Notes under the pieces: generated by a model | Told to the model about the DNA's origin: nothing | Database searches by the model: none | The model's input: the letters and a program-made list of their open reading frames with translations, nothing else | IMG/VR virus record: IMGVR_UViG_3300010935_000101 | Coordinates: 29,068 to 93,067 of that record | Direction: 5' to 3' (one strand) | DNA from: a virus | Length of the DNA stretch: 64,000 bases | Program-made: the position numbers and the translations under genes | In this document: positions 1 to 64,000 of the stretch, in pieces | Numbering within the stretch: the stretch's first letter is position 1 | Layout: each line of letters starts with the position of its first letter

Positions 1-49
1 TAAGCAGGTTTATTTAATTGAACCTTTTGTAAACTTATAAGGAGTCACT

Positions 50-517
50 ATGGGATGTGATATACACACCAATATTGAATATAGAAAACCAGTAAACTCA
101 AAGCCAGTCTGGACAGATGGAAATGAGTATGGGCCAAACGAGGATTTTGGGGCGTACCCTGAAGCTTCAGAATTTATGCAAATTAATGAAATATGTGGTA
201 ACAGAGATTACCAACTATTCGCAGTATTGGCAAATGTTCGTAACTACTATGAGGATCAGATTACACCTTTATCTCAACCAAGAGGAATACCCACCGATTC
301 ATGTGAAGCTATTAAAGCGAAACATGAATGTTGGGATTGTGATGCACATTCAACAAGTTATTACACTTTAGCAGAACTTGTACAAGCACTACCGAATTAC
401 CCCATACTTCAAGAACTTGTGGATGCACTACTGGAACGGTACAAAGTACTATTACCTCAAGACGCTCCACTGATAACATATAATGATTTACGATTTGTTT
501 TTTGGTTCGATAATTAA
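50..517 (+). CDS. Hypothetical phage protein
   Basis: 155-aa ORF with AAGGAG RBS; no function recognised. Confidence 0.75.
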   Translation: MGCDIHTNIEYRKPVNSKPVWTDGNEYGPNEDFGAYPEASEFMQINEICGNRDYQLFAVLANVRNYYEDQITPLSQPRGIPTDSCEAIKAKHECWDCDAHSTSYYTLAELVQALPNYPILQELVDALLERYKVLLPQDAPLITYNDLRFVFWFDN

Positions 518-569
518 CCTAACTATCAGCTAATTTATAGTATAATAATACCCTAATTGGAGGCTTTTA

Positions 570-800
570 ATGACTACTCTCGAAGAGATGGAACAGTATA
601 TTAATGTTGAGGTTCATTCACGATGCGATTATGACATATACTCAACTTTATTGGATTTTATACACCAACAACAGGACCTACTTTGTGATAACTGTCAATT
701 TGACCACTGCGGATGTTCGGTGCAAAACAGCATATTACAAGTTAATTCAGAGGCAACTTTTACTACTTTTGGGTGTAATAGTTTTGAGTCATGCAAGTAA
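570..800 (+). CDS. Small Cys-containing hypothetical protein
   Basis: GGAGG RBS and upstream TATAAT; CDNCQFDHCGC motif. Confidence 0.65.
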   Translation: MTTLEEMEQYINVEVHSRCDYDIYSTLLDFIHQQQDLLCDNCQFDHCGCSVQNSILQVNSEATFTTFGCNSFESCK

Positions 801-1576
801 CTTTATCAATCCGACCACTTCCAGGCTTCACCAAGTCCGAACGGGAGGATATCAAGTTCTACACTAAATTTATCAAGTGCAATTTTATAGCTTTAGCTGA
901 CCTTTTAACCAAGGACTATATGTACTCCCCATTTCCGTATCTCGGAATGGAACAAGGGTTACATAACATTTGCGGAGAAGCTCAATTTATTATCCTTGAT
1001 GTGGACTATACATCTATTAATATTCACCAACGACTAATTCAGCTTGCTGATGAGGGACTTGAATGTATTTTAGGAACAACAAGTGACACCACGAATCTAT
1101 CTAAGTATAGAGTACTTTTACCACTTGATCGCACAGTAAACTATAAGGAATACCGTCGATTGGTAGCTGGAGTACGTGAACTCGGGTTGGTACATGATTT
1201 GGACCGAGCATCGGAGAAACCTTCTCAGAAGTTTTACTCTTATGCAGGGTCATTGGTGCTTACCAACAAGGGGTCACCATTAATTGTGGATGATTACATA
1301 ATAGATGAGCCGGAAATTGTTGAATGTGACTTAACTTGTTCGTACGATTTGCATGAGTTACTCACAGAGTTCAGTACTTACTCAACTGCTCCACCAGGTG
1401 ATCGCACAAGATATTTATTATCAGCTGCTTTCAAACTGGTCGAGCGTGGAGCTGACAATAAACTATTGGAAGAGGTTATTTTACATTTAAATAACTCATT
1501 CTTAATCCCGAAGGATACTAATTCTGTTTATCGCAGAGTTATTAACTTTATTAAGCAACGAAGGAAGTATTTATGA
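791..1576 (+). CDS. Primase-like protein (AEP/prim-pol type with C-terminal helical domain)
   Basis: ILDVD, GTTS and KYRVLLPLDR motifs resemble prim-pol catalytic motifs. Confidence 0.55.
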   Translation: MQVTLSIRPLPGFTKSEREDIKFYTKFIKCNFIALADLLTKDYMYSPFPYLGMEQGLHNICGEAQFIILDVDYTSINIHQRLIQLADEGLECILGTTSDTTNLSKYRVLLPLDRTVNYKEYRRLVAGVRELGLVHDLDRASEKPSQKFYSYAGSLVLTNKGSPLIVDDYIIDEPEIVECDLTCSYDLHELLTEFSTYSTAPPGDRTRYLLSAAFKLVERGADNKLLEEVILHLNNSFLIPKDTNSVYRRVINFIKQRRKYL

Positions 1577-2070
1577 AACAATACATAGGAACTAAGGTTA
1601 TTAACGCAAAGCCAATGACTAAAGGAGCCTACAATTTCTTAAGAGGATGGAAACAGCCAGATAACGAACATTCTGTAGAAAAAGGTTACTTAGTAGAATA
1701 TCTAGATAGTGGAAAACCTTGTCATCCTGATTTTGACAATTATATCTCTTGGTCACCAAAAAATGTATTTGAAGAAGCTTACAAGCAATCTGGAGAGATA
1801 AGTTTTGGTGATGCAATTACTTATCTGAAACTCGGTAACAAGGTAGCTCGTAAAGGCTGGAATGGTAAAGGCATGTATTTATCATATAAGCCAGGGTACC
1901 CTGAAGGAGTGCCCATAAATGCAGTATATGCAAAAGTACACAATTGTAAAATTGGAGATATCATTAAGTATATGCCATATATTGAGATGAAAACAGCTAA
2001 CAATTGCTTTATTCCCTGGTTAGCTTCACATAGTGACATGCTCGCAAATGATTGGGAAATTATTAAATAA
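1573..2070 (+). CDS. DUF2829 (Tad2-family) protein with additional N-terminal domain
   Basis: C-terminal FGDAI..LKLGNKVARKGWNGKGM...YIEMKTA...PWLASHSDMLANDW matches the DUF2829 pattern. Confidence 0.75.
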   Translation: MKQYIGTKVINAKPMTKGAYNFLRGWKQPDNEHSVEKGYLVEYLDSGKPCHPDFDNYISWSPKNVFEEAYKQSGEISFGDAITYLKLGNKVARKGWNGKGMYLSYKPGYPEGVPINAVYAKVHNCKIGDIIKYMPYIEMKTANNCFIPWLASHSDMLANDWEIIK

Positions 2071-2083
2071 CAAGGAGTCTTAA

Positions 2084-2815
2084 ATGACATTAGAAGGTAT
2101 CAAACTAGTAGACCGTAAACGACTTTGTAGTCACTACCCGGTTTTACTAGCATCGGAAACAGGTTCTGGCAAATCATTTGCCTTTTCACAATTATCACTA
2201 GCTGATAAAAAGCGTACATACATACTCAACTTTGATGGCAAGTCAATCTCGGATGATGATTCTGAGTTCTTGAAAGTATTCCATGACTTTGATGTCAAGG
2301 ATATTGACATGGTCGATAAAATTGAACAGCAAATCATAACAGTTTTAGCTGATGATAGAGTTGACAGACTACTTCTTGACACATTCACTCTGATGACTAA
2401 ATTATTCAACAGATGGGCAGCTCAGCATTTTACTGGATTTGATATCTGGAATGGATATAATAATGCCATTACACAGATTCTTGAGTGTGTTAAATCTGCA
2501 ACATTAACTTATGGCAAATTTACTTATGTGGCAGCCCATTACCCACCAAGACTTGGGATGGCACCAAACTCTAAACGCTATGTAACAACAAAGGGCAAAG
2601 AGCACACAAATGTCATTGAAGAATCATTCAGTACTGTTGTAGAAACAGTTATGGAAGACCACGCATTCAAGTATTCTTGTGATGTATTTGATGAATCTAA
2701 CACCACTAAAACTAAGCTAGTCGAGGGAGCATTCAAATTTGTAAGAAAATCAACAGATGATCTTGAACAAGTCTTAACTAGAACTAAAAAAGTGGTTGAT
2801 GAGCAGTTGGTATAA
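2084..2815 (+). CDS. P-loop AAA ATPase (AAA_24/Sak4-like)
   Basis: Walker A ETGSGKS, Walker B LLLDTFT. Confidence 0.7.
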   Translation: MTLEGIKLVDRKRLCSHYPVLLASETGSGKSFAFSQLSLADKKRTYILNFDGKSISDDDSEFLKVFHDFDVKDIDMVDKIEQQIITVLADDRVDRLLLDTFTLMTKLFNRWAAQHFTGFDIWNGYNNAITQILECVKSATLTYGKFTYVAAHYPPRLGMAPNSKRYVTTKGKEHTNVIEESFSTVVETVMEDHAFKYSCDVFDESNTTKTKLVEGAFKFVRKSTDDLEQVLTRTKKVVDEQLV

Positions 2816-2817
2816 TC

Positions 2818-3024
2818 ATGGATACTTATGACATACAAATAGTAGAGCATGTCAATTATGTAGCTAATATTGAAGCAGAATCTCAGGAGGCTGCTGAACA
2901 ATTAGCTATTAAGGACATTAACAATCCAGCATTTGATTGGGTTCGTATGACAGGCGGAAGTCCTTGTGAAGTTTGCCTTGAAGACGGGGATTACGAATCA
3001 ACTGACAATTTAAAGGCCGATTAA
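2818..3024 (+). CDS. Hypothetical protein
   Basis: 68-aa ORF tightly packed in operon. Confidence 0.6.
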   Translation: MDTYDIQIVEHVNYVANIEAESQEAAEQLAIKDINNPAFDWVRMTGGSPCEVCLEDGDYESTDNLKAD

Positions 3025-3254
3025 TGAACTCACTAACCAACAAGCAAATTAGGGAACTAATGACTGAGTTCTCACCATCTCCTGGTTTTGTTCTCAAACT
3101 AACTAGAGCAGAATTTGAAGAATTAGTTGAGGATGCAACAGATATTGATATATCAGAGCGTCCTGAATCCAATGGCAAACGTCTTAAGTTCATATTGAAG
3201 GAAGCTTTTGATGAACAAGTAAATGCCTTAATTACAGCTCTTAGGGCTGTTTGA
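3024..3254 (+). CDS. Small protein resembling the N-terminal domain of Abi-type defence proteins
   Basis: GFVLKLTRAEFEELV..ATDIDI..SNGKRLKFIL pattern; TAATG overlap. Confidence 0.45.
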   Translation: MNSLTNKQIRELMTEFSPSPGFVLKLTRAEFEELVEDATDIDISERPESNGKRLKFILKEAFDEQVNALITALRAV

Positions 3255-3331
3255 CCGCCTGTCAATAACTGTAGCAACTTTTAGTATAGGTGCAGCTTCG
3301 GCTGGAATCAATTAATAACAAAGGAGTAATA

Positions 3332-4087
3332 ATGTCAATTATTATGAACGCAATTAACAACATGTCTGAAAAAGACAGAGAAAAACTAGGTAAAGTTGGT
3401 ACTAAAATCAACTTAGATGGAGAACATGCATTGACAATCGTTGAAGCATACGAAATAGACAATCAGAGATTCTATCTTAAATGTGAAGATTCTGAAGGCA
3501 AAACTGTGGATTGGACTGGCTTTCTTAAGCAGAAAGTTGGCAAAGACAAAGATGGTGTCGTCAGAGCTGGGGAATACTCAGTGAATGGAGTGAAAACTCA
3601 ACTTGATACTGAAGGTGCAGAATACGATAACCTTAGAGTTATTGGACAAATCAACAACCTTTGGAAGATTGCAGGACTTGATGCAGCACAATTTGGCGCA
3701 GGAATCACTCCTGGTACAGTAACATTTGCCAAAGCAGGCACTAAACAAATTGAAAGATGGACTGCATTTATTGGTAAAACATTTACGGGTATAACATCAT
3801 TTCTTGTAACTCTTGATGCTGACGGAAAGAAAGCTTGGAGAAACCAAGAATTGAATATGGATGCATTGTTCACTGCAGCCAGACTATCTCAACCAGAGAT
3901 TGATGGTGGCAAAACTGAACCAGTTGCTATTGACGCAGCAGTTGTAGCAGCAAAAGCTAACGCAACTATTGAGTATAAAAACAGAACTAACAAAATCTGT
4001 ATCCAGGAATTACAGCTTATCAAGGGTGCTGGAAAAGTACCTAAAATGGAAGATGCAACTAAAACTGTTGACGCAGGCATATTCTAG
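3332..4087 (+). CDS. Putative single-stranded DNA-binding protein
   Basis: Start moved to ATG 3332 (AAGGAG RBS); beta-rich, near AAA ATPase as in N4-like phages; function is inference. Confidence 0.4.
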   Translation: MSIIMNAINNMSEKDREKLGKVGTKINLDGEHALTIVEAYEIDNQRFYLKCEDSEGKTVDWTGFLKQKVGKDKDGVVRAGEYSVNGVKTQLDTEGAEYDNLRVIGQINNLWKIAGLDAAQFGAGITPGTVTFAKAGTKQIERWTAFIGKTFTGITSFLVTLDADGKKAWRNQELNMDALFTAARLSQPEIDGGKTEPVAIDAAVVAAKANATIEYKNRTNKICIQELQLIKGAGKVPKMEDATKTVDAGIF

Positions 4088-4296
4088 TGGTGCAACCAGA
4101 GATCCTAAACAAGTACCAAGACATTCTTGAGGGAACTCTTGGTGCTATTGCAGCGCATTCTATATGCACTAGCAAGGCTTCTAGCAAAGTAATCAGAGAC
4201 TGTTCTAAACAACTGGACAACATGTCAGTTGAACTTAGAAAGACTTTACTTGAGCTGGATAAAACTATAGTGGTCCAGCATGACCAAACAAATTAA
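4087..4296 (+). CDS. Hypothetical protein
   Basis: GTG start overlapping upstream stop. Confidence 0.5.
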   Translation: MVQPEILNKYQDILEGTLGAIAAHSICTSKASSKVIRDCSKQLDNMSVELRKTLLELDKTIVVQHDQTN

Positions 4297-4705
4297 ACAC
4301 ATAAGGAAAGCACAACAAATGGAATTAATTAAATCACAAATTCAATTATCTCTCACTAAAACTGAACTAAACCAGCTTATTATGGAAGCATTAGCTGATC
4401 CAGAATCATCTGCAGCTATTAAGAAAGTTCTTAATCCACTTCTAGCAGGGCAATTCTCACAATTTCCTGACTTTACCAATATTATGATTGGTGATACAGA
4501 TGAAGTTTCTGGAGCAACTTTGGTTACTCTTAAACAACCAGCAACACCAAGAACTGTAGCTACCAAAGTAGCTGAAGCAGTCGAGAAACCAGTAATGGAT
4601 CCAGACGAAATGAGGAATGTAGAAGAAGCACTAGTGCCAGAGACTAAACCTGACTATGATGTACCTATAACATCTGGTACAGCGTACATTGATCCAATCT
4701 CTTAA
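4280..4705 (+). CDS. Hypothetical protein
   Basis: 141-aa ORF followed by terminator. Confidence 0.65.
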   Translation: MTKQIKHIRKAQQMELIKSQIQLSLTKTELNQLIMEALADPESSAAIKKVLNPLLAGQFSQFPDFTNIMIGDTDEVSGATLVTLKQPATPRTVATKVAEAVEKPVMDPDEMRNVEEALVPETKPDYDVPITSGTAYIDPIS

Positions 4706-4710
4706 TCTGT

Positions 4711-4737
4711 GAACACTCTTTCGGGAGTGTTCCTTTT
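4711..4737 (+). terminator. Intrinsic terminator
   Basis: GAACACTC-TTTCGG-GAGTGTTC then CTTTT, just after a stop codon. Confidence 0.75.
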
Positions 4738-5047
4738 AACTCAGCAATGAGCGTATTTATGAAAGTCAGATTCTATTGAATGACTACATAATGTAGTGGA
4801 AATTTACAATACGTTCTTTGGTGAGTTAATTACCACCAAGTCTAACTACAATTAAATAGACATAAAACTTTTAATGGGAAGCGCCAGTTATATAACGCAG
4901 TCTATTACTCAAGGAACACTATCTTGGGTATTACGTGCCGGCATCGTGAAGGACTTTAACCGAATGTCACCCCAATTATTTTTAGTGTTTACTTCAACCT
5001 TGTTTTCATGTTCAAGGTTGTATTAAACACTTATTAAGGAACACCAA

Positions 5048-5353
5048 ATGCAAGTTAATACTGTATCACGAATTGAGGTTATTTATCCCTGTGGCAGTTC
5101 GTTTACTGTGCGCTCATTATAACATCCTATGTACATGCCTATGATAAGTGATAAACATCCAATAGCATTTATCTGGCACGATTCATATCTCTGCCCAGCA
5201 ACACCAAAGCTAGTCAAGTGGATTGACAATGAGTTCAAGCCAATTTTTGATTATGACCCGCTTATGTGGTTAGCAAGTGTAGGCACTTGTTCACCAGAAT
5301 TACGACCTTATTTAAAGGATTTTTATGGAACACCAAGAGTTAGTACCTGTTAA
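5048..5353 (+). pseudogene. Gene interrupted by in-frame TAA (5120-5122); paralogue of 5325-5627
   Basis: AAGGA RBS and ATG at 5048 are in frame with the 5129 ORF; both halves align with the downstream gene. Confidence 0.6.
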
Positions 5354-5627
5354 TATTTTTCAATATATAATTCTTAGTTGGGACGACGGCTACACAGAAA
5401 CTATAAGACCTCTACTATCATGCAGAGGAATTACACATAAACAGAAACGTCCTGTTGGATTCAAGTGGGTTGACTCTCATTTAGTTACAGTAACACCAGA
5501 ACTTATTAAGTGGATTAAAACAGAATTTTTATATATTTTTAGACACGACGCTTTCCTTTGGGAAGTAAGCAAACACACCGCACCAAAGGAACTTCAATGT
5601 CATTTAACTGGTCTAACCAACAACTAG
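5325..5627 (+). CDS. Hypothetical protein, tandem paralogue
   Basis: RPVGFKWVDSHL..TPELIKWI vs HPIAFIWHDSYL..TPKLVKWI. Confidence 0.7.
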   Translation: MEHQELVPVNIFQYIILSWDDGYTETIRPLLSCRGITHKQKRPVGFKWVDSHLVTVTPELIKWIKTEFLYIFRHDAFLWEVSKHTAPKELQCHLTGLTNN

Positions 5628-7066
5628 AGATATTCACAGAAATTAATGAACCTACTAAGCCTGTACTTAAGGTTAAGGCAACTGCAGGTGCTGCTAAATC
5701 TAGCTCACTTGTGGAAGGTATTGCTCGTTACAAACACCATAACCCAACAGCAAAAGTACGCTACATTGTGTTTGGTAACTTGGCATCAAAAGAAGCCAGA
5801 GCTGAATTTGGAACAACTGCTATAGTATCAACTTTACACGCTTATGCTTACTCACAAGTAGTTAGGCAGTATGGACTTGGTGAGGTTAAACCATTTATAA
5901 CTTGGAAAGATATTCCTAAAACTGTTCGTAGACCATTTGGAAAAGATTTTGATCTAGCAAAATTAGTTGACGACTATTGTCAATCATCATTCCTCAGTAT
6001 GGACTCTTATGTGGACTCTGTTGACGAGGACTCATTTCAATTTAATCTAATTCCAGCAGCAAAGCAAATACTTAACTTAATGGCAACTGGAAAAATGCCA
6101 GTAACCCATTCATTTTATCTCAAGCTTTACCATATATTAGTAATGCGTGGTAGCGAAACTCCTGATGCAGTTGATCGACTATTGATTGATGAAGCACAGG
6201 ATATGTCAGCAATGGCATTGGATATAATTGAACGAATCCCAGCTAAACAACTAGTACTTGTTGGTGATCCTAACCAACGTATTTTTAGCTTTATGAACCT
6301 AATTGATGGATTCACACGATTTCCTGATGCCCAAACTTTAGAGCTATCCCAGTCATTCCGAGTGGACCACAAGTACGCACCAGCTATTCAACATTTTTTA
6401 CATAAACATTTGGATTCAACAGCAATCTTCGAGGGCATGGTATACCCTGATGATGTGGTATCAAAAACCAAAGCTTATTTAACTCGTACTAATGCATCAC
6501 TTATTTCAAAGATGATTAAACTGAACAAATCCGCTACACCTTATCACTTGAGTCATAGCGCAAAAATTAAACAAATGTTTAAAATACCACTAGCAGTGAT
6601 ATACGCTAAACCAGGATTTATGCAAAGAGACCCTGATTTAAAAGCATTTCAAGAACTAGTCGATGAATGGGGTAAACAACCAATACATAAACAGGAAACT
6701 GGAATGTACAGTTACCTTATGAATCATACGAATGTAGACCCAGCAACTGTTGCTGCTATTAAACTTATGATGAACTTTTCTAAAGAGGATATCATTGAAG
6801 CTTATGAACAAGCAGAAGCCCACAAAAATGTTGCCTGTAACTTGCAATTAATGACCGCACACACCAGTAAGGGTGTTACTAGGGACATAATTGAGCTTGA
6901 CCCAGATATGGACAAAGCCCTAAGTGAGGCACTATCCCCGAAGTTCAAAGGTTCTGAGGATGATCGCAGATCTGAACTATGTCTTTATTTTGTGAGTTGT
7001 ACAAGGCATAGGCATCAATTAACTGGTGCAGGACACTTAGAAAAAATTATGAAGGAATTATTATGA
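5597..7066 (+). CDS. UvrD/Rep-like SF1 DNA helicase
   Basis: ATAGAAKS Walker A, LLIDEAQD, LVGDPNQRI, LSQSFR, TAHTSKG motifs; start at ATG 5597 by RBS. Confidence 0.85.
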   Translation: MSFNWSNQQLEIFTEINEPTKPVLKVKATAGAAKSSSLVEGIARYKHHNPTAKVRYIVFGNLASKEARAEFGTTAIVSTLHAYAYSQVVRQYGLGEVKPFITWKDIPKTVRRPFGKDFDLAKLVDDYCQSSFLSMDSYVDSVDEDSFQFNLIPAAKQILNLMATGKMPVTHSFYLKLYHILVMRGSETPDAVDRLLIDEAQDMSAMALDIIERIPAKQLVLVGDPNQRIFSFMNLIDGFTRFPDAQTLELSQSFRVDHKYAPAIQHFLHKHLDSTAIFEGMVYPDDVVSKTKAYLTRTNASLISKMIKLNKSATPYHLSHSAKIKQMFKIPLAVIYAKPGFMQRDPDLKAFQELVDEWGKQPIHKQETGMYSYLMNHTNVDPATVAAIKLMMNFSKEDIIEAYEQAEAHKNVACNLQLMTAHTSKGVTRDIIELDPDMDKALSEALSPKFKGSEDDRRSELCLYFVSCTRHRHQLTGAGHLEKIMKELL

Positions 7067-8190
7067 CATTACCACTATTATACAAGAAAGCCAAGACTGG
7101 CAAAATTACTCAGTGTTTAATTTACACTGAAGGAGCAACTGTAATTACAGAAACTGGGTATATAGATGGAGTGCAAACTAAGCACACTTATGATGCATTA
7201 CCAAAGAACCCTGGACGCAGCAATGCCACTACAGCTGAACAACAAGCAATTGTTGAAGCCCAAGCAAAGCATGTGAAGAACCTCAAGTCTAAGTATGTAA
7301 CTGATCCATCTGGAGAAACTACTCAGCGTTTACCACGCAAAGTAGGAACTTACCAGGACTTATTTGTATCCGACAAGACTATGGAGAAGTTGAACACAAC
7401 TTTCTATGTGGAAAACAAGTACAACGGAGTCAATGGGACTTATCGCGGAACTAGTCTGGAACTAACTTCTCGTGGAGGTGAACAATTCCCATTAATTGAA
7501 CACCAAACATACAGCATTATTGATGTAATGGAACACTTTGGATTACCTTCAATTAATGTAGAGCAGTACATTCATGGCATGCATCTGCAGGACATTCAAT
7601 CAGCAGTTACCAAGACTAACTCTGATTCATCTAAACTTGTTGCAGTTATCTTTGCATTCCCAGACACCCCAGGTGACTATGAATCGCACATCGAACTGAA
7701 ACATCAAGTCAAGGACTACTGTGTTTTACAAGGATACCATCATATAGATGTTAGCCTGCCAGTCAAAGTCGAGGCATTACCAGATGGTTATAGGGATTTT
7801 GCTAGGGTGGATAAACTTCATGCCAATGCAATATTACTAGGGTATGAAGGTATCATTGTTGCTAATGGAAGTGATGTATATGAGTACAATGAACGCTCAT
7901 CAAACATTTGGAAGTACAAGATTGCAATGGACGCAGAATTCCTAATTGTTGGGTACGAACTTGACAAGAAAGGTAATCCAAAGCTTATTTGCTCCTCCAA
8001 TGGAGGAAACTTTACAGTACGACCAACCGGGGACCAAGCATCTCGCGATGTAATGAAGCTGGAACTAGACTCACTTATTGGGCAGTGGTACAAATGCCAA
8101 TTTGAATGCTACAGTAAGTTAGGAAAACCCACAAAGCCCGTAGGAATCGGTGTGCGTAAGTGTGATTTTAATGGCAAACCATTAATTTAA
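7063..8190 (+). CDS. ATP-dependent DNA ligase
   Basis: ENKYNG adenylation motif, YEGII, WKYK, C-terminal OB fold. Confidence 0.85.
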   Translation: MTLPLLYKKAKTGKITQCLIYTEGATVITETGYIDGVQTKHTYDALPKNPGRSNATTAEQQAIVEAQAKHVKNLKSKYVTDPSGETTQRLPRKVGTYQDLFVSDKTMEKLNTTFYVENKYNGVNGTYRGTSLELTSRGGEQFPLIEHQTYSIIDVMEHFGLPSINVEQYIHGMHLQDIQSAVTKTNSDSSKLVAVIFAFPDTPGDYESHIELKHQVKDYCVLQGYHHIDVSLPVKVEALPDGYRDFARVDKLHANAILLGYEGIIVANGSDVYEYNERSSNIWKYKIAMDAEFLIVGYELDKKGNPKLICSSNGGNFTVRPTGDQASRDVMKLELDSLIGQWYKCQFECYSKLGKPTKPVGIGVRKCDFNGKPLI

Positions 8191-8200
8191 GGAACTAATT

Positions 8201-8668
8201 ATGACAACTGAACAGATTAGCTCAATTATTACACAATTTGACATGGGGCAAAAATACTTTGTATGGCAAATGTCTGAATGCAATTCTGATATGGATGAGG
8301 GAGACAGGCTTAACCAATTCTATGAGAATCAACTTTTACCTCATCACATCATCTTTGAGGATGACGAAAAGGTATTAGCACTAATGGAGCACACTGGAGA
8401 CAACTGGGATGATTGTGAATCTGAAATTGACACCAAATACAATGTATACACAGATTCTGAAGCAGATGAATCAGTAGATAACCGACTCGAGGAATACTTG
8501 GATGACAACTTATTGTATGATATGGATAGTGCAATTGCACAATACTTTGACAGGGACTCTTGGAAATCGGATAACGCTAATGACAGAGGATTTTGGCTTA
8601 GTATTTCCGATAGTGAAGAATATGAAGAAATAATTAATAAAACAACTTATTATATCTATAAGATTTAA
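8201..8668 (+). CDS. Highly acidic hypothetical protein
   Basis: About 39 D/E vs 10 K/R in 155 aa by manual count. Confidence 0.75.
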   Translation: MTTEQISSIITQFDMGQKYFVWQMSECNSDMDEGDRLNQFYENQLLPHHIIFEDDEKVLALMEHTGDNWDDCESEIDTKYNVYTDSEADESVDNRLEEYLDDNLLYDMDSAIAQYFDRDSWKSDNANDRGFWLSISDSEEYEEIINKTTYYIYKI

Positions 8669-8740
8669 TTAGGTATAATTTCAATCTTCCACCAAACAAG
8701 TGGCTAAACTGAATCATTTAGTTTGTTTTAAATAATAGTT

Positions 8741-8749
8741 TGCTATAAT
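8741..8749 (+). promoter_or_regulatory. Extended -10 promoter TGCTATAAT
   Basis: Perfect TGnTATAAT upstream of endonuclease gene. Confidence 0.65.
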
Positions 8750-8751
8750 GT

Positions 8752-8831
8752 TTTTAGTACTTTAATCAAGCAGGTCTTCGTCCAGTTGCACCTGTTTAAT
8801 TAAGGTACTAAAAGTACAGAAGCAACTGGAC
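8752..8831 (+). ncRNA. Predicted H-type pseudoknot leader
   Basis: Stem 8752-8775/8790-8813; loop GTCCAGTTGC (8780-8789) complementary to GCAACTGGAC (8822-8831). Confidence 0.55.
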
Positions 8832-8874
8832 ATTCTTCTCAACTTCCTTAAATTTATTAGTCTGAAAGTGTAGT

Positions 8875-9576
8875 ATGCCAAAGAAAGTAACTAATATAGA
8901 TTTTGTTAAAAGGGCTATAAAAGTCCATAATAACACTTATTGTTATGAACAAGTGAATTATGTACATTCCCATAAAAAAGTTATAATTGTATGCCCAGGA
9001 CATGGAGAATTTTTACAAAGTCCTAACAATCACTTAAAAGGTAGAGGATGTCCTATTTGTGCAGAAAGTAAAGTACCTCAAAAATCTACCAAAGAAGAAT
9101 TTACTAAAAAGGCTTCTTTAGTGCATTCCAATAAGTATTCTTATGATAAAGTGAGTTATGACGGAAACAAAACTAAAGTGATAATTACATGCCCAACTTG
9201 TGGAGATTTTAAACAAAGGCCCGATCATCATTTAATTGGTAAAGGGTGCCCAAGTTGTGCTAAGTATGGATTTAATCCAAGTAAACCCGCAGTACTCTAT
9301 TATTTATCAATAAATAATGGACAAGCTTATAAGATAGGAATTACAAATAATACAGTAAAAAGAAGATTTGATAATGAGTCAGCTGATATTAGGATAATAA
9401 AACAATGGAAGTACCTTTTAGGAAAGCATGCTTATGAAAAAGAGCAAGAACTTTTGAAAAAGTACAGTGAGTTTAGGTATAGTGGGGACCCTCTACTAGA
9501 AAATGGCAATACAGAGTTATTTAATGAAGATGTGTTGCATTTAAATATTTTTATAAAGGATATAAATTATGACTAG
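8875..9576 (+). mobile_element. Free-standing homing endonuclease (DUF723-like Zn repeats + GIY-YIG-like domain)
   Basis: Two repeats IxCPxxGxFxQxPxxHLxGxGCPxC; LYYL...YKIGIT; terminal GNTELF. Confidence 0.8.
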
Positions 9577-9826
9577 AAAAGAGTTTATCAAGGCATTAGC
9601 CGAAAAGCAGGAAATAAGTCCAGCCAAAGCTGAGTATGTACTAGATGATATAAAAAGCATCTTAAAAACTGAGCTACTAGCAGGTAACAAAGTTGTGTTA
9701 GGATCTGATTTCGGTACTTTTAAACCAACAAACAGATCTGGTGTAGTCCCAACTACTGGAGCCAAATATAACAGCAAATCTGTCAAATTCGCAGTCAGTA
9801 AACCATTTAAGTGTGAGCTGAAGTAA
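9569..9826 (+). CDS. HU/IHF-like DNA-binding protein
   Basis: MTRKEFIKALAEK...KVVL..FGTF...VKFAVSKPFK. Confidence 0.8.
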   Translation: MTRKEFIKALAEKQEISPAKAEYVLDDIKSILKTELLAGNKVVLGSDFGTFKPTNRSGVVPTTGAKYNSKSVKFAVSKPFKCELK

Positions 9827-12051
9827 TGTCTAAGACAGCGCAATTAATGGCAGACGCCAAGTTTTACGAATCATACGCAAGGTATGATGATGTAGAGCAT
9901 CGATATGAAACTTGGAACGAAGCAGTTGCTCGTGTTATGGATATGCACAGAGCTAAATACTCTGACAAACTATCTAATAGCATAATCATAACACCATTTG
10001 AAGAGATAACCAAAAGTCTCGATTTGAACTCACTCGTAGATTTTGCACAGCAAGCTTACACAGACAAACTAACACTCGGAGCCCAAAGAGCTCTACAATT
10101 TGGGGGTAAGCAGTTACTGGCAAAAAATGCAAAAATGTACAATTGTACAGCATCTTACTGTGATCGTTCAGATTTCTTCAAAGAAGCTTTCTGGCTAATG
10201 CTATGTGGATGCGGAATTGGATTCTCTGTTCAGCACAGACATCTTGCAGGACTACCAGATATTAAACCCCGTACTAAACAAGCTAAAGCTTTCGTAGTTG
10301 ACGATTCCATCGAAGGATGGGCAGATGCTATTGGAGCATTAATGTCATCGTTCTTTGATGAAAGCTCTGAATTTGCAGGACGTAAGCTATACTTTGATAC
10401 CACAAACATTCGTAAGAAAGGCTCGGAAATTTCAGGAGGTTTTAAAGCACCTGGACCTGAACCCCTTGACAAAGCACTCAAACTGATTGAGAAACTTATC
10501 AAGGACGAACTAGCTAGTGGAGCTACTAGATTACGTTCAATTGTAGCATACGATATTTGTATGCATATTGCAGATGCAGTAATTTCTGGAGGTGTCCGTA
10601 GAGCAGCAACTATTTGTCTATTCTCACACGATGACTACGACATGATAACAGCCAAAACTGGTTCATGGTTTGTTGACAACCCACAACGTGGACGCAGTAA
10701 CAACAGTGCTGTACTACTTCGTGATTCAACACAGTTTGAAGAGTTTCAAGCAATCATGCAATCTGTACAACATTCTGGTGAACCAGGATTCGTATGGACC
10801 GATGATTTAGATATTCTGTTCAATCCTTGTGTGGAAGTTGGTATGTACGCATACACAGCTGACGGACGTTCTGGATGGCAGATGTGTAATTTAACTGAAT
10901 TAGCAGGAGCACGCTCCAATGATTTAGCAACTTTCTTAGCACAGTGTAAAGCCGGAGCAATACTTGGAACACTACAAGCTGGATATACAGATTTTAGCTA
11001 TTTAGCACCAGCAACTAAAGAAATTGTGGACCGTGAAGCGCTTATTGGTGTTGGTATAACTGGATGGATGAACAATCCTGATGTGCTATTTAATAAAGCT
11101 AACCAAAAACTTGGAGCAGAGACTGTTAAGTACTGGAACAAAGTTGTAGCTGAACTAATTGGTATTAACCAAGCAGCAAGAACTTGCGTTGTGAAGCCAA
11201 GCGGAAACGCTAGCGTCCTATTACAGTGTGCTTCTGGCATCCATGGAGAACACGCACCACGATACATCCGTCACGTTCAAATGAACAAAGAAGCAGAGGT
11301 CGGTAAGCTATTTTTAGAAACCAACCCAAGCATGGTGGAGGATTCTGTATGGACTGATTTGGACTATGTGATTGGATTCCCAATTGAACCTAAAGAGGGC
11401 AGTATCTACAAAGCAGACTTACTTGGGGTCAAACAACTTGAGTATGTGAAGAACGCACAGGACAATTGGATTGAACACGGTACTAACAAGCACTTGTGTG
11501 TCAAGCCATTCTTGAAGCACAATGTATCTAACACCATAACAGTCGACGACTGGGACGAAGTTACTAAGTATATTTTTGAAAATCGCAATTCACTTTGTGG
11601 AATTTCACTACTATCCGCAGCTGGCGACAAAGCCTACCCACAAGCACCATTCACTGAAGTTCTCACACATAAACAGATAGTAAACTTGTACGGGGAAAAA
11701 GCATTATTCACCTCTGCACTTATCGAAGCTGGATTAACAGCATTTAATAACGATTTGTGGACGGCAATTTCGACTGCACTTGGAGAAGGTGAGCAACTTA
11801 CGGATGGTAGCAAAGACTTACATAAGAGGGACTTTGTTCGCAGATTTCACAAGTTTGCAACTAGTTTTAACTCTAATGAGCAATGTGCAAACTGTCTCAA
11901 GGATGTCTACAATCTTCACAAATGGTGGAAAATCACATCATCTGCTAAAGATATTAACTGGACAACAGACCTAGGAAAGAAGGAATTTGTTGATGTTGAT
12001 ACACTTGGGAGTCAAGGCTGCAGTGGTGGCGCCTGTGAGATAACATTTTGA
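9826..12051 (+). CDS. nrdJ: Ribonucleotide reductase, class II monomeric (B12-dependent) type
   Basis: YNC, NPCVE, CNLTE, VKPSGNAS and C-terminal CSGGAC pair; no beta subunit adjacent. Confidence 0.75.
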   Translation: MSKTAQLMADAKFYESYARYDDVEHRYETWNEAVARVMDMHRAKYSDKLSNSIIITPFEEITKSLDLNSLVDFAQQAYTDKLTLGAQRALQFGGKQLLAKNAKMYNCTASYCDRSDFFKEAFWLMLCGCGIGFSVQHRHLAGLPDIKPRTKQAKAFVVDDSIEGWADAIGALMSSFFDESSEFAGRKLYFDTTNIRKKGSEISGGFKAPGPEPLDKALKLIEKLIKDELASGATRLRSIVAYDICMHIADAVISGGVRRAATICLFSHDDYDMITAKTGSWFVDNPQRGRSNNSAVLLRDSTQFEEFQAIMQSVQHSGEPGFVWTDDLDILFNPCVEVGMYAYTADGRSGWQMCNLTELAGARSNDLATFLAQCKAGAILGTLQAGYTDFSYLAPATKEIVDREALIGVGITGWMNNPDVLFNKANQKLGAETVKYWNKVVAELIGINQAARTCVVKPSGNASVLLQCASGIHGEHAPRYIRHVQMNKEAEVGKLFLETNPSMVEDSVWTDLDYVIGFPIEPKEGSIYKADLLGVKQLEYVKNAQDNWIEHGTNKHLCVKPFLKHNVSNTITVDDWDEVTKYIFENRNSLCGISLLSAAGDKAYPQAPFTEVLTHKQIVNLYGEKALFTSALIEAGLTAFNNDLWTAISTALGEGEQLTDGSKDLHKRDFVRRFHKFATSFNSNEQCANCLKDVYNLHKWWKITSSAKDINWTTDLGKKEFVDVDTLGSQGCSGGACEITF

Positions 12052-12542
12052 CTTTTGACAGATGGATATCAACACACACAAAGAAAAAAAATAAGATATT
12101 ATTAAAACTAGTAGGTAAAACTGATGTAGAGATAGTTGAGTATTTTAAGTGGGATAACATGGTTCTAACAGAACCTAAATACTGTGAATTATACGCAACT
12201 AAAAGTAAGTGCCACATAGTAGACAGCTTAAACTGTCTACTATGTGGATGTCCTTTCTTCAAAGTAACACCAGAAGAAGATCTCAGTACAACAGGCATGC
12301 TAGTCATGAGTAGTTGCTCAATAAACTCCAAATATGTGGACATCTTCAATTTCACTAATGATGATGGACGTGTATGTAGTCAATGTGATTGTACTAATTG
12401 CTCAATTAACCATACCGATAGCTTTGCTCTCAACTCATTAAGAGCAGATAACCCTGATTTCTGTAATGATACGTCCAGCTTTTTGGAACATTTAAGGGCA
12501 TATCAATTTTCAGAAATATTAGGAAAGTACAAATTATTTTGA
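12048..12542 (+). CDS. Cysteine-rich small domain (zf-like) protein
   Basis: YCELY..KSKCH...LNCLLCGCPFF...CDCTNCSINH. Confidence 0.6.
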   Translation: MTFDRWISTHTKKKNKILLKLVGKTDVEIVEYFKWDNMVLTEPKYCELYATKSKCHIVDSLNCLLCGCPFFKVTPEEDLSTTGMLVMSSCSINSKYVDIFNFTNDDGRVCSQCDCTNCSINHTDSFALNSLRADNPDFCNDTSSFLEHLRAYQFSEILGKYKLF

Positions 12543-12607
12543 ATAATTACACAATGACATTCGCAGGCTTCGTGCCTACTGATGAACTTGAACAACAAGG
12601 AACTTTA

Positions 12608-13261
12608 ATGAGCACAAAAAAACTATATGATATAGTCTATATAGATCCACCTTGGCAATTTAATGCCAGGAACAACACTGGAACATCATTTGGTGGAGGT
12701 GCAATGGCACATTACCCAACAATGCCAATGAAGGAAATTTCTAACTTGGATTTTACCAAAATTATGAAACCTAATGGACTTATGTACTGTTGGGTAACGT
12801 TAGCTAAATTAGACCAGTGCATAACAGCAATGGCTAAGAAGAACTTAGTCTATGTAACTACCGGATTTGTTTGGATTAAAACTAACAAGAAGGGTACTTT
12901 AGCACCCACATCAAACAAGTTGTCAGTTTTTGACAAGAATGAATATAGAAATGTATTTTACGGAGTAGGCAACTATACAGCTTCCAATGCCGAGATTTGT
13001 TTAATATTCCGTAAAGGTAGAATGGTTAAGCACAAAACCAAGGTTTCCCAAGTAATAATTTCACCACTTGATGTGCATAGTAAAAAACCACAAGAAGCTA
13101 GAGATTTACTAAACATTATGTATCCTTCACCAGAATTTGACAAGATAGAGATATTCGCTAGGACAGAAGCAACTGGATTTGACATTGTGGGTAACCAGTC
13201 TAACAACATAGATATAAGAGACTTTTTAGCATCTTATACTGAGGAGAACTTTAATGACTAA
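12608..13261 (+). CDS. MT-A70-family N6-adenine methyltransferase
   Basis: YDIVYIDPPW, HYPTM, HSKKP, KIEIFAR, GNQ; start at ATG 12608 by AAGGA RBS. Confidence 0.85.
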   Translation: MSTKKLYDIVYIDPPWQFNARNNTGTSFGGGAMAHYPTMPMKEISNLDFTKIMKPNGLMYCWVTLAKLDQCITAMAKKNLVYVTTGFVWIKTNKKGTLAPTSNKLSVFDKNEYRNVFYGVGNYTASNAEICLIFRKGRMVKHKTKVSQVIISPLDVHSKKPQEARDLLNIMYPSPEFDKIEIFARTEATGFDIVGNQSNNIDIRDFLASYTEENFND

Positions 13262-13601
13262 GCAATTAACCATTAACCAATTTAGAGAATGGTATGATGA
13301 ACTTCCAATATTAGCTTATGGGGAACTTAGCAATGAAGATGTACTTTCAGCATTCAAGCAAATATTAATTTGGAAGTCTGAGGGCAGATTTATCTCAGGA
13401 CCAGGAGCCAACCCAGAACATGACATACCTAAGTCAGCACATAACTTTACTGTTACTGAGTATTGGTTATATCTAGGATTGCTTACTGACTGTATTGAAT
13501 ACGGTTCATCTCCTCGTGGAGCTTGGTTAACTGATTTTGGTAAACAACTACTTGAGTTTTTGAACTCAGGCAAACATTTAGAATATTTGGAGGAAAATTA
13601 A
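13254..13601 (+). CDS. Hypothetical protein
   Basis: GGAG RBS; EYGSSPRGAWLTDFG motif. Confidence 0.7.
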   Translation: MTKQLTINQFREWYDELPILAYGELSNEDVLSAFKQILIWKSEGRFISGPGANPEHDIPKSAHNFTVTEYWLYLGLLTDCIEYGSSPRGAWLTDFGKQLLEFLNSGKHLEYLEEN

Positions 13602-14212
13602 TGAAACCCTTAGTTATTCAACTATTAGGCCAGGCTCGATCTGGCAAGGATTGGACAGCAATTCAACTTAAGCACTACTTTGAATCTCAAGGTAAGTCTG
13701 TTGAAATTATGTCCTACGCAGCCCCAATGAAACGTATCACAGCGGCTTTATTTGGAATTTCCTTGGACAAATTGGATGATTTTAAAAATCGTTCTAATGA
13801 TGTGATTATAGAAGCTCACGACTATACTGATAGAGCAAGAATGGGTGTAACAAAAGTAGTGAATACCAATTTCAGAACTTTTCTTCAACGCCTAGGCAAT
13901 GAAGCAATGAAGCCTGAATTTGGAGATGCTGTTTGGGCCTCTTTAGCAAAAGCACAAATGGCTAAGTCTCCAGCAGATGTATTTATTATGCCTGACTGTA
14001 GATTTAATGTGGAACTAAGCACTTTTCCAGAAGCAGTTACTGTACGTGTAGTTAACGAATCGTTACCAGCACCAATGCAGCATGCTTCGGAACTTGAGTT
14101 GATGGACACCAAGACTGATTTTATACTAGACAATACGAACCAATGCGCAACTAAAACTTGTGTTGCAAGTTTGGGATATTCAATTTTATTAAAGGAACAA
14201 GCATGCAAGTAG
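13601..14212 (+). CDS. Deoxynucleoside monophosphate kinase
   Basis: GQARSGKD P-loop, SYAAPMK, RTFLQRLG, PDCRF, HASE motifs of T4 gp1-like kinases. Confidence 0.85.
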   Translation: MKPLVIQLLGQARSGKDWTAIQLKHYFESQGKSVEIMSYAAPMKRITAALFGISLDKLDDFKNRSNDVIIEAHDYTDRARMGVTKVVNTNFRTFLQRLGNEAMKPEFGDAVWASLAKAQMAKSPADVFIMPDCRFNVELSTFPEAVTVRVVNESLPAPMQHASELELMDTKTDFILDNTNQCATKTCVASLGYSILLKEQACK

Positions 14213-14796
14213 ACTTATTGTACAACACACCATTGGATTTAATTAACTCTGGTATACGTATGTGCTGGAACTCCGAGTGCAAATCTGATGATAATGGACC
14301 AATAGATCAGGCTTTGAATGTGCGGATAGCAAATAAGCTTAAACATTCCTCAGTACTGAGGCATTCTATGTATACATTTCGTATTACAGCCTCAACAAAG
14401 ACTCTATTAGCATTTACCAGACACCATGCTGGAGTGGAATTTTCTGTGCAATCAACTAGGTACACAACAAAGAAACGTGCTGACCAACTTGAATTTACAG
14501 AAACACAAAACCCAACTATTAATGGGTATTTGACTACTATTATGGAAATAATACAATTAGCTGTAGCTTCTGGGGCATCTAATGATGATATTGCTATGTT
14601 ACTACCACAGGCATATAACTATACTTGGCAAGTTACTATGAATGCCCAATCCATTCAGCATTTTTTGAAACTTAGACTTTCTTCACATGCACACTATGAC
14701 ATACGGGCAGTAGCAAATGCTATTTACGAAGTTTTACCAGAATCCCATAAATATCTGTTTTCAGACTGCATTTCGCAGAATGTTCAACCAAATTAA
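14203..14796 (+). CDS. thyX: FAD-dependent thymidylate synthase (divergent)
   Basis: HSSVLRH, RHH..FSVQSTRY, LPQA..TMN..HFLKLR; start at ATG 14203. Confidence 0.8.
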   Translation: MQVDLLYNTPLDLINSGIRMCWNSECKSDDNGPIDQALNVRIANKLKHSSVLRHSMYTFRITASTKTLLAFTRHHAGVEFSVQSTRYTTKKRADQLEFTETQNPTINGYLTTIMEIIQLAVASGASNDDIAMLLPQAYNYTWQVTMNAQSIQHFLKLRLSSHAHYDIRAVANAIYEVLPESHKYLFSDCISQNVQPN

Positions 14797-14810
14797 CTAA
14801 AGGAGTTTCT

Positions 14811-15260
14811 ATGAAACAACAAATTTACAAGTCAGTATTTACTACTGGACCAGAAGCAACAAAAAGACAGCAAATGTTATTTGCTGCAGACACACAGTTC
14901 GCTGTAGACGAGGGATATGGATTTATCACAGATTCTGAAGGATGTACTTTTAAGATAATTAATGCTAAGAATTTAGTAGAAGTTGAACTCACTGAAGAAG
15001 AATTACTTCAGGAACCAACTGAAACTGCATTAGATCCACAAGAGCTTATTGACGCAGCCAATGAGCTTATAAACCTGTGTAGATCTAGTGAACTGGAACC
15101 TGAGGATTGTGATGCCCCAGAATTCCTTGATAATCAAGCAGCAATAGCAGAGATAATCAACAACACACTGAACCAAGTTGAGCCTTTAAGAGCTGATCAA
15201 ATAAACTCTTTACTGAAACTAGCAGCTCTTGCTGGTGAATTGAAGGAATTAGGATTATGA
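14811..15260 (+). CDS. Acidic hypothetical protein
   Basis: AAGGAG RBS, 149 aa. Confidence 0.7.
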   Translation: MKQQIYKSVFTTGPEATKRQQMLFAADTQFAVDEGYGFITDSEGCTFKIINAKNLVEVELTEEELLQEPTETALDPQELIDAANELINLCRSSELEPEDCDAPEFLDNQAAIAEIINNTLNQVEPLRADQINSLLKLAALAGELKELGL

Positions 15261-15646
15261 AACCATTAGTGGAAATTATGAAACTGAACCAGAATCGTTA
15301 TGGAACTACATTCAATTACCCAAGAGCAGTTGAAAAACTGTCTGAAGAGATAGATGAATTTGCCTATGGATTTGAAAGAGCAGACACTCATGAAATGGTA
15401 GACGCACTTGCTGATTTAATCGTAATAGCAACTGGAGAACTAGTCAAGCTTGGGTTTAACCCAGAACTATGTTTGAAGCAAACTGTTAAGGAAATCTCTA
15501 GTAGAGAGCAATTACCTGCACAAGCTTTAGCCTGGGCAGCTAATGACAAAGTAGTTGGCGAGAAATGGTTGAAGAACCCTGATCAGAACCCAGCAACTTT
15601 ATATCAAGCAGATTACTCAACTTGTAAACTAAAGGTTATTCAGTAA
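15257..15646 (+). CDS. MazG-like NTP pyrophosphohydrolase
   Basis: EEIDEF...EMVDALADL acidic helix motif. Confidence 0.7.
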   Translation: MKPLVEIMKLNQNRYGTTFNYPRAVEKLSEEIDEFAYGFERADTHEMVDALADLIVIATGELVKLGFNPELCLKQTVKEISSREQLPAQALAWAANDKVVGEKWLKNPDQNPATLYQADYSTCKLKVIQ

Positions 15647-15651
15647 TTAAC

Positions 15652-15673
15652 AGAGCACTCTTCGGAGTGTTCT
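15652..15673 (+). terminator. UUCG hairpin terminator
   Basis: AGAGCACTC-TTCG-GAGTGTTCT just after stop; near copy of the 4711 hairpin. Confidence 0.6.
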
Positions 15674-15705
15674 AACTAATTACCAAATTTTACGAAGGAC
15701 TTATT

Positions 15706-16047
15706 ATGAACCCATTTATTGACCAATTTGAGGCTATGAATTCACATTCGGAAATCTCACAGGAAGAAGAAATAGAACTAGTTGAACATTTATTCGCTAG
15801 CTTTAAATACAATAGTAGTGATAACTATTGCAGAACTCACATTTCTACAGACGATGCTGCTGGAATAGCATTCGCTAACCCAACAGTTTGCAGCGATTAT
15901 TTTGAATTGGAGGGAATTGAACCTGACCTAATCGCGGATTGTGTTTTACCAAAAGATTTAGCTCATTATTTAGCGTTTGAACAACCAGACAAAGCAACTG
16001 AACTATTCAACGAATTACTTTATTACCACAAAGTGGGACGTATATAA
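15706..16047 (+). CDS. Acidic hypothetical protein
   Basis: AAGGA RBS, 113 aa. Confidence 0.7.
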   Translation: MNPFIDQFEAMNSHSEISQEEEIELVEHLFASFKYNSSDNYCRTHISTDDAAGIAFANPTVCSDYFELEGIEPDLIADCVLPKDLAHYLAFEQPDKATELFNELLYYHKVGRI

Positions 16048-16274
16048 TGTTAATGTTAGCCGCAGTAATTGCAACTGTATTCAACATAGTCATCTTAATA
16101 ATCAAATTCAAGCGCAGGCGTTACGAAGATGCAACATTGGACTCATTACTCCTTGTTGGTGTTTTCTACGTCCTGAGGGGCTCTGAACAAATGTTATTGA
16201 TTGGCATATTCAGCTCACTTTGCATTTCAATTTATCTGTGGTTTTCACCACCGAACTTTAGGAGTTTATTATGA
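16047..16274 (+). CDS. Small membrane protein
   Basis: Three hydrophobic stretches; TAATG overlap. Confidence 0.65.
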   Translation: MLMLAAVIATVFNIVILIIKFKRRRYEDATLDSLLLVGVFYVLRGSEQMLLIGIFSSLCISIYLWFSPPNFRSLL

Positions 16275-16426
16275 AAGACATATCAATTATAGCTTGCTGT
16301 TTAGTATTGATAGCAGCAGGCTTTTATGCATTTCAGTTTTTAATTCTAGGAATTGTAGGGTTAACCATCTATTGGAGCCTGCCCGTTATCCGATTTATTT
16401 TAATAAGGAGGCCCAAATGGAAATAG
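16271..16426 (+). CDS. 51-aa membrane protein (not in ORF track)
   Basis: AGGAG RBS; MKDISIIACCLVLIAAGFYAFQFLILGIVGLTIYWSLPVIRFILIRRPKWK. Confidence 0.6.
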   Translation: MKDISIIACCLVLIAAGFYAFQFLILGIVGLTIYWSLPVIRFILIRRPKWK

Positions 16427-16506
16427 TAGCACTGGTGGCATTAGTGATTTTTCTCTATTGGAGAGAGGAACAAACTGATCCATCTACAGATGAACTAGCC
16501 GAATAG
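16417..16506 (+). CDS. 29-aa single-pass membrane peptide
   Basis: AAGGAGG RBS; MEIVALVALVIFLYWREEQTDPSTDELAE. Confidence 0.55.
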   Translation: MEIVALVALVIFLYWREEQTDPSTDELAE

Positions 16507-16514
16507 CTAGTTCA
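16491..16514. terminator. Hairpin between convergent gene blocks
   Basis: TGAACTAGC-CGAATA-GCTAGTTCA, 9-bp stem. Confidence 0.55.
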
Positions 16515-16518
16515 CTCT

Positions 16519-19500
16519 TTAATTGAACCTTACAATACTTGATATATCTGGTATTAAATCAAGGATATTTGGCTGTAGGATCTCTCCTGGGGCATTATCC
16601 ATCATCCAACGATAACTCACACCATCCACCCCAGTACGTAAATATGTATCGAATGGATCTTGAAAGTCAATACCTGTTAACTGTTGAGTTCCTTGCATTA
16701 ATAGGGACTTAGTCGGATTTCTTTTTACCATTGAGGTTAATGCTTTAGCTTGGCTCAAGTAGTACTTCATAAAGAACAACCCACCAACTCTCTCAGCGTA
16801 TTTCCACCATCTGTTCATGGTATATCCATAGTTCACCAACAACTGATCCAAATAATTTAGTATTTCTTTTTCAGTTTTGGATGTAATCTTACCATCTTTC
16901 TTAATTGCTTTCTCTTCTAACTCTTCTTTAATTATCTGTCTAGTAATTGCATCTCCATAATGCACTGTTTTCAATAGAGTGCCATACAGCGCACTTGTTT
17001 TATTAATATACGCTACATTTCGGATATTATCTATCGCACCTTTCCAATTCTTTTTCTCTATATATGTATTTACCATTGTTAATAGTTGCCCTTCACCTTG
17101 ACCCTCTATGTTGATATCCTCAACCAGTGCGGTATATTGACCATCCTTCACCAACTCATCCCATACATTACCCTCTAATTGTCTCTTTAACTGTTTTATT
17201 CTATTCTCAACTTCTTCACCAGCCATTCTTTTAACTTCTAGCACAGCAAGTTGTTGTGACTTTTTGTTGTAGTCATCCAAATCATCCCATCTCTGTTTGA
17301 ACTTCTTTGTATACTTTATTGGGTCTATCCCATGTGTCATTGCAACTATTGCATTTGATGTCTGGTTACCAGCAAGGACATCGAAATTTAACACAACCAT
17401 AGCATTCTTTACATACCTCAGGACCTCACTCAAATATGACTCCAACGCCATTAATCTAGCTCTTGCTACTGGGTATTTTCTTATGTCCAACCCAAACTTT
17501 ACAAAATTTCCAATTGTTACATCTTTTTCACCAGTCATTAATTCCACGTAATCTTTGTGAATCATTATGCCTTTAGCGCCAATCCTCTTGAATATGTAGT
17601 CCTTTGTATGGTCTGGCAAGTATTCCCATTTATCATGTCTCTTCTCACGTTTAACCCCATTCTTTTTATCTTCATCCGTGTACTCTTCAACTAGCACATA
17701 ATCTTCTGGTCTTTCTGATATTCCCTTTGCACTATGTTCTATTATTGTGTCTACTACTCTTTTATTTTCTGTTGCTGTCAAGGTTGTTTTGATACTTCTA
17801 CTGAATGTATTACTCATTACATCTGCCAACTCAGTTTTTCTATCTGGCAAGTGCAACTCTTTCTCCAATTTATTCAACTGTATTCTATAGTCAACTATTT
17901 CATTTTTGTGGTCGTACACTGGTATTAGTGTTTGTCCAACTCCTAGTGAGAATTTTTTTATTGTATCAGCATCATTATTGTTGATAGCATTAATTACATT
18001 TTTTGTTTTTCTTCTCAACTCACCATCTATTAACCCTACTTTACCTTTTAGCTCATTATTTTTTCTTACCAGTGAACTCACCGGTATACCTTCAGCCGTA
18101 TGACTAATTAACCCAATTGCACCCTCATTGAACCCAACTGACTTCACCATTCCTGTCATTAAGAAGTATTTCTTACCCTCTACTATTGCGTAGGGTTCGA
18201 TTTCTACCAAGTGCATTTTAATGCTCTGTTGAGCCTTTACCTCTTCTTCTGGTATCAACTCGTACTTTACCAATCCATCTTTTGGTCTTGTGTACCCTTT
18301 TGACACTGGATTATTAGCACCAATTGTTGCATCAGCAATCATATTATCCATATAACTTCTATACAAATGTATTGTTTTATCTAGCACATCCCTATCCAGC
18401 TTTGCAACTGCTTCTAGTTGTGTCTTATCACTTTTTTGCAGAACCTTCAAAGACACCAACTGATCAATCATCTTGACTAGTTCCTTATCTGGGCTCTTGT
18501 GTTTCTTAGACTGCACATGCAATCTTGCTGCTATGTTGTGTGCATTGATTTGCTGGTTGTGTACTGTTGTCTTACCTGTCACCAAGTAATCAGCTAATCC
18601 GTCTATCTGCTCCATTAGTATTCTATTTTGCTCTGCTGCTTTTGGTGCATGTTTTTCATTTCTTTCTTCTGCGGTGTATTTAACTTCTGCACTAGTAACT
18701 TGTTTTATCAACTCTTTTACTTTTGCTTTTACTTTGTCACCATCATTGATGTATGCTTTTAACTCGTCCACTCCGAACTGGGCCAAGTCACCTTCTAGCA
18801 CCACTCTAGTTACTGCTTTCTTAGTTGACTCATCTACATCTTTGTACAATTCATCAGCAACTTGTTTAACCCCATCCCTAATTTTTCCGGTGTGCTTTTC
18901 TACTACCTGCTTTGCTTGGCGGAACACCATGTACATGTCTGCGGCATCTACTGATGTTGTGTCCTGTGTTACCATTCTCCATAAGTACTGGCTAATTCCT
19001 GTTTCTACTAGGTCATTTAGTATTGGTATTTTCTTTATGTGATTTGCTAACCACTTGGCACTGTGCTTTGCACTTAGTTTTTGACTCCACTCTTCAGCTT
19101 TATCTATAGCAGGTTTTAGTGCTTCATCTAGTGCATTTATTTTCACCTTGGCGTAATCACTCATTCCCTCTGGGGCATTTTCTTTCTTATATTTAGCCTC
19201 TAGTGCTTCTGCATCTAATTTTGCTATGGTTTTTACCATATCAGCAATCATTTGACCACCAGTATCTCCTCTACCTGTTAATGTCCTCCACTGGTCATTA
19301 ACTATCTTTATCAGTATGTTTAACACTTTCTTGAAAGGCTCTCGTTTATTTGGGTCCATCTTTAGTTGTCTTATTAGTGGTGTTGTTATTTTTACATCTT
19401 TTATTGCATTATACACTTGTTCATTTGTAGTTGCATATGCGTAGAACTCTTCTGGATCTGCTGTTTTATCGAATGTGTATTCAAACTTCATCTTAGCTAT

Positions 19501-20388
19501 TGCTACTTCTTCGACTGTTGGGTTTTCAATTCCTTCCAAGAACAATTTATATGTAGCCCCACTATCTACTGCGCTATCTCGCAAATCTTCCATCAACTTT
19601 TTGAGTTTTCTATTTTTACTGAATACATGTGCTGACATCAAGTGGTTTATTTCATGTAGAAATATCTCACTAACTCTGCTCAATCTACTCATTTTATTCC
19701 ATCTAATATGCATTTCTTTTGTTCGTAAGTCCATTTGTCCAGCAGTTTGATCTTTTGCACTCTCAAACATTCGCAATTTTACGTTACCAGTTCCCAGGTT
19801 TTGCATAGTTTCTGTGTATGTGTCTATTATTGTATTTTGTAGGTCAGCAAATTCTATGTTTGTTATCGTGTTGCCTTCCTGCACATCTAATCCGTAGTAG
19901 TTATTGAACTCATCTCTCAACACTTCACCCAGACTTAGTTCTTCCTGTCCAAGGAACACGTCACTTTCTGTACTACCAATTCCAATGTCTGCTTCACTAC
20001 CACGTATATTAACAGCTGCCATTGACGGCATTAACACTGACTGTTTTAATTCTGTTTCTTGACTTCTTATTTCACCTTTGGTAAATGTGTAGTTTTTGCC
20101 ATCCATTAAGTGAATCACATGTGAACCGCCAATGTCTTTAACTAGCACCAATGGCTGATTTAGTTGCCCTGTTCCACCTAAGTTTATCCTAGCTACATTG
20201 TCTGTTTGTTCTACTAACTGTCTATACAACACTTTCTCAGTATCAGTCATTATGTTGTTCTTTAATCCCAACCAATATTCATTTATTGCTTTTTGCAATC
20301 GAACTGAATCCACTTTAAGATTCAATTCTTTTAATTTTTTATCAATTGCTTTGTAACCTGCTATTTGGTCTTGTGCTGAACAACCCAT
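16519..20388 (-). CDS. Large virion/ejection protein, equivalent to the C-terminal part of N4-type virion RNAP
   Basis: HEINH zincin motif + EEFYAY; C-terminal LVNY..RWWKYAE.VG.FF.KY recalls N4 vRNAP ends (from memory); 2 nt downstream of vRNAP. Confidence 0.7.
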   Translation of the reverse strand: MGCSAQDQIAGYKAIDKKLKELNLKVDSVRLQKAINEYWLGLKNNIMTDTEKVLYRQLVEQTDNVARINLGGTGQLNQPLVLVKDIGGSHVIHLMDGKNYTFTKGEIRSQETELKQSVLMPSMAAVNIRGSEADIGIGSTESDVFLGQEELSLGEVLRDEFNNYYGLDVQEGNTITNIEFADLQNTIIDTYTETMQNLGTGNVKLRMFESAKDQTAGQMDLRTKEMHIRWNKMSRLSRVSEIFLHEINHLMSAHVFSKNRKLKKLMEDLRDSAVDSGATYKLFLEGIENPTVEEVAIAKMKFEYTFDKTADPEEFYAYATTNEQVYNAIKDVKITTPLIRQLKMDPNKREPFKKVLNILIKIVNDQWRTLTGRGDTGGQMIADMVKTIAKLDAEALEAKYKKENAPEGMSDYAKVKINALDEALKPAIDKAEEWSQKLSAKHSAKWLANHIKKIPILNDLVETGISQYLWRMVTQDTTSVDAADMYMVFRQAKQVVEKHTGKIRDGVKQVADELYKDVDESTKKAVTRVVLEGDLAQFGVDELKAYINDGDKVKAKVKELIKQVTSAEVKYTAEERNEKHAPKAAEQNRILMEQIDGLADYLVTGKTTVHNQQINAHNIAARLHVQSKKHKSPDKELVKMIDQLVSLKVLQKSDKTQLEAVAKLDRDVLDKTIHLYRSYMDNMIADATIGANNPVSKGYTRPKDGLVKYELIPEEEVKAQQSIKMHLVEIEPYAIVEGKKYFLMTGMVKSVGFNEGAIGLISHTAEGIPVSSLVRKNNELKGKVGLIDGELRRKTKNVINAINNNDADTIKKFSLGVGQTLIPVYDHKNEIVDYRIQLNKLEKELHLPDRKTELADVMSNTFSRSIKTTLTATENKRVVDTIIEHSAKGISERPEDYVLVEEYTDEDKKNGVKREKRHDKWEYLPDHTKDYIFKRIGAKGIMIHKDYVELMTGEKDVTIGNFVKFGLDIRKYPVARARLMALESYLSEVLRYVKNAMVVLNFDVLAGNQTSNAIVAMTHGIDPIKYTKKFKQRWDDLDDYNKKSQQLAVLEVKRMAGEEVENRIKQLKRQLEGNVWDELVKDGQYTALVEDINIEGQGEGQLLTMVNTYIEKKNWKGAIDNIRNVAYINKTSALYGTLLKTVHYGDAITRQIIKEELEEKAIKKDGKITSKTEKEILNYLDQLLVNYGYTMNRWWKYAERVGGLFFMKYYLSQAKALTSMVKRNPTKSLLMQGTQQLTGIDFQDPFDTYLRTGVDGVSYRWMMDNAPGEILQPNILDLIPDISSIVRFN

Positions 20389-20390
20389 AT

Positions 20391-23300
20391 TTAGTCCTTA
20401 CATTCTATTTTTTTATTCACATTCTTATTAAATACTTCACTTGGAGCTATTATAACTTCTTCTTGCTTAGCAGTTTCTTTTGATTTATTAATTACTGCTT
20501 CTAACTGTTTTCTCCAATCTTTATCCATCATATTAATTGTTGGTATTCCCTTTACTCTGGCCATTTCAACTGCTTGTCCAGTTCCACCTTTTGGTCTCAT
20601 TGGATTTTTAGTCTCTTCTGAGTTGAATAGCACAAAGTCAACTGGAGTGTCCAGATTTTTACCAAACACTTGATTAGTATTTCTAGCCATCAACTTTAAT
20701 CCGCCTTCTCTCAAGTACTGTGGAGCGGGATGTAATTCTTTAGCAATTGCTTTTGTTTTCTCAGTAGCCATTTCTGGACCGAACAACTCTTTATTTGTTG
20801 TGCCATCACTGAATGCTTTATCTGCACCCTCTTCTTTGTTACCGAATGTTTTACCAGTTTGTAGTTTGTAACCTTTTTTCGCTAACCAAGCAGCAACTTT
20901 AGTCATCAGTATTAGTGTTTCTTTTGATGTTTGTCTACTACCAATCCCAGCATATGTCATTGTGTTTTGACCTTTTTGGTAACTTGGCAAACTATCGAAT
21001 ATTGGTCTATTTGAACTTTCTACAGCAGTCTCTTTTGTATCATTTGATATACTTTTTATGTCACTCTTAACCCACACCCCATTTACCAATTCTCTACCAA
21101 ACTTTGTTAAGTCTATTTTTGTGACTATCTTAGCATCAGAGTTTGCTAATTTGTTTGTTATGTTGTTGTAGTGCCAGCTTTGGCTATCCTTCTTTTTTGA
21201 CTCTGAATATTCACCAATTATCTCAACTGTATCATTCGCACTTAGTAAATCCCATAACTTATTATCAACTTTCAGTTTACCGTCTGATTTTTCACTAATC
21301 TGCGCAATGTTTGCTTTGGACTCAACTTGTGTTTTCTTATTTGCTATATCACTCAAGTTGAACACATAATCAGTATTTGCATTTAATTTTATTCCCTTAT
21401 TAGCAAACTCTTTTTTCGTTACTTTTCTGTCTGCTGCTAACTTATTCTGTAGCAATCTCTTAATTGTTTCAATTGCTGGGAATTCTTTAGCTCTAGTTTC
21501 ACTAGCATCTATTTTAGCTATTCCTGAACCCATCTGGAATAAGTGTCCTGAGTAGTAGCCCTTAGCACTATTTGCTAATCTCTCTTTATTCACTTCTTCT
21601 GCTGTTTCCAGGCTATCTAACATCTTACCAATTCCTAACCCAATTCTGTTTGTTTCGTTAGTGTAGTCCTCTCTTAACTCACCTTCTGGGCGTAATCCTA
21701 TGTTAGCAAACATTCTTTTCTTTTGTTTTTCATCCATTGTTGCAAGCATATTTTCTAGCATTCCTAGTTGGTCAGCAACTATTGATCTATTGAATCCTGT
21801 CTCAATCATGTTTGTATTGTAACTATCTGCTGTATCTGTTAGCATTGCTTTGTCTAAGCTCAGCACTACTGCATCGTATACGTTTCCTCCAGCATATTTG
21901 CCACCTAACTCTCTATTTAGCACATCTAGCATCATTCTGCCATCAATTGCGTGTATTGATATCGTTGGTGCTGCACCAGTATTTACTGCTGGCTTAAACT
22001 GCTTGATTTGACCACCAACTGATGTATTCCCAACTGTAACCTTAGTTGAGTGAATTCCGCCTTTGTCACCAGTCTTGTTCAGTGATTGATTAACTCTTCC
22101 TTCAGTTTCATCCCATACTATATTGTGCCCATGTCCTTCTGCAGTTAATTTAGCATTTATGCTCTGCATATCTTCTTTACTTAATCTGTATGTCTCACCT
22201 TTGTGTCTACCTTTACCGTACTTAGCATCTAGGAACTTATTTACCTCATCTGCCAGTCTTATTTGATATGCTTCGAACACCAACATTTCTATTGCTTTAG
22301 CGGCATCTCTATTTTTATTAACGAATCCTAATCTGCTATCGAATGCAGTTTCTATTGCTGTACCGAAAGTTTCCTTAATTACTGAGTCTATTGTGTCGAT
22401 TGCTGGCTGTATGTCTAGTGCAAGCAGTTGTTCCCATCTCTCAGAAGGCGTTTCAACTTTAGCACCGAACTCATTCACGTACTTCTCTTTTGGAATGAAT
22501 GTTTTTACGAACTCTAACTCTTTATCAGCATTTTCACCAGCTTTTAATTTCTTACTAGCTGTCTTTATTGCTTTTACTAATGTATTAACACCTAGTGAAT
22601 ATGTCAATTTCTTTTTAATTGAACTGATACTAGCACCGTATATGTACACCATAACTGGACTTTTTGCTATTGAACGAATGTTCTTCAAGTTTAACTCACC
22701 AATTTGATTTAGCATTGCTAGTTGTTGTATTTCTAACTCACTTGGTTTATCCAATCCCTCTAACTTAGTTTTGTACGCTTGTACTTCACCAATCATTGCC
22801 ACACCAATTGTTGAGTACAGATCTTTGAACGTATCATCTGATTCTAATTCTTTCCTTAATTCTGCAAGTTTTTCGCCTGATAAACCTTTCATTTTCTCTT
22901 CAATTTCAGCAGCATGCTTCTTACCAGCTTCAATTAGTGCTCCTGGTGTGAACTCAACTGTATCCCCCAACCATTTCTTAACATATGCCTCTAACTGTGG
23001 CTTTCTAGCCTCTGTGTATATACCACCTTTTTCTGCCAATCTTAGTGCTAAGTCACTACCAATCTGTAGTAGTGTAAGTATCATACCACTTGTTATCGCA
23101 TCTATCTCTAAGTTCGCGTGTGTTTCTATTTTCGTGCCATCTTTTATTGCCTGGTCCCAGTCTACTAGCAACTCTATTGAGCTTATTCCGTGGTGCCCTT
23201 CTGAATCAGCAAACACTTCTGCCATTGCTTCAGCATCTATCTTACCATCTCTCAGTGCTTCGTATGCTTGTTTTATTGCTACTTGAGTTTTATTCGGATC

Positions 23301-26300
23301 CCCATCTTTATCTAGTTGTGGTTCAATCTCAATTCCTTTGTCTGTTACTTTGAATACGTCATTGAAGTTAGCAGTAGCTGTTTCAGCACTTAGCTTGTCT
23401 GGATCCATATCTAACCCTTGCATGATGCTTGCCTCTAGCATTTGTCTGCTATCTGCATCATTTACGTCCACTGACTCTGTACTACCTTCAGCAACTACGA
23501 ATTCTCTATGTAGTTTACTCTCTTGGTATTGTATGTCATTCAGTATTGTGTATCTTCCACTTACTGTTTGGCCCCAATCTAAGTAAAACTCTTTACCTTT
23601 TGTTGCTTTAGCGAATGTCTTTAATATCTCCCATTCCCTAACTAATTTGTCATTTCTAGCCCTTTGTGCATCTATTTCACTTACGTGCAATCCGGCAGTA
23701 TCTACATCTACGTAACCCATTGCTTTTAGTGCTTCTTTTTCATCCATCTCTAACCATCTTTGTAATCTTGGACTAATTTTGTATGCAGTCTTTTCAGTGT
23801 TATTTAGGAATTCTACTGACTTTGCATCCATTGGATTCTTAGTATTCATCACTGTTCTATTAGCATTATCTTTTGGTGCTTTCAAACTTGGTAATGGCCT
23901 ATTTCTATTTTCATTCAGGTATTGTAGTTTATTGATTGCTTTAGTTAATGCACCTCTTTCCACTCCAATATTTTCCCAATTTGTTTTTATTAAGTTTTGG
24001 TTTTTTCCACCAGCTTCTAGTGGTTTACCATCCATTGAACCATTTTCAGTTGCTATCACCTGTACTAGTACACCCAACGTTGACTTGAATGACTCCTCTG
24101 TGAACTCTGGAGTAGTCTCATTTAGTCTGATTCCTAAGGCTTGATATACTTCACCACCAATGTCTTTTCTAATACTTGCTGAATTCACGTATCCTTGAGC
24201 AGCTTCTTGCTTTACTCGGATTTGCTCATCTGGATCTGTAATTCCTAAGTACTGCGCCATTTCTGACTCATCAAAGCTTAGTATCTTACCAATCATTGCT
24301 TGTGAATCTGCAAGCATCTTAGCTGTGAAGAACTTTAGTATATTTTTTGTTTGCTCATCAATCTGCAATTTGCCATCTTTTGTTGTACCAAGTAACTCTA
24401 TTATGTCAACCGGAGCTGACGTTTCTTGTTGCTCTAGCACTCCTGTGAATTCACTAACTTGTTTTATTGACTTAACTGGATTTCTGCCTGATGTTTTAAC
24501 GTGCACTTTGTCACCATCTGCTGATTCCACTATGTATGCTTGTTTATCCGCATCTTGTAGTTTATCACCTTTTACCACTACTTTCTTGATTGGCACATAC
24601 TTATTAATGTGTTTTATTACTAACCCATTATTATCTATGTTTTTACTGAGGGTATTATTACCAACTATTATCGTGCCAATTTTGGTATTGTTTAAGTAAT
24701 CGGCCATTGTCTTGAAGTTCTCTAGCAGCTCAACTTTACTCTCAGCATCTGTTATGAAGAACTCTTTGAATCCTTTTGGAAGCACTTCTAGTAGTCTATC
24801 AGCCTTAGCGAACGGATTTCCAGTTAATTGTCCGAACACACTATCATTTGCTCTCTTAACTAGTCTGTGTATTGGGCTATTTGCTGGGTAGTTAATTAGC
24901 AATCTGCCTATTAATTTAGCACTTAAGCTTGTCTTACCAGCTTCTATTTCTTTTAGTTCATCTCTTAGTTCAGCTATTTTATCATTTTTAACTAATTCTA
25001 GTGCTCGATTCATTGCTGTTCCAGGAGCTTCTAGCTTACCGTCTTTCTTTAATTGTCTTTTAGCTATTACTCTTTCACCATTAACATCAACTACTGGTGT
25101 ACCATACAATTCTTCATCTATTTTAGTAATCGTACCAATTGTTGTCTTAACTGGCTCACTTGTAAACTCAGCTTCAATTGCATTGATAGCATCTAGTATT
25201 GTTTGTAGCTCAGCATTAACTTTACGGTATTGCTTGTTTGTTTTCTTTAGCATTTTATCTAATCTATTGATTTGCTTTATCATTTGCTTCACTAACTTAT
25301 CAATCTGTGCAACCAATCCAGCAAGTATACTTTTTGCTTCTGTGTCGTACTTTCTGTTCATTCTTTTATCTAGGGCTGTCTCAAGTCTGTCAAGCATCTT
25401 ACCAAGTCTTGTTCTATCCTCTTGTAAGTCCCCAAGCTTCTTAGCGTAGTACTCTTTCACATGCTTTTTAACATTCATATCTTTAACACCATCAATTAAT
25501 GCACTTAACTCTTTATTAACAAATTCTATCTTTGCTCTAACTTCACTTAGCGGTCCATTATCTGATTCAACTTGTTCTGGGAGGACACCATCATCTATTG
25601 TTGCTTCGACTGGTTCTTGGATAAGTCTTTCCTCTTCCAGTCGAGTAAGCTCTGCTATGTCTTCTTCACTCATATTTTTGTAGTCTGAGTCGAACCCTTT
25701 TTCATTCATTATCTTTTTAACTTCTTGCTTAGGTTCATCTTCACTTTGACCCATCTTCACTTCTGAAGCTTCTTTCATTCTTTGTTGTTTTGTAGTACTT
25801 TCTAAGCTGCCTTTTGGCTTAGCAACTTTCTTTGGTTGTTTAGCTTTCTCTATTAACTCATTATATCTTTTAGTCTGGCCTGGAGTAAGTTTTAACTCAC
25901 CAGCAGCGTATCTAGTCACGAACTCTTGTTGTTTCTTAGTTAAGTTACTTAGGTCTTGAGTTTCTTTTACCTCTGTCTTAGTAGGCTTCACAGGGACCCC
26001 AACATCAGCAGACTTCTGATTAGCTTTAAGTTTTTCTGAACGTGCAATCTCCGCTTCTCTTTTTTCTTTTTTAATACGTTCTACATCTTTTACATAAGTC
26101 GTATCTTTATACTTTTGATCATTTAACATAGTGGTTTCTCTATTAGTCACTGTAACATATATACTTCTAAGACGTTTTCGCTCTTTACCATTAGCATTTA
26201 TGGCTGCTTCAGTCAGAGCATTTTTATATTCTTCCAATTCTTTTACAGTCATCTTTTTAACGTTTTTAATAACTTTAAATTTAACCTCTGTTTTTTCAGT

Positions 26301-29294
26301 AACTGATGCTACTTTTTCTGAGTTTTTGTACTCATCCATCAGCACTGCTTTGTTATCTACTACATCGCCAATCTTTGTCTTATTTTCGCCTGCAACTAGT
26401 TGGATTGATTCTGAACCATCTGTTTCAACTTGGAATGCAAGTGCACCTTTTATTCCCTTTGGTTTTGTGGTTTCATTTAGTATTTTTTGTCTTCTTTCTA
26501 GTTCTTTATTAGCCTCTAGTGCAGCATTTCCAGCAGTTTCTAGCTCTGCTTCATACGATTTTCTATCAGTTTCACTAATACTTTTTAACCCTTTAGCAGT
26601 CTTCAGTAAGTTCTTAATAGTTACCAACATTGCGCCATTTTCTTTTGCCAGTGTACCGATAAGTACATCAGTCTGGTATGCTACTTTATTTTTGGTTGCT
26701 CGTAACTTTCTTAGTCTACTAGCAGCAAATCCAGTCAATCCTTTTAGCGTTACTGCAGTTGTACCCTTGGCCTCTATCACAGCAGCTGCTTTAGCTTTTG
26801 GGTTCAACATCTTCTTAGTTAATTCATTCTCATATACTGTCAATCCTGGTCTATTTGGGTCTGCATGCAGATTATTACCTGATTCGCTAACTATGAATCC
26901 CAGATCAGCAAACTCACTGTTTACTGCAGTTGAATCTTTGTTTTCTAGGTAATTCTTTATTGTATTTTTTAACTTTGTTATTGATTCTGTTGTATCCCCA
27001 ATATCTTCTGAACCTCTAATAGATTTAACTGCAGCTTCAGTAGCATCAATTGTGTCCTGTATTTCTTTTATTTGAGATACTATTGTTTCTTGAATACCTG
27101 TTTTTTCATTAACTGCTTCACCCAAGTCTTTTAGCTTCTCAGATGACACGTCTGTATTCTGGTTTATTGCTTCAACTAGTTTTCTAGAGCTCTCATACAC
27201 AGTCTCATCAACCATATCTTTAAGGTTGAAATCTACTTTTTCATCTTTATCTAGTTTTGCTATTGTTTTGTACACATTATCAATTGCTGTTGCATCGCCA
27301 GATTTAGTTGCTTTATCTAGTGCTTCTTTAATTATCACACCATATGTTGTCTTCTTACTAGCACTTGCATCCAAGTTGTCAACCATTTTACCGTGTATAG
27401 CTTCAACCTGTGACACAACATTCTCAGTATCACCTGCTATTATTGTATCAATTGTTTTAACTTTTAGTGGTGTTACATATTCTCTATCTTCTCTCAGTCT
27501 TTTTTGTACTGGGGTTTCTGTTGCTCTCTCAACAGCTGTCTTACCAGCATTGAATACTTTTGGGGCTGCGTTTATAACCACCCCTGGAGTTGAACCAGCA
27601 ACTGATTGGCCTATACCTATTAACAGTCCTTGATAACCAGCGTGGCGTATAGCTTTTTGAGATGCCTCATCCAATAGACCCCATACTTTTTTACCATCAT
27701 ATTTAGTAGTGCCAACCCTCTCAATTAACATTCCAAGAACCTCTTGAAAAGATTCAGTACTGAATTCTTCAGTACCTGCAGCAGCAAGTTTAGTAGAACT
27801 TTTAACTATTGCTCCAATGGTCTTAGCAACGATACTCTCTCCGGCCTTTATTGGAAGGGCTTTAAACATGATATCAATGACCTTCTTATTAACTCCACCC
27901 AAACCTTTACCAACACCAAAAGACAGTTTAGCTGCAACAAAATCTGCACCTAATTCTACTGCTGTACCACCAGCTACTGCTAAGGTAGTTTTTAAATCAG
28001 CCGCTTCCCCTGTCACTTTTAATCTTTCATCCAGATGTTGATTAGTAGCACCTGCTAACATTGCCATAGGCTGTTTACCTAATGCGTACATGTACGATAA
28101 TGAATCTGCTATAGCTTGAGGTATAGCTTCTTTGTGGTTATATACTTCCTTGAGTGTGTTAGCTACTTTTGTATAGATTGGTTCATTACTACCCCATATT
28201 CCGTCCATGCTATTATTAAAGTCCTCTGTAATTTTTTGGTATTTAACATCATTAGCTCCGATCAGTGTATTGAATGCTTGTTTTGATGTCTTACCATCTT
28301 TTTCATAACCCCAGTAGTGTCTGACTTGTCCATCACTATCTACTTGGAATCCTAATTTACTTAAATTTGGTAAATCTTCTTTGGTTATATCTCCACCAAA
28401 AGCTCTTGCAGTTTTTTGTGCTAAATTAGCTCCAGCATCAAAGAAACCATCTGCTACATCAGCAGCAGTAGCTCCTATTGTTGCAGCAACACTCTTAGCA
28501 GCATTTTCCCAGTATGGAGCATTAGCTTCTTGTTCTTGTATGTATTTAGCCAATGCTTCTTTAGTTGGTGTATTATTATCACTTCTGGAATTTTTTACTT
28601 TACCTGCAAAGGCATTTTGCAATGGATCTATTGTTGCTTGTACTGTTACTTCTTCACCATACAAGTTTCCTAATGCTGCTCCACCTCTTGAACCGATGTC
28701 TCCAAGCTTTTGACTAATTATTGGCACGTTTAAGGGTACTTGCTGTGTATTGCCAAATTCATCTTTGTACTTCCCAGTTAGATTAGTTTGTTCCACACCT
28801 CGAATTAGTGGAGCAACCCATCTATCTTCTCCAGGAGTTCTTGCTAAGTCAGCAAGTTTTTGTATTTGTTGTTGATTAGCTACATCTAACATATCTTGTT
28901 CTGTGACTGTGTCTACAGGCTTATTAAGTATCATTCCAACTTGATTTCGTTGCATTTGCATGGAATACGTTGATTTACCAATCTCTCCAGCAGCTCTACG
29001 CTCTTTACTAATTCCTTGCATGTCATAAGGATTAGTGCCATGCTGTGTTTCAACAGCATCATACCTATTTCCATATGGATCTACTTCTCTAGAGTAGCCT
29101 AGGTTTTTAGTAATTGCTGTATCAGCATCGTATAGACCTTGTAGTGTATCTTTAGAGTATTTGGAAGTGTCTCCTAGTTTAGCAACTTTTTCTGCTGTTC
29201 TTTGATTTAGTTTATCTATTTTCTCTTGGAGGGTATCTTTTTGAGCTGTTGGACTGTATCCTGCAATCAGTGTTGCGAATTCTTCATTAGTCAT
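20391..29294 (-). CDS. Virion-encapsidated RNA polymerase (N4 gp50-like), 2967 aa, with C-terminal SLOG domain
   Basis: TVSGR (T/DxxGR), EIDAITSG (motif A), RSIAKSPVMVYIYG (motif B), NVYDAV (motif C). Confidence 0.92.
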   Translation of the reverse strand: MTNEEFATLIAGYSPTAQKDTLQEKIDKLNQRTAEKVAKLGDTSKYSKDTLQGLYDADTAITKNLGYSREVDPYGNRYDAVETQHGTNPYDMQGISKERRAAGEIGKSTYSMQMQRNQVGMILNKPVDTVTEQDMLDVANQQQIQKLADLARTPGEDRWVAPLIRGVEQTNLTGKYKDEFGNTQQVPLNVPIISQKLGDIGSRGGAALGNLYGEEVTVQATIDPLQNAFAGKVKNSRSDNNTPTKEALAKYIQEQEANAPYWENAAKSVAATIGATAADVADGFFDAGANLAQKTARAFGGDITKEDLPNLSKLGFQVDSDGQVRHYWGYEKDGKTSKQAFNTLIGANDVKYQKITEDFNNSMDGIWGSNEPIYTKVANTLKEVYNHKEAIPQAIADSLSYMYALGKQPMAMLAGATNQHLDERLKVTGEAADLKTTLAVAGGTAVELGADFVAAKLSFGVGKGLGGVNKKVIDIMFKALPIKAGESIVAKTIGAIVKSSTKLAAAGTEEFSTESFQEVLGMLIERVGTTKYDGKKVWGLLDEASQKAIRHAGYQGLLIGIGQSVAGSTPGVVINAAPKVFNAGKTAVERATETPVQKRLREDREYVTPLKVKTIDTIIAGDTENVVSQVEAIHGKMVDNLDASASKKTTYGVIIKEALDKATKSGDATAIDNVYKTIAKLDKDEKVDFNLKDMVDETVYESSRKLVEAINQNTDVSSEKLKDLGEAVNEKTGIQETIVSQIKEIQDTIDATEAAVKSIRGSEDIGDTTESITKLKNTIKNYLENKDSTAVNSEFADLGFIVSESGNNLHADPNRPGLTVYENELTKKMLNPKAKAAAVIEAKGTTAVTLKGLTGFAASRLRKLRATKNKVAYQTDVLIGTLAKENGAMLVTIKNLLKTAKGLKSISETDRKSYEAELETAGNAALEANKELERRQKILNETTKPKGIKGALAFQVETDGSESIQLVAGENKTKIGDVVDNKAVLMDEYKNSEKVASVTEKTEVKFKVIKNVKKMTVKELEEYKNALTEAAINANGKERKRLRSIYVTVTNRETTMLNDQKYKDTTYVKDVERIKKEKREAEIARSEKLKANQKSADVGVPVKPTKTEVKETQDLSNLTKKQQEFVTRYAAGELKLTPGQTKRYNELIEKAKQPKKVAKPKGSLESTTKQQRMKEASEVKMGQSEDEPKQEVKKIMNEKGFDSDYKNMSEEDIAELTRLEEERLIQEPVEATIDDGVLPEQVESDNGPLSEVRAKIEFVNKELSALIDGVKDMNVKKHVKEYYAKKLGDLQEDRTRLGKMLDRLETALDKRMNRKYDTEAKSILAGLVAQIDKLVKQMIKQINRLDKMLKKTNKQYRKVNAELQTILDAINAIEAEFTSEPVKTTIGTITKIDEELYGTPVVDVNGERVIAKRQLKKDGKLEAPGTAMNRALELVKNDKIAELRDELKEIEAGKTSLSAKLIGRLLINYPANSPIHRLVKRANDSVFGQLTGNPFAKADRLLEVLPKGFKEFFITDAESKVELLENFKTMADYLNNTKIGTIIVGNNTLSKNIDNNGLVIKHINKYVPIKKVVVKGDKLQDADKQAYIVESADGDKVHVKTSGRNPVKSIKQVSEFTGVLEQQETSAPVDIIELLGTTKDGKLQIDEQTKNILKFFTAKMLADSQAMIGKILSFDESEMAQYLGITDPDEQIRVKQEAAQGYVNSASIRKDIGGEVYQALGIRLNETTPEFTEESFKSTLGVLVQVIATENGSMDGKPLEAGGKNQNLIKTNWENIGVERGALTKAINKLQYLNENRNRPLPSLKAPKDNANRTVMNTKNPMDAKSVEFLNNTEKTAYKISPRLQRWLEMDEKEALKAMGYVDVDTAGLHVSEIDAQRARNDKLVREWEILKTFAKATKGKEFYLDWGQTVSGRYTILNDIQYQESKLHREFVVAEGSTESVDVNDADSRQMLEASIMQGLDMDPDKLSAETATANFNDVFKVTDKGIEIEPQLDKDGDPNKTQVAIKQAYEALRDGKIDAEAMAEVFADSEGHHGISSIELLVDWDQAIKDGTKIETHANLEIDAITSGMILTLLQIGSDLALRLAEKGGIYTEARKPQLEAYVKKWLGDTVEFTPGALIEAGKKHAAEIEEKMKGLSGEKLAELRKELESDDTFKDLYSTIGVAMIGEVQAYKTKLEGLDKPSELEIQQLAMLNQIGELNLKNIRSIAKSPVMVYIYGASISSIKKKLTYSLGVNTLVKAIKTASKKLKAGENADKELEFVKTFIPKEKYVNEFGAKVETPSERWEQLLALDIQPAIDTIDSVIKETFGTAIETAFDSRLGFVNKNRDAAKAIEMLVFEAYQIRLADEVNKFLDAKYGKGRHKGETYRLSKEDMQSINAKLTAEGHGHNIVWDETEGRVNQSLNKTGDKGGIHSTKVTVGNTSVGGQIKQFKPAVNTGAAPTISIHAIDGRMMLDVLNRELGGKYAGGNVYDAVVLSLDKAMLTDTADSYNTNMIETGFNRSIVADQLGMLENMLATMDEKQKKRMFANIGLRPEGELREDYTNETNRIGLGIGKMLDSLETAEEVNKERLANSAKGYYSGHLFQMGSGIAKIDASETRAKEFPAIETIKRLLQNKLAADRKVTKKEFANKGIKLNANTDYVFNLSDIANKKTQVESKANIAQISEKSDGKLKVDNKLWDLLSANDTVEIIGEYSESKKKDSQSWHYNNITNKLANSDAKIVTKIDLTKFGRELVNGVWVKSDIKSISNDTKETAVESSNRPIFDSLPSYQKGQNTMTYAGIGSRQTSKETLILMTKVAAWLAKKGYKLQTGKTFGNKEEGADKAFSDGTTNKELFGPEMATEKTKAIAKELHPAPQYLREGGLKLMARNTNQVFGKNLDTPVDFVLFNSEETKNPMRPKGGTGQAVEMARVKGIPTINMMDKDWRKQLEAVINKSKETAKQEEVIIAPSEVFNKNVNKKIECKD

Positions 29295-29297
29295 TTA

Positions 29298-29344
29298 TAA
29301 GCCTTCTTTTGGTATTTTTCTTTATTTTACCGCAAGAAGGCTTA
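29298..29344 (-). promoter_or_regulatory. 11-bp inverted repeat covering the vRNAP ribosome-binding site
   Basis: TAAGCCTTCTT (29298-29308) / AAGAAGGCTTA (29334-29344). Confidence 0.55.
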
Positions 29345-29352
29345 ATTATAAG

Positions 29353-30624
29353 TTATTTACTAATATTTCTTAGATTTTTTTCTACTGCTTTAATAAAACC
29401 TTTATGGTCAACACCAATTATGGAATTACCAAACACACCTCTTGAAGCATTAATAGCCTTTTTCATTTGAGTATCTGAATAACCTTGACCTTGCAATCCT
29501 GCTAATTGATTTTCTATCCAAGGCCTATCATATGAACCAGGATCACCAAAGTCGTCAAACATGCTCTTTAGTGCAGTTCTAATACCACTTCCATCCCCAC
29601 TTTTTGGAGTAATTTTGTTACTCCAATAGTTGTTATCTATTTTATTATCAGTTTCTGATTGTTTTCTGGCTTGTTCAAGTTCTGCAATCTTCTCTGCATT
29701 TGTTTTTTTAACATTTATTTTATTGGAGATTTCAACAGCTGTTGTAGCAGATATTTTACCATCTTTATACAATTGTTTAAGCTCGTTGAGTTGATTTTGA
29801 ACTGATTCCTCAGGACTTAACTTTTTAGATATTGATTTAGTAGTTCCTTTACTTAGTTTCTTAACATTTGCTTCATCAACTGTAATTTCTTTACCATCCA
29901 TATATTCAGTTAATCCAGCCTTTTCCAATGCAATTTTAGCGGCTTCTTCATTGGACATTTGTACTGGAGCAGGAGTCTTAACAAAGTCTTTTAAGTTTGG
30001 AGTTACTCCCATTAGCACATCAGTCTCATAACCACTGCCCTTAGTAGTGGTAGGTGTCGGAGTAGCTATTAAATGATCATAAGTATCACTGAATATTTGC
30101 CCCATTTTTTCTAATTTAGCATCTAACAATCTTTGTCTATCAGCATCTACATCAGCTTGTGTGATCACACCTGTAGTTGTAGTAATGGTTTTATTAGTTG
30201 GCAGTCCTATAAAGGCTTCAGCAACCTTCTTTTGTTCAGCTCTGTTTCTAACGCCTTCGTTTATCAATCTCAGTTTTTCTTTCCATTCTGGATCAGCAGC
30301 TCTCTCTTTTTTTAATGTTTCCATAGCAAACTGTTGTTTAGCATTTTGAGCAGCATTCCATTCTGGTGTGCCTGGAGTGTTTCTTTTATCTATTCCTGCC
30401 TGTCTAGCATCTTGTGCAGCTTGTCTAGCATGAATTAAGTCTTTCTCATTTAAGAGATCTTGCCTAAGAGCATCTTGTCTAATTGTTTTCTGTCTATTAT
30501 CAATACCTGCAATAGCTTGTTTAGCCAAGTTCCCAATTAAATTGGGACCACTATTATACGGTGTGCTAGTAGGAAGTCTAGGCATACTTACTTGTTGTAA
30601 TCTTATTGGATCATAGAATCCCAT
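29353..30624 (-). CDS. Putative internal virion/ejection protein
   Basis: Cys-free, Q/K/A-rich, directly upstream of vRNAP. Confidence 0.6.
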   Translation of the reverse strand: MGFYDPIRLQQVSMPRLPTSTPYNSGPNLIGNLAKQAIAGIDNRQKTIRQDALRQDLLNEKDLIHARQAAQDARQAGIDKRNTPGTPEWNAAQNAKQQFAMETLKKERAADPEWKEKLRLINEGVRNRAEQKKVAEAFIGLPTNKTITTTTGVITQADVDADRQRLLDAKLEKMGQIFSDTYDHLIATPTPTTTKGSGYETDVLMGVTPNLKDFVKTPAPVQMSNEEAAKIALEKAGLTEYMDGKEITVDEANVKKLSKGTTKSISKKLSPEESVQNQLNELKQLYKDGKISATTAVEISNKINVKKTNAEKIAELEQARKQSETDNKIDNNYWSNKITPKSGDGSGIRTALKSMFDDFGDPGSYDRPWIENQLAGLQGQGYSDTQMKKAINASRGVFGNSIIGVDHKGFIKAVEKNLRNISK

Positions 30625-30633
30625 GATTTCTCC

Positions 30634-31119
30634 TTATCTAGCGTATGGAAGCGCTTGGCTACCATTCACTGAACCACCAGATTGTTGGAATGCCAATTCT
30701 GCTTCTTTTCTTCTAGCTTCAGCAGCATCTGCATCACTAAATTGTCTATCTTGGTATGCTTGTGATAATGCCATTTGTTGATTGAATCTATCGTTAGTAG
30801 AATCTTGTGCATCTTTTTGTAAACCGTAATCGGCTAATCCACCAAGTACACCAAGACCTAACTTAGCTGTTTCAGGATTACTCTCTAACCAATTACCAGC
30901 GGTACTCAACAATCCAGGAGTCGCTTCTGAGCCTACCCAATTACCACTTTTACTATCAAAAACTCTATTACCAGCTGTACCAGTTAACCAATCTCCAACA
31001 CCACCAATAGCCCCACTTTCTCCACCAATGCCATCAGATCCAAATGCCCAAGTTCCCAGATCACCTAATCCACCTACTGCCTTTGTACCAAAATCTGCTA
31101 ATCCATCATACCATGCCAT
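30634..31119 (-). CDS. Putative ejection protein (Gly-rich)
   Basis: Gly-rich, Cys-free, AGGAG RBS. Confidence 0.6.
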   Translation of the reverse strand: MAWYDGLADFGTKAVGGLGDLGTWAFGSDGIGGESGAIGGVGDWLTGTAGNRVFDSKSGNWVGSEATPGLLSTAGNWLESNPETAKLGLGVLGGLADYGLQKDAQDSTNDRFNQQMALSQAYQDRQFSDADAAEARRKEAELAFQQSGGSVNGSQALPYAR

Positions 31120-31175
31120 ATCATTCTCCTATTATCTATTTACTGCATCTTACCATAGTTTATATTAATTATTAC

Positions 31176-32684
31176 TTATAATTTTTCTGCTAATGCATTT
31201 GCTTTAGTAGTTGCATCTTCAATAGCCTTACCAGTAGAGTCTAAGAATAACTGAGCAGCCGTGTAATCGAATGCCGCTTTTTGTGCTGCCATCTTTGCAG
31301 TTGTTTCATTATAGCTAGCCTGTGTTTTATTAGTACTACTATTGTATGAGTCGGATATTGCATTTATTGCAGCATTATTGCCTTCCCATGCACTTAACTT
31401 CTCATTATAATCATCCATTAATGAATTTATTGTGCCTTGGAGCACTTGTATTTTTCTGTATATCGCTTTTTTTGTGGTAACTATTGCACTTGAGTTACTC
31501 CCATTTGCAGAACCCTTTGTGGTTTTTGTGTTGGACAGGAATACTCTTTCACTACCTAGTAATGCAGGCATTGCCGCTGCTTCGAATACAGTATCATATC
31601 CAACTGCTGCCATATTCTGCTCTTGTTGCTGTAAGGGGTGGAAAAATATACCACCACCAAAGAATGCATTGTATAACACTCCTCCTGCCATTTTATCAAA
31701 AACATCTTCAGCATCTAGAGGTGACTCTTTACCGGAAGTGATATTATGTAATGCTTTCCATTTAACAAGGTTTTGAAAGGATTGTTCAACACTCGGAAAT
31801 TGATGTCCACTATCTCCTTCTCTATCCACACTCATATCAAATCCTGCTAAATCACTAGCGTTAATATCACTAGTATTTATTCCCATGGCATTTGCCATTG
31901 CTTGTAATGTTGTGAATTGGTCATATACAGAATATAATGAAATAGCAGTGACCGCCACAGCTGCTAACTTGCCTGTGGAAGTTAAGTATCCTGACACACT
32001 TGCTAGCGTTTCTAGTGTCTGTATAGTAGTAAACACTCCATAAGCAAACTGTAGTATAGCTACTGTAAATTCGATTTGTTGTTGCGCTTCAAAAGATATT
32101 ACCCCTGTCAAGGCTGCTTGTTTAGATACAGCAACCACTGCAGATGCTATAGTCGCAATTGCGGGGGCTCCAATTAATGCCCCAGCAGCTATAGTTGCGA
32201 GTGACTCTAGTCCTATAGCAACTGAGGCAGGAACTCCTTGCGAGTACAGATGAGAAGCTAGTGAACCACTTGATAGAGAAGTGTAGGATTTAGTATTAGT
32301 GACTGTAAGTGAGTCAAAATCAAAATCTAAGTACCCCGTAGTTACTCTATTACTCTCAATAGTAATATCATCTCCAACTTTACCAAAAGCATGAGTTGTA
32401 ACTGATTTAAGATCCATATCATAGGAATATTCGTATTCTGTAGCAGGAGCAATATCGGTATTTAGAGTACTGTATTCTTTACTAAAACTCTCTTCTACAG
32501 TTCCCCAATCGTTATTCCCACCAGAGCCTCCATCTGCTGCGTCACTAGCATTTGAGGAGCCCCCACCTGCAGATTGTCCACCAGCGTCACCGCCAGCGTT
32601 ACCAACATCGTAAAACGTAGATAGCTGCTCTAGTGGGTTGTACTTGGCTCTTCTAACAAGGCCATCATTAAAGAGCTCAAACAT
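31176..32684 (-). CDS. Putative ejection/pilot protein with hydrophobic helices
   Basis: Gly-rich N-terminus, central hydrophobic segments, C-terminal coiled coil, no Cys. Confidence 0.55.
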   Translation of the reverse strand: MFELFNDGLVRRAKYNPLEQLSTFYDVGNAGGDAGGQSAGGGSSNASDAADGGSGGNNDWGTVEESFSKEYSTLNTDIAPATEYEYSYDMDLKSVTTHAFGKVGDDITIESNRVTTGYLDFDFDSLTVTNTKSYTSLSSGSLASHLYSQGVPASVAIGLESLATIAAGALIGAPAIATIASAVVAVSKQAALTGVISFEAQQQIEFTVAILQFAYGVFTTIQTLETLASVSGYLTSTGKLAAVAVTAISLYSVYDQFTTLQAMANAMGINTSDINASDLAGFDMSVDREGDSGHQFPSVEQSFQNLVKWKALHNITSGKESPLDAEDVFDKMAGGVLYNAFFGGGIFFHPLQQQEQNMAAVGYDTVFEAAAMPALLGSERVFLSNTKTTKGSANGSNSSAIVTTKKAIYRKIQVLQGTINSLMDDYNEKLSAWEGNNAAINAISDSYNSSTNKTQASYNETTAKMAAQKAAFDYTAAQLFLDSTGKAIEDATTKANALAEKL

Positions 32685-32745
32685 TATTTATTTTTCTTAA
32701 TATACTTTCGAATAGGGTAAACTCTCGTTAAAAAATGTACATGCA

Positions 32746-33159
32746 TTAGTTTACCCCTCCTGTAGTTCTCACTGTATCACCACTAGCACCACTACCATCT
32801 GCGGTATCAGTAATAGTAGCATCATTATAATTATGTGTATGTGTAGCATACGCTGCAAGTGCTAACTCTAGTGCCGCTAGTCGTGTTTCTAAATCATCTA
32901 TATGTGTATTTATAACTACAGTATAACTGGCATTAGTTGCATCGAGAATAGCTTTATTTGTGTGTGTATGTGTATCATTCTCTAGAGAACCAATCCTAGT
33001 AGTAGTTGTATTATTGAGTATATTATTGTTTCCATCATATGTCACCCCAAAACTTTGACTAAGTGGGCTTACTCGAGGATCACTAACTAAGGTGGATCCC
33101 CTTTCAATATTTCTCACATGGGCAATTGCAATTTTTGCAAGTTTAGAACCATCCGCCAT
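32746..33159 (-). CDS. Virion structural protein
   Basis: HTHTNK and HTHNY motifs typical of tail proteins. Confidence 0.55.
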   Translation of the reverse strand: MADGSKLAKIAIAHVRNIERGSTLVSDPRVSPLSQSFGVTYDGNNNILNNTTTTRIGSLENDTHTHTNKAILDATNASYTVVINTHIDDLETRLAALELALAAYATHTHNYNDATITDTADGSGASGDTVRTTGGVN

Positions 33160-33160
33160 A

Positions 33161-34078
33161 TTACACCACTACACTAACAGTAGTACTTGCTGGAGTACTA
33201 TCTAGTTTCTTCCATTTAGCCCCATCGTAGTACGTAATATCACCTGCTGTCCATACTTTAATACCATCTAACATTATACTACCACCAACAGAAACTACAT
33301 AGAAATCACCAAGGACTCCATCAGCTGCTCCAGGGAATACACCAGTGGCATCCCATTCACCTTTGTAATCTCTCAAATCCTCTACTAATTCACCTATTAA
33401 CGTATAGTATTTATTCCATTGATCACTACTAACTGTAAGTCCACCAGCTCCAAATGTTCCATAAGTGCTAGATAAACTATCAATAGCTTTAATATATCTA
33501 TTGTCTATAACTTGTTCTTCTAATGCAGTTTGTTGAGCACCAGTCATATTGACATCTGCTAATGCTTTATCACTTTGGTATTTTCCTAATGTTATTTTGT
33601 ATGGTTCCACACCAAGAGTAACAGCTAATGCACTTTTGGATGTGTCTATTTTATCTTGTTTAGAACTGTCATCTACGAGATTTGATATTCGTAGTTTATT
33701 AGTGTTCTCTTCAGCAGACTGTTTGCTCATTATAAATCGCATAGATTCACTTAATGCAGCACTCATGGATCCTAAGTACACCTTAGCGTAATTAGCACCT
33801 GTCAATCTAGTACTCCTATGTTGAGCCTTTGTCTGAGCATTAATTGATTCCATCAATTTATCGAATACACCATCACCTGTTACAACATACTCTGCATCCG
33901 TTTGAACATTATCAGTTAGATCTGTTATTAGTATTTCAGTAGGTACTAGCGCAGTACCAGTTTTATACTCAACCAGAGTAGTATCTATATATGGAGGTAC
34001 ATCTGTAGTCGTGGCCCAACTACCCCAAACATCTGTTATTAGTGCTCTTGTTCGTTTTTCTATTGTAATTGTAGACAT
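33161..34078 (-). CDS. Structural protein (N4 gp54-like)
   Basis: GDGVFDKLM...RLTGANYAKVYLG; synteny. Confidence 0.65.
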   Translation of the reverse strand: MSTITIEKRTRALITDVWGSWATTTDVPPYIDTTLVEYKTGTALVPTEILITDLTDNVQTDAEYVVTGDGVFDKLMESINAQTKAQHRSTRLTGANYAKVYLGSMSAALSESMRFIMSKQSAEENTNKLRISNLVDDSSKQDKIDTSKSALAVTLGVEPYKITLGKYQSDKALADVNMTGAQQTALEEQVIDNRYIKAIDSLSSTYGTFGAGGLTVSSDQWNKYYTLIGELVEDLRDYKGEWDATGVFPGAADGVLGDFYVVSVGGSIMLDGIKVWTAGDITYYDGAKWKKLDSTPASTTVSVVV

Positions 34079-34133
34079 TCAGCTATCCTTATATAATTCA
34101 TTATAGAATCCACCTTAGTGGACTCTAACTGAA

Positions 34134-34739
34134 TTAGTCCTTAAATTTTCTAGTATTTTGGGCTCTTTTCATTTCATCTATCTCATCTTGTGTCCATCCT
34201 TCAGTCTTAGTTACTCTGAATCTTGGCTGTGACTTTACAACTGGTTCCCCTTTACCATTTTTAGTATGTACTGACATCATAATTGCAGCTAGTTTTTTAG
34301 CAACTGTAAATGGTAATGCTTGTTCGTTACCATGCAATCCAACATTCCAGTTCTTTGGACCTGTTGTGAGGTTACCATACTGGATTGGGAATGTTCTTGT
34401 TTCATCATCATCATCAATTTGAATTGAATTCTGATGATCTGTGACAATGTACTTAAATTTCACTTGTTTCAGTTTAGCTCTTTCATGTTGATCCACAACT
34501 TTCTTGAGTGACACTTCTTTTGTAGCCTCAGGATTATTTTCAGGCTTAGCAAGTTCTTTTTTAGTCTCTTCGTTTATCTCATCTTGAGAAGCTTTGAATT
34601 CTTCTAATACTGTTACGTATTCAGCATTAGTAATCTTTTCTTTGTCTTTAGCAGATTCCACTACTTTATCAGTTAGTTTTAAACTTTCCGCAGCTTTAAT
34701 CAGCTCTTCTTTATTCATTTGTTTAAATGTCTTTTCCAT
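34134..34739 (-). CDS. N4 gp55-like protein
   Basis: Directly downstream of capsid; WTQDEIDEMKRAQ C-terminus. Confidence 0.6.
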   Translation of the reverse strand: MEKTFKQMNKEELIKAAESLKLTDKVVESAKDKEKITNAEYVTVLEEFKASQDEINEETKKELAKPENNPEATKEVSLKKVVDQHERAKLKQVKFKYIVTDHQNSIQIDDDDETRTFPIQYGNLTTGPKNWNVGLHGNEQALPFTVAKKLAAIMMSVHTKNGKGEPVVKSQPRFRVTKTEGWTQDEIDEMKRAQNTRKFKD

Positions 34740-34880
34740 TTTGTCTTTCCTTATTTTATAGTTAGCTATTACGCCATTGCTACGATCTCCAGATATCTCA
34801 ATCTGTACATTTTGTATTCTATCTTAATTCATCTTAAGGGGAGCTAAGTGGGAAATTAATCCCACCTAACTATTTAGTAA

Positions 34881-36302
34881 CTACGCAGCAGCTACAATTG
34901 CAGGGTTTTTAGAAACCGAGAACTTCAATGAAGCAATTCTCTCAGGACGGTAAATTAACATACCATAACTCCAGTTAGCTGAAATACCAGCCATTTGAGC
35001 ATGCATATCATTATGTACGTCTTTCTTAGGAGCGATGTATGAAGCAGCAGTACTGTTTCCACCGAATCCTGTGATTGTAAACGAATCATCACCAACTACT
35101 AATGCAGTAAATACATCATAGTCCCCATTAGTTTGGTAAGCAGCAGCTTGAGTTGCAGCATTTGCAGCATCAGTACCATTACCACCATCTACAGCTAGAC
35201 CAACTTGTAGTCCAGCTCCATATTCTCTCTCAAAGTCTTTACAAGTTACGAATCTGAATTGACCAATTTTACCTTGCTCACCATCTACTAGTTCTGTACC
35301 AGCAGCATACATTTCTTTTGGTGTCCATACTAGAACTCCACCAGGACCTGTCATTGCACGTAATGTTGGTAATACTTCAGTATTTACATAGATAATCCAT
35401 GCATCTGATACTGTTTTAGTATCTACTAAGTCAACACCAGTAAGAATTTCTGTATCCATTGGAACATCGTTGTTCAATAGGTATTGCTCTAATGTTTCAA
35501 GTGCAGAGTAAGTTAACACATCTAAACCATCAATTTCAGCAATTGTGTCTGTAGCTGGATTTACAGCAGCATTACATACGATTGCATTTACACTACCTGC
35601 AGCAATTAGATCTCTACGAACTTGCATTTCTTTTAAGTCTTGAACTGCATCAGCCATATACTGAATCTTTCTTGCAATTAAGCCTTTTCTTGAATCTAAG
35701 TCTACAGATCTCATTGAGAATTTGTGACCAATTCCGTGGAATGTGATGTTAGCAGTAACCATTTTACTGTAATGGTTTAGTAAGTTAATTACTCCACCTT
35801 CTTCTGGCATCTCAACTAATGGACCTTCTGTAGCAGCATAAGCAGCTTCACCATTAACCATACCACCTGAACCTGATACTACTTCTTCACCACCATTAGC
35901 TGCAGCAGCAGCAGCAGCTTTTGCAGCAGCTCTAGCTAGGGTCCATGTTGCGTATGTACCAGTTGCCCAATAGGCTTTTGTGTCGAATGAAGATGTTGCA
36001 GATGTGATATCTTTTGAACCTATTGGAACAACATACCATACATCTTGTAGAATTGTTGCTGTATTAGCATCAACACCACCATCAATTAGTACACGCTTGT
36101 CTAGCATACCATAACTTACTTCTCTTGATAACTTATCACCACGATTTTTTGGCATTGAGAATCTATCAGCTCTCACTGAAAAATATCTTTTTCTTTTTGG
36201 TACTTCTACTACCGCTTTTGTAACGAATTCATCGTTAAACTGTCTATCTATTGTTGTAGATGTTAACACACCAGTGTTAAATTCTCCTAATAATTCAGCC
36301 AT
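34881..36302 (-). CDS. Major capsid protein (N4 gp56 family)
   Basis: MPKNRGD, E.GG..N, GEQGKIGQFRFV, LVVGDDSF, W.YG.LI.RPERI. Confidence 0.9.
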   Translation of the reverse strand: MAELLGEFNTGVLTSTTIDRQFNDEFVTKAVVEVPKRKRYFSVRADRFSMPKNRGDKLSREVSYGMLDKRVLIDGGVDANTATILQDVWYVVPIGSKDITSATSSFDTKAYWATGTYATWTLARAAAKAAAAAAANGGEEVVSGSGGMVNGEAAYAATEGPLVEMPEEGGVINLLNHYSKMVTANITFHGIGHKFSMRSVDLDSRKGLIARKIQYMADAVQDLKEMQVRRDLIAAGSVNAIVCNAAVNPATDTIAEIDGLDVLTYSALETLEQYLLNNDVPMDTEILTGVDLVDTKTVSDAWIIYVNTEVLPTLRAMTGPGGVLVWTPKEMYAAGTELVDGEQGKIGQFRFVTCKDFEREYGAGLQVGLAVDGGNGTDAANAATQAAAYQTNGDYDVFTALVVGDDSFTITGFGGNSTAASYIAPKKDVHNDMHAQMAGISANWSYGMLIYRPERIASLKFSVSKNPAIVAAA

Positions 36303-36340
36303 TTTTATTTCCTTTTTGTATTACCCTAATCTAATAAGTC

Positions 36341-37558
36341 TTAACTCATTAGCATATTTCTGAATGCTGCCTTGAAGTCATCGCCCTGTAACTCTTCGAG
36401 TTTAGCGGGTGCCTTCTTAGGCTTCTTAACCATTTTCTTTTTACTCATAGAAGCTGCTTTCTTTCTATCTTCAGCAATCTTTGCTTCTTTTGCAGCTGCT
36501 TTCTTTTTGAACTCTTCAGCTTTTTTAGCTTCAGCAACTTTATCAACCACAACTTCAGCAGGTTTTACAACCTTAGCCGGAGCAGGTCTTTGTTGATTAA
36601 GTCTAGCCATAGCCATTCTGTATTTTTCAACAGAACTTACATCATCTAATATACCACTAGAGTCCAATAATTCCATCCTGTTGACTTCATTCTGTACAAT
36701 ATCATAGGTACCGTTTTGTAGATGTGTTAATAAGTCACTTCTCATTTTACCATCTTTAACAAACTCTTGTAGACTAGGAACATCCCAGTCTCTACCAATC
36801 ACATTGTTGAACTTGTCACCAATTCCCAGGTTAACAGCTTGTTCCTGTGCTTCCTCTATAAGCATCTGTGCACTTGAAGGCAATGTATTCTTTGGAGTAT
36901 ATTGAATATCTTCCAAGTCAAACTCCATCGGGTCCATATTCTTCTCTTTTAGCACTTTCTTAATTGCTTCAGGATCACCGTCCAACAAACTCATCGCTAA
37001 GTTGAATTTATCTGGGTCAGATACCATACCACGCTCTTCTAATGGTTTTAGGAATTTCTTGTATTCTTTGAATACCTTCATTTTGTCACTATACCCATGT
37101 AGCATTTGCTGTGCTCTAACCAAATCCTCAGGATTTTTGAATCCTTCAACTTCTTTGCCATTAGCTGTAAACTTAGCTAATGCCACTTTTTCATAGAACT
37201 CTTTATAATTGATTTCTTCAGCATCATCTGACGTTTCTTCAGATTCTTCTTCGCTTGTTTGAGTGTCTTCTTCCTGGTCTTCCTCTGCAGTTTCCGAAGT
37301 ATCCTCAGTAGAACCGTCGCTCTCCTGGTCTGTGTCTTCTTCCTCTTCAGTATCAGTTTCCTGGTCTGTGTCCTCAATGTCGTTTTCAGTTTCCTCAATG
37401 TCATCTATTTCTGATTCTGATTCTTCAACTTCAGTAGTCTCTTCTGTTTCTACTTCCTCGAATTCATCTTCATCTTCATTAATATCTGTAACTTCTCTAT
37501 TCTTATGAGTGCCATTGATCATTTGGTTCAGCTCTTCTCTTGCAGTTAATTCAGCCAT
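36341..37558 (-). CDS. Scaffold-like protein (N4 gp57-like)
   Basis: D/E-rich N-terminus, FTANGKE, Lys-rich C-terminus, just upstream of capsid. Confidence 0.75.
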   Translation of the reverse strand: MAELTAREELNQMINGTHKNREVTDINEDEDEFEEVETEETTEVEESESEIDDIEETENDIEDTDQETDTEEEEDTDQESDGSTEDTSETAEEDQEEDTQTSEEESEETSDDAEEINYKEFYEKVALAKFTANGKEVEGFKNPEDLVRAQQMLHGYSDKMKVFKEYKKFLKPLEERGMVSDPDKFNLAMSLLDGDPEAIKKVLKEKNMDPMEFDLEDIQYTPKNTLPSSAQMLIEEAQEQAVNLGIGDKFNNVIGRDWDVPSLQEFVKDGKMRSDLLTHLQNGTYDIVQNEVNRMELLDSSGILDDVSSVEKYRMAMARLNQQRPAPAKVVKPAEVVVDKVAEAKKAEEFKKKAAAKEAKIAEDRKKAASMSKKKMVKKPKKAPAKLEELQGDDFKAAFRNMLMS

Positions 37559-37560
37559 AA

Positions 37561-37935
37561 TTATTCTCCCTTCTTAGCAAACAACTCTTGTTTTTGCTTT
37601 ATAAGGATATCTCTATCAATTGCAGAATTTGCAGCTGATATTTTAACTGTACCTTTGTACTCTGGAGAACCCAAATATCTACTCAAGTTTTTGATTGTAT
37701 CTAATTGACTTAAGTAACTATCTTTATCATCCGGTTTAACTGTGAGTGGGTGGGTTAGTAAACTAAAAACTCTATTAGCTTCAATTTCTAAGTACCCTTC
37801 CATCATTACCAAACGGAACTCTTCCATACCCATTAACTTATCCAATGCCTTAGCTCTTTGGATATTCCAATCTAGAACTTCTAAGTTCTTATCTATGTTC
37901 TCAATTTCTTCATCAATGTTAAGTATCTCACTCAT
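37561..37935 (-). CDS. N4 gp58-like protein
   Basis: L.KL...EEFRLVMMEGYL pattern; synteny. Confidence 0.6.
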   Translation of the reverse strand: MSEILNIDEEIENIDKNLEVLDWNIQRAKALDKLMGMEEFRLVMMEGYLEIEANRVFSLLTHPLTVKPDDKDSYLSQLDTIKNLSRYLGSPEYKGTVKISAANSAIDRDILIKQKQELFAKKGE

Positions 37936-37990
37936 TGCATTAATCCTTTAGTTTACAGCTTTTAGGGACGGTCAGTTTATGGTCCAATTA

Positions 37991-38386
37991 CTATGCTAGT
38001 TGACCTAGCCCTTGACTTTGTCTCATTTGATTTGCTAATCCAGCTTTAACTTGATCTGGAATCTTAGCGTCCGCCATTACTGCCTCAGCAGGTACTTGAC
38101 CTTTCATAACAGCATTCACCATTGTTCTGGCGTATGTTTCTTGATCTGGAACACTCTTAGCAATACTATCTGACATTGCAGCATACTCCATTCTTGGGTC
38201 TCTAGGAGATAATCCTTGTGGTTCTTTATTTTTATTCATGTAATCGGCAAGTACTGAGTTTGGTGTACTCATATTTCCCACTTCCTGAGCAACACTTGCT
38301 TTTTGGTCTACTTGAGATTGTGTAGCAGCATTCTCAGCTCTTTGTCTGTTTAACTCTTGGTATGTAGGTGCTTTAGCCATTATCAT
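37991..38386 (-). CDS. Hypothetical virion-block protein
   Basis: AGGAG RBS, Q/A-rich. Confidence 0.6.
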   Translation of the reverse strand: MIMAKAPTYQELNRQRAENAATQSQVDQKASVAQEVGNMSTPNSVLADYMNKNKEPQGLSPRDPRMEYAAMSDSIAKSVPDQETYARTMVNAVMKGQVPAEAVMADAKIPDQVKAGLANQMRQSQGLGQLA

Positions 38387-38435
38387 TCTCCTATCATTTT
38401 GGTAATTTTATCATTCTGAACCTTAGAAGCAGCTT

Positions 38436-38894
38436 TTACTGCCATACTGTACCGTCTGGTAGTACGACTTTATCAATGCCTTTTCCTTGTTCTCTCTCAA
38501 AGTAGCCTCTTAGTTCATTAACATAATTCGGATTTCTTTTGAATTGACTCTCACTTGGAGCGTACACCCATCCGGATTTATCCTTTGACCAAGTGCCTCC
38601 TTCAGCTGCTTCCAGTCCTTTTATTGCGTAGGGACTTTCATCACTGAATGTAGGATGTCCTGGTAGCTTACCACCAGGGAGCCCAGTTAACCCCAATCCT
38701 CCTGGGTTATCTGCAGCGTGGAGTCCTTTAGCACGTCTATTGACTTCATTAGCTGCTTGACTATTAGTTAATACATAATTTCCTAATAGTGCAGAATCCC
38801 TTTGCAGGGAAGCTGAGTCTAGTCCAGTACTGTTTTTAGCAGCATTAACTAATTCCATAGCGTCTGCTAATGTTAGCATATTTGGACTAGCCAT
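38436..38894 (-). CDS. Hypothetical protein
   Basis: HPTFSDESPY...GGTW motif; overlaps portal stop. Confidence 0.6.
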   Translation of the reverse strand: MASPNMLTLADAMELVNAAKNSTGLDSASLQRDSALLGNYVLTNSQAANEVNRRAKGLHAADNPGGLGLTGLPGGKLPGHPTFSDESPYAIKGLEAAEGGTWSKDKSGWVYAPSESQFKRNPNYVNELRGYFEREQGKGIDKVVLPDGTVWQ

Positions 38895-41046
38895 TTGGTT
38901 GACCCTTGTCTTTCTCAGCTAACTTTGTAGCCGCATCAAACTCTTTGTCTAACTCGTGTTCATTTCTTTTTTGTCCTGACACATCTTTTACGAATTCATT
39001 TGCAAGTGCATCAGCTTCTTCTTTTAACTTATCAGCATTAGCAAGTGCTTCCTCCGCTCTACCAAGTGCTTCTTTTGATTTAGCGTTTTTTAGTACTCTG
39101 TCAAATTTATTTTCTTCTGCTCTAGAAACTCTTTCTACAATTCTTGAATCCATTTCTTCTAATTCTTTTCTCGCAATTACTATTTTCAACTTAGCTTCTT
39201 CTAGTGCAAGCATTTGTAATTCCTCTTGAACTGGGTTTGGTTTTGGTTCATAACTCTCTATTGACTTAGCCAATCCAGGTTGTTTCCACAACTTAGCAAT
39301 CTTCGCTCTGTATATCCTTGCCTCAGCAGGATCCATGCTAGCAGCATTTGTTTGTAATAACGTATTTAGTTTGTTAGCAGTATCTTGATCTTTCTCTGGT
39401 GTAGATACATCAATTTTTAAGTCGAATTCTCCGGCCAAGTCATCTCTACGAATAGTAACGAATTCTTCATTAGTTACCCTAACTACTTCTTCTTCACTTA
39501 AGTATGCTTGGTTCATAGCAATTGTAAGTCTTGCCATATCTTTGAATAGCTCACTTAATCTTCTTAGTATACTCAACTCTCTTTGACTTGTAGCATCTAG
39601 TGCTGATCTAACCCCGCCTACGCTATCTCCAAGTGCATTACCTGATATCCCACCAGCAAATGCTTTCGTACCAGTTAGCGACTCAGCATCCGATTGTTGC
39701 CATTGAATCATATTGAATACGCTTGACGGAACTGGAGCAACTGTGTTTTTGTATATTGAATTTTTTGGGTTTAATCCAGCTCTATAATAAACTGTATTAC
39801 CTTTTTCGTATTGTTGTCTAACGGACATATTTGGGAATAGTGTTTCATCTATGAACTCTTGTCCAACTGCTTGTTCACTTGTTATGTCATGCGCAGCTCT
39901 TGTCAATTTACCAATTGATTCTTGATTTTCCCTCAATAACTCAGCATCTGGTTCACCCATTACTTCTTTTTTGATTGGCATGTATTGTGCTATACTGAAT
40001 GGCAACCTTTTGTGTGGGAATGGATTTTCCTCTAATCTAATTAGTATCTCTCCAACCCATGTAGCAACTATTGGCACTAATTCATCATCACCATTAATAT
40101 CCCAATAGCCCCAGTATTCATAGGCTGTTAATTTCTTTCTAGCTTTATCTGTAAATTTAAAATTATTATATGCGCTACTTTTGTGTTCATCATATATAGC
40201 TTTACCATCTTCATCTTTCAGTAATTCCAAGTTGTGATAGACACCAGAAACTTCTCCAGATTCTGCATCCTTGAAGTACTCTTCTTTTTTTAATTCAGCA
40301 ATATTAACATCATATTCATGAATTATGAAATTAGCATCTTCAATATACCCTTCACATGTAGGGTCAATTATTATATTAGCAGTATTACATACTTCGTATT
40401 TTGGTTGGTTTTTTACTATCTTTGGAACTTCAACTTCAACTTCTCGAACCCCAGTTTGCATTGGTTCACCAGAAGCCATCCTTTGTTGGAATTCAGCCAT
40501 AGGCATTTGTCCACTTCTAACTGCCTGCTCCATTAGCATTAACGATTCTTCTGGACTAGCATACACTGGCTCTTCTTGCATTACTTTGACTAATTTTTCT
40601 TCAACTTCCCAACCAGTTTTAGTTATCACAGTACCATCATCAACAACATATCTAACTATGTCATTTATTAATTTAACTTTATTGACTTTAGTAGACCATT
40701 GATAATTTAGCAGCAATTCGTTTTGTTCTGCTGCTTTAACATCTTCCCATGTTCTTGGGTTAATCTCAAACATATCTTCGGTATTTAGGAATGGATCTTC
40801 TAATTTTGGATACTTCCACTCAGCATTTTTTCTAACTACCTTTGGTCTGGCAGTAGACTTACCTGGTCTGGCACTAATTTGTGGCCCACCATCTCTATCT
40901 TCTTCATACTGCAGTAATTTCTTTTTGTAATCTTCATGGAATGATGAGGACCCATCTAAGTCATTTTTGAAATCATTATATGTCGGCTCATTTTCCCACG
41001 TTGTGAGTTTTTTAGCCTCATTAAGTTTTGTTTTTTGTACTTTCAT
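38887..41046 (-). CDS. Portal protein (N4 gp59-like)
   Basis: W.NEPT..DFK.D, RPK.VRK.AEW.YP.L.DPFL, YEYWG, E.NPFPH, SGNALG. Confidence 0.88.
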   Translation of the reverse strand: MKVQKTKLNEAKKLTTWENEPTYNDFKNDLDGSSSFHEDYKKKLLQYEEDRDGGPQISARPGKSTARPKVVRKNAEWKYPKLEDPFLNTEDMFEINPRTWEDVKAAEQNELLLNYQWSTKVNKVKLINDIVRYVVDDGTVITKTGWEVEEKLVKVMQEEPVYASPEESLMLMEQAVRSGQMPMAEFQQRMASGEPMQTGVREVEVEVPKIVKNQPKYEVCNTANIIIDPTCEGYIEDANFIIHEYDVNIAELKKEEYFKDAESGEVSGVYHNLELLKDEDGKAIYDEHKSSAYNNFKFTDKARKKLTAYEYWGYWDINGDDELVPIVATWVGEILIRLEENPFPHKRLPFSIAQYMPIKKEVMGEPDAELLRENQESIGKLTRAAHDITSEQAVGQEFIDETLFPNMSVRQQYEKGNTVYYRAGLNPKNSIYKNTVAPVPSSVFNMIQWQQSDAESLTGTKAFAGGISGNALGDSVGGVRSALDATSQRELSILRRLSELFKDMARLTIAMNQAYLSEEEVVRVTNEEFVTIRRDDLAGEFDLKIDVSTPEKDQDTANKLNTLLQTNAASMDPAEARIYRAKIAKLWKQPGLAKSIESYEPKPNPVQEELQMLALEEAKLKIVIARKELEEMDSRIVERVSRAEENKFDRVLKNAKSKEALGRAEEALANADKLKEEADALANEFVKDVSGQKRNEHELDKEFDAATKLAEKDKGQPNG

Positions 41047-41083
41047 GGTAATCCTCTATTAGTTATTGCTTTATTATATCGTT

Positions 41084-41581
41084 TTAATTCTTAAGTTGCA
41101 CTAAGATAGGTGTTACATATAACATGTAGTTATTAATGAATTCTTCCGGGGTTGCTTTACCAGCAGAACTATTGTACCATTTTTTGTAATACTGTGCCAT
41201 CAATTCCAACTCAATTGGAATAATACTAGGTACTAATTTGTACTTCAATCTAACAAACAACACTGCCAGAAATGGGTTATGCCATATTTCTCTCCATGTT
41301 ATTTTCTTAACATCAATATCCCATGCATCAATGCATCTTTGTCTATCCTTTTCACTAGTTCTATCTACTACATCATTGAACGGCATCTCATCGAATTGTG
41401 CAATGCTTTGTCCGGCACTTGTGGGAGTGGGGTCTTTGTATGTTCCTAAATGGGTTTCTTGTGCTATTGTACCTAGTATCAGTAAATCTGCATTTGCATT
41501 ATTACCATTGCCAAGTACTGTGCATACTTCTTTAACATAATCTAGTAGATGTTCTTTTTTAATTAACCCGTAATAGATCAT
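41084..41581 (-). CDS. Putative endolysin (lysozyme-like fold)
   Basis: TIAQETHLG...AQFD...YYKKWYN; next to membrane/holin genes. Confidence 0.5.
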   Translation of the reverse strand: MIYYGLIKKEHLLDYVKEVCTVLGNGNNANADLLILGTIAQETHLGTYKDPTPTSAGQSIAQFDEMPFNDVVDRTSEKDRQRCIDAWDIDVKKITWREIWHNPFLAVLFVRLKYKLVPSIIPIELELMAQYYKKWYNSSAGKATPEEFINNYMLYVTPILVQLKN

Positions 41582-42027
41582 TTTGTAATCCTTAATTTGA
41601 CCATTGGCAATTCAAAACTGTGTCTCCACCAAGGTGGTGTATAAGTAACTATGTATGTTCTGAAATCCCATTTACCTGGATGGGTGTCATCTGGAATAAG
41701 TACACTTCTACATATATTTTTTAATCCCTTTTTTCTTGGAACATAAACTGTTGGAAAAATAACAGGGGCAACAACAATTTTGTCGTCTTCGTCTGGTTCT
41801 GCTGTTAAAGCTCGACTAATATCCAAATCTACATCTCTAGTATATTCTACTGTTCTGCATAACAGAAATGAAGTTCCTCTTTTAACTACTATTTCACCAT
41901 TTGGATTATGTGTAATAATTATAGGATTTTGTGTAGACAACACAAACGTCCAAAATAAAAGTAGCATAGTAGAGCCAATAAGTATGGCTAACTTATCCGT
42001 GAGTATTTGCTTAAAAATCCTTTTCAT
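41578..42027 (-). CDS. N-terminally anchored membrane protein (lysis block)
   Basis: Single N-terminal TM segment. Confidence 0.55.
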   Translation of the reverse strand: MKRIFKQILTDKLAILIGSTMLLLFWTFVLSTQNPIIITHNPNGEIVVKRGTSFLLCRTVEYTRDVDLDISRALTAEPDEDDKIVVAPVIFPTVYVPRKKGLKNICRSVLIPDDTHPGKWDFRTYIVTYTPPWWRHSFELPMVKLRITK

Positions 42028-42254
42028 TTTGCTGCTACCTCTTGGATAAACCTTACTGCTGCATACCCAAGTACACTCATAAGTGACATAGTTCCAAACC
42101 AGATTATTGCAAAAGTTATAGAAGTTCTAACTTTCTCTTTTCTTTCTTTTCTAACTTTACTTTCTATCATTTCACCCTCTACCCAATAATGATGCTTCTT
42201 ATGCACTTCAAAAGGTATTCTTCCATCTTCATTATCTGGTATGAACTCACTCAT
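42024..42254 (-). CDS. Small membrane protein, possible holin/antiholin
   Basis: One C-terminal TM segment. Confidence 0.5.
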   Translation of the reverse strand: MSEFIPDNEDGRIPFEVHKKHHYWVEGEMIESKVRKERKEKVRTSITFAIIWFGTMSLMSVLGYAAVRFIQEVAAK

Positions 42255-42285
42255 TACTTACCACCCTCACTTAATTTTTTTTAGT

Positions 42286-42294
42286 ATTATACCA
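42286..42294 (-). promoter_or_regulatory. Extended -10 promoter TGGTATAAT
   Basis: Reverse complement of ATTATACCA in intergenic gap. Confidence 0.6.
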
Positions 42295-42302
42295 TATTTT
42301 TA

Positions 42303-42788
42303 CTAGTTAATCCCAATATTTTTGGTATCTACGCCTTTTTCTTTATCTCTTGATCTTAATATAGCCATACCTAGCATAGAACCAAGCAATGCTATAACAT
42401 CTCCTACTCCTAAATCAGGGAATACTGGGAGTGCTGGTATAATAACTCCTGCTTCTACAGAGAATGTTAAATACACTTGATAACACCAAAATCCTGTCAT
42501 TACCAAGGCTTTAGGAACATACATTACAAACAATGATATTACTCCTACCCAGCCGACAGCAGGCCTCCACCCACTTACGAACCAACTGGGGTTCTTAGCT
42601 TCTTCTCTATTTATCTCTAACTGCCCTACCATCAGTTGTACATGAGCATTTAGCTGTGCCAAATCCCCAGTTTGTTTTAATGTCTCTAACTTTAGCAATT
42701 CTTCAGCCTGTTTAGTTGGGTCTGGCCATATTTTTTCTATAGCAATCTTTCCTAAGTCAAACGCAGCTGTTAATGGATCAAAACTCAT
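42303..42788 (-). CDS. Holin (GTA 3TM-type)
   Basis: KIWPDP...EEAKNPSWFVSGWRPAVGWVG...LLGSMLG.A.LRS.DK.KG. Confidence 0.75.
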   Translation of the reverse strand: MSFDPLTAAFDLGKIAIEKIWPDPTKQAEELLKLETLKQTGDLAQLNAHVQLMVGQLEINREEAKNPSWFVSGWRPAVGWVGVISLFVMYVPKALVMTGFWCYQVYLTFSVEAGVIIPALPVFPDLGVGDVIALLGSMLGMAILRSRDKEKGVDTKNIGIN

Positions 42789-42800
42789 AATATCTCCTTA

Positions 42801-43172
42801 TTAATATTTACTCTCATGGGCTTGGCAAACTCTTAAATTATGGCAGATAAAGTCAAACTTTTCACACCATACTCTACCACCGCCATCTATATCATACTTG
42901 TTATATGGAACATGTTCCATAGCTTCAAGTGCACCTTCTGAATAGTCTCCATATTCACAGTTACCACATCTCTTACGTCTTCCCTCTTTTTCACTAACCA
43001 TCATTTTGTCCGCAAAAGTTACCCAGAATCTCTTATTCCCATTTACAGAAACTTCTGCCTCTGCTGGTCCAAGAGTCCAGTCTTTTACAAGTGAACGCAT
43101 TATAACCATATTATCTTTCTTGGTCAACTCTCTTGCTTCTTTGTATCTTCCATTATATTCTACTGTATCCAT
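42801..43172 (-). CDS. Cys-containing hypothetical protein
   Basis: Start moved to ATG 43172 (AAGGAG); CGNC...WCEKFDFIC..RVC. Confidence 0.65.
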   Translation of the reverse strand: MDTVEYNGRYKEARELTKKDNMVIMRSLVKDWTLGPAEAEVSVNGNKRFWVTFADKMMVSEKEGRRKRCGNCEYGDYSEGALEAMEHVPYNKYDIDGGGRVWCEKFDFICHNLRVCQAHESKY

Positions 43173-43173
43173 T

Positions 43174-43422
43174 TTATTCTCCTTCACTTTTAAAGCAGTG
43201 ATTTTGTTCAAACTTTCTAAGTAAGCAACATAAAGCTTTCTCAAACAAGTTAGCTTCGTTCCTTTGAATCTTTCTTCCTATATAACTACTTATTGTTTCA
43301 TCTTGTGATTTGTTCCACCCAACACAACCAATGGCTTGGTCAAAGGATATTACTATCCTCATAACCCTACTCCTCTTAGCTATATCTCTATCAAACTTAC
43401 TAAAGAGTTCTTCTTTTACCAT
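43174..43422 (-). CDS. Conserved tail-region hypothetical protein
   Basis: DQ...DETISS..G...LC..L...NHC pattern. Confidence 0.6.
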   Translation of the reverse strand: MVKEELFSKFDRDIAKRSRVMRIVISFDQAIGCVGWNKSQDETISSYIGRKIQRNEANLFEKALCCLLRKFEQNHCFKSEGE

Positions 43423-44270
43423 ACTATTGCCTTAACTTCATCTACAGTTGTACAAGCATCTACTTGTTTTATAAGTCGTTGAAATTTACCAATTTGACCA
43501 GCATAAAACACAGAGTAAGCATCCGCTTTGGTGATCACTTTATCTATAAGTTGGGATTTAGTTTCACCATTAGCTCTTGAAGCCAGTAACACATCTATAA
43601 AAGGAGTAGCTGCCAAGTTATCTAATAACCAAGCCCTAGCTTCTTTTTCTTGCGTTGTAAAACTAGCAATTTCCCATGAGGCGGTATCTCCTAGAATGCC
43701 ACGCAGCTCCTTATCTTGTTCAGTTTTTAGCCATATCTTCATATCATTCTTAGCATCTATTATGCTTATATTCCAAGCTGTAGTGTAGAAGTAATGGCTT
43801 CTTAAAAAAGGGTACTCAGATAATGTATCTGGGGCATACTTTGTGCCTTTATTATACCTAGTATCTCCATAACCAATATACATGCCTGTTACTGAGTCCA
43901 CCAAGCAGCATACTGCCCATGAGCCCTCATACCATTTTTCATTCTCTCCGGATGGTGCAGTATCAACAACTAAATACTTATCAGTATTATTAAGCTCTCC
44001 TACATAGTTCCCCCCAGCATCAACACAGTGATATAGTAATATAGGTTTTGGCTCAACTACAGCAGCAATAGGAGGAGTGAAACTGTCTATGAATGCTTCT
44101 GCATTTAAAATCTGCTCATCGTTTAATGGTATATCATCCATCATCTTTAGTGTTGGTTCATAGTAAAAATTTACACCTGTAATAAAACTAGGTTTTATTG
44201 CGGTATCACTATAAAAACCAATATCGTTTATTACAGTTATCTTTCCTTCGACATAGGTAAGTACTCTCAT
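43416..44270 (-). CDS. Tail fibre assembly-like protein
   Basis: C-terminal Q..EA.AW..D..A.TP..D.L..R...KA..Y...G..Q......T..EV.AI.W. Confidence 0.65.
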   Translation of the reverse strand: MRVLTYVEGKITVINDIGFYSDTAIKPSFITGVNFYYEPTLKMMDDIPLNDEQILNAEAFIDSFTPPIAAVVEPKPILLYHCVDAGGNYVGELNNTDKYLVVDTAPSGENEKWYEGSWAVCCLVDSVTGMYIGYGDTRYNKGTKYAPDTLSEYPFLRSHYFYTTAWNISIIDAKNDMKIWLKTEQDKELRGILGDTASWEIASFTTQEKEARAWLLDNLAATPFIDVLLASRANGETKSQLIDKVITKADAYSVFYAGQIGKFQRLIKQVDACTTVDEVKAIVW

Positions 44271-46087
44271 TTGTCATCCTTCATATATACAAATTTTAAA
44301 TTATGAAAAGGTATATTTATGGCTTGTATATGGTAAAAAGCATTTTTTGCATGTTTTTCGTAATGGTAAATTCTTGCTTGTTTTGTTGTGAAAAATATAC
44401 TGTTAAATACACCATCTAAATAGCTATCTTTATGCCTATGTATAATGTCTGAAATATCTAAAATAATTTTATCACCATCCACAGACTCGCTCATTTCTAG
44501 GATTTGATTATAATAAATTCCCTCTTCCCATAAATGCTCTTGTTTAGTTCTTTTCTCTTCACCATAAGTTGTTGCAGTATTTCTAAGCATACTGATTTTA
44601 AGCTCATTACCTGAAAGACTATCCTCTTCACAGTTTGCTAAAAAGTATTTTTTATCCATCTCTAATTTAATCTCATCACTGGACTTAATGCCATATATGG
44701 TTTGAAAGCTAAACTCTTGTGGCTCTAGTGGATATACCTCTCCATTCACTATTATCTTAAATATACCACTCTCATAGATAACCTTGAGCTTTTCGTCGTT
44801 ATCGATAATACTTTGTAACTTTTGTTCCTCTGAGTAAAGTTCAGGAGTAATGATATGGTGATCTCTTTTTGGATATACCTCAGTAAATTTTTTTATGTAC
44901 TTTGGGTTATTTGACAATACAAAATCTTTTACATATTCCTCTATCTCCTTAGTTTCCATCATTGGGTATCGTCTAGGGTTATCTCTATAGAGTGCTCTTT
45001 GAACTCCACACGTATAACTTCTATTAAGTCCTGTCTCTTTGCGGACTAACGAGCAACCTTGTTGACAGTATTTAAAGTAAGGGCAGGTAAAACAATCATC
45101 ACTAATCTCAAGAGTGCTCTCATTTTTCTCTATTACTTTTGTTGCATTTTCTTTTATCTTCGAGAAGCCATCCTTAAATATATTTCCATATTTGTACTCT
45201 GGGTCTGGCTGTGTTCTGTGGCAGGGATACACATCTCCATTCTTTTGTAGTATCAATTGGGTTGTTCCACAATTTTTAACATCAGTACAGTAACCACTTT
45301 GAAACTCTTTGAACCAACCATACTTGATGGCTTGCTCATATGGAGTGCCTATAAATTCTTGCTTTATCTTTTGATAAAACTCTACCATCTCGTCCTGTGA
45401 TAGCATTTCTGTGCCCTCTATCTTCTCTTGAAACTTGTCTTCACTTGCTTTAGAGTCATATCCAAACATGAAGTAAAAGTTTTCTATCATATTAAACCCT
45501 ATCACTTCATGCATGTACCTCAAGTCCTTGACGACTTCATCAATCTTCTCTAGGTGTGCTTTGGTAATAACACAAGACAAGCCTTTGCCATACTTATAGT
45601 CTTTTAATAGGGATATGTTCTTCAGTGTTTTTTCGAGTGTTGAATTGCCTTGCTTATCTACTCTATATTTAGCGTGTAGACTAAATGGTAAATCAAAAGA
45701 ACCACTTACTGTTACTTTGTGCTTACTATACAGCGCTTGCAATTTAGCAAAGTTATGTAAGTTTGTTTTAATATGGATATTAGCCATCCGGACAGATCCA
45801 GCAGTCGCCACGTTTCTTTCTAGACTGTTCTCACTTAACTTATTTGTCATATACTCAAACATTTCAGACAAATATTTTTCAGGTATAGTAGATACTTCTG
45901 CTCCATGCAACTGAAATCTAGATATACCATAACCGGCTTTTTCAATCTCTTGTACAGCCTGCTCTAGTTTTGTGGTTATGTCAGTATGTGTATCTTTATT
46001 ATCTGTAAGGCTACCTAAGTAACAATATTTGCAGCCAAAGTTACAGTATTGGTTTGGCACATATATAAGCGCTATATGTTCTTTCAT
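44267..46087 (-). CDS. Radical SAM/SPASM enzyme with long C-terminal extension
   Basis: CNFGCKYC (CxxxCxxC); SPASM C-x5-C...GDVYPC...CFTC-x5-C-x3-C...C. Confidence 0.92.
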   Translation of the reverse strand: MKEHIALIYVPNQYCNFGCKYCYLGSLTDNKDTHTDITTKLEQAVQEIEKAGYGISRFQLHGAEVSTIPEKYLSEMFEYMTNKLSENSLERNVATAGSVRMANIHIKTNLHNFAKLQALYSKHKVTVSGSFDLPFSLHAKYRVDKQGNSTLEKTLKNISLLKDYKYGKGLSCVITKAHLEKIDEVVKDLRYMHEVIGFNMIENFYFMFGYDSKASEDKFQEKIEGTEMLSQDEMVEFYQKIKQEFIGTPYEQAIKYGWFKEFQSGYCTDVKNCGTTQLILQKNGDVYPCHRTQPDPEYKYGNIFKDGFSKIKENATKVIEKNESTLEISDDCFTCPYFKYCQQGCSLVRKETGLNRSYTCGVQRALYRDNPRRYPMMETKEIEEYVKDFVLSNNPKYIKKFTEVYPKRDHHIITPELYSEEQKLQSIIDNDEKLKVIYESGIFKIIVNGEVYPLEPQEFSFQTIYGIKSSDEIKLEMDKKYFLANCEEDSLSGNELKISMLRNTATTYGEEKRTKQEHLWEEGIYYNQILEMSESVDGDKIILDISDIIHRHKDSYLDGVFNSIFFTTKQARIYHYEKHAKNAFYHIQAINIPFHNLKFVYMKDDK

Positions 46088-46686
46088 ATTTTGTCCCCAT
46101 TAAAAATTTCACCAGAATTTCTCAAATCTATTAAAACTTTAAAATACTCATTATCCCAACTCTTTGCCCTATAGGTATATGGAACACTTCCTCCGGGTAC
46201 TTGTCCTAAAACATAATGTAGAAAATCACAAATGACCGTTGCTTTATCGATGTTATTTTGAAGATACAGTTTCGCTTTTGTGAACATCTTCATTCTAATA
46301 GTATTTTTGTCCTCTTTTGCTCTATTGTAGTAACCGTCAATTAATCTGAATGTTTCTTCTAGTGACAAGTAACCATCAGCATGTCTATCATCTTTGTTTT
46401 GTAAAAATCCATTAGTAAAATACTTACTTAATTTTTCTTTGTACTCTGGCTGCCAAGTTCTTTTAACTTCATCACCAATAGGGGACTTACCATCACAAAA
46501 TCTATGAACAGCCAGTCTCATCATCTCTGGCATAATTGAGTTATCTGCTTGTATTACAGATATTATCTTGTTAAGAGTTTGTGGCTTATTCATCTTTCCG
46601 GAGTCCAAGGCCATGTCCCGTCCTTTTTCTAAGGCAGATATAGCTGTTTTTACATCCACCCCATTTATTTTGCTATTTATCCCCAT
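46084..46686 (-). CDS. Hypothetical protein coupled to the radical SAM gene
   Basis: AAGGA RBS; ATGA overlap with rSAM start. Confidence 0.75.
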   Translation of the reverse strand: MGINSKINGVDVKTAISALEKGRDMALDSGKMNKPQTLNKIISVIQADNSIMPEMMRLAVHRFCDGKSPIGDEVKRTWQPEYKEKLSKYFTNGFLQNKDDRHADGYLSLEETFRLIDGYYNRAKEDKNTIRMKMFTKAKLYLQNNIDKATVICDFLHYVLGQVPGGSVPYTYRAKSWDNEYFKVLIDLRNSGEIFNGDKI

Positions 46687-46697
46687 TGTATTTTCCT

Positions 46698-46802
46698 TTA
46701 GTGATTGCTGTTGTTTGTACAGTTAGTTGTTATACACGTACCATATGTTGTGGTTGTATTTACTACATAACTTAAATTCTCTGCTACTGCTACTGTTGTC
46801 AT
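46698..46802 (-). CDS. 34-aa peptide MTTVAVAENLSYVVNTTTTYGTCITTNCTNNSNH (candidate rSAM substrate)
   Basis: Hand-translated; GGAG RBS 7 nt upstream; fills the gap between flanking genes. Confidence 0.65.
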   Translation of the reverse strand: MTTVAVAENLSYVVNTTTTYGTCITTNCTNNSNH

Positions 46803-46805
46803 ATT

Positions 46806-47309
46806 TTATCTCCATTCATATCTATTGTAATATATATCTCTTTTACAGGCTGGGAAAGAATAAGAACATGGACACCCAGAGCAAGATGCACATAGTGCAC
46901 ATGTGCTGTACCTATAAAGTAACCAGTCCTTATTATCTGCTACCCTATTACCATTCGCATAAGCATAACATTGATTTATGTACTGTGCAGCATTAATTGC
47001 GTAGGCATCAGTTGTGAACCACACATCCATCAATTTGCCTAATCTAGAACCATCTGCTGCCTGAAGTACGCCAGCCCCATTAACGAATAGTTCCCCCTTG
47101 TCTGCATACTCAACTATGTCTCCGGCAGCACTAACAGCGTATGCATCCACATTATTATCTACCAGAATTGCACCGCTATGAACAATAGTCCACGTTCCTG
47201 CAATCTTACGATACACTTTTTTAGCTTCCGTCCATACGCTAGCTATATTTCTGTATACCTTTTTAATAGGAGTCCAAACTCCTGCTATTTTTTTATATGT
47301 CTTTGCCAT
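46806..47309 (-). CDS. Tail fibre tip/adhesin-like protein with six-Cys C-terminus
   Basis: Three YxxIAxxWT repeats; CALCASCSGCPCSYSFPAC; start at ATG 47309 via TAATG overlap. Confidence 0.7.
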   Translation of the reverse strand: MAKTYKKIAGVWTPIKKVYRNIASVWTEAKKVYRKIAGTWTIVHSGAILVDNNVDAYAVSAAGDIVEYADKGELFVNGAGVLQAADGSRLGKLMDVWFTTDAYAINAAQYINQCYAYANGNRVADNKDWLLYRYSTCALCASCSGCPCSYSFPACKRDIYYNRYEWR

Positions 47310-48724
47310 TATGTCATGTACCACCAGTCATTATCTACTCCACCACTTGGTGCGGAAACTGAAACACTTATAGTTCCACCTAACACTTTAGTTGTATCTG
47401 CTGCTGTGGCAGTCGTCGCCAACTTACCGGCTAAAGCAGTGTCAACTTCTGTCTTTGTATATGTTGTAGCTTGGTCTGCTTTTAATACATCCTTAGCATC
47501 TATACTAGCTTTAGTATATGTATCTGCTATACTAAATGTACCATAAGCTACTATATCTACTATATCATTTAGATTAGCACCTAAAGTTAAAGTTATGCTT
47601 GTGCCATTAGTAGCTGTAAAGTCTACTGTTGCTTGTAACTTACCACTATTTAAATATACATCTACAAACCCTACATCATATGTAACATTGAATATAGTTT
47701 GTCCAGCTGTTGCAATATAAACTTGCCTCTCTGATGTACCGTTTACTGAACTACCAGCTAATTTCCATATTGCACCATCATATATTTTCATAAGAAATGT
47801 AGTTTCATCAAACCATAAATTACCTAGTACAGGAGTTACTGGTTCTGTTGGTGAACTTTTATATTGTCCTTGAAATGTATTTAAACTATTTAAGGCACTA
47901 GCTGCACTTGCAGCTGTTTCACCTGCTTTGGTTGTAGCTATTCCTGCCTGTGCTGTACTTATAGTAGCATTAGTAAGAGCATTTAATATAGCACTATCAG
48001 TAGGTTGATTAGTACCTATTCCTTTTACTATATCTGCATATAATGCATCTAAGGTTACTTTGTCTGTAAAGATGCTATCTAGCTTAGCTTTATCAGCGTA
48101 TATACTATCTAACTTGGTCTTATCAGCATATAAACTATCTAACTTTATTTTATCAACAAACAAACTGTCCAGAACTGCTTTACTTGCGTATAGACTGTCT
48201 AATGTTAATTTATCAGCGTATAGAGAGTCAAGTTTAATCTTATCAGCATATAATGAGTCTAATGTTGCTTTATCAGTAAATAAAGAATCTAGTTTTGCTT
48301 TATCAGTAAAGATAGAGTCAAAAGTTAATTTATCTGCATATAAACTATCCAATGTAATTTTATCTGCATATAAACTATCCAATGTAATTTTATCTGCATA
48401 TAAACTATCCAATGTAATTTTATCTGCGTATAAGCTATCTAATGTAGCTTTGTCTGCATATAAGCTTTGCAATACAGCAGACATGGCTTCTAGTACCAAT
48501 AACTGATCTAGAGAATTAATGGTAGCACCAACATTAGAGTACATAGTCTGTATAGAACCATATATACCAGCACCTAATCTTGGGGCATTATCACTATCAG
48601 TTGTTTTACTTACTATGTCATGATAAATACCGTCTGTATATACATCACCTGGTGCACCACTTCCTCTAATTTCCCGTAAAATTTCAATAAAATCTTTATT
48701 TCCGGCCATATCTATACTCCCCAA
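47309..48724 (-). CDS. Tail fibre protein with decad repeats
   Basis: 14 x DKxxLDSLYA; GNLWFD..T..MKIYDG; ATAGQT.F.V.Y..G.VDVYLN domains. Confidence 0.8.
   Translation of the reverse strand: MGSIDMAGNKDFIEILREIRGSGAPGDVYTDGIYHDIVSKTTDSDNAPRLGAGIYGSIQTMYSNVGATINSLDQLLVLEAMSAVLQSLYADKATLDSLYADKITLDSLYADKITLDSLYADKITLDSLYADKLTFDSIFTDKAKLDSLFTDKATLDSLYADKIKLDSLYADKLTLDSLYASKAVLDSLFVDKIKLDSLYADKTKLDSIYADKAKLDSIFTDKVTLDALYADIVKGIGTNQPTDSAILNALTNATISTAQAGIATTKAGETAASAASALNSLNTFQGQYKSSPTEPVTPVLGNLWFDETTFLMKIYDGAIWKLAGSSVNGTSERQVYIATAGQTIFNVTYDVGFVDVYLNSGKLQATVDFTATNGTSITLTLGANLNDIVDIVAYGTFSIADTYTKASIDAKDVLKADQATTYTKTEVDTALAGKLATTATAADTTKVLGGTISVSVSAPSGGVDNDWWYMT
48035..48454 (-). repeat. 14 x 30-nt coding tandem repeat
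   Basis: Three exact copies at 48331-48420. Confidence 0.95.
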
Positions 48725-49170
48725 ACATGCATTGTATCATAACAGCTATCTTTATCGAACTTCAGTGTTTCAGCATATGCCCAATCACTTAGTGTTCTAA
48801 CCACTAGTTCCGATGCTATATGTATTATACTAACTTCATACTGTGTCTTAGCTTCAGCGTCTACTTGAGCATCAGTCCACAAAGGATTTGCAAACATTAT
48901 TGTGTTAACTATTCCTTGGTAATTTATATAGTCCCAATAAGTCTCTTTTTCTAATTGGCTCATTTTAGCTAAACACTCATTACTATCAGCATCTCTCAGC
49001 ACCATTATAAAGTGCTCTGTGAATACTACTTTAGTATTTGCACCATCCACAGTATCTTTGAATATGAACGGCTTATTATTTGATTTGAATAGATTCTTAG
49101 CCTCTTGTGTAGAAGTCGTTACAGTTGTTGTAATAGCAGCATTAAGAGGGTCAACTAACAATTTAATCAT
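48712..49170 (-). CDS. Hypothetical structural-block protein
   Basis: Start moved to ATG 49170 (AAGGAG). Confidence 0.65.
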   Translation of the reverse strand: MIKLLVDPLNAAITTTVTTSTQEAKNLFKSNNKPFIFKDTVDGANTKVVFTEHFIMVLRDADSNECLAKMSQLEKETYWDYINYQGIVNTIMFANPLWTDAQVDAEAKTQYEVSIIHIASELVVRTLSDWAYAETLKFDKDSCYDTMHVWGV

Positions 49171-49573
49171 TTGTGACTCCTTCTGTTGAACCATATGTTT
49201 CTACAAATTCATCAACTTGTGCATTATAGCTTCTAATTATATCATCAGCAGTACCTTTATGCATTCCCATTTTCTTTTCTGATATATAACTAGCAATCAA
49301 ACTTGCAGCAGCATACCCTAATTCGTGGTCTATATCCAATAAGTCTGTATCACTAGTAGGTAACTCTGGTCTTCTAACCAAGAAATTGCCTCTACCAAGT
49401 CTTTGGATAACAGCACTCTTATCTTCTGTTTGTAAATTTAGCACTTGACATTTCTCAGCTATATAGTTATATGCCATTCCAAGTAATGCTTTTATAGAGT
49501 CATCACTTTCTGGCAATGGAAAATCACTACTAAGCAAAGCTTTTGTAAGTGTCTTTAATTCAATATACATCAT
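49163..49573 (-). CDS. Head-tail adaptor-like protein (N4 gp67 position)
   Basis: Synteny downstream of terminase. Confidence 0.5.
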   Translation of the reverse strand: MMYIELKTLTKALLSSDFPLPESDDSIKALLGMAYNYIAEKCQVLNLQTEDKSAVIQRLGRGNFLVRRPELPTSDTDLLDIDHELGYAAASLIASYISEKKMGMHKGTADDIIRSYNAQVDEFVETYGSTEGVTND

Positions 49574-49631
49574 TTGACTTTCCTACTAATTAGTTTTTCT
49601 TAATTTTAACTAAAATAAACTTGCATATAGC

Positions 49632-51488
49632 TTAGTAACTATCATATGCACTAATTTCATTTGAAGTCTTTGCTTCATAGTAGTGTAATCCATCTGGAGT
49701 TGTCATTTTATTCAATGGAGCTTCATATGTTGGATAGTACACATGCATAGTCACAACCGCCTGGGTTATCAAGTCTGGACCATCATCAGATCTAGTAAAC
49801 GTACTGTGTGTAGCACCTTTTATCTGTGCAATAAATTCAACTATATCCGGAGTATTTTTGAGATGCTCTGGAAACCACATCTTTTGATTCAACAACACTT
49901 GACTAGCAATTCTGAATCTCTCATGTTTGTCGATACCAGTATTCTTACTTAACAGTCCCTTTCTTGTGCTATCTAATTGACCTTTTTGTTTAGCAAAGCT
50001 GTAGAATGTTCCTTGATCTCTCATTAGTTTTTCCAATGCATTGACATGTGCACTTTGATTACCATCTACTTCAACACCAATTTCTACATTTTTACCTCTA
50101 CGTTTCCACTTAGCAGCTTCCTCTAATGTTAAAGCATACTGAGTATCCATTCCCATTCTCCGCAAACTCAAGTTCAACAGGAACCAGTCTTCATTACTAC
50201 TTACTGCCCAAGTTGCAATACCACTAAAGTTTGATTTCTCACCACTCGTCGTTGTATAATCCGTTGTTATATACACATTATAAGCTTCTATGTTCTTCTC
50301 TATTACTTTAGTATCACAAAACTGTAAACAATTATCTGGAATTAATCTTTCACTACCACTGGTTAGTCTAAGCATACGCTCTTGCAAGAATAACTTTAAC
50401 TCTTTAGCTTTTTTAGCACGTTTTAATAAGCCAATTATAGACACCCTAGGATGCATTGCTTCCCAACTACTATGTATTGCAGTTGCTTTCAAGTTTGGAT
50501 CCTCAGCATCAAATGTTTTGGCCATTGGTATGATTATTGGTGTGAATGAACCATTAAGTATTGCTCTAGTATTAACATCACCATAGTGGAATGGTGTAAA
50601 ATACAACAGTACCCTGCCTTTTCCTCCACCTTTTAGCGCATTCACAGCATCGGAATGTAACACAGTATGTAAGTTATCACTCATTACTTTTGAGTATGCT
50701 GCAGCCGTATTTAGTATTGTGTCATCAAATAATAACGCACAGGGTCTTCTTTCACCATATCTACTACCACGAATACCAGTGTTCAATCCTTGGTATCTTA
50801 TTAGGAATGACCTATCTTTCTTTTGTACTTTACCTGTGGGGTCTTTTCTAATGAACTCACTTTCTGTCTCTGTAAATCGCATATCCTCGAAGTAATCATT
50901 CAAGTATACACTTTCTTCACACATTGCTTTTACTGCCAGTGCATTAACTCTGGCACCACCTTTACTTGATGCAGCTATTAGTAAATAAAACCACACTTTA
51001 CCAATCCCATTTGGCAACTTCCCTTTTAACGCACTGTATACGCCAAAAAATGATATACCAACTGTTGATTTTGCTAAACCACGACTCGCCATAAATCCTA
51101 ATGCATTAATATCTATCTCTATTGTCTTACATATCTCTTCACTGTATGGAAACATCATTGGATCTGTTATATAACCCAATAACATATCCACCATAAAATA
51201 GTGAGCTATTGGAGTGTCGAACTCGAAGTCTCCACCTTGTACTAATCTCATTAATATGAAGAACTCGAACGCATCCTTGCTTGGAGTGTATCTTGGGAAT
51301 GTTGGGTCATAACTATCCAATGCACCATCTAAGTCGAACTCTGCATTTTCCAGTAGCTCTACAGCTTCTACAGCAGCTTGTCTCTTAGCTGCTTCATCAA
51401 CGACATTCCTTACCATGTCCTCACCGTAGAGTTCAATCAGCTCAGCAAGCTCTTCTCGTTTCTGTTCTTCAGTTAGTTCAATCTTCAT
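49632..51488 (-). CDS. terL: Terminase large subunit (N4 gp68-like)
   Basis: Y.PS..AFEF, ASRGLAKST, GIRG.RYGE.RP...LFDD, YITTDY, DDGPD. Confidence 0.9.
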   Translation of the reverse strand: MKIELTEEQKREELAELIELYGEDMVRNVVDEAAKRQAAVEAVELLENAEFDLDGALDSYDPTFPRYTPSKDAFEFFILMRLVQGGDFEFDTPIAHYFMVDMLLGYITDPMMFPYSEEICKTIEIDINALGFMASRGLAKSTVGISFFGVYSALKGKLPNGIGKVWFYLLIAASSKGGARVNALAVKAMCEESVYLNDYFEDMRFTETESEFIRKDPTGKVQKKDRSFLIRYQGLNTGIRGSRYGERRPCALLFDDTILNTAAAYSKVMSDNLHTVLHSDAVNALKGGGKGRVLLYFTPFHYGDVNTRAILNGSFTPIIIPMAKTFDAEDPNLKATAIHSSWEAMHPRVSIIGLLKRAKKAKELKLFLQERMLRLTSGSERLIPDNCLQFCDTKVIEKNIEAYNVYITTDYTTTSGEKSNFSGIATWAVSSNEDWFLLNLSLRRMGMDTQYALTLEEAAKWKRRGKNVEIGVEVDGNQSAHVNALEKLMRDQGTFYSFAKQKGQLDSTRKGLLSKNTGIDKHERFRIASQVLLNQKMWFPEHLKNTPDIVEFIAQIKGATHSTFTRSDDGPDLITQAVVTMHVYYPTYEAPLNKMTTPDGLHYYEAKTSNEISAYDSY

Positions 51489-52251
51489 CGTCCACTACCT
51501 CAGCATCAGTAACTATACCGATTTTTTGTATCTTTCTAATATCCCCACCATTTGCCATCTGTTTTACCATAATAGCAGCCATATTTTCAACTTGATCTGC
51601 CAAATTTTGTTGAGCATTCTTAGTTTCTGTATCTAACCCATGTGTTAAACTAATCGACATAGTCTCTGGGACTTTTACTATCTCTCTTAGCGCTATTATA
51701 GCATTCAGCTGTACAGTGGCACTGGCAGGACCATCTGCAGCTTGGCCATTTGACAATTGCAATAATTTTTCAACTATCTGGTGATTCAATGGAGCGTAGG
51801 TTATTGAATCTGCAATTTGTATATTCTCCATCACCGTTCTTGGAATTTTTGTTCCTGCATATTGACTAGCGAATGAACTTGGATCACCATTTCTCTCAAG
51901 AATCTCCTGAGCTTTTTCTGGGAATGTGACCATCCATGCTTTTGTTTGGGTCATTTTCGGGGTTAAACTCAATGTAACAAACTGAATACCCTTCAGTAGT
52001 TGCTTCATACCAACCCCAGGTCCTAATAGATGCAGATGACTCATTAACCTTTCTTCCATAAGTCCCCTGTGTACTGAGGATTCATCAATTAATCTATTCA
52101 CCAGTTCCACAGTTTGTTCAGTTACTTTTACCCTACTGCCCTTTGGGAGGAAATATTTTAACTTCTCAGTAGTTATCTTTTGCTCATCCATAGCCAGGTC
52201 CTCCCAATCTTGTGGAGCTGGTAAGTTTTTCATCTCATCTTTTAGTCCCAT
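51478..52251 (-). CDS. N4 gp69-like protein (possible terminase small subunit)
   Basis: Overlaps terL start; Q.KAW..TFP motif; synteny. Confidence 0.6.
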   Translation of the reverse strand: MGLKDEMKNLPAPQDWEDLAMDEQKITTEKLKYFLPKGSRVKVTEQTVELVNRLIDESSVHRGLMEERLMSHLHLLGPGVGMKQLLKGIQFVTLSLTPKMTQTKAWMVTFPEKAQEILERNGDPSSFASQYAGTKIPRTVMENIQIADSITYAPLNHQIVEKLLQLSNGQAADGPASATVQLNAIIALREIVKVPETMSISLTHGLDTETKNAQQNLADQVENMAAIMVKQMANGGDIRKIQKIGIVTDAEVVDDED

Positions 52252-52254
52252 TGA

Positions 52255-52389
52255 TTAATCCTCTTTACTATCTAATATATAATCTAAAGTATCCCTTATA
52301 CTATCTAACTCATCTGTTGTTAGTTCTATCCCCAGAGTTTCCAGGTCTGCCTCTATTTTTTCTAGTAGTTTATCAACTATCTCTGTCAT
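52255..52389 (-). CDS. 44-aa acidic protein (not in track)
   Basis: MTEIVDKLLEKIEADLETLGIELTTDELDSIRDTLDYILDSKED; fills gap. Confidence 0.5.
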   Translation of the reverse strand: MTEIVDKLLEKIEADLETLGIELTTDELDSIRDTLDYILDSKED

Positions 52390-52390
52390 G

Positions 52391-53785
52391 TCATCTCTTT
52401 TCCATAAATAATTTTTCAGCAAATTCTGCCATTTTTCCTCTTACAACTTTCTTTAATTCAATTGCAAATATGCTCACACTTGTACCAAGTGACTGGTCTC
52501 TAGCCTCACCCATTAGTACAGCAAGGCCATTATTGTACTTACTTGTATACTTATTATCTATCTGTGCTTGACTACCAGTAATTATTATCTTACAGTCTTT
52601 ACCAACTCTTGTCAAGGTCTTTTGGGAAGTTGCTTGACTAGCATTTTGCCACTCATCCAGAATAACTATAGTGTTGTGGAATGTTTTACCCCTAAGTCCT
52701 GTAGTAATTCTAGACTGCATATTGCATTTTTCTTTTAGGTCTAGTATCTCTTCCGCAACTCTAGCTTCGAACTCTTGTTGTTTCTCACTTGGTTTTTGTT
52801 TGATTTTTTGACGAACTAGGAAATCTAGTGTATCTTCCATGGGTCCTAGATACATAGCCAATTTTTCATCATTGCCCGCAAGGTACCCAATATCTTCACC
52901 AGGCTCCTCATCATTCTGTGGAGTTCTTATATACATAATTGCTTTATATTTATCTCTATTAGTTTTTAGTAATTTAATAGCATTGCTGAGTGCTACTATA
53001 TTTTTACCACTACCAGCCTGTCCTTCCATAATCACCAAGTCTACAAACGGATCTAGTATTGCTCGACTGGCCAATAATTGTTCACTATTTACAGGAGGGC
53101 AGTCCTGTCGTCTAATCGCTTTTTCAGTTTCCTTGCCAAGTACTTTTATAAACCCATTAGTCACAGTTGCTAGTTTAACTTGTTCTGTGTCCAATTGGAT
53201 AAACTTATAACTATAATTCTCTGGTTTGTAGTCTTTATCAACTTTAAAAATATCCTCATCGTGTAAAGTCTTGAACACATCTGGGTCTGTAACTACAAAT
53301 TCCTTTGTAAATTTGAATTCAGTATCATCAACCAACTTCAAGTCTATTGCAGTTAACCCAATAGCCAGCCCACGAATTCTAGCGAGCACATCGTTAGTCA
53401 TGAATGTTGTGTTACCATACAACTCCTGCATTCTTTGGGCCACTTGGATTATTTTTTGATCATTTGCTCCTGAATCATTAGGGTCAATATTGACATATTC
53501 ATCCAATGTTACAATTTCTAATGTCACATTTTCACCCTTGTGGTACATTGTTGTGATTGTGATACCATCAATATTAGTGGTATTTACCAAGTTGCACATT
53601 GACAATATCCTGCCCATCTGACGAGCTTGGTATGCTAACTCACCGTAGCCTGATTTCTTATTATCTACTTCTTTTATAGTAGTCTCTGGAAGCACTATAA
53701 TATTTTCTTTTCCTAATGTGAATAAATTTGTAGAATCTAATAGCACTATATTAGAATCTAACACTAATCTTGGTTTAGTTTTCAT
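52391..53785 (-). CDS. phoH: PIN-PhoH protein
   Basis: PIN LDSN...ETTIKEVD; GQAGSGK; LRGKT...ILDEWQN...TRVG...TGS..QID. Confidence 0.9.
   Translation of the reverse strand: MKTKPRLVLDSNIVLLDSTNLFTLGKENIIVLPETTIKEVDNKKSGYGELAYQARQMGRILSMCNLVNTTNIDGITITTMYHKGENVTLEIVTLDEYVNIDPNDSGANDQKIIQVAQRMQELYGNTTFMTNDVLARIRGLAIGLTAIDLKLVDDTEFKFTKEFVVTDPDVFKTLHDEDIFKVDKDYKPENYSYKFIQLDTEQVKLATVTNGFIKVLGKETEKAIRRQDCPPVNSEQLLASRAILDPFVDLVIMEGQAGSGKNIVALSNAIKLLKTNRDKYKAIMYIRTPQNDEEPGEDIGYLAGNDEKLAMYLGPMEDTLDFLVRQKIKQKPSEKQQEFEARVAEEILDLKEKCNMQSRITTGLRGKTFHNTIVILDEWQNASQATSQKTLTRVGKDCKIIITGSQAQIDNKYTSKYNNGLAVLMGEARDQSLGTSVSIFAIELKKVVRGKMAEFAEKLFMEKR
53660..53677 (-). repeat. 18-bp direct repeat, copy 1 (ATAAAAGAAGTAGATAAT on minus strand)
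   Basis: Identical to 54748-54765. Confidence 0.9.
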
Positions 53786-54684
53786 TTTAATCCTTCTGGG
53801 AGCACATTTATAATAAACATTTCTGAATTACCTGCATACAAAATAGAGGGGCCATCATATTTATTTATTATATTGCTCTTTATTATTCTTTGTTCATGTT
53901 TCCATGCCGAGTACCCATCAGGATACACCTTTTGTGCAAGCACTGTATAATTAACTTTATTTCCTGCGAATCTTTTTTCTATGCTCCTATTAGTAATTCC
54001 TATTTTATATATATCATAATCAGGAAAATAAACATAATATAGTATAGTCTCTTTTAATGGGTTAAACTGCCAAGCTTTTAATTTTTCAGCACAACTAGGA
54101 CAATTTGATCCTGACAAATGATCTCTAGGAATTTGCCAAAATGGTCCGTGTTCTGCACAAATTATCAGTATTGGTTCTTTCATCTTTGTATATACAGCAT
54201 CACAATAATTATATTTATTTCCATGTACTAATAAAGCCCTTTTAGTAAATTCTTCAGTATTCAGTGTATTCTTTAGTCCTCTAGTAATATCAGAACACCT
54301 AGGACATCCGTGACCACTTAAGTGTCCTGCTGGGGATTGTTGAAAGGCCCCATGTTCCGGGCAAGTAATTGTCAATGGAGTATGTCCATTTTTGTACTCG
54401 GCATTTGAATAAGTGTACTTCATATTATGTACATCGTTAGCTTGTTCTATGAATGTTTTAATTGATTTTCTAGTTTTGGAATAAGCAGCACTTTTACCAC
54501 ACTCCTTACATCCTTTCCCTGCCACATGTTCACTAGGCTTTTGCCAAAATACTCCATGAACCTTACACATTATCTTAACTTTAGTTGAAGCATTCACATA
54601 ATCCACCTCATTGTAGGTATACTTATTTTTATGTTCATCAATTGCTTTTTTTATAAATTCTTCTTTAGTTTGTTTTCTTGGCAT
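53782..54684 (-). mobile_element. Free-standing homing endonuclease (three DUF723-like repeats + GIY-YIG-like domain)
   Basis: IxCxxHGxFxQxPxxHxxGxxCxxC x3; LYYV...YKIGITN. Confidence 0.82.
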
Positions 54685-54738
54685 CTACCACCCTTTTTAC
54701 TTTATTTCATAGTTAGTATACTTTAATTATTATTAATT

Positions 54739-54864
54739 TTACCTTAAATTATCTACTTCTTTTATCACTGTTTCGGCAAGTACGATTACTCTATCTTTGC
54801 CTAATGTCAACATATTTTGCGCATCCAATAGGATTATATTACTATCTATTACTAATCTTTTCAT
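54739..54864 (-). pseudogene. Truncated 41-aa copy of the PhoH N-terminus
   Basis: MKRLVIDSNIILLDAQNMLTLGKDRVIVLAETVIKEVDNLR vs MKTKPRLVLDSNIVLLDSTNLFTLGKENIIVLPETTIKEVDNKK; ATGA-coupled to upstream gene. Confidence 0.85.
54748..54765 (-). repeat. 18-bp direct repeat, copy 2
   Basis: Identical to 53660-53677. Confidence 0.9.
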
Positions 54865-55436
54865 TTAGCAGCCTTCATTTTATTAAATCTTTCTATTACT
54901 TCATTTGAATTCAACCAAATGTCTTTTCCATCAATTACTCGTTTAATTTCATTTACTGTGAGGAAATCCTTATGAATTGCTTTAAACATTTTAGGGATTT
55001 CGACTTTGTCAAACTTATGTTTGGCATCTATCTCGTTCCCCTTACCGATATTTCCACCACTGTAATAATGTGTCAACCAACTTGTATGTGGAGCGACCTC
55101 AATCTTATCACATGCCAGTGTTATCATTGTTGCAGCACTTGCCACAATCCCACTTAATACTGCTGTGACTGTTGCGTTTGACTTATTTATACTTTCACGA
55201 ATTGTTAGCATACTATGCATCAACCCGCCACCATTGTTTATAATTAGTCGTACTTCATCCGCTTGGGTATGTTCTAGTGTATAGCACAACTCATTGTATT
55301 CTTCGGTTTCATACACTTCACTCATTAAGTAAGCAGTAACTATCGTACCTCTACTTACTATGGGAACTAATTTGTCCCATTCACTAATGATGTCCTCTTT
55401 TTCTTCCTTAAACAATAGTTCTAACTCCATAGTCAT
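54861..55436 (-). CDS. ClpP-like protease
   Basis: IINNGGG, GIVASAA (Ser), WLTH (His). Confidence 0.75.
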   Translation of the reverse strand: MTMELELLFKEEKEDIISEWDKLVPIVSRGTIVTAYLMSEVYETEEYNELCYTLEHTQADEVRLIINNGGGLMHSMLTIRESINKSNATVTAVLSGIVASAATMITLACDKIEVAPHTSWLTHYYSGGNIGKGNEIDAKHKFDKVEIPKMFKAIHKDFLTVNEIKRVIDGKDIWLNSNEVIERFNKMKAAK

Positions 55437-55482
55437 CCTTTTTTAGTTTGTTGACTACATTTTATCGAGTATTGCCTTAATT

Positions 55483-55875
55483 CTATATCAATTTGGCCAT
55501 GAAATTTTGATAAACAAATACTTTTTTTGCTCCTGGCAACTGTATTTTACCATTATACTTATATTTTTGGAGTAATAAGTACATCGCATCGGCTCTAACC
55601 TGGCCCAAGTAGGACTCTTCAGACGATTCCCCCACTATAGAGGTAATACCAACATCAGCCCATAACCTATCAATGGCTTCTTGACCATCTATTATTGACT
55701 TTACTGCTGCTATTAGTACTAACCCAGTTTGCACACCAGCCTTTAGTAGGTGGTAGAACACTACTGTGGTTTCAATTTCACTATATCTATCAGGCTCTAA
55801 CACTTCTATGGCCATTTGTTCCATTTCACTATCACTGAAGGCCCAGTCAGGAAGTCTATCTTCTCTTTCTATCAT
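55483..55875 (-). CDS. Hypothetical protein
   Basis: 130-aa ORF, ATGA overlap. Confidence 0.6.
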   Translation of the reverse strand: MIEREDRLPDWAFSDSEMEQMAIEVLEPDRYSEIETTVVFYHLLKAGVQTGLVLIAAVKSIIDGQEAIDRLWADVGITSIVGESSEESYLGQVRADAMYLLLQKYKYNGKIQLPGAKKVFVYQNFMAKLI

Positions 55876-56264
55876 AAACTCACCTCGAATTTCTTTGTGG
55901 GTGCAAAGCCTTCAGCAATACACCTGTCATATATGTCTAGCAACTCACTCTCTGGCATGCTCCTCAACTCTGATTCTCCAGCCCACTCACAGAACCCCAA
56001 ACTGCACCTTTGCTTTTGGGTTTTACTCAGCACAGCCGCCTCTATTTTGTAGTTATCTTTAGTTTGCTTTTGTCTGAGCAACTCTATCTTTGGTATGAAC
56101 CCAAGGACACCCAGTAACTCACCAGCAATTTCTAATATTCTGGTCTTCACCAACCTATTAGTTGTCCCCACTTTCAGTACTACGCCATTAGGAGCATGAA
56201 TCTTTGCTATGTACACAAACCCGTCGTATTTTATTTTCGGCTTGGACCACTTGTTTTGGGTCAT
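55872..56264 (-). CDS. GIY-YIG-like (T5orf172-type) nuclease domain protein
   Basis: FVYIA...LKVGTT.R...R...E......G.SEL. Confidence 0.55.
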   Translation of the reverse strand: MTQNKWSKPKIKYDGFVYIAKIHAPNGVVLKVGTTNRLVKTRILEIAGELLGVLGFIPKIELLRQKQTKDNYKIEAAVLSKTQKQRCSLGFCEWAGESELRSMPESELLDIYDRCIAEGFAPTKKFEVSL

Positions 56265-56542
56265 TGCATTTGTACCTTATCGTCGCCTAACGGCTCCTCA
56301 ACAGCAACTACCTGCTCTACTCCAGATTCAACTAGCCATCGCCCGTACATTTCCCAGCTGGCTCCTGACCAACACCTCTTTAATTCCTTAGCAATTGTAT
56401 TTTCCTTACGTGCATTTCCAAGCTTTGCCTCTTCAGCCACTATGTATCTAGCAGCTGCTCTAGCACTTGGGAACATTATAAGGTTCACCTCTATTGGTAT
56501 TGGTTTCATTTGTTTCTTCCTATCTGACTTATGAATTGACAT
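56261..56542 (-). CDS. NUMOD1-like DNA-binding protein
   Basis: PIEVN..MFPSARAAAR motif. Confidence 0.45.
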   Translation of the reverse strand: MSIHKSDRKKQMKPIPIEVNLIMFPSARAAARYIVAEEAKLGNARKENTIAKELKRCWSGASWEMYGRWLVESGVEQVVAVEEPLGDDKVQMQ

Positions 56543-56582
56543 CTTTGTAGTATGTCTGTAATATCTAACTTTTTGTTTGATT

Positions 56583-56912
56583 TTATATGAATTCTACTAG
56601 TGTCTTACCAGTCTGTTCACCTACGGGTGTTAGTATTCTGATCCCAAGGAATTTATCCTCAGATTCAGCTATTCTTTGTTTGTATCCTGCTGAATAGTAT
56701 CCTGCATTCTCCAATTCTCTGTTATTTCGGAATCTATGAAATGTTTGGTAGTTCAGCACTAAAGCCACTGGCAAACGACCATGGAGGTCTGTGTATTTAT
56801 CTAGCATGTGTTCAATCTCATGTACAAGTAAGTGTACTTCTGTAACTTCCTTTGCCCATTCTGGTCTATTAAATATATCACGCATAGTCACTTTACTTAA
56901 CATTTGCTTCAC
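56583..56912 (-). CDS. Hypothetical protein
   Basis: AAGGTG RBS, 109 aa. Confidence 0.6.
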   Translation of the reverse strand: MKQMLSKVTMRDIFNRPEWAKEVTEVHLLVHEIEHMLDKYTDLHGRLPVALVLNYQTFHRFRNNRELENAGYYSAGYKQRIAESEDKFLGIRILTPVGEQTGKTLVEFI

Positions 56913-56957
56913 CTTTATTGAATTTTAGTACTTCTACTTTTGTACCTTCTGGCACCA

Positions 56958-57164
56958 TTATAACAGCACCATTATAACAGCACAATTATATGCCTCAGTT
57001 AAGTCCTCCACAACGGAAATCATGAGTTTTATGTACCGTCTGTATGTTGCCGCATTAGTATAACTCTCAGAATTTTTAACATGCACTAATATAGTATCTT
57101 CAGCTGCTATGCTTTTTATAACAGTGCCATTTAGCACCAATTGGACGGGTTCTTTAGTTTCCAT
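56958..57164 (-). CDS. Hypothetical protein
   Basis: AAGGAG RBS. Confidence 0.55.
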   Translation of the reverse strand: METKEPVQLVLNGTVIKSIAAEDTILVHVKNSESYTNAATYRRYIKLMISVVEDLTEAYNCAVIMVLL

Positions 57165-57315
57165 TTGTGGACTCCTTTAATAAGTTTTTTGGTTTTTGTA
57201 TATTGAGTATAATGACCTCACCGTTTTCATATTTATTGTATTGCCACACAGGTACTTGAATAGTTACTGTGAGGGTTTTGTATTCTATAGGAATATTATT
57301 AGTAAATGCTTCCAT
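57154..57315 (-). CDS. 53-aa hypothetical protein (not in track)
   Basis: AAGGAG RBS; MEAFTNNIPIEYKTLTVTIQVPVWQYNKYENGEVIILNIQKPKNLLKESTNGN. Confidence 0.5.
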   Translation of the reverse strand: MEAFTNNIPIEYKTLTVTIQVPVWQYNKYENGEVIILNIQKPKNLLKESTNGN

Positions 57316-57532
57316 ATGTAACTCCTTTTTAATATTAATAAGTATACTACTTAACCCCTTAAGTATACCTTAGGTATGAGGGGAATAATTATAGAAGTGC
57401 AAATCTATATAATATGAGGGGATAGCTTATTACTTATTTTTCGCTCGGGTATGTTTGCAGTACACACCTTAACACGCCTTCGAAGACAAACTGCCCCCCC
57501 ATAGCCAGACCTAGTAACGTCCCTTGATTTCT

Positions 57533-57550
57533 ACAGCTAACGCTGTTTTA
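57533..57550 (+). promoter_or_regulatory. Candidate vRNAP hairpin promoter
   Basis: ACAGC-TAAC-GCTGT-TTTA. Confidence 0.55.
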
Positions 57551-57579
57551 TTAGTACTAGATTACTATAGGAGGTTATT

Positions 57580-57630
57580 ATGACTGAAGAGCAGTACGAC
57601 GCATACTTGGAGTCAATCAACAAGCATTAG
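57580..57630 (+). CDS. 16-aa early peptide MTEEQYDAYLESINKH
   Basis: Strong AGGAGG RBS. Confidence 0.5.
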   Translation: MTEEQYDAYLESINKH

Positions 57631-57648
57631 AGCCTAACGGCTCTTTTA
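57630..57648 (+). promoter_or_regulatory. Candidate vRNAP hairpin promoter (or terminator)
   Basis: GAGCC-TAAC-GGCTC-TTTTA. Confidence 0.55.
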
Positions 57649-57712
57649 CTTATATTACAGTTGCCTTACATTAGTAGGGCTTATCCAATCATATATCTGT
57701 AGGAGGATTAAT

Positions 57713-57991
57713 ATGTTAGTAGCAATAGACCGCAATTCAAGAGAGTATATTCAAAAGAACCCAGTTCGTTCTAGTATAGGTGCAGTAGGCTTTGGTGTAT
57801 GCCAATCAGTTAACTTAGCAGTAGATATAGTAGATGTTAGTAGGGATGTAGTTAAGTTGGCTAAGCTATCTATACAAACATCAGTCATTGAAGCTGAAGA
57901 AGAAGCATTAACTGCTCAACTAGAATCAGCAGACAGATTAGCAACTCTAAAAGCTCAGTTAGCTAAGAAGCAAGCTGAGTTAGCTAAGTAG
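57713..57991 (+). CDS. Early protein
   Basis: AGGAGG RBS; coiled-coil C-terminus. Confidence 0.75.
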   Translation: MLVAIDRNSREYIQKNPVRSSIGAVGFGVCQSVNLAVDIVDVSRDVVKLAKLSIQTSVIEAEEEALTAQLESADRLATLKAQLAKKQAELAK

Positions 57992-57996
57992 TATTA

Positions 57997-58015
57997 GGGC
58001 TTAACAGCCCTTTTA
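57997..58015 (+). promoter_or_regulatory. Candidate vRNAP hairpin promoter (or terminator)
   Basis: GGGCT-TAAC-AGCCC-TTTTA. Confidence 0.55.
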
Positions 58016-58072
58016 CTTATATCAGGTGCTAGTAATAGCTTATCAATTATTAATCCATAGGAGGATATTATA

Positions 58073-58393
58073 ATGGCAAAGTTAAATTTAAAAGACAATC
58101 AAGTAAATGAAGTATTAGGCAAGTTGACTCCAGCTTGGCAAGGCTGTGTTAGTGTAGATACGCTAGCTAAAGCACAAGTACCAAAGTCATCTAGCCGTAA
58201 TTGGCTATTTGGAACTTTAATGAACAAGAAATTCATTAAGCTATCAAGAGCTTGTAATGGTTTTAAGAAAGGAGAAGTTGTATCATTGGTTGATATATAT
58301 GACTCAGACTCAGCATCTAATCTTGCTAGTCTAATGATATATAGACTTGGTCATAGCGGTCTTAGCAAGACCCCACAAATAGTGGAGGCCTAA
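58073..58393 (+). CDS. Early protein
   Basis: AGGAGG RBS. Confidence 0.75.
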   Translation: MAKLNLKDNQVNEVLGKLTPAWQGCVSVDTLAKAQVPKSSSRNWLFGTLMNKKFIKLSRACNGFKKGEVVSLVDIYDSDSASNLASLMIYRLGHSGLSKTPQIVEA

Positions 58394-58395
58394 CA

Positions 58396-58572
58396 ATGGC
58401 TTCCTACTACAAAGTTTGGCAATCATCCGGAGATATTGAGGAAACTCAGTATCGTCCGGAGGATCTTGAAGATGAAGAGTATATGTGGGAGTTTCAATAC
58501 TGCGAATGGTATGAAACTTTAGTAGAGGCTATCAATGCCTCTATTGATACAAAACTAGCTCTAAAGGATTAA
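58396..58572 (+). CDS. 58-aa acidic early protein (not in track)
   Basis: GGAGG RBS; about 15 D/E. Confidence 0.6.
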   Translation: MASYYKVWQSSGDIEETQYRPEDLEDEEYMWEFQYCEWYETLVEAINASIDTKLALKD

Positions 58573-58656
58573 TATGTATTATAAATTCAAGCGTTTATAT
58601 GTTGTATATTCAACTGCATTATATATGCGGTTCAAAATACTTGCGTATAAAATATT

Positions 58657-58683
58657 CTAGGCTCTTCGGAGTCTAGTTTGTTT
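58657..58683 (+). terminator. UUCG intrinsic terminator
   Basis: CTAGGCTC-TTCG-GAGTCTAG-TTTGTTT. Confidence 0.7.
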
Positions 58684-58704
58684 CCCTCAATACAAAACAC
58701 ACGC

Positions 58705-58848
58705 TACACTACTCTGATAGTAGGTCCAGGACGGATTTACAAATATTTACATTTATTTGGAGTGATCCGTTTGCTACGCTGCGCTACGCAAGCCGGTAGC
58801 AACTATCAACCTGTTGAACCTGGACTCAGTACACTACGCCGATAGTAG
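58705..58848. other. Structured element: 19-bp direct repeats around a four-way junction
   Basis: TACACTAC(T/G)C(T/C)GATAGTAG at 58705 and 58830; nested inverted repeats between. Confidence 0.6.
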
Positions 58849-58851
58849 TTG

Positions 58852-59214
58852 TCAGTTATGTTTGAGTTTATCTACTGTAGTTCTAATGGCCTGTTCTTGT
58901 TTTTCTGTGATAGTTCCATTAGTCTGCAACCATTTAGCTACGCTCTGAGTAAACTCATTACTTGGTATTGTTTCTACTCCCACATAAGCACACAGTACTA
59001 CCAAATGTTCTTGTTCTTTTTGTAGCTTCTCCAATTTTTGCTGTTTTATTTCCTCTATAGCAACTTCTTTGTAAGCTTGCTTTTGGATTTCTTCATTACG
59101 CTTATCTTCTGCACTGAGTGTAACTGATATCTGGACCATGCTTAGTTCGGTAGCATCTAAACCACTTATTAGTAGCTTTAGTGCTTTTTGTTTTACTTTA
59201 TCTCTATTTCTCAT
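58852..59214 (-). CDS. Hypothetical coiled-coil protein
   Basis: Track labels it +, but CAT at 59212-59214 and TCA at 58852-58854 show it is on the minus strand. Confidence 0.7.
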   Translation of the reverse strand: MRNRDKVKQKALKLLISGLDATELSMVQISVTLSAEDKRNEEIQKQAYKEVAIEEIKQQKLEKLQKEQEHLVVLCAYVGVETIPSNEFTQSVAKWLQTNGTITEKQEQAIRTTVDKLKHN

Positions 59215-59938
59215 TGTAAATTAGTCCCTTAACAAATTTATAGTTAGCTAGTTCAACTAATGCTATTCTAGTTTGCACATCAGTAATCTTATTTATCTTT
59301 ACAAACTCATAGTACCACTCTTTACCTTTTTGAGTCTTAATTGCTGAGTCTTCAGACCATACATGCTCTTCATCAGCAACTGCTTTTTCTAAGTCTCTTT
59401 TGATATAAGCATAGATTGTTGATACTTTATTACTAGTTGTGTCGAACCCTTCAGCACTAACTATGTTTACTGAGTGCCCATCGAACAATGGTTGAATGAA
59501 TTCTGGTCTATGCTTAGCTATGAATTTACCATTCTTTAGTAATCCTTCACTTATTCCCCAAGCTCTTGCTACCTTTAGGTTATTTCCAGAACCTGGTCTG
59601 AGTGAGTCTCGGACGGCACTAATAACCTTCTGAGTGTGGGACAAGTTTCTCCTAGTATTCACTGACTTCACATAGATTCTTACTTCAGCTTCAGTAAGCT
59701 TATCATCTAATTCTCTGTACATTATATGGGAACCCAGCATCACTAATGATTTTTGCCTGCATCTACCATCAATTACTTTACCATGCCATAGCACTATTGG
59801 GTCTTGTTGTTGGTTATCAGCAATATCTTGTGTTAGCACAGCTTGTTCAACCTCATCTGCCATTGGCACTAAACCAGCCAACTCATCATTTATCTCAAAC
59901 GGTCCATCTTTACTCAATCTAACTTTTACATCTGTCAT
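59204..59938 (-). CDS. ParB/Srx-like N-terminal domain protein
   Basis: DI..N.Q..PIVLW.G.VIDGRCR...N.RRNLS; AAGGAG RBS. Confidence 0.7.
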   Translation of the reverse strand: MTDVKVRLSKDGPFEINDELAGLVPMADEVEQAVLTQDIADNQQQDPIVLWHGKVIDGRCRQKSLVMLGSHIMYRELDDKLTEAEVRIYVKSVNTRRNLSHTQKVISAVRDSLRPGSGNNLKVARAWGISEGLLKNGKFIAKHRPEFIQPLFDGHSVNIVSAEGFDTTSNKVSTIYAYIKRDLEKAVADEEHVWSEDSAIKTQKGKEWYYEFVKINKITDVQTRIALVELANYKFVKGLIYNEK

Positions 59939-60197
59939 ATCAACTCCTTTGTTTTATTACTGTAATTGTATCAATCTCTAGCTTAAATTCACCTTATTTT
60001 ATAGGGAATCAAGTATGATTTGAGGAAGGTTGCTAGTTCAATCGGACAAATCTGTCCGTTTTTGACTCCTGTTAAGTGTAATATATACATGTTCTGTCCG
60101 ATTTCCCCTCATAATTTAATTTATCATGAGGGAGTGTCTCACTCTCGTTTGGTTACAATACAAAACCACCAAACCAACCCTTTATTTTATCATTTCC

Positions 60198-60270
60198 AAA
60201 TTGTACTAAAATTGTACATAATTTATCAAATTGTACAATAATTGTACATAAATTCCAAAACTGTACAATT
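60198..60270. repeat. Five AATTGTAC(A)-type repeats
   Basis: Copies near 60199, 60210, 60229, 60240 and an inverted one at 60262-60270. Confidence 0.8.
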
Positions 60271-60303
60271 TCTATACATTTCTCCTAATTCTCATAACTT
60301 TCT

Positions 60304-60325
60304 TAATGCTTACGCATTATTATTT
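60304..60325 (+). promoter_or_regulatory. Candidate vRNAP hairpin promoter
   Basis: TAATGC-TTAC-GCATTA-TTATTT. Confidence 0.5.
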
Positions 60326-60398
60326 ATATTACATTCTCCTATGGAGTATTTACCTTTACTTTAGCTTATTGCTATTGTAGAGGTATTGCTTTTTTCTC

Positions 60399-60420
60399 TA
60401 GTGCTTACGCACTATTATTT
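60399..60420 (+). promoter_or_regulatory. Candidate vRNAP hairpin promoter
   Basis: TAGTGC-TTAC-GCACTA-TTATTT. Confidence 0.5.
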
Positions 60421-60554
60421 TTAAAGAATATTGTAATTCTAGCTTGCCAGCTTTTTGAGAGACCATATTCAACTCGTAGTAGCCTTTAAGTAGGCTACTA
60501 TTCTTTTTTTAATTGCCAACCCGTTTGGCCCACCTTAAATACATAGGAGTATAA

Positions 60555-60881
60555 ATGAACAAGTACATAAAACAATTAAATACTACAGGGAATATAACTT
60601 CACCCTATTCAGAAGTGGAAGCTTATGGAGACAAGTTGCTTATGGAACTTATGAAACTGAACACATATGGGTATACACCATCAGACTCTAAAGTAATAGA
60701 GTTTATCAATCAAATGGATTCTAGAATTGGAGAGACTCAATCAGAGGAATTGAAGAAACAGTATGTTGAAGGAATGACTTATATAAAAAATGTAATAAAA
60801 TTTGATATAACAAGTCAATTTCAGGATCTGGTACTAAACATAGAACTAGAAGCAGATAAAGAATGTGCAGGTATTTTATAA
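60555..60881 (+). CDS. Early hypothetical protein
   Basis: AGGAG RBS. Confidence 0.7.
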   Translation: MNKYIKQLNTTGNITSPYSEVEAYGDKLLMELMKLNTYGYTPSDSKVIEFINQMDSRIGETQSEELKKQYVEGMTYIKNVIKFDITSQFQDLVLNIELEADKECAGIL

Positions 60882-60933
60882 CCTGCTCAACCCAGGCTTA
60901 AATGCCTATAACCAAAATACACAGGAGCACAAT

Positions 60934-61092
60934 ATGAAAGTAGAACAAGCAGAACAAGTACAAGAAACAATAACAATGTATAAACATTGTATGTTAAGTT
61001 TAAAGGAAGTCGAGCAACGCTTAGGAACCATAATGGGTGGTGCTTGGTCAATAAGTTATATACTAGGGTCATTTACCTTAGTAAGCAAATAA
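60934..61092 (+). CDS. Small hypothetical protein
   Basis: Start moved to ATG 60934 (AGGAG). Confidence 0.5.
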   Translation: MKVEQAEQVQETITMYKHCMLSLKEVEQRLGTIMGGAWSISYILGSFTLVSK

Positions 61093-61117
61093 CCCTACCA
61101 AATTTAAGGAAAATTAC

Positions 61118-61357
61118 ATGAAGTTAAAAGACATCGCAAAGTTACCCTTCTCAGTCCGCTATATAAAAACTACCGACATACACAGTCAAACTTATACTAT
61201 AAATGTCAATGGCACAGAATTAATAGACCTACGTTTGGATAATCATATCCAACATGATGAGGTTATGTCAGATGGAGCATTAGCAGATTATTACTACGCA
61301 CAGTATCCGATAGATAGTTGGGAACCTTGTAGTAAGTATGGACATACCGTAAATTAG
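61118..61357 (+). CDS. Hypothetical protein
   Basis: AAGGA RBS. Confidence 0.6.
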   Translation: MKLKDIAKLPFSVRYIKTTDIHSQTYTINVNGTELIDLRLDNHIQHDEVMSDGALADYYYAQYPIDSWEPCSKYGHTVN

Positions 61358-61404
61358 CCTCATTCCCGTCTGAGCAATGGCGGGACAATCTAAAGGAGAT
61401 TAAC

Positions 61405-61731
61405 ATGGCATTTAAACGTAAGTGGGAATGTGAATATTGTGGTTATGAAATAACAGCAACAACAGAGGAAGCAGAAGGTATGTTATGTCCTTCCTGTGAG
61501 GGATATGAGCCTGCACCAGAACCTGAAGAGAGCCCTAAATGGTCAAAAGAAGAGCGTAACGAAAGATATAGAATTGCCTATCATTTACGTGGAAGTTCTT
61601 GGGAAGGAACTGAATCTTATATGTACTTAGGAAATTTAATAGATGGTCAAGCCGAAGTTTATCTTGCATTGAATGAACCTAGATCAGACAAAAAACATAG
61701 ACTTAACAAGGCTATAAGAGAGGGAAAGTAG
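61405..61731 (+). CDS. Zn-ribbon protein
   Basis: CEYC...CPSC; AAGGAG RBS. Confidence 0.65.
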   Translation: MAFKRKWECEYCGYEITATTEEAEGMLCPSCEGYEPAPEPEESPKWSKEERNERYRIAYHLRGSSWEGTESYMYLGNLIDGQAEVYLALNEPRSDKKHRLNKAIREGK

Positions 61732-61777
61732 GTTAATAAAGAATTCATTTTGAGTTCTTTTTTTCAACCAACCATTT

Positions 61778-61799
61778 TGTGCCTTACGGCACATTATTT
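61778..61799 (+). promoter_or_regulatory. Candidate vRNAP hairpin promoter
   Basis: TGTGCC-TTAC-GGCACA-TTATTT. Confidence 0.5.
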
Positions 61800-61833
61800 T
61801 TATTGATTTGAATCAAACCACAAAGGAAATCAT

Positions 61834-62157
61834 ATGATTATCAGAAACGAATACAAAGGTGACCTAGCATTGGGTCGTAGAGTCAAAACAACTGCTGTGG
61901 CATCGTTAGATACCATAACAGAGACTGCACAAGGTATTGCGGATGTTGTAACAACTGCTAGATCAGTAGTTGAATTAGTTCATGGTAGCTTACAACCAGC
62001 TATCATGGAACAACGAATTGAACTAGCCACTGTTGGTGCCAAAGGTCTAAGAGACCTAGTAGCATTGGGAATGACTAATGAAGAAGCTCACAGCTATCTA
62101 CAAATGTCATATCAAGCATCAACTAGTACAATTGCTAAAGCCGCTAAGTCAGCATAG
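61834..62157 (+). CDS. Early protein, likely paralogue of 57713-57991
   Basis: Shared D.V...R.VV.L...S.Q...E pattern. Confidence 0.7.
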   Translation: MIIRNEYKGDLALGRRVKTTAVASLDTITETAQGIADVVTTARSVVELVHGSLQPAIMEQRIELATVGAKGLRDLVALGMTNEEAHSYLQMSYQASTSTIAKAAKSA

Positions 62158-62160
62158 TAA

Positions 62161-62180
62161 GAGCCTACTTCGGTAGGTTC
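62161..62180 (+). terminator. UUCG hairpin
   Basis: GAGCCTAC-TTCG-GTAGGTTC after stop; no U-tract. Confidence 0.5.
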
Positions 62181-62218
62181 TATGGTGTGTTCACCAAATC
62201 AAATTTCTAAGGAAAAAC

Positions 62219-62887
62219 ATGAGTAAGAAAACAACAGCTAAGGCTGTAGAACTAACAGTTGCGCAAAAGATGGCAGTAGCAATTGCTAAAGCAAGAGAGT
62301 CTAGAAAGCAAGCTAAGGATGAGGCTAGATTGGCATTACTAGAAAATGGTAAATACGTGGACTATTTAGCATCTATCGAAGATGAAGCTGACCAAGTAGT
62401 TAAGTTAGCAACAATTATGGAACAGCTTAACAAGATGAAACCGATAGTAACCAACGATGGTACTAAGTATGGTGTCAATATATTTCCAATAGCGGAATAC
62501 GCGTTTGGACCAGTAATGAGCAGAGTTGTTGGTATTATCAATGGTGCATCATCAATGTTTACTGATGAACGACAAGCTGAGTTTGAAGCGATAACTGGGG
62601 TATCCCACTTATCAGCAACCAAAGCAGGGGATACTATTGGTAGCCCAGCATATTATTCAAAGGGCAACTTAGCAAATGCAATTCCAGCTAATGGTGCTTG
62701 TATAAATACAGCAATAACTGCAGTGTCTGATGCATTGGGCATTGATATAGCATATGCATCTAAAGTGAATGCTGATACTGTAGAGAGATGGTTTACTGTA
62801 GCTAAGAACAAAGCTGATAAACAGTATGCGGAATTTAAGAAAATTGAGATAGTGGACTCCGAGAACAACTTCGTTCTCGAGGATTAA
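62219..62887 (+). CDS. Ala-rich hypothetical protein
   Basis: AAGGA RBS, 222 aa. Confidence 0.75.
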   Translation: MSKKTTAKAVELTVAQKMAVAIAKARESRKQAKDEARLALLENGKYVDYLASIEDEADQVVKLATIMEQLNKMKPIVTNDGTKYGVNIFPIAEYAFGPVMSRVVGIINGASSMFTDERQAEFEAITGVSHLSATKAGDTIGSPAYYSKGNLANAIPANGACINTAITAVSDALGIDIAYASKVNADTVERWFTVAKNKADKQYAEFKKIEIVDSENNFVLED

Positions 62888-62931
62888 CAACATAGGGCTG
62901 TAACAGGCCCTTAACTAACCAAGGGGAAAAT

Positions 62932-64000
62932 ATGATACTAGCACAGATATTGGCAGGCAGACTAAGAATGCCTAACATACATGACATGAAAAGTGTATAT
63001 GGATTGGAAGTATACAAACAATTAGACGGTATGTTCTCAGCAATGTGGGAGGCATATCTAAGCAGAGGTCAGAGACAACTTGATAATGGTAGTATGACAA
63101 ATACTATATCTTTACCATATTGGGCTAAGAGAATTAAACATCCAAAAGCAATGAACCAAGCGCTCAAGCTATTGAGTGACCATGGTTGGATCACAGTATC
63201 AACTAGACCTAATAACAATTGGTCTGAAGCGCATATCAATGAATCTAAGTTACTTACTTATGTAACTCAATCTCAACTTAACAAAGTGCGTATGTATAAC
63301 AAATTTAACAAGTATAAACTAGAATTCCATAATCTTGACCAAGACTTTGGTGCTAACAAAATGAAAATTAATGGAGCAGTACATACAGTTAAACATAGCT
63401 GTAACGGCTTTGCAAAAGCTGGTAAAGTACCATTTCAGTATGATACTAACAAACTATTTGTTAACTTTGATGTCGTATTACGTGAAGTTAACAAGGGCAT
63501 CGAAAATATGATTGAGACTTATCCAGCAATCATTGATGACTATGCTAATTATCGTGAGATAGGTAAGAATGTACTTGAATCATTAATCTATGACGAAGGA
63601 ACATACAATGCTGGTCCTAGAACATCTGACCCTAGACATCGTAATAACTCTGGGTATCTCAACAAGGTAGCAAATCCAGTTGGGTTCAAAGTAATGCGTG
63701 GATTGCTAACTATCCCAGTTGAGCACCGTAACATATGTACTCCAAATGGGCTTCGCAATAAATACTTATTCATAGCTGAATTAGTTGGCTTCAAAGCAGG
63801 TTCAGTTGATGCTAAAACACAGTTCGGTAGATTAGCATATTATAATAGAACTATAACAAAGTGTGATGTCGAGGACATCTGGTTAGAGCGTTTGTATGCT
63901 GACATCGACAGTGCGTTTGGTAACAAATGGACTATGACAAGAAGTAACAAATTAGCAAAGATTAGTGAGTATAAATCAGGTTCTAATTGGCATATAGCTA
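62932..64000 (+). CDS. T7-like RNA polymerase subunit (N4 RNAPII large-subunit-like), truncated by window end; not in track
   Basis: Hand translation open to 64000; SDPRHRNN...NPVGFKVMRGLL aligns with T7-family DxRGR...NPQG.D..KGLL. Confidence 0.7.
   Translation, partial: MILAQILAGRLRMPNIHDMKSVYGLEVYKQLDGMFSAMWEAYLSRGQRQLDNGSMTNTISLPYWAKRIKHPKAMNQALKLLSDHGWITVSTRPNNNWSEAHINESKLLTYVTQSQLNKVRMYNKFNKYKLEFHNLDQDFGANKMKINGAVHTVKHSCNGFAKAGKVPFQYDTNKLFVNFDVVLREVNKGIENMIETYPAIIDDYANYREIGKNVLESLIYDEGTYNAGPRTSDPRHRNNSGYLNKVANPVGFKVMRGLLTIPVEHRNICTPNGLRNKYLFIAELVGFKAGSVDAKTQFGRLAYYNRTITKCDVEDIWLERLYADIDSAFGNKWTMTRSNKLAKISEYKSGSNWHIA

Follow-up and report, generated by a model that had tools for sequence, protein, structure and literature searches.

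A candidate family of structured leader RNAs on mobile endonuclease cassettes of uncultured phages

We propose that positions 8741-8874 of the window, the 64,000-nucleotide stretch of viral DNA analysed here as a whole, are one copy of a small and uncatalogued family of cis-acting leader RNAs carried by mobile cassettes of uncultured phages, a reading to which we give a probability of about one half. The leader precedes an endonuclease gene and most likely controls the amount of selfish nuclease that is made. This control would act in cis on translation or on the fate of the mRNA, thereby setting the endonuclease output and possibly the mRNA lifetime. Homing endonucleases have to be kept scarce and made at the right time, which T4 classically achieves through leader hairpins.

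Results

The leader lies within an inserted cassette

The features of the cassette and of its surroundings are collected in Table 1. BLASTN aligns window positions 8201-8713 with positions 3001-3497 of a syntenic relative (L016) and window positions 9548-9790 with its positions 3499-3741, two blocks that are contiguous in L016. The insertion is missing from L016 and from a second syntenic relative (L136), and the leader is contained entirely within it. By its domain architecture and this insertion polymorphism, the ORF 8875-9576 classifies as a putative T5orf172 homing endonuclease. The ORF (635 homologues; 1241 phage records) carries an internal 86-nt repeat, and its last 8 nt overlap the start of the HU-like gene. 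Judged from synteny, the latter is the native gene, pushed downstream by the cassette, and the sequence TAGGTATAAT and the CCAC..GTGG hairpin are kept in L016 directly 5' of its HU gene. In sibling cassettes, whose endonucleases belong to the same clade, a 59-aa RHH repressor-type gene is found between the promoter and the endonuclease, whose start it overlaps.

Table 1. Features of the window leader, its cassette and the flanking region.
Feature	Position (strand)	Basis or remark
-35-like TTGTTT, 16-nt spacer and extended -10 TGCTATAAT	8722-8749 (+)	predicted sigma-70-like cassette promoter; sequence
Extended -10 TGCTATAAT	8741-8749	TTGTTT 16 nt 5' of the box
S1 5' arm	8752-8775 (+)	stem folding
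Loop 1, CTTC (L1 = 4)	8776-8779 (+)	
S2 5' strand GTCCAGTTGC	8780-8789 (+)	inside hairpin loop; abuts S1 3' arm (L2 = 0)
S1 3' arm, includes UUAAGG	8790-8813 (+)	stem folding
Loop 3, 8 nt	8814-8821 (+)	
S2 3' strand GCAACTGGAC	8822-8831 (+)	ends 0-1 nt 5' of conserved tail
Unstructured pyrimidine/AU-rich conserved tail, ATTCTTCTCAAC..CCTTAAATTTATTAG..GAAAG	8832-8874 (+)	runs to SD-less start; leader alignments
Native phage signals: TAGGTATAAT (8670-8679), small hairpin CCAC..GTGG (8689-8703)	8670-8703 (+)	5' of the insertion, outside cassette
Inserted cassette, 834 bp: promoter-like box, leader, most of endonuclease ORF	8714-9547 (+)	BLASTN against L016; empty site in L136
Putative T5orf172 (GIY-YIG-like) endonuclease, two treble-clef Zn-finger repeats	8875-9576 (+)	Pfam DUF4379 5.5e-10, T5orf172 7.7e-5
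HU-like DNA-binding protein gene	9569-9826 (+)	Pfam Bac_DNA_binding 7e-13; synteny with L016, L136

Elements of the window leader

An earlier, sequence-only reading of this region had described the box TGCTATAAT, a 24-pair stem with G-U pairs and one mismatch, and a 10-nt complement of the loop, all of which are present. The stem, S1, comprises 21 Watson-Crick pairs, 2 G-U pairs (8761-8804 and 8770-8795) and 1 mismatch (C8767/A8798), and in its loop GTCCAGTTGC is the exact reverse complement of GCAACTGGAC, with which it would form a second helix, S2. The latter can be extended to 14 pairs (8780-8795/8816-8831); the extended helix overlaps the S1 3' arm and gives an alternative hairpin, at -21.3 kcal/mol versus -24 for S1. 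From the promoter-like box, the transcription start is predicted at about 8756, within the S1 5' arm. The distance to the ATG is 61 nt from the end of S1 and 43 nt from the end of S2, and this ATG, at 8875, indeed lacks a clear SD as had been said, its SD energy being just -0.4 kcal/mol versus a genome median of -5.6, among the weakest 10% of 97 ORFs. What had been presented as an H-type pseudoknot filling the leader keeps its loop-to-downstream pairing but does not fill the leader, since the 43-nt unstructured tail, which includes CCTTAAATTTATTA, remains.

Taken by itself, the S1 hairpin has a folding energy of -25.9 kcal/mol (z = -8.0 versus shuffles); for the entire leader, z is -3.85. Among the distinct 80-nt segments of the 96.8-kb genome (24,172 overlapping segments, both strands), the leader fold takes about 12th place. 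S1 is also the most stable hairpin adjoining any of the 138 TATAAT sites of this genome, in which hairpins after TATAAT are not generally enriched. Perfect inverted repeats of 10 nt whose arms lie 3-60 nt apart are no rarity in this genome, which has 12 of them against an expectation of about 10; a 10-nt complement of the 14-nt loop within the 61 nt of downstream leader arises in 1.5e-4 of the shuffles. Elsewhere in this genome, the virion RNA polymerase gene is preceded by a hairpin that abuts a TATAAT and sequesters the SD.

Several common leader functions were considered and rejected. An intrinsic terminator does not fit the AU-rich composition of S1 or the AAAAGUAC that comes after it, and the consensus scan makes no call; S2 in the same role would enclose a loop of 32 nt in the window (32-44 nt in the four members measured) and be followed by AUUCUUCUC. 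Pairing of 8822-8835 with the start region, which would sequester it, is worth -11 kcal/mol, no better than the 5th percentile of random segments. An upstream small ORF or leader peptide is rejected: the leader contains no + strand ORF of at least 20 aa with an ATG, GTG or TTG start and small frames show, by eye, no conservation between members.

Five leaders share the layout

Four further leaders homologous to that of the window (WIN) are present in three other viral contigs. They are designated L144, L308, L161 and L193 and bring the total to five leaders in four contigs, two of the five sharing one genome. The genes behind the four are related endonucleases in three cases and a wHTH gene in one. 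The view that the element travels with the nuclease cassette is thus upheld by its place inside the insertion and before related endonucleases, while the copy before the wHTH gene speaks against an exclusive tie. The closest endonuclease relative, L143, is without the leader.

In all five leaders, a TATAAT-like hexamer lies 0-4 nt 5' of the base of S1, which predicts a transcription start 3-7 nt inside the arm. S1 is in each case a long AU-rich hairpin, of 20-27 bp in four members and 13 bp in L193, whose arm sequences are largely unalignable (z = -3.8 to -8.0 in the four tested). S2 is a perfect Watson-Crick helix in every member (10, 8, 8, 16 and 7 nt; four distinct sequences), and at most 1 nt separates its end from the conserved tail. 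At the position of its 5' strand the sequence differs from that of the window in L144, L161 and L193 and is partly identical in L308; the shuffle p values of the four leaders tested are 1.5e-4, 4.4e-3, 6.5e-3 and <5e-5. Because it is perfectly paired in five leaders with four different sequences, the predicted loop-to-downstream helix has comparative support in the form of covariation. The pairings are given per sequence, because MAFFT put the stems out of register. Compensated stems and a compensated loop-tail pairing are found before related T5orf172 endonucleases in three other viral contigs, and the sequence-only reading, which had staked itself on the existence of covarying homologues, survives on this point.

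The tail common to the five leaders (35-44 nt, TTCTTYTC..CYTAAATTTATTA..GAAAG) is unstructured and runs up to an SD-less ATG. Alignments of four tails and of the five leaders show that both its sequence and its length are conserved. Its motif CYTAAATTT(T)ATTA is better conserved than the stems, and each tail contains one UUAAA. The single-sequence covariance model R1 recovered L144 (E = 3e-4) and gave zero matches in 53 loci. The tail profile R2 scored E = 6e-11 to 7e-8 on its four building sequences and found L308, a copy outside this set, at E = 0.011, with no additional member in 100 loci. L161 and L193 were selected by a screen demanding a hairpin and a loop complement; the homology of their tails is evidence independent of that screen.

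BLASTN and nhmmer searches with the leader gave nothing significant against the first 96 loci and the INPHARED phages, and a tRNA/tmRNA scan yielded nothing. Exact matches to the S2 pair in viral contigs (L097) and to the stem-loop core in reference genomes (L132-L134) were dismissed as chance occurrences in G+C-rich coding DNA. Two scans of viral contigs with tail patterns (57 and 23 stretches) showed endonuclease adjacency only at the already known G003 copy. In a metagenome scan with the endonuclease, relatives did not exceed 52% identity, the best full-length one being L098 at 48%, and no leader homologue emerged.

Compatibility of the two helices

A Dirks-Pierce-style estimate gives -37 to -42 kcal/mol for the pseudoknot versus -19 to -24 for S1 alone. 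On geometric estimates, the 8-nt L3 of the window is too short for 24 bp and would span S1 if 4 or more of the A-U pairs at its base are frayed or lacking; S1 and S2 can form together in L144 (L3 = 18) and L161 (L3 = 12), and in L193, whose full 16-bp S2 is incompatible with S1, only if S2 is shortened. In WIN and L144, S2 abuts S1 (L2 = 0), the arrangement seen in pseudoknots with coaxial stacking. The predicted balance between the helices varies by member: L144 always favours S1, L193 always S2, and in L161 the fold flips from S1 to S2 if the transcript begins at the predicted site. A consistent switch dependent on the 5' end was not found among the members, the effect being clear in L161 only and borderline in the window. 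The accessibility of the start region is nearly equal between the predicted folds, L161 excepted, and neither helix covers the start codon, S2 ending 35-44 nt 5' of the ATG across members. In the four leaders tested, the sense strand folds at least as stably as the antisense strand (-25.9/-20.7, -20.2/-19.7, -24.0/-24.0 and -21.0/-15.9 kcal/mol), with G-U pairs in three of the four.

Discussion

A model for the leader

The model we favour follows the order of the modules: a sigma-70-like -10 box, the long AU-rich S1, loop bases of S1 that pair downstream as S2, a tail of about 40 nt and an SD-less ATG. S1, at the extreme 5' end, would fold first; S2 would then tie the upstream edge of the initiation tract to the S1 loop, either as a pseudoknot stacked on S1 or as an alternative hairpin once S1 is shortened. 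With transcription predicted to begin within the basal part of S1, transcripts from the cassette promoter would carry a shorter S1 than those that read through, and the S1/S2 balance would shift. By analogy, this transcript-origin logic may be that of the promoter-in-hairpin controls of T4 endonuclease genes. We infer that the leader acts as RNA and that it affects translation. Against the model weigh the number of members (only five), the unmasked start codon, the inconsistent S1/S2 balance, the copy before a wHTH gene and the leaderless L143.

The foremost alternative, which we nevertheless consider unlikely, is that the leader serves as a translational operator like that of T4 gene 32, in portable form. 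A pseudoknot of fixed structure at the 5' end would nucleate the cooperative binding of a single-strand-binding protein (SSB) of the phage or of the Zn-finger endonuclease itself, which would spread over the UUAAA-containing tail and occlude the SD-less start, so that translation would proceed only when the protein is titrated away. The layout is indeed that of gene 32: a predicted pseudoknot stands well 5' of the AUG (end of S2 at about -44), and from there an A+U-rich stretch with UUAA(A) and no structure runs to the initiation site (PMC3014915). The conservation of the tail motif above that of the stems and the coaxial-like junction of WIN and L144 agree with such an operator, and a fold which by itself leaves the start unmasked calls for a trans factor. 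However, the binding protein is only putative, each tail has a single UUAAA, loop lengths vary widely by member and the full S2 of L193 cannot stack on S1. The regulated genes are moreover not SSB genes, hence the control would not be autogenous in the gene 32 sense. If this alternative were true, replicating or broken DNA, for example, would titrate the protein and release the translation of SD-less mobile genes, and selfish cassettes would possess a gene 32-like circuit as an RNA substitute for the RHH repressor gene of their siblings.

Two other alternatives strike us as improbable to the same degree as one another. In the first, the element would act as DNA, its nested inverted repeats over the transcription start constituting an operator or a cruciform through which a repressor, the endonuclease or another protein, silences the cassette promoter. 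Promoter-adjoining inverted repeats, which begin 0-4 nt past the -10 box in all members, could act equally well on DNA; the RHH repressor-type gene in the same slot of sibling cassettes suggests that transcriptional control is usual in this endonuclease clade, I-TevI autorepression provides a precedent (PMC2988022), and in two of the four leaders tested the two strands fold with equal energy. On the other hand, the G-U pairs of S1 would be A-C mismatches in DNA (2 in WIN; counted over the whole MFE fold, 4 in L161 and 2 in L193), the interleaved topology of S1 and S2, in which the S2 arms are 32-38 nt apart, is typical of RNA pseudoknots rather than operators, the conserved single-stranded tail up to the ATG suggests an mRNA, and no RHH homologue was found in the genome of the window. 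A search for an I-TevI-like operator mimicking the homing site gave at best 14-15 matches of 20, which is the shuffle median.

In the second, the element would govern only the fate of the mRNA and have no direct role in translation. The predicted start within S1 implies a base-paired mRNA 5' end, which would block 5'-end-dependent decay, or else the quasi-continuous helix of 20-30 bp would be an RNase III site. The S1 of four members, at 20-27 bp, has the length of an RNase III substrate; that of L193 has just 13 bp. The RNase III sites of T7 and lambda and 5' stabilisers are phage precedents for such elements. This explanation leaves S2, the conserved tail and the fixed distance to the ATG unaccounted for.

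It is very unlikely that the leader is a non-functional relic, for instance of the small RHH gene seen in the same slot of sibling cassettes, with accidental palindromes: a MAFFT alignment hints at a similarity, but BLAST and nhmmer give no significant similarity to RHH genes, and both helices are kept in five leaders despite the turnover of their sequences. Least credible of all, and close to discounted, is one of the options raised by the sequence-only reading, a ribozyme or a nuclease-associated RNA, here taken as a self-cleaving ribozyme or a guide-type partner of the nuclease, in favour of which there is only the physical linkage to the nuclease gene: Rfam at gathering thresholds, all catalogued self-cleaving ribozymes, riboswitches, HEARO/omega RNAs and phage leaders included, has zero matches in the 64-kb window, permissive Rfam searches give only far sub-threshold hairpins of the miRNA-precursor type over the leaders and chance matches well below threshold, the copy before a wHTH gene speaks against it, and T5orf172/GIY-YIG enzymes are guided by protein, through their Zn-finger modules (PMC10448857).

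Significance

The cis-acting leader RNA that we favour would add a distinct design to those described, with comparatively supported pairings and no counterpart in Rfam. It leaves the ribosome site unmasked and links two elements, a hairpin next to the promoter and the loop-tail helix, to a conserved initiation tract that lacks an SD. The leader would move with its cassette between unrelated phage genomes, be usable by a non-nuclease gene as well, and fill the slot that is held by a small repressor-type gene in sibling cassettes. It offers a compact and testable system for the control of SD-independent initiation, for switching between a pseudoknot and an alternative hairpin, and for the regulation that selfish genes bring with them. 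It also supports the view that the leaders of phage nucleases are a rich and largely uncatalogued source of structured RNA.

Comparison with known systems

Hairpins with embedded promoters are an established means of control in endonuclease leaders (PMC2988022; PMC2677866), and leader hairpins sequester the RBS of the T-even homing endonucleases I-TevI, I-TevII, I-TevIII, segB and Aeh1 mobE (PMC2988022). The window leader resembles these in its stable 5' hairpin before a free-standing phage endonuclease, in the predicted promoter at or in the 5' side of this hairpin, in the predicted difference in structure between read-through and promoter-initiated transcripts, and in the presumed purpose of limiting or timing nuclease synthesis. 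It differs in that its hairpin holds neither the ribosome site nor the start codon, which is 61 nt away, in its second, covarying loop-to-downstream helix and SD-less start, and in its sigma-70-like promoter, as opposed to the T4 late or middle promoters of the T-even leaders. A very stable hairpin that does not sequester the RBS is also found before the endonuclease gene seg43(25) of Aeromonas phage 25 (PMC2988022); unlike S1, that hairpin ends immediately 5' of the RBS, and neither a pseudoknot helix nor a conserved tail is described there. In marine metagenomes, Dassa et al. (2009) found a hairpin in 15 of 16 leaders of free-standing endonucleases in 'fractured genes'; it often occurs together with a promoter motif and is conserved although the host genes are unrelated (PMC2677866). 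Those leaders differ from ours by their Vsr-like and GIY-YIG families and their T4-late-type motif, and no loop-tail pairing is reported for them (PMC2677866).

In the gene 32 operator of T4, T2 and RB69, a 5' pseudoknot lies tens of nt 5' of the AUG and an unstructured, A+U-rich UUAA(A) tract extends into the initiation region (PMC3014915). The resemblance of our leaders to it is one of layout and not of homology: S1 is far longer here (13-27 bp), and the genes concerned encode an endonuclease or a wHTH protein and not an SSB. Finally, the ORF 8875-9576 shares the architecture of the T5orf172 endonucleases with repeated CapR/DUF723/DUF4379 Zn-finger modules, and like this family it shows presence/absence polymorphism at gene boundaries; the description of the family by Barth et al. 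(2023) nowhere mentions a hairpin, a UTR or a secondary structure (PMC10448857).

A mobile endonuclease cassette with its own leader

The virus record holding the window comprises 96.8 kb at 36% G+C, and its ORF 8875-9576 encodes two treble-clef zinc-finger repeats together with a T5orf172 (GIY-YIG-like) nuclease domain, an architecture known from phage homing endonucleases (PMC10448857). In both syntenic relatives without the cassette, the HU gene directly follows the upstream gene: the counterparts of 8201-8713 and 9548-9790 are contiguous by BLASTN at L016, and the endonuclease is absent between the two genes at L136. Because the flanks join directly in these relatives, 8714-9547 is an 834-bp insertion, in which the promoter-like box and the entire structured leader precede the endonuclease ORF; this ORF runs on into native sequence at its 3' end, where its last codons overlap the HU start. 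The sequence-only reading had proposed a cis-regulatory RNA that travels with the endonuclease cassette, and this proposal is supported by the position of the leader wholly within the insertion and by the presence of homologous leaders before related cassettes. The ribozyme or nuclease-associated RNA that it had also considered finds no support, a guide-type RNA included, Rfam holding no family that matches any leader copy.

Other features of these genomes were recorded. The sequences TAGGTATAAT/TAGATATAAT and a small CCAC..GTGG hairpin are kept upstream of the HU gene (window 8670-8703 and L016:3445-3480), and TTAGGTATAAT also lies 5' of the L144 leader; this motif may be a promoter consensus of the phage lineage. 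The related viral contig L026 has a class II ribonucleotide reductase gene split by an interruption of about 890 bp (L026:4279-5168), placed between the positions of residues 106 and 107 in the window's protein; an intron, an intein and an inserted endonuclease are possible explanations.

Elements of the leader

A sequence check located every element that the earlier reading had named, to which we add the unstructured tail (see table). For the S1 hairpin by itself, the folding energy is -25.9 kcal/mol (z = -8.0 against shuffles), and for the whole leader z = -3.85. The hairpin ranks about 12th in stability among the distinct 80-nt windows of both strands of the 96.8-kb genome, and the box adjoins the strongest hairpin of all 138 TATAAT sites; the stem is clearly non-random. 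Taken alone, the S2 helix is unremarkable: the genome has 12 perfect 10-nt inverted repeats with short gaps, much the same number as shuffles (about 10); the unlikely part is a complement involving this particular loop, found in 1.5e-4 of shuffles. The ATG at 8875 has no usable Shine-Dalgarno sequence (-0.4 kcal/mol, against a genome median of -5.6). A 15-nt exact match to leader positions 8816-8830, ACAGAAGCAACTGGA, occurs at 13163-13177 inside the MT-A70 methyltransferase gene (12539-13261); with a BLAST E of 0.03 within the genome it is probably due to chance, and it could pair with the leader's loop.

Leader elements in the window and homologous copies
Feature	Location	Strand	Description	S2 loop segment (shuffle p)	L1/L2/L3 (nt)
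Promoter-like box TGCTATAAT	8741-8749	+	TTGTTT located 16 nt 5' of the box		
S1 inverted repeat	8752-8775/8790-8813	+	21 Watson-Crick pairs, 2 G-U, one C/A mismatch		
S1 loop	14 nt; last 10 bases 8780-8789	+	Last 10 bases exact complement of 8822-8831	GTCCAGTTGC (1.5e-4)	4/0/8
Unstructured tail	43 nt between structure and ATG	+			
L144			Leader on a 107.7-kb contig	GTCACGTT (4.4e-3)	5/0/18
L161			Leader on another viral contig	TTCCAACG (6.5e-3)	9/11/12
L193			Leader on another viral contig, separate from that of L161	16-mer (below 5e-5)	about 0/16/6
L308	955-1645	-	Another copy on the same contig as L144 and 3 kb away from it, found with the tail profile R2; S1, S2 GTCCAGT/ACTGGAC, conserved tail, SD-less ATG	GTCCAGT	

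A family of homologous leaders

The first searches gave no match to the leader's sequence or structure among 96 loci, cultured phages, reference genomes and metagenome relatives of the endonuclease, so that it first seemed an orphan; the leaders of 12 more remote relatives of the endonuclease are mostly unstructured, and that of a paralogue encoded elsewhere in this genome (53782-54684, minus strand) is ordinary and includes an SD. A broader search based on an alignment of the endonuclease clade changed this picture and brought the number of homologous leaders to at least five, across four viral contigs. The gene behind the L308 leader encodes a 180-aa HTH_36/RepO-like winged helix-turn-helix protein and no endonuclease. 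L161 and L193 were ascertained by a screen demanding a hairpin with a loop complement, which also gave four AT-rich, non-homologous matches; they are true members because their tails are homologous, a criterion independent of the screen.

The members share a TATAAT-like hexamer 0-4 nt 5' of the S1 base, which places the predicted start, about 7 nt downstream, 3-7 nt inside the S1 5' arm. S1 is a long AU-rich hairpin of 13-27 pairs whose arms are largely unalignable between members with complementarity kept; in an ungapped comparison of the window copy with L144, 10 of the 15 lower-stem pairs are changed on both sides. In S2, a loop segment is perfectly complementary to a stretch ending 0-1 nt before the tail. 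As the tail fixes the position of the S2 3' strand, simple arithmetic puts the chance of such a loop complement at about 1e-3 to 4e-9 per member. The tail itself, of 35-44 nt, carries the blocks TTCTTYTC, CYTAAATTT(T)ATTA and GAAAG and ends in an SD-less ATG. In each of the four leaders tested, the sense strand matches or exceeds the antisense strand in folding stability, and three of these leaders contain G-U pairs; these observations mildly favour RNA over DNA.

Apparently exchangeable front ends

The closest relatives of the endonuclease fall into two cassette types, with either the RNA leader or an RHH-like gene, between which no significant similarity was found. In the RHH type (six cases: two in the related phage G001, plus L145, L148, L152 and L098), a 59-aa ribbon-helix-helix-like gene lies between a TGYTATAAT box and the endonuclease, whose start it overlaps. 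In the nuclease-domain tree the RHH-type genes form a cluster (93/92 support). Genes of the RNA-leader type do not form a single clade, L193 lying among the RHH-type genes, so that the regulatory front end seems to be interchangeable.

At L141:1290-1505, L140:1290-1508 and the four loci named above, these two-gene mobile cassettes, in which the endonuclease ATG overlaps the small gene's stop, have the order TGYTATAAT box, short SD-holding hairpin, RHH-like gene and T5orf172 endonuclease, and may represent a repressor-plus-nuclease selfish module. In the stretch 53782-54864 (minus strand), the window itself holds a second T5orf172 endonuclease of 300 aa, with about 40% identity to the first, flanked on one side by a ClpP-like protease gene and on the other by a PIN+PhoH gene. 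A 41-aa ORF (54739-54864) lies immediately 5' of this endonuclease and matches residues 6-44 of the downstream PhoH-like protein at 67% identity; as this protein has its own complete PIN domain, it seems that a duplicate of the 5' end of the target gene was either left behind or carried in by the second cassette.

Pseudoknot or alternative hairpins

The pairing of S1 and S2 has comparative support from the sequences of the family. The loop-tail pairing of the H-type pseudoknot put forward in the sequence-only reading is thus supported, and a strict H-type fold with both helices formed together is one candidate structure. By our own geometric estimate, the 8-nt L3 of the window copy would be too short to span a 24-bp stem and long enough for 19-20 bp, the length to which the stem drops if the transcript begins at the predicted site or if four terminal A-U pairs fray. 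Such fraying would cost about 4 kcal/mol by the same estimate, which is outweighed by a gain of about 18. With a Dirks-Pierce-type penalty, the pseudoknot of the window copy is computed to be far more stable (-37 to -42 kcal/mol) than each hairpin by itself. The same geometric reasoning predicts that S1 and S2 would be sterically unproblematic in L144 and L161, and that S1 of L193 would be combinable only with a shortened S2.

The alternative is that the two helices form as alternative hairpins. S2 of the window copy can be extended to 14 pairs by taking in ACCTGT from the S1 3' arm, and the resulting hairpin (-21.3 kcal/mol) is nearly as stable as S1 (-24). Nested-only partition functions give no equilibrium common to the members: L144 remains in S1, L193 remains in S2, L161 passes from S1 in the read-through RNA to S2 in the RNA from the predicted start, and the window copy switches only with a start at 8758 or later.

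Proposed mode of action and comparison with known systems

The model we propose commits only to a leader that would act in cis and set the expression of the gene behind it, because the start region is uncovered by the structure and its predicted accessibility changes little between folds; in the window copy, 8822-8835 would pair weakly with the start codon region, only marginally better than random (5th percentile). The base-paired 5' end would be a likely component, the S2 helix would fix the border of the unstructured, SD-less initiation tract, and the promoter-abutting S1 would make read-through transcripts and those from the cassette promoter differ in structure.

Promoter-plus-hairpin control is at home in this phage, as judged from the leader of its 2967-aa virion-polymerase-like gene (29285-29352, minus strand), in which an 11-bp hairpin enclosing a large loop (-19.2 kcal/mol, z = -6.5) comes directly after TATAAT. 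The 3' arm contains the SD AAGAAGG just before the ATG and sequesters it, which is, on the predicted fold, a classic promoter-in-hairpin, RBS-sequestering arrangement.

The layout recalls the T4 gene 32 operator (PMC3014915), in which a 5' pseudoknot lies ahead of an A+U-rich UUAA(A) tract, and suggests, by analogy, that the leader could be a protein-titrated operator. Transcript-dependent leader structure is established for T4 endonuclease genes (PMC2988022), and the same promoter/hairpin logic has been noted for metagenomic endonucleases (PMC2677866). Hairpins in endonuclease gene leaders are already known, and the present leader is a variant of these, from which it differs by its covariation-supported loop-tail helix, its unmasked RBS, its conserved SD-less tract and its movement with the cassette.

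Follow-up and report, generated by a model that had tools for sequence, protein, structure and literature searches.

Why should two very long proteins of a phage, which together correspond to a single virion RNA polymerase in coliphage N4, each contain one cysteine, and why should both cysteines lie at the ends that face each other? This question is raised by two adjacent genes on the minus strand of a 64,000-nt stretch of viral DNA, referred to here as the window. The first-pass annotation had noticed the two cysteines and had proposed that the chains are re-joined by a junctional disulfide, or another Cys link, so that they package and eject as one thread and can separate in the reducing cytoplasm. 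Here, we show that the observation is correct, that the same rule holds at every split we found in relatives and that every computational test suggested by that proposal came out in its favour, although the bond itself and its reduction in the cytoplasm remain an inference. We found no paper describing this arrangement.

Results

The virion RNA polymerase is encoded as two proteins with one cysteine each

Gene A (20391-29294, minus strand) encodes a protein of 2967 aa whose only Cys is residue 2965, third from the C-terminus (KKIECKD, TGT codon at 20400-20402). Gene B (16519-20388, minus strand) encodes a protein of 1289 aa whose only Cys is residue 3 (MGCSAQ, TGT codon at 20380-20382). At the junction (20386-20393) the TAA stop of A (20391-20393) is followed by a 2-nt spacer and by the ATG of B (20386-20388), with B in the -1 frame relative to A, and an AAGGA Shine-Dalgarno-like motif lies at 20395-20399. 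The B frame has a stop 3 codons before its ATG, and a -1 slip at the upstream A-run hits that same stop, so no frameshift fusion is possible. If two Cys were placed at random, the chance that both fall within 3 residues of the facing ends is about (3/2967)x(3/1289) = 2e-6.

Profile comparisons identified A as the N-terminal and RNA polymerase part of an N4-type virion RNA polymerase (vRNAP) and B as its C-terminal domain (CTD), the split lying at the linker between the polymerase and the CTD. Residues 973-2718 of A (21141-26378, minus strand), including the T7-like polymerase core, match positions 442-2034 of the 3406-position PHROG 2206 profile 'virion RNA polymerase' (E 6e-38), whereas residues 240-1247 of B match positions 2345-3371 of the same profile (E 8.5e-78). 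In line with this, BLASTP aligned residues 598-1253 of B with residues 2818-3475 of N4 gp50 (E 5e-12), and tblastn of B found Schitoviridae vRNAPs, the 242 phage records that matched being all annotated as vRNAP. B also carries a HEINH motif (HExxH, zincin-like) at residues 245-249 (19642-19656, minus strand), with H245, E246 and H249 invariant in the alignment; N4 gp50 has HELVH at 2228, and a putative zinc-binding motif has been noted at the start of gp71-C of Pseudomonas phage DEV (PMC11445570). PDB sequence searches with A, B and the B profile found nothing useful and a profile search against gp50 gave no hit, either with default filters or without the bias filter, so the mapping to N4 rests on PHROG and BLASTP.

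Near its end, A contains an accessory module (residues 2778-2941; 20472-20963, minus strand) that matches PHROG 768 'DprA-like' (E 6e-39) and is shared with giant proteins of 4000-5000 aa elsewhere. Pfam gave nothing significant for the accessory modules and the middle pieces described below. Directly upstream of A, two Cys-free genes encoding 423 and 161 aa (29353-31119, minus strand) are located where gp51 and gp52 lie in N4, a resemblance that is limited to position, size and absence of Cys, since neither had a Pfam or PHROG match.

Cysteines mark both sides of every junction

Conservation is a stronger argument than the random expectation. All 107 full-length B homologues have a Cys within residues 3-6, across 31 distinct N-terminal octamers and with 1 internal Cys in 168,258 residues, and all 68 A homologues have a Cys in their last 5 residues, across 27 distinct C-terminal octamers and with 3 other Cys in 179,373 residues. 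The split is present in more than 100 independent contigs; IMG/VR contained only one relative and the genome_contigs collection none.

In 16 loci we examined 25 junctions, and all of them have a Cys on both sides. Interestingly, relatives that are split into three pieces obey the same rule: the 9 middle pieces (93, 93, 374, 483, 483, 483, 701, 1408 and 2981 aa) have exactly two Cys, one at each end, whereas the first piece never has an N-terminal Cys and the last piece never has a C-terminal one. One relative (L041) is split at the other domain linker, between the N-terminal domain and the polymerase, and its pieces, which end in KEGCK and begin with MSKKC, have one Cys each. By contrast, N4 gp50 (3500 aa), gp51 and gp52 have 0 Cys, as the first-pass annotation had stated for the N4 vRNAP, and Cys suppression has been reported across Schitoviridae ejection proteins (PMC11445570). 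Among 150 cluster representatives, each under 50% identical to the others, the 15 fused proteins of 3257-4202 aa have 0 Cys (the 13 that were classed as fused by script total 46,493 residues; P0451 and P0462 were mis-binned), and a further 91 representatives have a Cys in the first 10 residues with only 8 other Cys in 145,062 residues. Six apparent exceptions were examined and all were artefacts: three contig-edge truncations, one frameshifted assembly and two gene-caller start errors, whose true starts are MSNC and MSTCG.

The facing ends carry matched peptides

The last ~29 aa of A (20394-20480, minus strand; ending FNKNVNKKIECKD) appear to form a C-terminal adaptor peptide that is retained even where the preceding module is replaced. 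Indeed, they are 65% identical to the last 29 aa of the middle piece of another locus (L017), with no other similarity. The N-terminal adaptor peptide of B (20341-20388, minus strand; MGCSAQDQIAGYKAID) is also strongly conserved, its first 14 residues being identical in dozens of homologues that are only 42-55% identical overall. Every locus ending in N[VI]NxKIECK[DE] is followed by MGCSAQDQ; more generally, the same C-terminal peptide type always meets the same N-terminal type, and the two junctions of one phage use different pairs. Nevertheless, this co-variation could simply reflect co-inheritance, because the two peptides are usually encoded within 30 bp of each other. A single-sequence AF2 model of an artificial chain joining the tail of A to the head of B was uninformative (pLDDT 33).

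The same rule is found in crAss-like phages

Interestingly, the giant cargo/RNAP proteins of Crassvirales, which are packaged in the virion and whose last piece carries a zincin-like motif, follow the same terminal-Cys rule, even though their polymerase is a two-barrel DFDxD enzyme unrelated to the T7-like N4 polymerase. In Cellulophaga phage phi14:2, g067 has 1 Cys, its last residue, g066 has Cys 3 and Cys -1, and g065 has Cys 3. In cultured ΦcrAss001 (gp47-gp50-gp49) the Cys are at -2 and 5 at the first junction and at -8 and 5 at the second, and gp50 also has one internal Cys at 1334. In this phage gp47 and gp50 are encoded on opposite strands about 11 kb apart. The papers on these phages that we read do not mention the Cys.

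Discussion

We propose, with moderate confidence, that the vRNAP of this phage is made as two polypeptides that are then coupled head to tail. In this model, short matched peptides, the last ~20-30 residues of A and the first ~16 of B, dock the tail of A to the head of B, and the single Cys of each peptide forms a covalent link, most likely a disulfide that closes once the particle leaves the reducing cytoplasm. The result would be an unbranched beads-on-a-string thread that can be packaged through the CTD and pulled through the ~35 A tail channel like the single-chain N4 enzyme, while the exclusion of all other Cys would avoid wrong cross-links and branches. In the reducing host cytoplasm the link would open and free the polymerase from its autoinhibitory CTD. 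The N4 domain borders (NTD 1-906, RNAP 1007-2101, CTD 2124-3500), the autoinhibition by the CTD and the dimensions of the channel are taken from PMC13434306; packaging and ejection of A and B are inferred from homology and gene position only. Inter-subunit disulfides are seen in virions of ΦcrAss001, a phage of an anaerobe (PMC10172136), which indicates that such bonds are feasible. However, there is no direct evidence of a covalent A-B species, assembly takes place in a reducing cytoplasm and the hosts are probably gut anaerobes, so that when and how a disulfide would form is unknown. In addition, no thiol oxidase or other redox enzyme was recognised in the window, where the CxxC-bearing ORFs turned out to be treble-clef/T5orf172 nuclease-like proteins, a ribonucleotide reductase and a radical SAM (rSAM) enzyme. 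The split, Cys-bearing forms may also belong largely to one broad phage lineage, in which case shared ancestry inflates the counts, although the varied split points and the unrelated polymerase type in crAss-like phages argue against pure inheritance.

Other explanations seem unlikely. The two Cys, perhaps with neighbouring Glu, Asp or Asn side chains, might bind a shared metal ion and form a strong non-covalent clasp, which would avoid the need for an oxidant in an anaerobic setting. In this respect, an acidic or amide residue often sits directly before the C-terminal Cys (EC, DC, NC) and Asp, Glu or Gln follow the N-terminal Cys. Yet two thiolates are few for a stable Zn site, the flanking residues vary widely (KC, PC, GC; CS, CP, CG, CI, CR) so that no fixed second ligand is conserved, and disulfides do occur in ΦcrAss001 virions. 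It is similarly doubtful that each Cys bonds to something else, such as a second copy of the same chain, the portal or another virion protein, or a lipid or cofactor. N4 virions carry about 4 copies of vRNAP (PMC13434306), so homotypic pairs are sterically possible, and our data do not show which Cys meets which; however, homodimers or attachment to a third partner would not need to track split sites, and the Cys occur at ends that face a neighbouring piece and never at the outer ends of the first or last piece or in fused proteins. Besides, the other virion proteins of the window are almost Cys-free (2 Cys in 3014 aa across 29353-38894). That the pattern has no function, and that chain ends merely tolerate Cys where the interior does not, is very unlikely. 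Termini are usually less constrained and the whole virion module is Cys-poor, but Cys is invariant across 31 and 27 different terminal contexts, at several independent split points and in an unrelated polymerase family, and outer termini never have it.

We consider two further possibilities very improbable. A 606-aa rSAM/SPASM protein is encoded among the late genes (44267-46087), and its best NCBIfam matches are peptide maturases and anaerobic sulfatase maturase, including thioether-forming PapB and QhpD types, which raised the possibility of a non-reducible thioether-type cross-link at the terminal Cys. All matches, however, fall far below the family cut-offs, and its homologues are mostly bacterial or sit on short contigs, none of them on a contig of the split-vRNAP family, although the search of related records reached only one 30-kb fragment. 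In the phage collection only Campylobacter phage CAM-P21 has a full-length match (38% identity over 99% of the query), with weak partial matches in four uncultured faecal phage records, and one Cys per side fits a Cys-Cys link better than Cys-to-carbon links. Translational recoding would make the two Cys really one, and the window superficially resembles T4 gene 60 in having matched TGT codons 20 nt apart, a stop soon after the first one and the AAGGA motif between them. Nevertheless, an ATG lies 1-5 codons before the Cys in 107/107 homologues, junctions have spacers from -11 to +893 nt, including spacers of 47, 85 and 893 nt, the last containing a whole gene, the ΦcrAss001 partners lie on opposite strands, and the residue is always Cys, which codon re-pairing would not require. 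Recoding is thus refuted for most junctions. Protein trans-splicing by a split intein also starts from two separately translated halves with a Cys at the junction, but no intein halves are present, as only 0-8 residues lie beyond the Cys on either side.

How does this system compare with the known N4-type enzymes? The vRNAPs of N4 and other Schitoviridae, such as DEV gp71, have the same domain order, a similar position at the end of the virion gene block and the same near-total exclusion of Cys, and homology is detectable, though identity to cultured Schitoviridae is only about 20-22%. What differs is that N4-type enzymes are one chain of about 3400-3500 aa with no Cys, whereas here two chains totalling 4256 aa are cut at the polymerase/CTD linker, with one Cys at each facing end and extra accessory modules at the cut. 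It is unclear how megadalton amounts of protein pass through a ~35 A phage tail, and a beads-on-a-string thread has been proposed for the single-chain enzyme (PMC13434306). The rule found here says that when evolution cuts that thread it keeps a one-Cys clasp at every cut, which implies that chain continuity itself is under selection. If our model is correct, it would explain how pieces that lack the packaging domain get into the capsid and out again, and it would suggest a redox switch that frees the polymerase from its inhibitory CTD.

It is about as likely as not that matched terminal peptides plus one Cys per chain end form a general coupling, a 'protein train', used by podophages of Bacteroidota-type hosts whichever kind of polymerase they carry. 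Separately translated cargo proteins would then be covalently coupled in a fixed order, threaded through the tail as one unbranched chain and uncoupled by reduction in the cytoplasm, and extra wagons, seen here as middle pieces of 93-2981 aa carrying accessory or effector modules, could be added or removed by recombination at the couplings. This would be a new principle of phage protein delivery, and it would offer short natural tags for ordered, reducible protein coupling or for loading cargo into phage particles. The pattern also gives a practical annotation rule: the two wrong gene starts mentioned above were corrected by looking for M-x(1-4)-C.

Two adjacent proteins with one terminal cysteine each

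The region holds two tandem minus-strand ORFs, A (20391 to 29294, 2967 aa) and B (16519 to 20388, 1289 aa). A script count gave exactly one Cys in each protein, at residue 2965 of A (...KKIECKD at the C-terminus) and at residue 3 of B (MGCSAQ), with codons at 20400-20402 and 20380-20382, respectively, where the first-pass annotation had placed them. On the minus strand the junction reads GAA TGT AAG GAC TAA at ATG GGT TGT, and an AAGGA lies 6 nt before the ATG. B is in the -1 frame relative to A and the B frame has a stop three codons before its ATG, so that no frameshift can fuse the two.

The window (GC 36.7%) is a phage, with a portal (PHROG 1216, E 2e-177), a major head protein, a large terminase and a holin encoded on the same strand. 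Its virion block is almost Cys-free, since eleven minus-strand ORFs between 29353 and 38894 total 3014 aa and hold 2 Cys, both in the major head protein. In contrast, ORFs on the plus strand typically carry about 1-3% Cys (range 0-8.7%), the upper value corresponding to a 127-aa ORF (12159-12542, plus strand) that has 11 Cys, including three CxxC motifs, and no family match. ΦcrAss001 differs from the window in this respect, because its muzzle protein has 10 Cys and its tail is disulfide-stabilised. Two other genes, 8875-9576 (plus strand) and 53782-54684 (minus strand), carry treble-clef zinc-finger (DUF4379) matches, the first of them also matching T5orf172, with weaker MUG113 and CapR matches below the cut-offs, and are probably homing-endonuclease-like selfish genes.

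A and B correspond to an N4-type virion RNA polymerase cut at the polymerase/CTD linker

Residues 973-2718 of A match positions 442-2034 of the 3406-position PHROG profile of N4-type virion RNA polymerases (E 6e-38), whereas residues 240-1247 of B match positions 2345-3371 of the same profile (E 8.5e-78). A tblastn search with B found 242 phage records, all of them Schitoviridae-type vRNAPs, at about 20-22% identity, and B 598-1253 aligns to N4 gp50 2818-3475 (E 5e-12). B has an invariant HExxH at 245-249, and N4 gp50 has HELVH at 2228, about 100 residues into its CTD. The N4 domains have been defined as NTD 1-906, RNAP 1007-2101 and CTD 2124-3500 in a study showing that the CTD autoinhibits the polymerase and proposing that gp50 passes the ~35 A channel as beads on a string (PMC13434306). 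B is therefore the CTD, and A is the NTD plus the polymerase plus a variable tail module (PHROG 768, residues 2778-2941), with the cut at the polymerase/CTD linker. The proposal in the first-pass annotation that B is the missing C-terminal third is thus correct. N4 gp50, gp51 and gp52 have 0 Cys, and a previous report documents Cys suppression across Schitoviridae ejection proteins and links it to passage through the periplasm (PMC11445570).

The terminal cysteines are conserved

All 107 full-length B homologues (40-73% identical) have a Cys at residues 3-6, with only 1 other Cys in 168,258 residues, and this Cys occurs in 31 different N-terminal octamers (MGCS, MACS, MKCS, MAKNVCR, MLNCP, MSTCG and others). 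Four further B hits lack the Cys, and all four are N-terminally truncated calls. Similarly, all 68 A homologues have a Cys in their last 5 residues, with 3 other Cys in 179,373 residues, across 27 different C-terminal octamers (IECKE, ECAKG, NCRKG, KCAK, KDC, ENC and others). The pair is real and far beyond chance.

Every junction examined carries a cysteine on both sides

We next retrieved loci encoding related proteins (designated L followed by a number) and listed every junction. In the same family many phages cut the protein into three. In L013, L019 and L021 the first piece ends in ...KTMENC, the 483-aa middle piece starts with MACIL and ends in ...IECKE, and the last piece starts with MGCSAQ. 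L017 is similar, with a 701-aa middle piece, whereas L012 (9494-9775) and L016 (1350-1631) have a 93-aa middle piece that is little more than an N-terminal and a C-terminal adaptor (MGCGINDY...KKIECKE) and may be a remnant left when a module was lost, or a plain spacer. L007 has a 374-aa middle piece, and an unrelated 296-aa gene with 4 Cys and no family match (L007, 8718-9608) lies between it and the last piece, although the flanking pieces keep their terminal Cys. Every middle piece has exactly two Cys, one at each end, while the first piece never has an N-terminal Cys and the last piece never has a C-terminal one. Interestingly, the interiors of middle pieces are homologous to the variable N-terminal part of B in other genomes. 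Modules therefore move between an independent piece and a fused state, and the Cys appear only where a chain end exists. Stop-start distances at the junctions are -11, -1, +1 to +3, +47, +85 and +893 nt.

As a wider test including fused controls, an exhaustive search with the B core returned 150 cluster representatives, each under 50% identical to the others. Of these, 91 have a Cys within the first 10 residues and only 8 other Cys in 145,062 residues; their CTD starts anywhere from about 0 to 2100 residues into the protein, so the cut sits at different places. The 15 fused proteins of 3257-4202 aa have no Cys at all. Eighteen longer proteins lacked an N-terminal Cys, and among the six of them that we looked up we found no verified exception: three run off a contig start, one lies in a frameshifted assembly and two are gene-caller start errors. 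In the latter two (P0379 and P0410, CTD proteins whose public gene calls start at an internal Met), the true starts, MSNC... (L037, 2511-2525) and MSTCG... (L038, 5962-6000), lie 5 and 13 codons upstream. In L037 the upstream gene ends in ...VEGCK, and in L038 there is a three-piece chain whose first piece ends in ...KKEC, whose middle piece reads MGNTC...ANECK and whose last piece starts with MSTCG. The M-x(1-4)-C rule can correct such starts. L041 is cut at the other N4 domain linker, into a 1684-aa piece ending in ...KEGCK and a 3032-aa piece starting with MSKKC that holds both the polymerase and the CTD, and each piece has one Cys. In total, 25 junctions in 16 loci have a Cys on both sides.

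The terminal peptides recur as pairs

The peptide before the C-terminal Cys and the peptide after the N-terminal Cys recur as pairs. Thus, ...N[VI]NxKIECK[DE] is followed by MGCSAQDQI in 8 loci, ...AEIIKDC by MGCGINDY in 3, ...KTMENC by MACIL in 3, ...LEC[A]K[G] by M[AVR]CS..Q in 3, one of them across the 893-nt gene, and ...NCRKG by MAKNVCR in 1. A phage with two junctions uses two different pairs. Moreover, the first 14 residues of B are identical in homologues that share only 42-55% identity overall and have different inserts behind them, and the last 29 residues of A are 65% identical to the end of an otherwise unrelated middle piece. This is what cognate docking peptides would look like, though adjacency on the DNA could produce the same picture.

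A potential head-to-tail link between the pieces

What could be the function of these cysteines? We propose a model in which the matched terminal peptides dock, a Cys-Cys link then makes an unbranched thread, the thread is packaged through the CTD and ejected through the tail, and the link finally opens in the reducing cytoplasm, which would also separate the polymerase from its inhibitory CTD. Cys placed at the extreme ends, with none elsewhere, is exactly what a chain needs to stay linear in a 35 A channel. The suggestion of the first-pass annotation that the two chains are re-joined by a junctional disulfide or other Cys link, so that they package and eject as one thread, passed every test that we could run. 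We consider a head-to-tail Cys-mediated link more likely than not, although the bond itself is inferred and has not been demonstrated. Disulfides between virion proteins are seen in ΦcrAss001, in a study that also prepared reduced and non-reduced MS samples but does not discuss Cys in the cargo proteins (PMC10172136). The phi14:2 preprint does not mention Cys either, and full-text searches, limited to open-access papers and bioRxiv, found no description of terminal Cys in these proteins. What is new here is that the rule also governs the N4-type polymerase, unrelated to that of the crAss-like phages, with fused, Cys-free relatives serving as natural controls, and that two different split points and multi-piece forms all obey it.

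The window on its own invites the idea of ribosome hopping between the two TGT codons. This is excluded by the conserved ATG, the long spacers, the intervening gene in L007 and the arrangement in ΦcrAss001, where gp47 (one Cys, at -2) is encoded on the plus strand, whereas gp50 (Cys 5, Cys -8 and one internal Cys) and gp49 (Cys 5) are encoded on the minus strand. phi14:2 shows the pattern without blemish: g067 has one Cys, its last residue, g066 (the crystallised vRNAP) has Cys 3 and Cys -1, and g065 has Cys 3. Homodimers, or attachment to a third partner, do not explain why the Cys track split sites and avoid outer ends. Nevertheless, we cannot exclude a metal clasp, which remains possible.

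A 606-aa radical SAM/SPASM protein encoded among the late genes (44267-46087, minus strand) looked like a possible cross-linking enzyme, since its best matches are peptide maturases (DynA, DarW, PapB) and anaerobic sulfatase maturase, all of them far below the family cut-offs. However, among the contigs searched it does not travel with the pattern. Its homologues are mostly bacterial (Electrothrix, Gammaproteobacteria, Corynebacterium), and Campylobacter phage CAM-P21 has a full-length homologue at 38% identity.

Finally, it is interesting to note that distant giant proteins of 4000-5100 aa (P0180-P0231 in our homologue set) share the PHROG 768 module of A and carry helicase, NADAR or AlkB domains. 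Nearly all of them also end in a Cys within 0-6 residues, several also start with M-x(1-3)-C, and many have one further Cys about 1100-1450 residues from the end.

Follow-up and report, generated by a model that had tools for sequence, protein, structure and literature searches.

A radical SAM/SPASM enzyme of an undescribed family in a phage tail-fibre operon and its putative asparagine-tailed partner peptide

Why would a phage place a gene for a radical SAM (rSAM) enzyme inside its tail-fibre operon, and what would the enzyme act on? We addressed this for a 64,000-nucleotide stretch (the window; positions 29,068 to 93,067 of IMG/VR record IMGVR_UViG_3300010935_000101) of a 96.7-kb phage genome. 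An initial annotation made from sequence alone had described an overlap-coupled cassette of tail fibre, six-Cys tip protein, 34-aa peptide, 200-aa protein, rSAM/SPASM enzyme and fibre assembly protein. It proposed that the phage chemically matures its receptor-binding apparatus or makes a modified peptide.

The described gene arrangement was confirmed. Junctions between the genes overlap by 1-7 nt, or are 11 nt apart with an AGGA, and no minus-strand terminator-like site lies in 41000-51600. The initial reading of the enzyme's function was only partly supported. The link to the tail-fibre module held, whereas the Cys-rich substrate is unlikely and the suggested chemistry is not shown.

Table 1. 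Features of the tail-fibre operon, in window coordinates.
Position	Strand	Feature	Properties and support
47309-48724	-	Tail fibre, 471 aa	About 20 tandem 9-residue repeats (LDSLYADKx) and a C-terminal domain; ends ...DNDWWYMT, with no Asn tail; matches PHROG tail-fibre families phrog_21412 (E 8e-12), 22284 and 18345
46806-47309	-	Fibre-tip protein, 167 aa from the ATG (ORF 46806-47324)	ATG overlaps the fibre stop by 1 nt; conserved core; C-terminal cluster of six Cys in 19 residues (CALCASCSGCPCSYSFPAC); weak, low-confidence structural resemblance to Gp38-type adhesins
46698-46802	-	34-aa peptide MTTVAVAENLSYVVNTTTTYGTCITTNCTNNSNH, proposed substrate	Own GGAG about 8 nt upstream of its ATG; in frame with the tip gene, separated by TAA plus one codon
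46084-46686	-	200-aa protein	No Pfam, PHROG, NCBIfam or PADLOC hit
44267-46087	-	rSAM/SPASM enzyme, 606 aa	phrog_1802, E 1.5e-49 over residues 4-601
44993-46087	-	rSAM core plus SPASM domain of the enzyme (about residues 1-365)	CX3CX2C at C15/C19/C22; SPASM Cys at C267, 273, 289, 332, 335, 341, 345 and 360; AF2 model pLDDT 91.7
44270-44980	-	Family-specific C-terminal domain of the enzyme (about residues 370-606)	Predicted helices plus a beta-sandwich; AF2 pLDDT 88.7; many invariant polar and aromatic residues: N494, Y508, G509, E511, R513, K515, H518, N562, H575, Y576, N582, Y585, H586, N591
43416-44270	-	284-aa protein	Start overlaps the enzyme's stop by 4 nt; PHROG hits only to families of unknown function; no Pfam hit

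We first asked what kind of enzyme this is. Both Pfam domains scored above their cut-offs (PF04055, 30.0 bits against 29.5, and 31.8 bits in a search of the whole genome; PF13186, 25 against 21.5), as did the generic SPASM model TIGR04085 (48.7 bits against 27). The three rSAM cysteines and seven of the eight SPASM cysteines are invariant in 41 relatives, and C360 is nearly invariant. The enzyme is 35-70% identical over 99% of its length to over 100 relatives, forming a compact family of ~600-aa proteins (phrog_1802). In the family tree the window's enzyme falls in a well-supported phage-type clade. It is the only rSAM in the genome. We found no paper or curated model for the family.

The core is closest to peptide- and protein-modifying SPASM enzymes (anSME, DynA, DarE and PapB), yet it lies far below the cut-offs of all 25 equivalog or subfamily maturase models listed in the NCBIfam search. 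The closest solved structure and closest sequence relative of the first 365 residues is the anaerobic sulfatase-maturating enzyme (anSME; PDB 4K36-4K39; TM 0.71-0.74; profile E 5e-21 over nearly the full length). Both have an rSAM cluster plus two auxiliary clusters and no RRE, and both act, or in our case are proposed to act, on a protein rather than needing a leader peptide. anSME abstracts the C-beta hydrogen of Ser or Cys, and an S/T/C precedes the Asn run in the partners described below. However, the enzyme scored 82.8 bits against 349.45 for TIGR03942 and 60 against 441 for NF010321, and it carries about 235 further conserved residues after the SPASM part. The anSME residue Asp277, the proposed catalytic base that follows the third auxiliary-cluster-I Cys, aligns with His here ('PCD' to 'PCH') and Pro in the family consensus (C-P-R-G-Q), so anSME chemistry cannot simply be transferred. 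No neighbour hit a sulfatase family in the Pfam or PHROG scans, and the partners end in Asn runs rather than carrying a C/S-x-P/A-x-R motif.

The best NCBIfam match was DynA (NF041298; E 5e-25), at 88.3 bits against a cut-off of 450. DynA and DarE (NF038005) are SPASM enzymes that cross-link short peptides, and dynobactin contains a Trp-to-Asn C-beta bond, a precedent for radical chemistry on Asn. Many phage tails in our set end in Asn-Asn plus an aromatic residue (Y, W or F). However, dynobactin and darobactin are small secreted antibiotics from dedicated operons with exporters, whereas here the partners are fibre ends or 120-150 aa proteins, and the bacterial tails end in Gly or Arg with no aromatic residue. 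The thioether maturases NxxcB, PapB and CteB (ranthipeptides, sactipeptides) belong to the same SPASM superfamily, and NxxcB links Cys sulfur to Asn C-beta. The peptides of the window's lineage have an invariant Cys two residues before the invariant Asn-Asn, but the order is C-x-N-N rather than N-x-x-C, there is no RRE, the bacterial partners lack Cys, and all scores were far below cut-off. The thioether or formylglycine chemistry considered in the initial annotation is not shown.

The initial annotation suggested that the 200-aa protein or the C-terminal extension may recognize the substrate. The extension was present throughout the family and exclusive to it. A profile search of 1.84 billion representatives with this domain returned 105 hits, of which the long ones are ~600-aa proteins matched at about residues 355-600 and the short ones look like truncated calls. 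Structural comparison gave only generic Ig-like matches (best Z 6.7). It is predicted to be a beta-sandwich rather than an RRE, which makes it the better candidate for tail recognition. There is no room for an N-terminal RRE, as the CX3CX2C motif starts at residue 15. In RRE-dependent RiPP maturases such as CteB, SuiB and PqqE with PqqD, this winged-helix, PqqD-like domain is N-terminal or a partner protein; the 200-aa partner here has no Pfam or NCBIfam hit. Only the last ~80 residues of the 200-aa protein are conserved, and only within this lineage. They are homologous to 93-94 aa proteins directly upstream of the enzyme in L009 and L188, two of the three closest relatives (BLASTP E 4e-7). 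We detected no relation to the fibre-chaperone family that fills this slot in Campylobacter-type phages, and the proteins between the proposed substrate and the enzyme are not homologous across phage lineages.

We then surveyed the gene neighborhoods of the family, a check that the initial annotation had named in advance. Full-length homologues sit directly after fibre genes in unrelated phages, including Campylobacter CAM-P21, C. coli and C. jejuni prophages, and several marine or metagenomic phages. The family-wide partner is not a Cys-rich motif but a C-terminal tail of the form [S/T/C]-Asn-Asn. Of 50 full-length family loci, 39 have an adjacent same-strand ORF with such a tail in our screen. 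Seven more have one by inspection: five Campylobacter-type fibres end ...GNNF/GNNS, the fibre ORF of locus L004 runs off the contig, and the peptide of L009 ends ...NNGNNS. Of the remaining four loci, three are cut by contig ends and the fourth is unresolved. In 130 control loci of other rSAM/SPASM enzymes, 2 of 4445 ORFs of 60 aa or more carry such a tail, both on the opposite strand. The Asn runs use mixed AAC/AAT codons in loci of 58-70% GC, so they are not an artefact of AT bias. In bacteria the partner is a small protein with 9-17 Asn, and in phages it is a tail-fibre C-terminus with 2-5 Asn. Examples are CAM-P21 (an annotated tail fibre), a C. coli prophage 'phage tail protein' and collagen-like fibres. 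S/T/C stands directly before the first Asn run in 37 of 43 tails and within three residues in all 43.

Which gene product carries the tail here? Five ORFs of 25 aa or more in the genome have an Asn-rich C-terminus, and the 34-aa peptide (...NCTNNSNH) is the only plausible gene among them. It is conserved as a 34-44 aa ORF in the three closest relatives (L009, L188 and L186), with invariant E8, N9, Y12, C28, N30, N31 and N33, in phages whose enzymes are 53-70% identical. The C-x-N-N-x-N tail is kept in all four, in the form C-[STC]-N-N-[GS]-N-x in the three relatives. In all four members of this lineage the peptide ORF is in frame with the tip-protein gene. This differs from the other phages, where the tail is the very end of the fibre, in that the tail is a separate peptide gene, apparently split from the tip protein.

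We interpret the 606-aa protein, with moderate confidence, as a maturase of an undescribed family whose substrates are [S/T/C]-Asn-Asn tails, and the 34-aa peptide, encoded two genes upstream, as its most likely substrate in this phage. In this model, the C-terminal beta-sandwich domain would dock the Asn tail, and the rSAM cluster would cleave SAM to the 5'-deoxyadenosyl radical. The radical would abstract a hydrogen at or next to the [S/T/C]-Asn-Asn junction, and the two auxiliary clusters would take up the second electron. The result would be a two-electron oxidation, either a cross-link (here plausibly Cys28 to an Asn carbon) or a dehydrogenated residue. We read the peptide as a split-off fibre-tip tail that would be modified in the cytoplasm and probably joins the fibre tip. 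The gene order, the enzyme family, the partner rule with its control, and the conservation of the peptide rest directly on the sequence analyses, but the role of the tail as substrate, the chemistry and the incorporation into the virion are inferred. Support for the last is contextual only, from the operon position, the Asn tails on fibre C-termini in other phages, and the in-frame trace of a former fusion.

Adjacency does not prove an enzyme-substrate pair, and no biochemical data exist. The tail in this phage is a weak form of the motif (four Asn among the last eight residues, no pure run), and it sits on a free peptide rather than on a fibre. Published CJIE1 prophage H-fibres, co-expressed only with their chaperone, bind their receptor and kill cells without any rSAM (PMC7882524, PMC11464564). 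If those fibres are Asn-tailed and their prophages carry the enzyme, this would argue that such a modification is not needed for receptor binding.

Among the alternatives, the one that survives best, although unlikely, is that the Asn tail is only a docking tag (a follower-like recognition element) for the C-terminal domain, and that the change is made on the body of the tagged protein or on a bound partner such as the tip protein or a chaperone. Tail length varies from 2 to 17 Asn and the last residue also varies, which suits a binding tag better than a precise reaction site. In addition, the C-terminal domain looks like a binding module, and RiPP enzymes commonly bind one segment and modify another. 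However, the only sequence features shared by all partners are the tail and the S/T/C just before it, and the bodies of the partner proteins are unrelated to one another.

Somewhat less likely is the initial suggestion that the enzyme installs thioether (sacti- or ranthipeptide-like) cross-links in the six-Cys C-terminus of the 172-aa tip protein. The cluster lies directly upstream in the operon, and the related phages L010 and L011 have Cys-rich fibre ends (NCNCCNNN) and carry a second, PapB-like rSAM, so thioether chemistry at fibre tips is conceivable. PapB, SCIFF and CteB-type maturases also appear among the weak NCBIfam and PDB matches. However, in an alignment with the tip proteins of L009, L188 and L186, which keep the enzyme and the peptide, the core was invariant and the Cys cluster was missing. 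Bacterial partners have no Cys at all, the window has only one rSAM, and all named thioether-maturase models score far below cut-off. The weakest alternative, a cargo gene (moron, auxiliary metabolic or counter-defence gene) acting on a host molecule, which would lie in the fibre module only because that is a permissive insertion site and to which the Asn tails would be unrelated, draws on fibre and lysis modules being common moron sites and on a weak PADLOC hit to viperin (E 5e-5) over the rSAM motif only, but is very unlikely because the pairing recurs in bacteria outside prophages and in unrelated phage types, is essentially absent from the controls, and the genes are overlap-coupled within the fibre operon.

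Radical SAM/SPASM maturases are known from secreted peptides and a few enzymes such as sulfatases and quinohemoproteins. None is known to mature a phage structural protein or to target asparagine runs. It is possible, though tentative, that phages of several unrelated types use a dedicated rSAM enzyme to covalently modify the extreme C-terminus of their receptor-binding fibre tips, with the split-off tip peptide as the target here. This would be a new kind of post-translational modification on asparagine-rich tails, shared with a widespread bacterial system, and the first radical-SAM maturation of a virion structural protein. If the pairing is an enzyme-substrate pair, the recognition element is very simple (as little as G-N-N-F at a C-terminus). 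The modification would matter for how fibre tips are stabilised or tuned, recombinant fibres made without the enzyme would lack it, and it may offer a C-terminal tagging chemistry. CAM-P21 and the C. coli prophages are cultivable systems, and the 34-aa peptide would be a convenient minimal substrate.

The label of fibre assembly protein given to the 284-aa protein in the initial annotation remains a possibility (fibre assembly or chaperone-type). The only hint of such features comes from language-model features in the Atlas, near Caudo_TAP / HI1402_helical clusters, which we treat as a lead only. A homologue occupies the same position after the rSAM genes in L010.

All genes of the region lie on the minus strand, and their coordinates are collected in the table below together with those of the related loci. 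The six genes of the cassette are followed by an 82-aa and a 147-aa ORF and then by a holin. The block lies between the genes for the large terminase (phrog_38) and the portal (phrog_1216), and no minus-strand terminator-like site was found in 41000-51600. The 34-aa peptide ORF is in the same frame as the tip-protein ORF, separated from it by TAA plus one codon, and it has a GGAG about 8 nt before its ATG. The enzyme has a CX3CX2C motif at C15/19/22 and eight SPASM cysteines, with the Pfam Radical_SAM and SPASM models both above their cut-offs, and about 235 further residues follow. The description of these genes in the initial annotation is therefore correct, although its label "fibre assembly protein" for the 284-aa product remains unverified. 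Its interpretation was supported in part. The window is part of a 96.7-kb IMG/VR virus record, which carries no other radical SAM gene.

Coordinates of the features of the tail-fibre region and of related loci (L numbers denote the loci of enzyme homologues).
Locus	Feature	Coordinates	Remarks
Window	Fibre, 471 aa	47309-48724	PHROG tail-fibre hits; about 20 tandem 9-residue repeats of the form LDSLYADKx
Window	Repetitive ORF, opposite strand to the fibre gene	48060-48506	Long; same DNA as the fibre repeats; probably spurious
Window	Tip protein	ORF 46806-47324	Likely ATG at 47309, overlapping the fibre stop by 1 nt; six Cys in 19 residues at its end
Window	Peptide, 34 aa	46698-46802	Own ribosome-binding site
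Window	200-aa protein	46084-46686	No family hit
Window	Enzyme, 606 aa	44267-46087	4-nt overlaps on both sides
Window	284-aa protein	43416-44270	Possible function only
Window	147-aa ORF	42801-43244	Cys-rich C-terminal half; no family hit
Window	Holin	42303-42788	Pfam GTA_holin_3TM; phrog_3427
Window	Tip-protein and peptide ORFs together	46698-47324	Same reading frame
L009 (close relative)	Tip-protein and peptide ORFs together	820-1413	Same reading frame
L188 (close relative)	Tip-protein and peptide ORFs together	533-1108	Same reading frame
L186 (close relative)	Tip-protein and peptide ORFs together	343-981	Same reading frame
L010 (related phage contig)	Second, shorter rSAM	8811-9956	Directly after the family enzyme
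L011 (related phage contig)	Second, shorter rSAM	7414-8556	Directly after the family enzyme
L006 (bacterial locus)	Predicted membrane protein	7159-7998	260-290 aa across the three bacterial loci
L007 (bacterial locus)	Predicted membrane protein	6999-7778	
L008 (bacterial locus)	Predicted membrane protein	6840-7712	

The enzyme matches phrog_1802 over its full length (E 1.5e-49). No NCBIfam equivalog comes near its cut-off, the best being DynA (88 bits against 450) and anSME (83 against 349). A search of 5.8 billion clusters returned at least 581 relatives, counted as clusters at 90% identity, of which the best 120 are almost all about 600 aa and align end to end at 35-70% identity. These come from phage-like contigs and from bacteria of several phyla. 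Among public phage records, a megablast search for near relatives found nothing, tblastn found only the Campylobacter phage CAM-P21 at full length, and a single-protein scan of viral contigs found nothing. A search for defence-system membership gave only a weak viperin hit over the rSAM motif.

An alignment of 41 family members showed that the cluster cysteines are invariant and that the C-terminal part is strikingly conserved, with invariant N494, Y508, G509, E511, R513, K515, H518, N562, H575, Y576, N582, Y585, H586 and N591. The N-terminal 372 residues are predicted to fold with confidence (pLDDT 91.7) and are closest to anSME (TM 0.71-0.74; profile E 5e-21), followed by ChlB, CteB and SuiB. 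As the CX3CX2C motif starts at residue 15, there is no room for an N-terminal RRE. The C-terminal 245 residues are also predicted with confidence (pLDDT 88.7), as helices plus a beta-sandwich. Foldseek searches against PDB and AFDB clusters and a wide VIA-align search identified no known fold for this domain, only generic beta-sandwich (Ig-like) matches with a best Z of 6.7. A profile of the domain run against 1.84 billion representatives found only 105 proteins, of which the long ones are ~600-aa proteins matched at about residues 355-600 and the short ones look like truncated gene calls. No case was found in another architecture, and the domain is exclusive to this family.

We translated the neighbours of a handful of homologues and found that the adjacent gene products end in asparagine runs. 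In bacteria these are small proteins, for example ...GGGSNNNNNNNNNNNG, and tails of the L028 or L033 type have the form S-N12-G/R. In phages they are the C-termini of tail fibres, such as ...STNNNNY in CAM-P21, ...GSNNNSNNSNNSNNNNA in the phage locus L004 and ...QSNNNW in the phage locus L003. We then collected 50 full-length family loci (12 from viral contigs, 16 from genomes, 13 from metagenomes and 9 from exact look-ups) and screened them for ORFs with an Asn run of three or more, or five or more Asn, in the last ten residues. Thirty-nine loci have such an ORF on the enzyme's strand, adjacent or one gene away. Of the others, five Campylobacter-type loci (L012, L021, L022, L023 and L040) have fibres, encoded by genes ending about 660 nt before the enzyme, that end ...GNNF or ...GNNS, the fibre ORF of L004 runs off the contig, and the peptide of L009 ends ...NNGNNS. 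Three loci (L035, L038 and L117) are cut by contig ends, and one (L106) has only a looser Asn-rich ORF. The minimal tails of the Campylobacter-type prophage fibres suggest that the recognised element may be as short as two Asn near the C-terminus. In L023 and L040 the enzyme gene itself appears split into 153-aa and 431-aa ORFs, so it may be inactivated. The Asn-tailed 344-aa "phage tail protein" of C. coli prophages (fibre genes of loci L014-L018) is very common in public assemblies, and one exact sequence was seen on 764 contigs.

As a control we used the 130 loci of other rSAM/SPASM enzymes returned by the same scans. Only 2 of their 4445 ORFs of 60 aa or more pass the screen, and both are on the opposite strand. 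The Asn runs use mixed AAC/AAT codons in loci of 58-70% GC, so base composition and replication slippage do not explain them, and we rejected the possibility that poly-Asn is an AT-bias or low-complexity artefact. An S, T or C stands directly before the first Asn run in 37 of 43 tails, and within three residues in all 43. A maximum-likelihood tree splits the family into two sides, each with 100/100 support. One is bacterial with long tails, and the other is phage-type with short tails and contains the window, sister to L009 and then L186. In the bacterial loci L006, L007 and L008 the enzyme and its Asn-tailed protein are accompanied by a 260-290 aa predicted membrane protein, and in the two high-GC loci a SelO gene lies immediately upstream on the opposite strand.

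The three closest relatives, L009, L188 and L186, have enzymes that are 70%, 66% and 53% identical, respectively. All share the arrangement of the window, with a tip protein (150-172 aa), then a peptide (34-44 aa), then one or two small proteins and then the enzyme. The peptides align with invariant E8, N9, Y12, C28, N30, N31 and N33, and all end C-[STC]-N-N-[GS]-N-x. Of the five ORFs of 25 aa or more in the 96.7-kb genome with an Asn-rich C-terminus, the peptide is the only plausible gene. The tip proteins share a conserved core, but among these phages the six-Cys cluster exists only in the window.

In all four phages the peptide ORF is in frame with the tip-protein ORF, with between one and four stop codons intervening. 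We considered stop-codon readthrough joining tip protein and peptide and rejected it. The stop in the window is TAA followed by A, L009 has two consecutive stops, L186 has four in-frame stops between the ORFs, and each peptide gene has its own Shine-Dalgarno sequence. The in-frame arrangement in four of four phages is better read as the trace of a gene split. An ancestral fibre-tip tail that became a separate gene is the simplest reading, and it fits the other phages, where the tail is still fused to the fibre.

Only the last ~80 residues of the 200-aa protein are shared, and only with the 93-94 aa proteins of L009 and L188. We tested whether this protein belongs to the CJE0230-type fibre-chaperone family, or to the 208-aa family of the related phage contigs L010 and L011, and found no similarity by BLASTP or hhalign. 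It has no detectable relation to the chaperone-like family that fills the same slot in CAM-P21, L003, L004 and L187. The 284-aa protein has a homologue in the same position in L010. Its identification as DUF4376 or Caudo_TAP was rejected because there was no Pfam hit even at E = 10, and hhalign showed no relation to the Campylobacter chaperone family. Only Atlas feature hints remain for its function.

Our analyses show that the enzyme has an anSME-like rSAM core with two auxiliary clusters and a family-exclusive conserved domain, and that an adjacent [S/T/C]-Asn tail is near-universal. In the complete absence of biochemical evidence, which is the main uncertainty, we infer that the tail is the substrate, that the beta-sandwich domain recognises it, and that the reaction is a two-electron oxidation at or next to the S/T/C-Asn-Asn junction. 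In the window lineage, the invariant Cys two residues before the invariant Asn-Asn makes a Cys-to-Asn thioether plausible. NxxcB and DynA are precedents for radical chemistry at Asn C-beta. Formylglycine-type oxidation of the S/T/C is an alternative, but it is weakened because the Asp of the anSME "PCD" aligns with His in the window and Pro in the family consensus. Epimerisation cannot be excluded. The biological role may be to stabilise a very small fibre-tip domain or to protect the C-terminus, although this is speculative. CJIE1 prophage H-fibres, co-expressed only with their downstream chaperone, bind MOMP and kill cells in heterologous hosts (PMC7882524, PMC11464564). If those fibres are Asn-tailed, for which our searches found no verifiable link, the modification is not required for receptor binding. 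One paper annotates CJE0229, the gene after the chaperone in RM1221, as a putative phospholipase A2, so that prophage may lack the enzyme.

The enzyme class is known, whereas the substrate class, the extra domain and the phage-fibre context appear to be new. Our literature search found no paper linking radical SAM enzymes to poly-Asn or Asn-rich tails or to tail fibres, and no NCBIfam model exists for the enzyme or its partners.

L010 and L011 carry a second rSAM of 380-381 aa, whose best NCBIfam match is the PapB ranthipeptide maturase, far below cut-off. Their collagen-like fibres end ...NCNCCNNN or ...NCNCDCCNNN, and L011 has a second such fibre gene 5 kb downstream. In the window, the 147-aa ORF between the fibre cassette and the holin has a Cys-rich C-terminal half (CGNCEYGDY...WCEKFDFICHNLRVCQAH) and may bind a metal.

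Follow-up and report, generated by a model that had tools for sequence, protein, structure and literature searches.

A 34-codon open reading frame (ORF) fills the space between two genes of a phage tail-fibre module, upstream of a gene encoding a radical SAM (rSAM) enzyme of the SPASM type. Does this ORF encode a protein and, if so, is the protein a partner of the enzyme? The window (the whole stretch of DNA analysed, 64,000 nucleotides) is part of a 96.7-kb virus record. The terminase is ~27% identical to those of N4-like podoviruses, and the source is an uncultured N4-like phage. The genes concerned are all on the minus strand, in the order tail fibre (471 aa), 172-aa protein, 34-aa ORF, 200-aa protein, 606-aa rSAM/SPASM enzyme, 284-aa protein. 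The following features are referred to below.

47309-48724, minus strand: tail-fibre protein of 471 aa, with LDSLYADK-type repeats; first gene of the module.
46806-47324, minus strand: fibre-associated protein of 172 aa, with YxxIAxxWT-type repeats at its N-terminus; shares the reading frame of the 34-aa ORF.
46810-46813, minus strand: GGAG Shine-Dalgarno site, 7 nt 5′ of the ATG of the 34-aa ORF, within the end of the 172-aa gene.
46698-46802, minus strand: 34-codon ORF (ATG 46802-46800; stop TAA 46700-46698), encoding an Asn-tailed small protein.
46084-46686, minus strand: protein of 200 aa with no assigned function, encoded between the 34-aa ORF and the rSAM gene.
44267-46087, minus strand: rSAM/SPASM enzyme of 606 aa; it has CX3CX2C, the eight auxiliary-cluster Cys that anSME also has, and a C-terminal domain of ~240 aa.

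The LDSLYADK-type repeat region of the 471-aa fibre shows ~70% DNA identity to Roseobacter CRP phage and Mediterranean fosmid phage tail-fibre genes. The phage may be of marine origin, or fibre modules may have been exchanged.

The coordinates of the ORF (46698-46802, minus strand), its translation, the GGAG site and the TAA AAT ATG junction were all reproduced as given in the original prediction, which was made from the sequence. Its placement two genes upstream of the rSAM gene (44267-46087), with the single 200-aa gene in between, was reproduced as well. The stop codon of the 172-aa gene (TAA, 46808-46806) is in frame with the ORF. The stop codon of the ORF is directly followed by AGGA and then by the ATG (46686) of the 200-aa gene, and the 119-nt gap between the two flanking genes is occupied entirely by the ORF. 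The description of the ORF as unannotated holds only in part: it had been predicted by the gene callers of public collections, and a protein collection already includes the 34-aa peptide and three homologues as such predictions. No match to the peptide was found in Pfam, PHROGs or NCBIfam. In DNA of 36% G+C, an open frame of this length is not rare (~0.1, an estimate). The ORF is above chance because equivalent ORFs are found at all three of the closest loci. These loci carry the three nearest relatives of the rSAM enzyme in public data:

L003: rSAM enzyme 70% identical to that of the window; equivalent small ORF of 34 aa.
L179: rSAM enzyme 66% identical; equivalent small ORF of 35 aa.
L180: rSAM enzyme 53% identical; equivalent small ORF of 44 aa.

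Each of the three small ORFs follows a homologue of the 172-aa gene and precedes the rSAM gene, so that conserved small ORFs beside homologous rSAM genes, which had been proposed as the check, do exist. The sister peptides have 32-42% amino acid identity with that of the window. When the four peptides are aligned, eight columns are invariant (M1, E8, N9, Y12, C28, N30, N31, N33), which gives the motif E-N-x-x-Y and, at the C-terminus, the shared end Cys-x-Asn-Asn-(Gly/Ser)-Asn. The three homologues end in NNGNN[SN]; the tail of the window peptide is NCTNNSNH, with four Asn in the last eight residues. The codon alignment of the four loci shows synonymous changes at conserved Glu, Leu, Tyr and Asn codons. 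A Shine-Dalgarno site precedes the ATG by 6-9 nt at all four loci (AAGGA or AAGGAG at the three sister loci, placed as the GGAG of the window), and the ribosome site of the next gene comes right after the stop codon of the small ORF in every case.

The term precursor-like is thus a fair one for a peptide with a conserved N-terminal half (E-N-x-x-Y) and a Cys/Asn C-terminal end. The CxxxxC core that had been proposed did not hold: only Cys28 is invariant, and Cys23 is missing from the three homologues. The feature that links the peptide to the enzyme is the Asn-rich C-terminal tail, which had been overlooked. A profile of the four peptides, run against 1.84 billion representative proteins, recovered the four inputs (E 4e-13 to 2e-8) and no fifth member; a scan of viral contigs with the peptide profile gave no match. 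The peptide family is thus tiny but real.

The 172-aa protein also has homologues at the three sister loci (150-158 aa), where they precede the peptide. Its C-terminus with six Cys (46806-46900) is found in the window phage only; the C-termini of the homologues have one or two Cys and keep a Tyr and the penultimate Trp. The six-Cys end was considered as a conserved substrate and rejected, being absent from the three homologues. The protein has three weak matches to PHROGs of unknown function (E 1e-4 to 3e-3) and no match in Pfam or NCBIfam, and a word-based search returned only the protein itself.

The 606-aa enzyme matches phrog_1802 (E 1.5e-49). It has the features of a family of ~600-aa proteins with CX3CX2C, eight auxiliary-cluster Cys and a C-terminal domain including YGDE..RTKQEH and NAFYHIQAINLPF; the invariant columns were taken from 29 sequences. 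The nearest curated families (NCBIfam) are peptide or protein maturases, namely DynA, anSME, DarW, AmcB, GrrM, HxsB and PapB, and all scores are far below the cut-offs (82.8 bits for a cut-off of 349.45 with TIGR03942; 52.7 for a cut-off of 340 with PapB). The sole solved structure reached by sequence is anSME (E ~1e-9, residues 8-363), with which all eight auxiliary-cluster Cys align. It is also the top fold match of the enzyme model (pLDDT 86; Foldseek E 1e-12, TM by target ~0.7), followed by CteB (second best), ChlB, TigE, SkfB, PqqE and SuiB. Sequence and predicted fold agree that the enzyme is of the protein- or peptide-modifying SPASM type, and the finding is classed with the SPASM rSAM enzymes that have a ribosomal peptide or protein as substrate.

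Residues 366-606 of the enzyme form a well-predicted, strongly conserved and family-specific beta-sandwich. The matches of this domain in a PDB fold search were all generic beta-sandwiches (Z up to 6.6; for the best of them, 114 residues at an rmsd of 3.4 Å), and a fold search of AFDB gave one family member. Relatives of the enzyme were not found in viral contigs by a scan with the single protein; 12 were found by an alignment-based scan.

About 110 loci of the enzyme family were gathered from viral, metagenomic and genomic collections, and the C-termini of the neighbouring ORFs were listed; almost all of these loci have a neighbour on the same strand with a terminal run of Asn. The loci were reduced at 90% identity to 83 clusters, a tail being defined as at least three Asn in the last seven residues. 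An Asn-tailed neighbour on the same strand is present in 70 of the 83 clusters, or ~68 once two false positives are removed; among opposite-strand ORFs, taken as the control, 19 of 4213 (0.45%) are Asn-tailed. Most exceptions are truncated contigs, short fibre ends of the type GNNF/GNNS (Campylobacter-type prophages) or loci that use genetic code 25. The tails are found at 22-70% G+C and have mixed AAT/AAC codons, so selection has acted on the protein sequence, and the tails are no DNA repeat. In the enzyme tree, the loci group by tail type, and the clade of the window is nested in a superclade of phages whose tailed gene precedes the enzyme gene. A Cys beside the Asn run is frequent in the phage members and absent from most bacterial partners. 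No paper on a ~600-aa rSAM/SPASM enzyme paired with Asn-tailed proteins was found in the literature.

On five rumen contigs (L073-L075, L078 and L082), the rSAM genes are broken up by 5-11 TGA codons in frame, each of which aligns with an invariant Gly. When these loci are read with table 25 (TGA = Gly), they encode a leucine-rich repeat (LRR) protein, the rSAM enzyme and a protein of 123-128 aa with ~17 terminal Asn. The pairing thus extends to organisms that use code 25, or to the phages of such organisms.

The 34-aa ORF has the same-strand, Asn-rich end by which the pairing was scored, with a weaker tail than most members. The tail of the window peptide is in fact the most degenerate of all, and the tie to the family comes mainly from the three homologues. 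Within the whole 96.7-kb phage, 4 of 1217 ORFs have at least three Asn in their last seven residues; the 34-aa ORF is the sole one within the rSAM operon, the other three being 55-70 kb away. On this comparative evidence, the ORF is a genuine conserved small gene that is functionally tied to the rSAM enzyme. It probably encodes a translated small protein that is, in this clade, the Asn-tailed partner of the ~600-aa rSAM/SPASM family and most likely its substrate. The ORF, its conservation, its synteny and the co-occurrence of enzyme and Asn tail are direct observations. We infer the role of the tail as enzyme substrate from the co-occurrence, which is no proof.

An alternative that we consider unlikely, although it has some points in its favour, is that the ORF encodes a virion or assembly protein (tip subunit or chaperone fragment) whose Asn-rich end is incidental, the substrate of the rSAM enzyme being elsewhere. 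The conservation of the ORF in one small clade only, the weakness of the Asn tail in the window and the abundance of small ORFs in fibre modules would fit this explanation, as would the conspicuous six-Cys end of the 172-aa neighbour. However, this end is not kept in the three homologues and there is no further Asn-tailed ORF near the enzyme gene. The family-wide pairing with Asn tails argues against coincidence, as do the invariant C-x-N-N-x-N end and the location of the Asn-tailed gene in sister phages, likewise two genes before that of the enzyme.

This last point was followed in the phage superclade, where the Asn-tailed gene encodes a fibre protein and is always located two genes before the enzyme gene. 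The fibre ends include STNNNNY, SCNNNNN, QSNNNW and YYSNNNNG; those of the fibre proteins of L184 and L185 are NCNCCNNN and NCNCDCCNNN. The 34-aa ORF occupies the place of the fibre gene and is therefore read as a detached fibre tip. The fibres have an N-x-x-aromatic motif 20-25 residues before the tail, and its counterpart in the peptides is E-N-x-x-Y, 25-29 residues before the end. A profile HMM of the fibre C-termini, searched against the 1217 ORFs of the phage, ranked the peptide first with a non-significant E-value (0.37). The small ORF is in frame with the upstream gene at all four loci, with spacers of 3, 18, 15 and 27 nt (window, L003, L179 and L180). A frame shared by chance is expected about 1 time in 27, counting the three loci that were not used to frame the idea. 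The stretches between the two genes are as follows:

Window, 46803-46808: 1 in-frame stop.
L003, 1288-1308: 2 in-frame stops.
L179, 983-1000: 1 in-frame stop.
L180, 817-846: 4 in-frame stops.

The synteny, the frame shared by the four loci and the matching aromatic motif all fit an origin by splitting of a fibre gene, and the peptide resembles the C-terminal ~30 residues of a fibre-tip protein, now encoded separately. The proposal that the peptide is a split-off tail of the upstream protein, made in the original prediction, agrees with this: in sister clades, the fibre encoded two genes upstream of the enzyme ends in an Asn tail.

The same prediction had also mentioned readthrough from the upstream gene. 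In this explanation, which we regard as very unlikely, readthrough of the stop codon, or recoding, would extend the 172-aa protein by the 34 residues, the separate start being secondary. The common frame of the four small ORFs with the upstream gene (again, ~1 in 27 by chance) and the fusion of tail and fibre in sister clades could be taken in its favour. It is opposed by the two and four in-frame stops of L003 and L180; a single conserved in-frame stop, as expected of programmed readthrough, is not what the four loci have (1, 2, 1 and 4). Each locus also has its own Shine-Dalgarno site and ATG, the other genes of the phage end normally under table 11, and reassignment of TAA is not known in phages. 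Finally, a chance ORF or non-coding spacer with no product, which the shortness of the ORF and the AT-rich DNA might suggest, is very improbable for a frame that stays open in four loci at 32-42% amino acid identity, has conserved motifs with synonymous substitutions and a ribosome site at each locus, and fills the whole 119-nt intergenic gap.

The preferred reading, that of a translated Asn-tailed partner of the enzyme, was compared with known systems. The best match in both sequence and fold is anSMEcpe (PDB 4K36-4K39; TIGR03942), with CX3CX2C and the eight auxiliary Cys; anSME also handles a protein substrate without an RRE domain. Unlike anSME, the window enzyme has the additional ~240-aa C-terminal beta-sandwich, and its score is far below the TIGR03942 cut-off. 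Its assignment as an anaerobic sulfatase maturase was rejected on account of this score and of the peptide, which has no C/S-x-P/A-x-R motif and an Asn-rich tail instead.

The thioether-forming SPASM maturases of RiPPs (CteB and PapB, ranthipeptides) resemble the locus in having a short peptide encoded beside a SPASM rSAM enzyme and in the closeness of Cys and Asn within the conserved end; CteB is the second-best structural match. NxxcB, a maturase of this type, forms a Cys-Asn beta-thioether. The locus differs from these systems in its NCBIfam scores, far below the cut-offs, in the lack of a detected RRE, protease or exporter, in its phage fibre operon setting and in the wider family, where most partners have no Cys near the Asn run.

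A short gene beside a maturase gene, with a conserved recognition part and a core, is what would be expected of a classical rSAM RiPP (sactipeptide or ranthipeptide). This class was rejected: no RRE or PqqD-like domain, leader protease or exporter was found by Pfam, NCBIfam or PHROG searches in the enzyme or in the 172-, 200-, 284-, 82- and 147-aa neighbours, and the CxxxxC pair is not conserved. A classical secreted RiPP is therefore not indicated.

The locus was also compared with Campylobacter Mu-like phages (for example CAM-P21, MW462221.2) and four metagenomic phages (L004, L183, L184 and L185), which have Asn-tailed fibre proteins. Their enzymes belong to the same family (36-50% identity), the gene order is the same (Asn-tailed gene, one accessory gene, rSAM gene) and the ends are similar. 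In these phages, the tail is the C-terminus of a fibre of 260-690 aa, whereas it belongs to a free 34-aa ORF in the window, and the accessory gene is of a different family. The two contigs L184 and L185, which are phage-like, carry a second radical SAM gene (380-381 aa) directly 3′ of the gene for the ~600-aa enzyme (L184:5811-6956; L185:5813-6955). The bacterial Asn-tailed cassettes have the same rSAM family and follow the same pairing rule. Their partner (116-220 aa) is usually encoded directly downstream of the enzyme and has an unbroken run of 8-30 Asn that terminates in G, R, S or N. The window partner is 34 aa long, its gene precedes that of the enzyme, and its short tail is interrupted and has an invariant Cys. 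Double zinc-ribbon motifs are carried by the gene that follows the Asn-tailed one in gut loci.

In the mechanism proposed, the enzyme encoded two genes downstream in the same operon would bind the peptide; recognition may involve the E-N-x-x-Y half, the C-terminal beta-sandwich domain of the enzyme, or both. The enzyme would then use a 5′-deoxyadenosyl radical to modify the Cys-x-Asn-Asn-(Gly/Ser)-Asn end. The modification could be a thioether to Asn, an epimerisation, an oxidation or a different cross-link. The recurrence of a Cys beside the Asn run in phage members makes a Cys-Asn thioether a candidate. Chemistry based on Cys cannot be general since most bacterial partners have no Cys near the run; in the general reaction, the target is probably the Asn run itself or the small residue that precedes it. 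Because the peptide resembles a detached fibre tip, the modified product probably acts at the fibre tip and not as a secreted natural product. More tentatively, and with clearly less confidence than in the partnership itself, the peptide could be a virion-borne, rSAM-modified micro-subunit that is built into the 172-aa fibre-tip protein, or linked to it covalently, and so belongs to the tip that binds the receptor. If so, it would be the first ribosomal peptide natural product to function as a structural component of a phage, and its 34 residues would give access to a new modification of proteins directed at asparagine.

The 34-aa peptide is most likely the smallest known free-standing partner, and probably substrate, of an undescribed rSAM family. 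The spread of the pairing, from gut Firmicutes and myxobacteria to the tail fibres of phages, suggests a post-translational modification that no one has yet described. Among the partners, most are proteins of 120-690 aa with long homopolymeric Asn runs, which makes them awkward substrates. With its short, non-repetitive tail and its eight invariant positions, the peptide is the natural substrate best suited to working out the chemistry. The new elements are the minimal peptide form, the probable origin by splitting of a fibre tip and the Cys-Asn end that recurs in phages. The findings also indicate that phages use radical chemistry on their fibre tips, with possible consequences for receptor binding, stability and host range.

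The gene that separates the Asn-tailed gene from the rSAM gene differs between the groups. In the window, the C-terminal ~90 aa of the 200-aa protein are homologous to proteins of 93-94 aa encoded at the same place in L003 and L179. No match to the 200-aa protein was found in Pfam, PHROGs or NCBIfam, and an Atlas search gave no usable match. In the Campylobacter phages and several metagenomic phages, the place between the Asn-tailed fibre and the rSAM enzyme is taken by an accessory family of 136-211 aa, with no notable Pfam match:

L001, 4351-4986: accessory protein of 211 aa.
L183, 2523-2978: accessory protein of 151 aa.
L004, 5601-6020, and L005, 460-870: accessory proteins of 136-139 aa.

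This family may act as a fibre chaperone or a recognition factor. When it was compared by hhalign with the 200/94-aa family of the window, the probabilities were non-significant (0.2-29%). In the Campylobacter phage CAM-P21, the gene after the rSAM gene (L001:6712-7122) encodes a DUF1353 protein (PF07087, E 8e-18).
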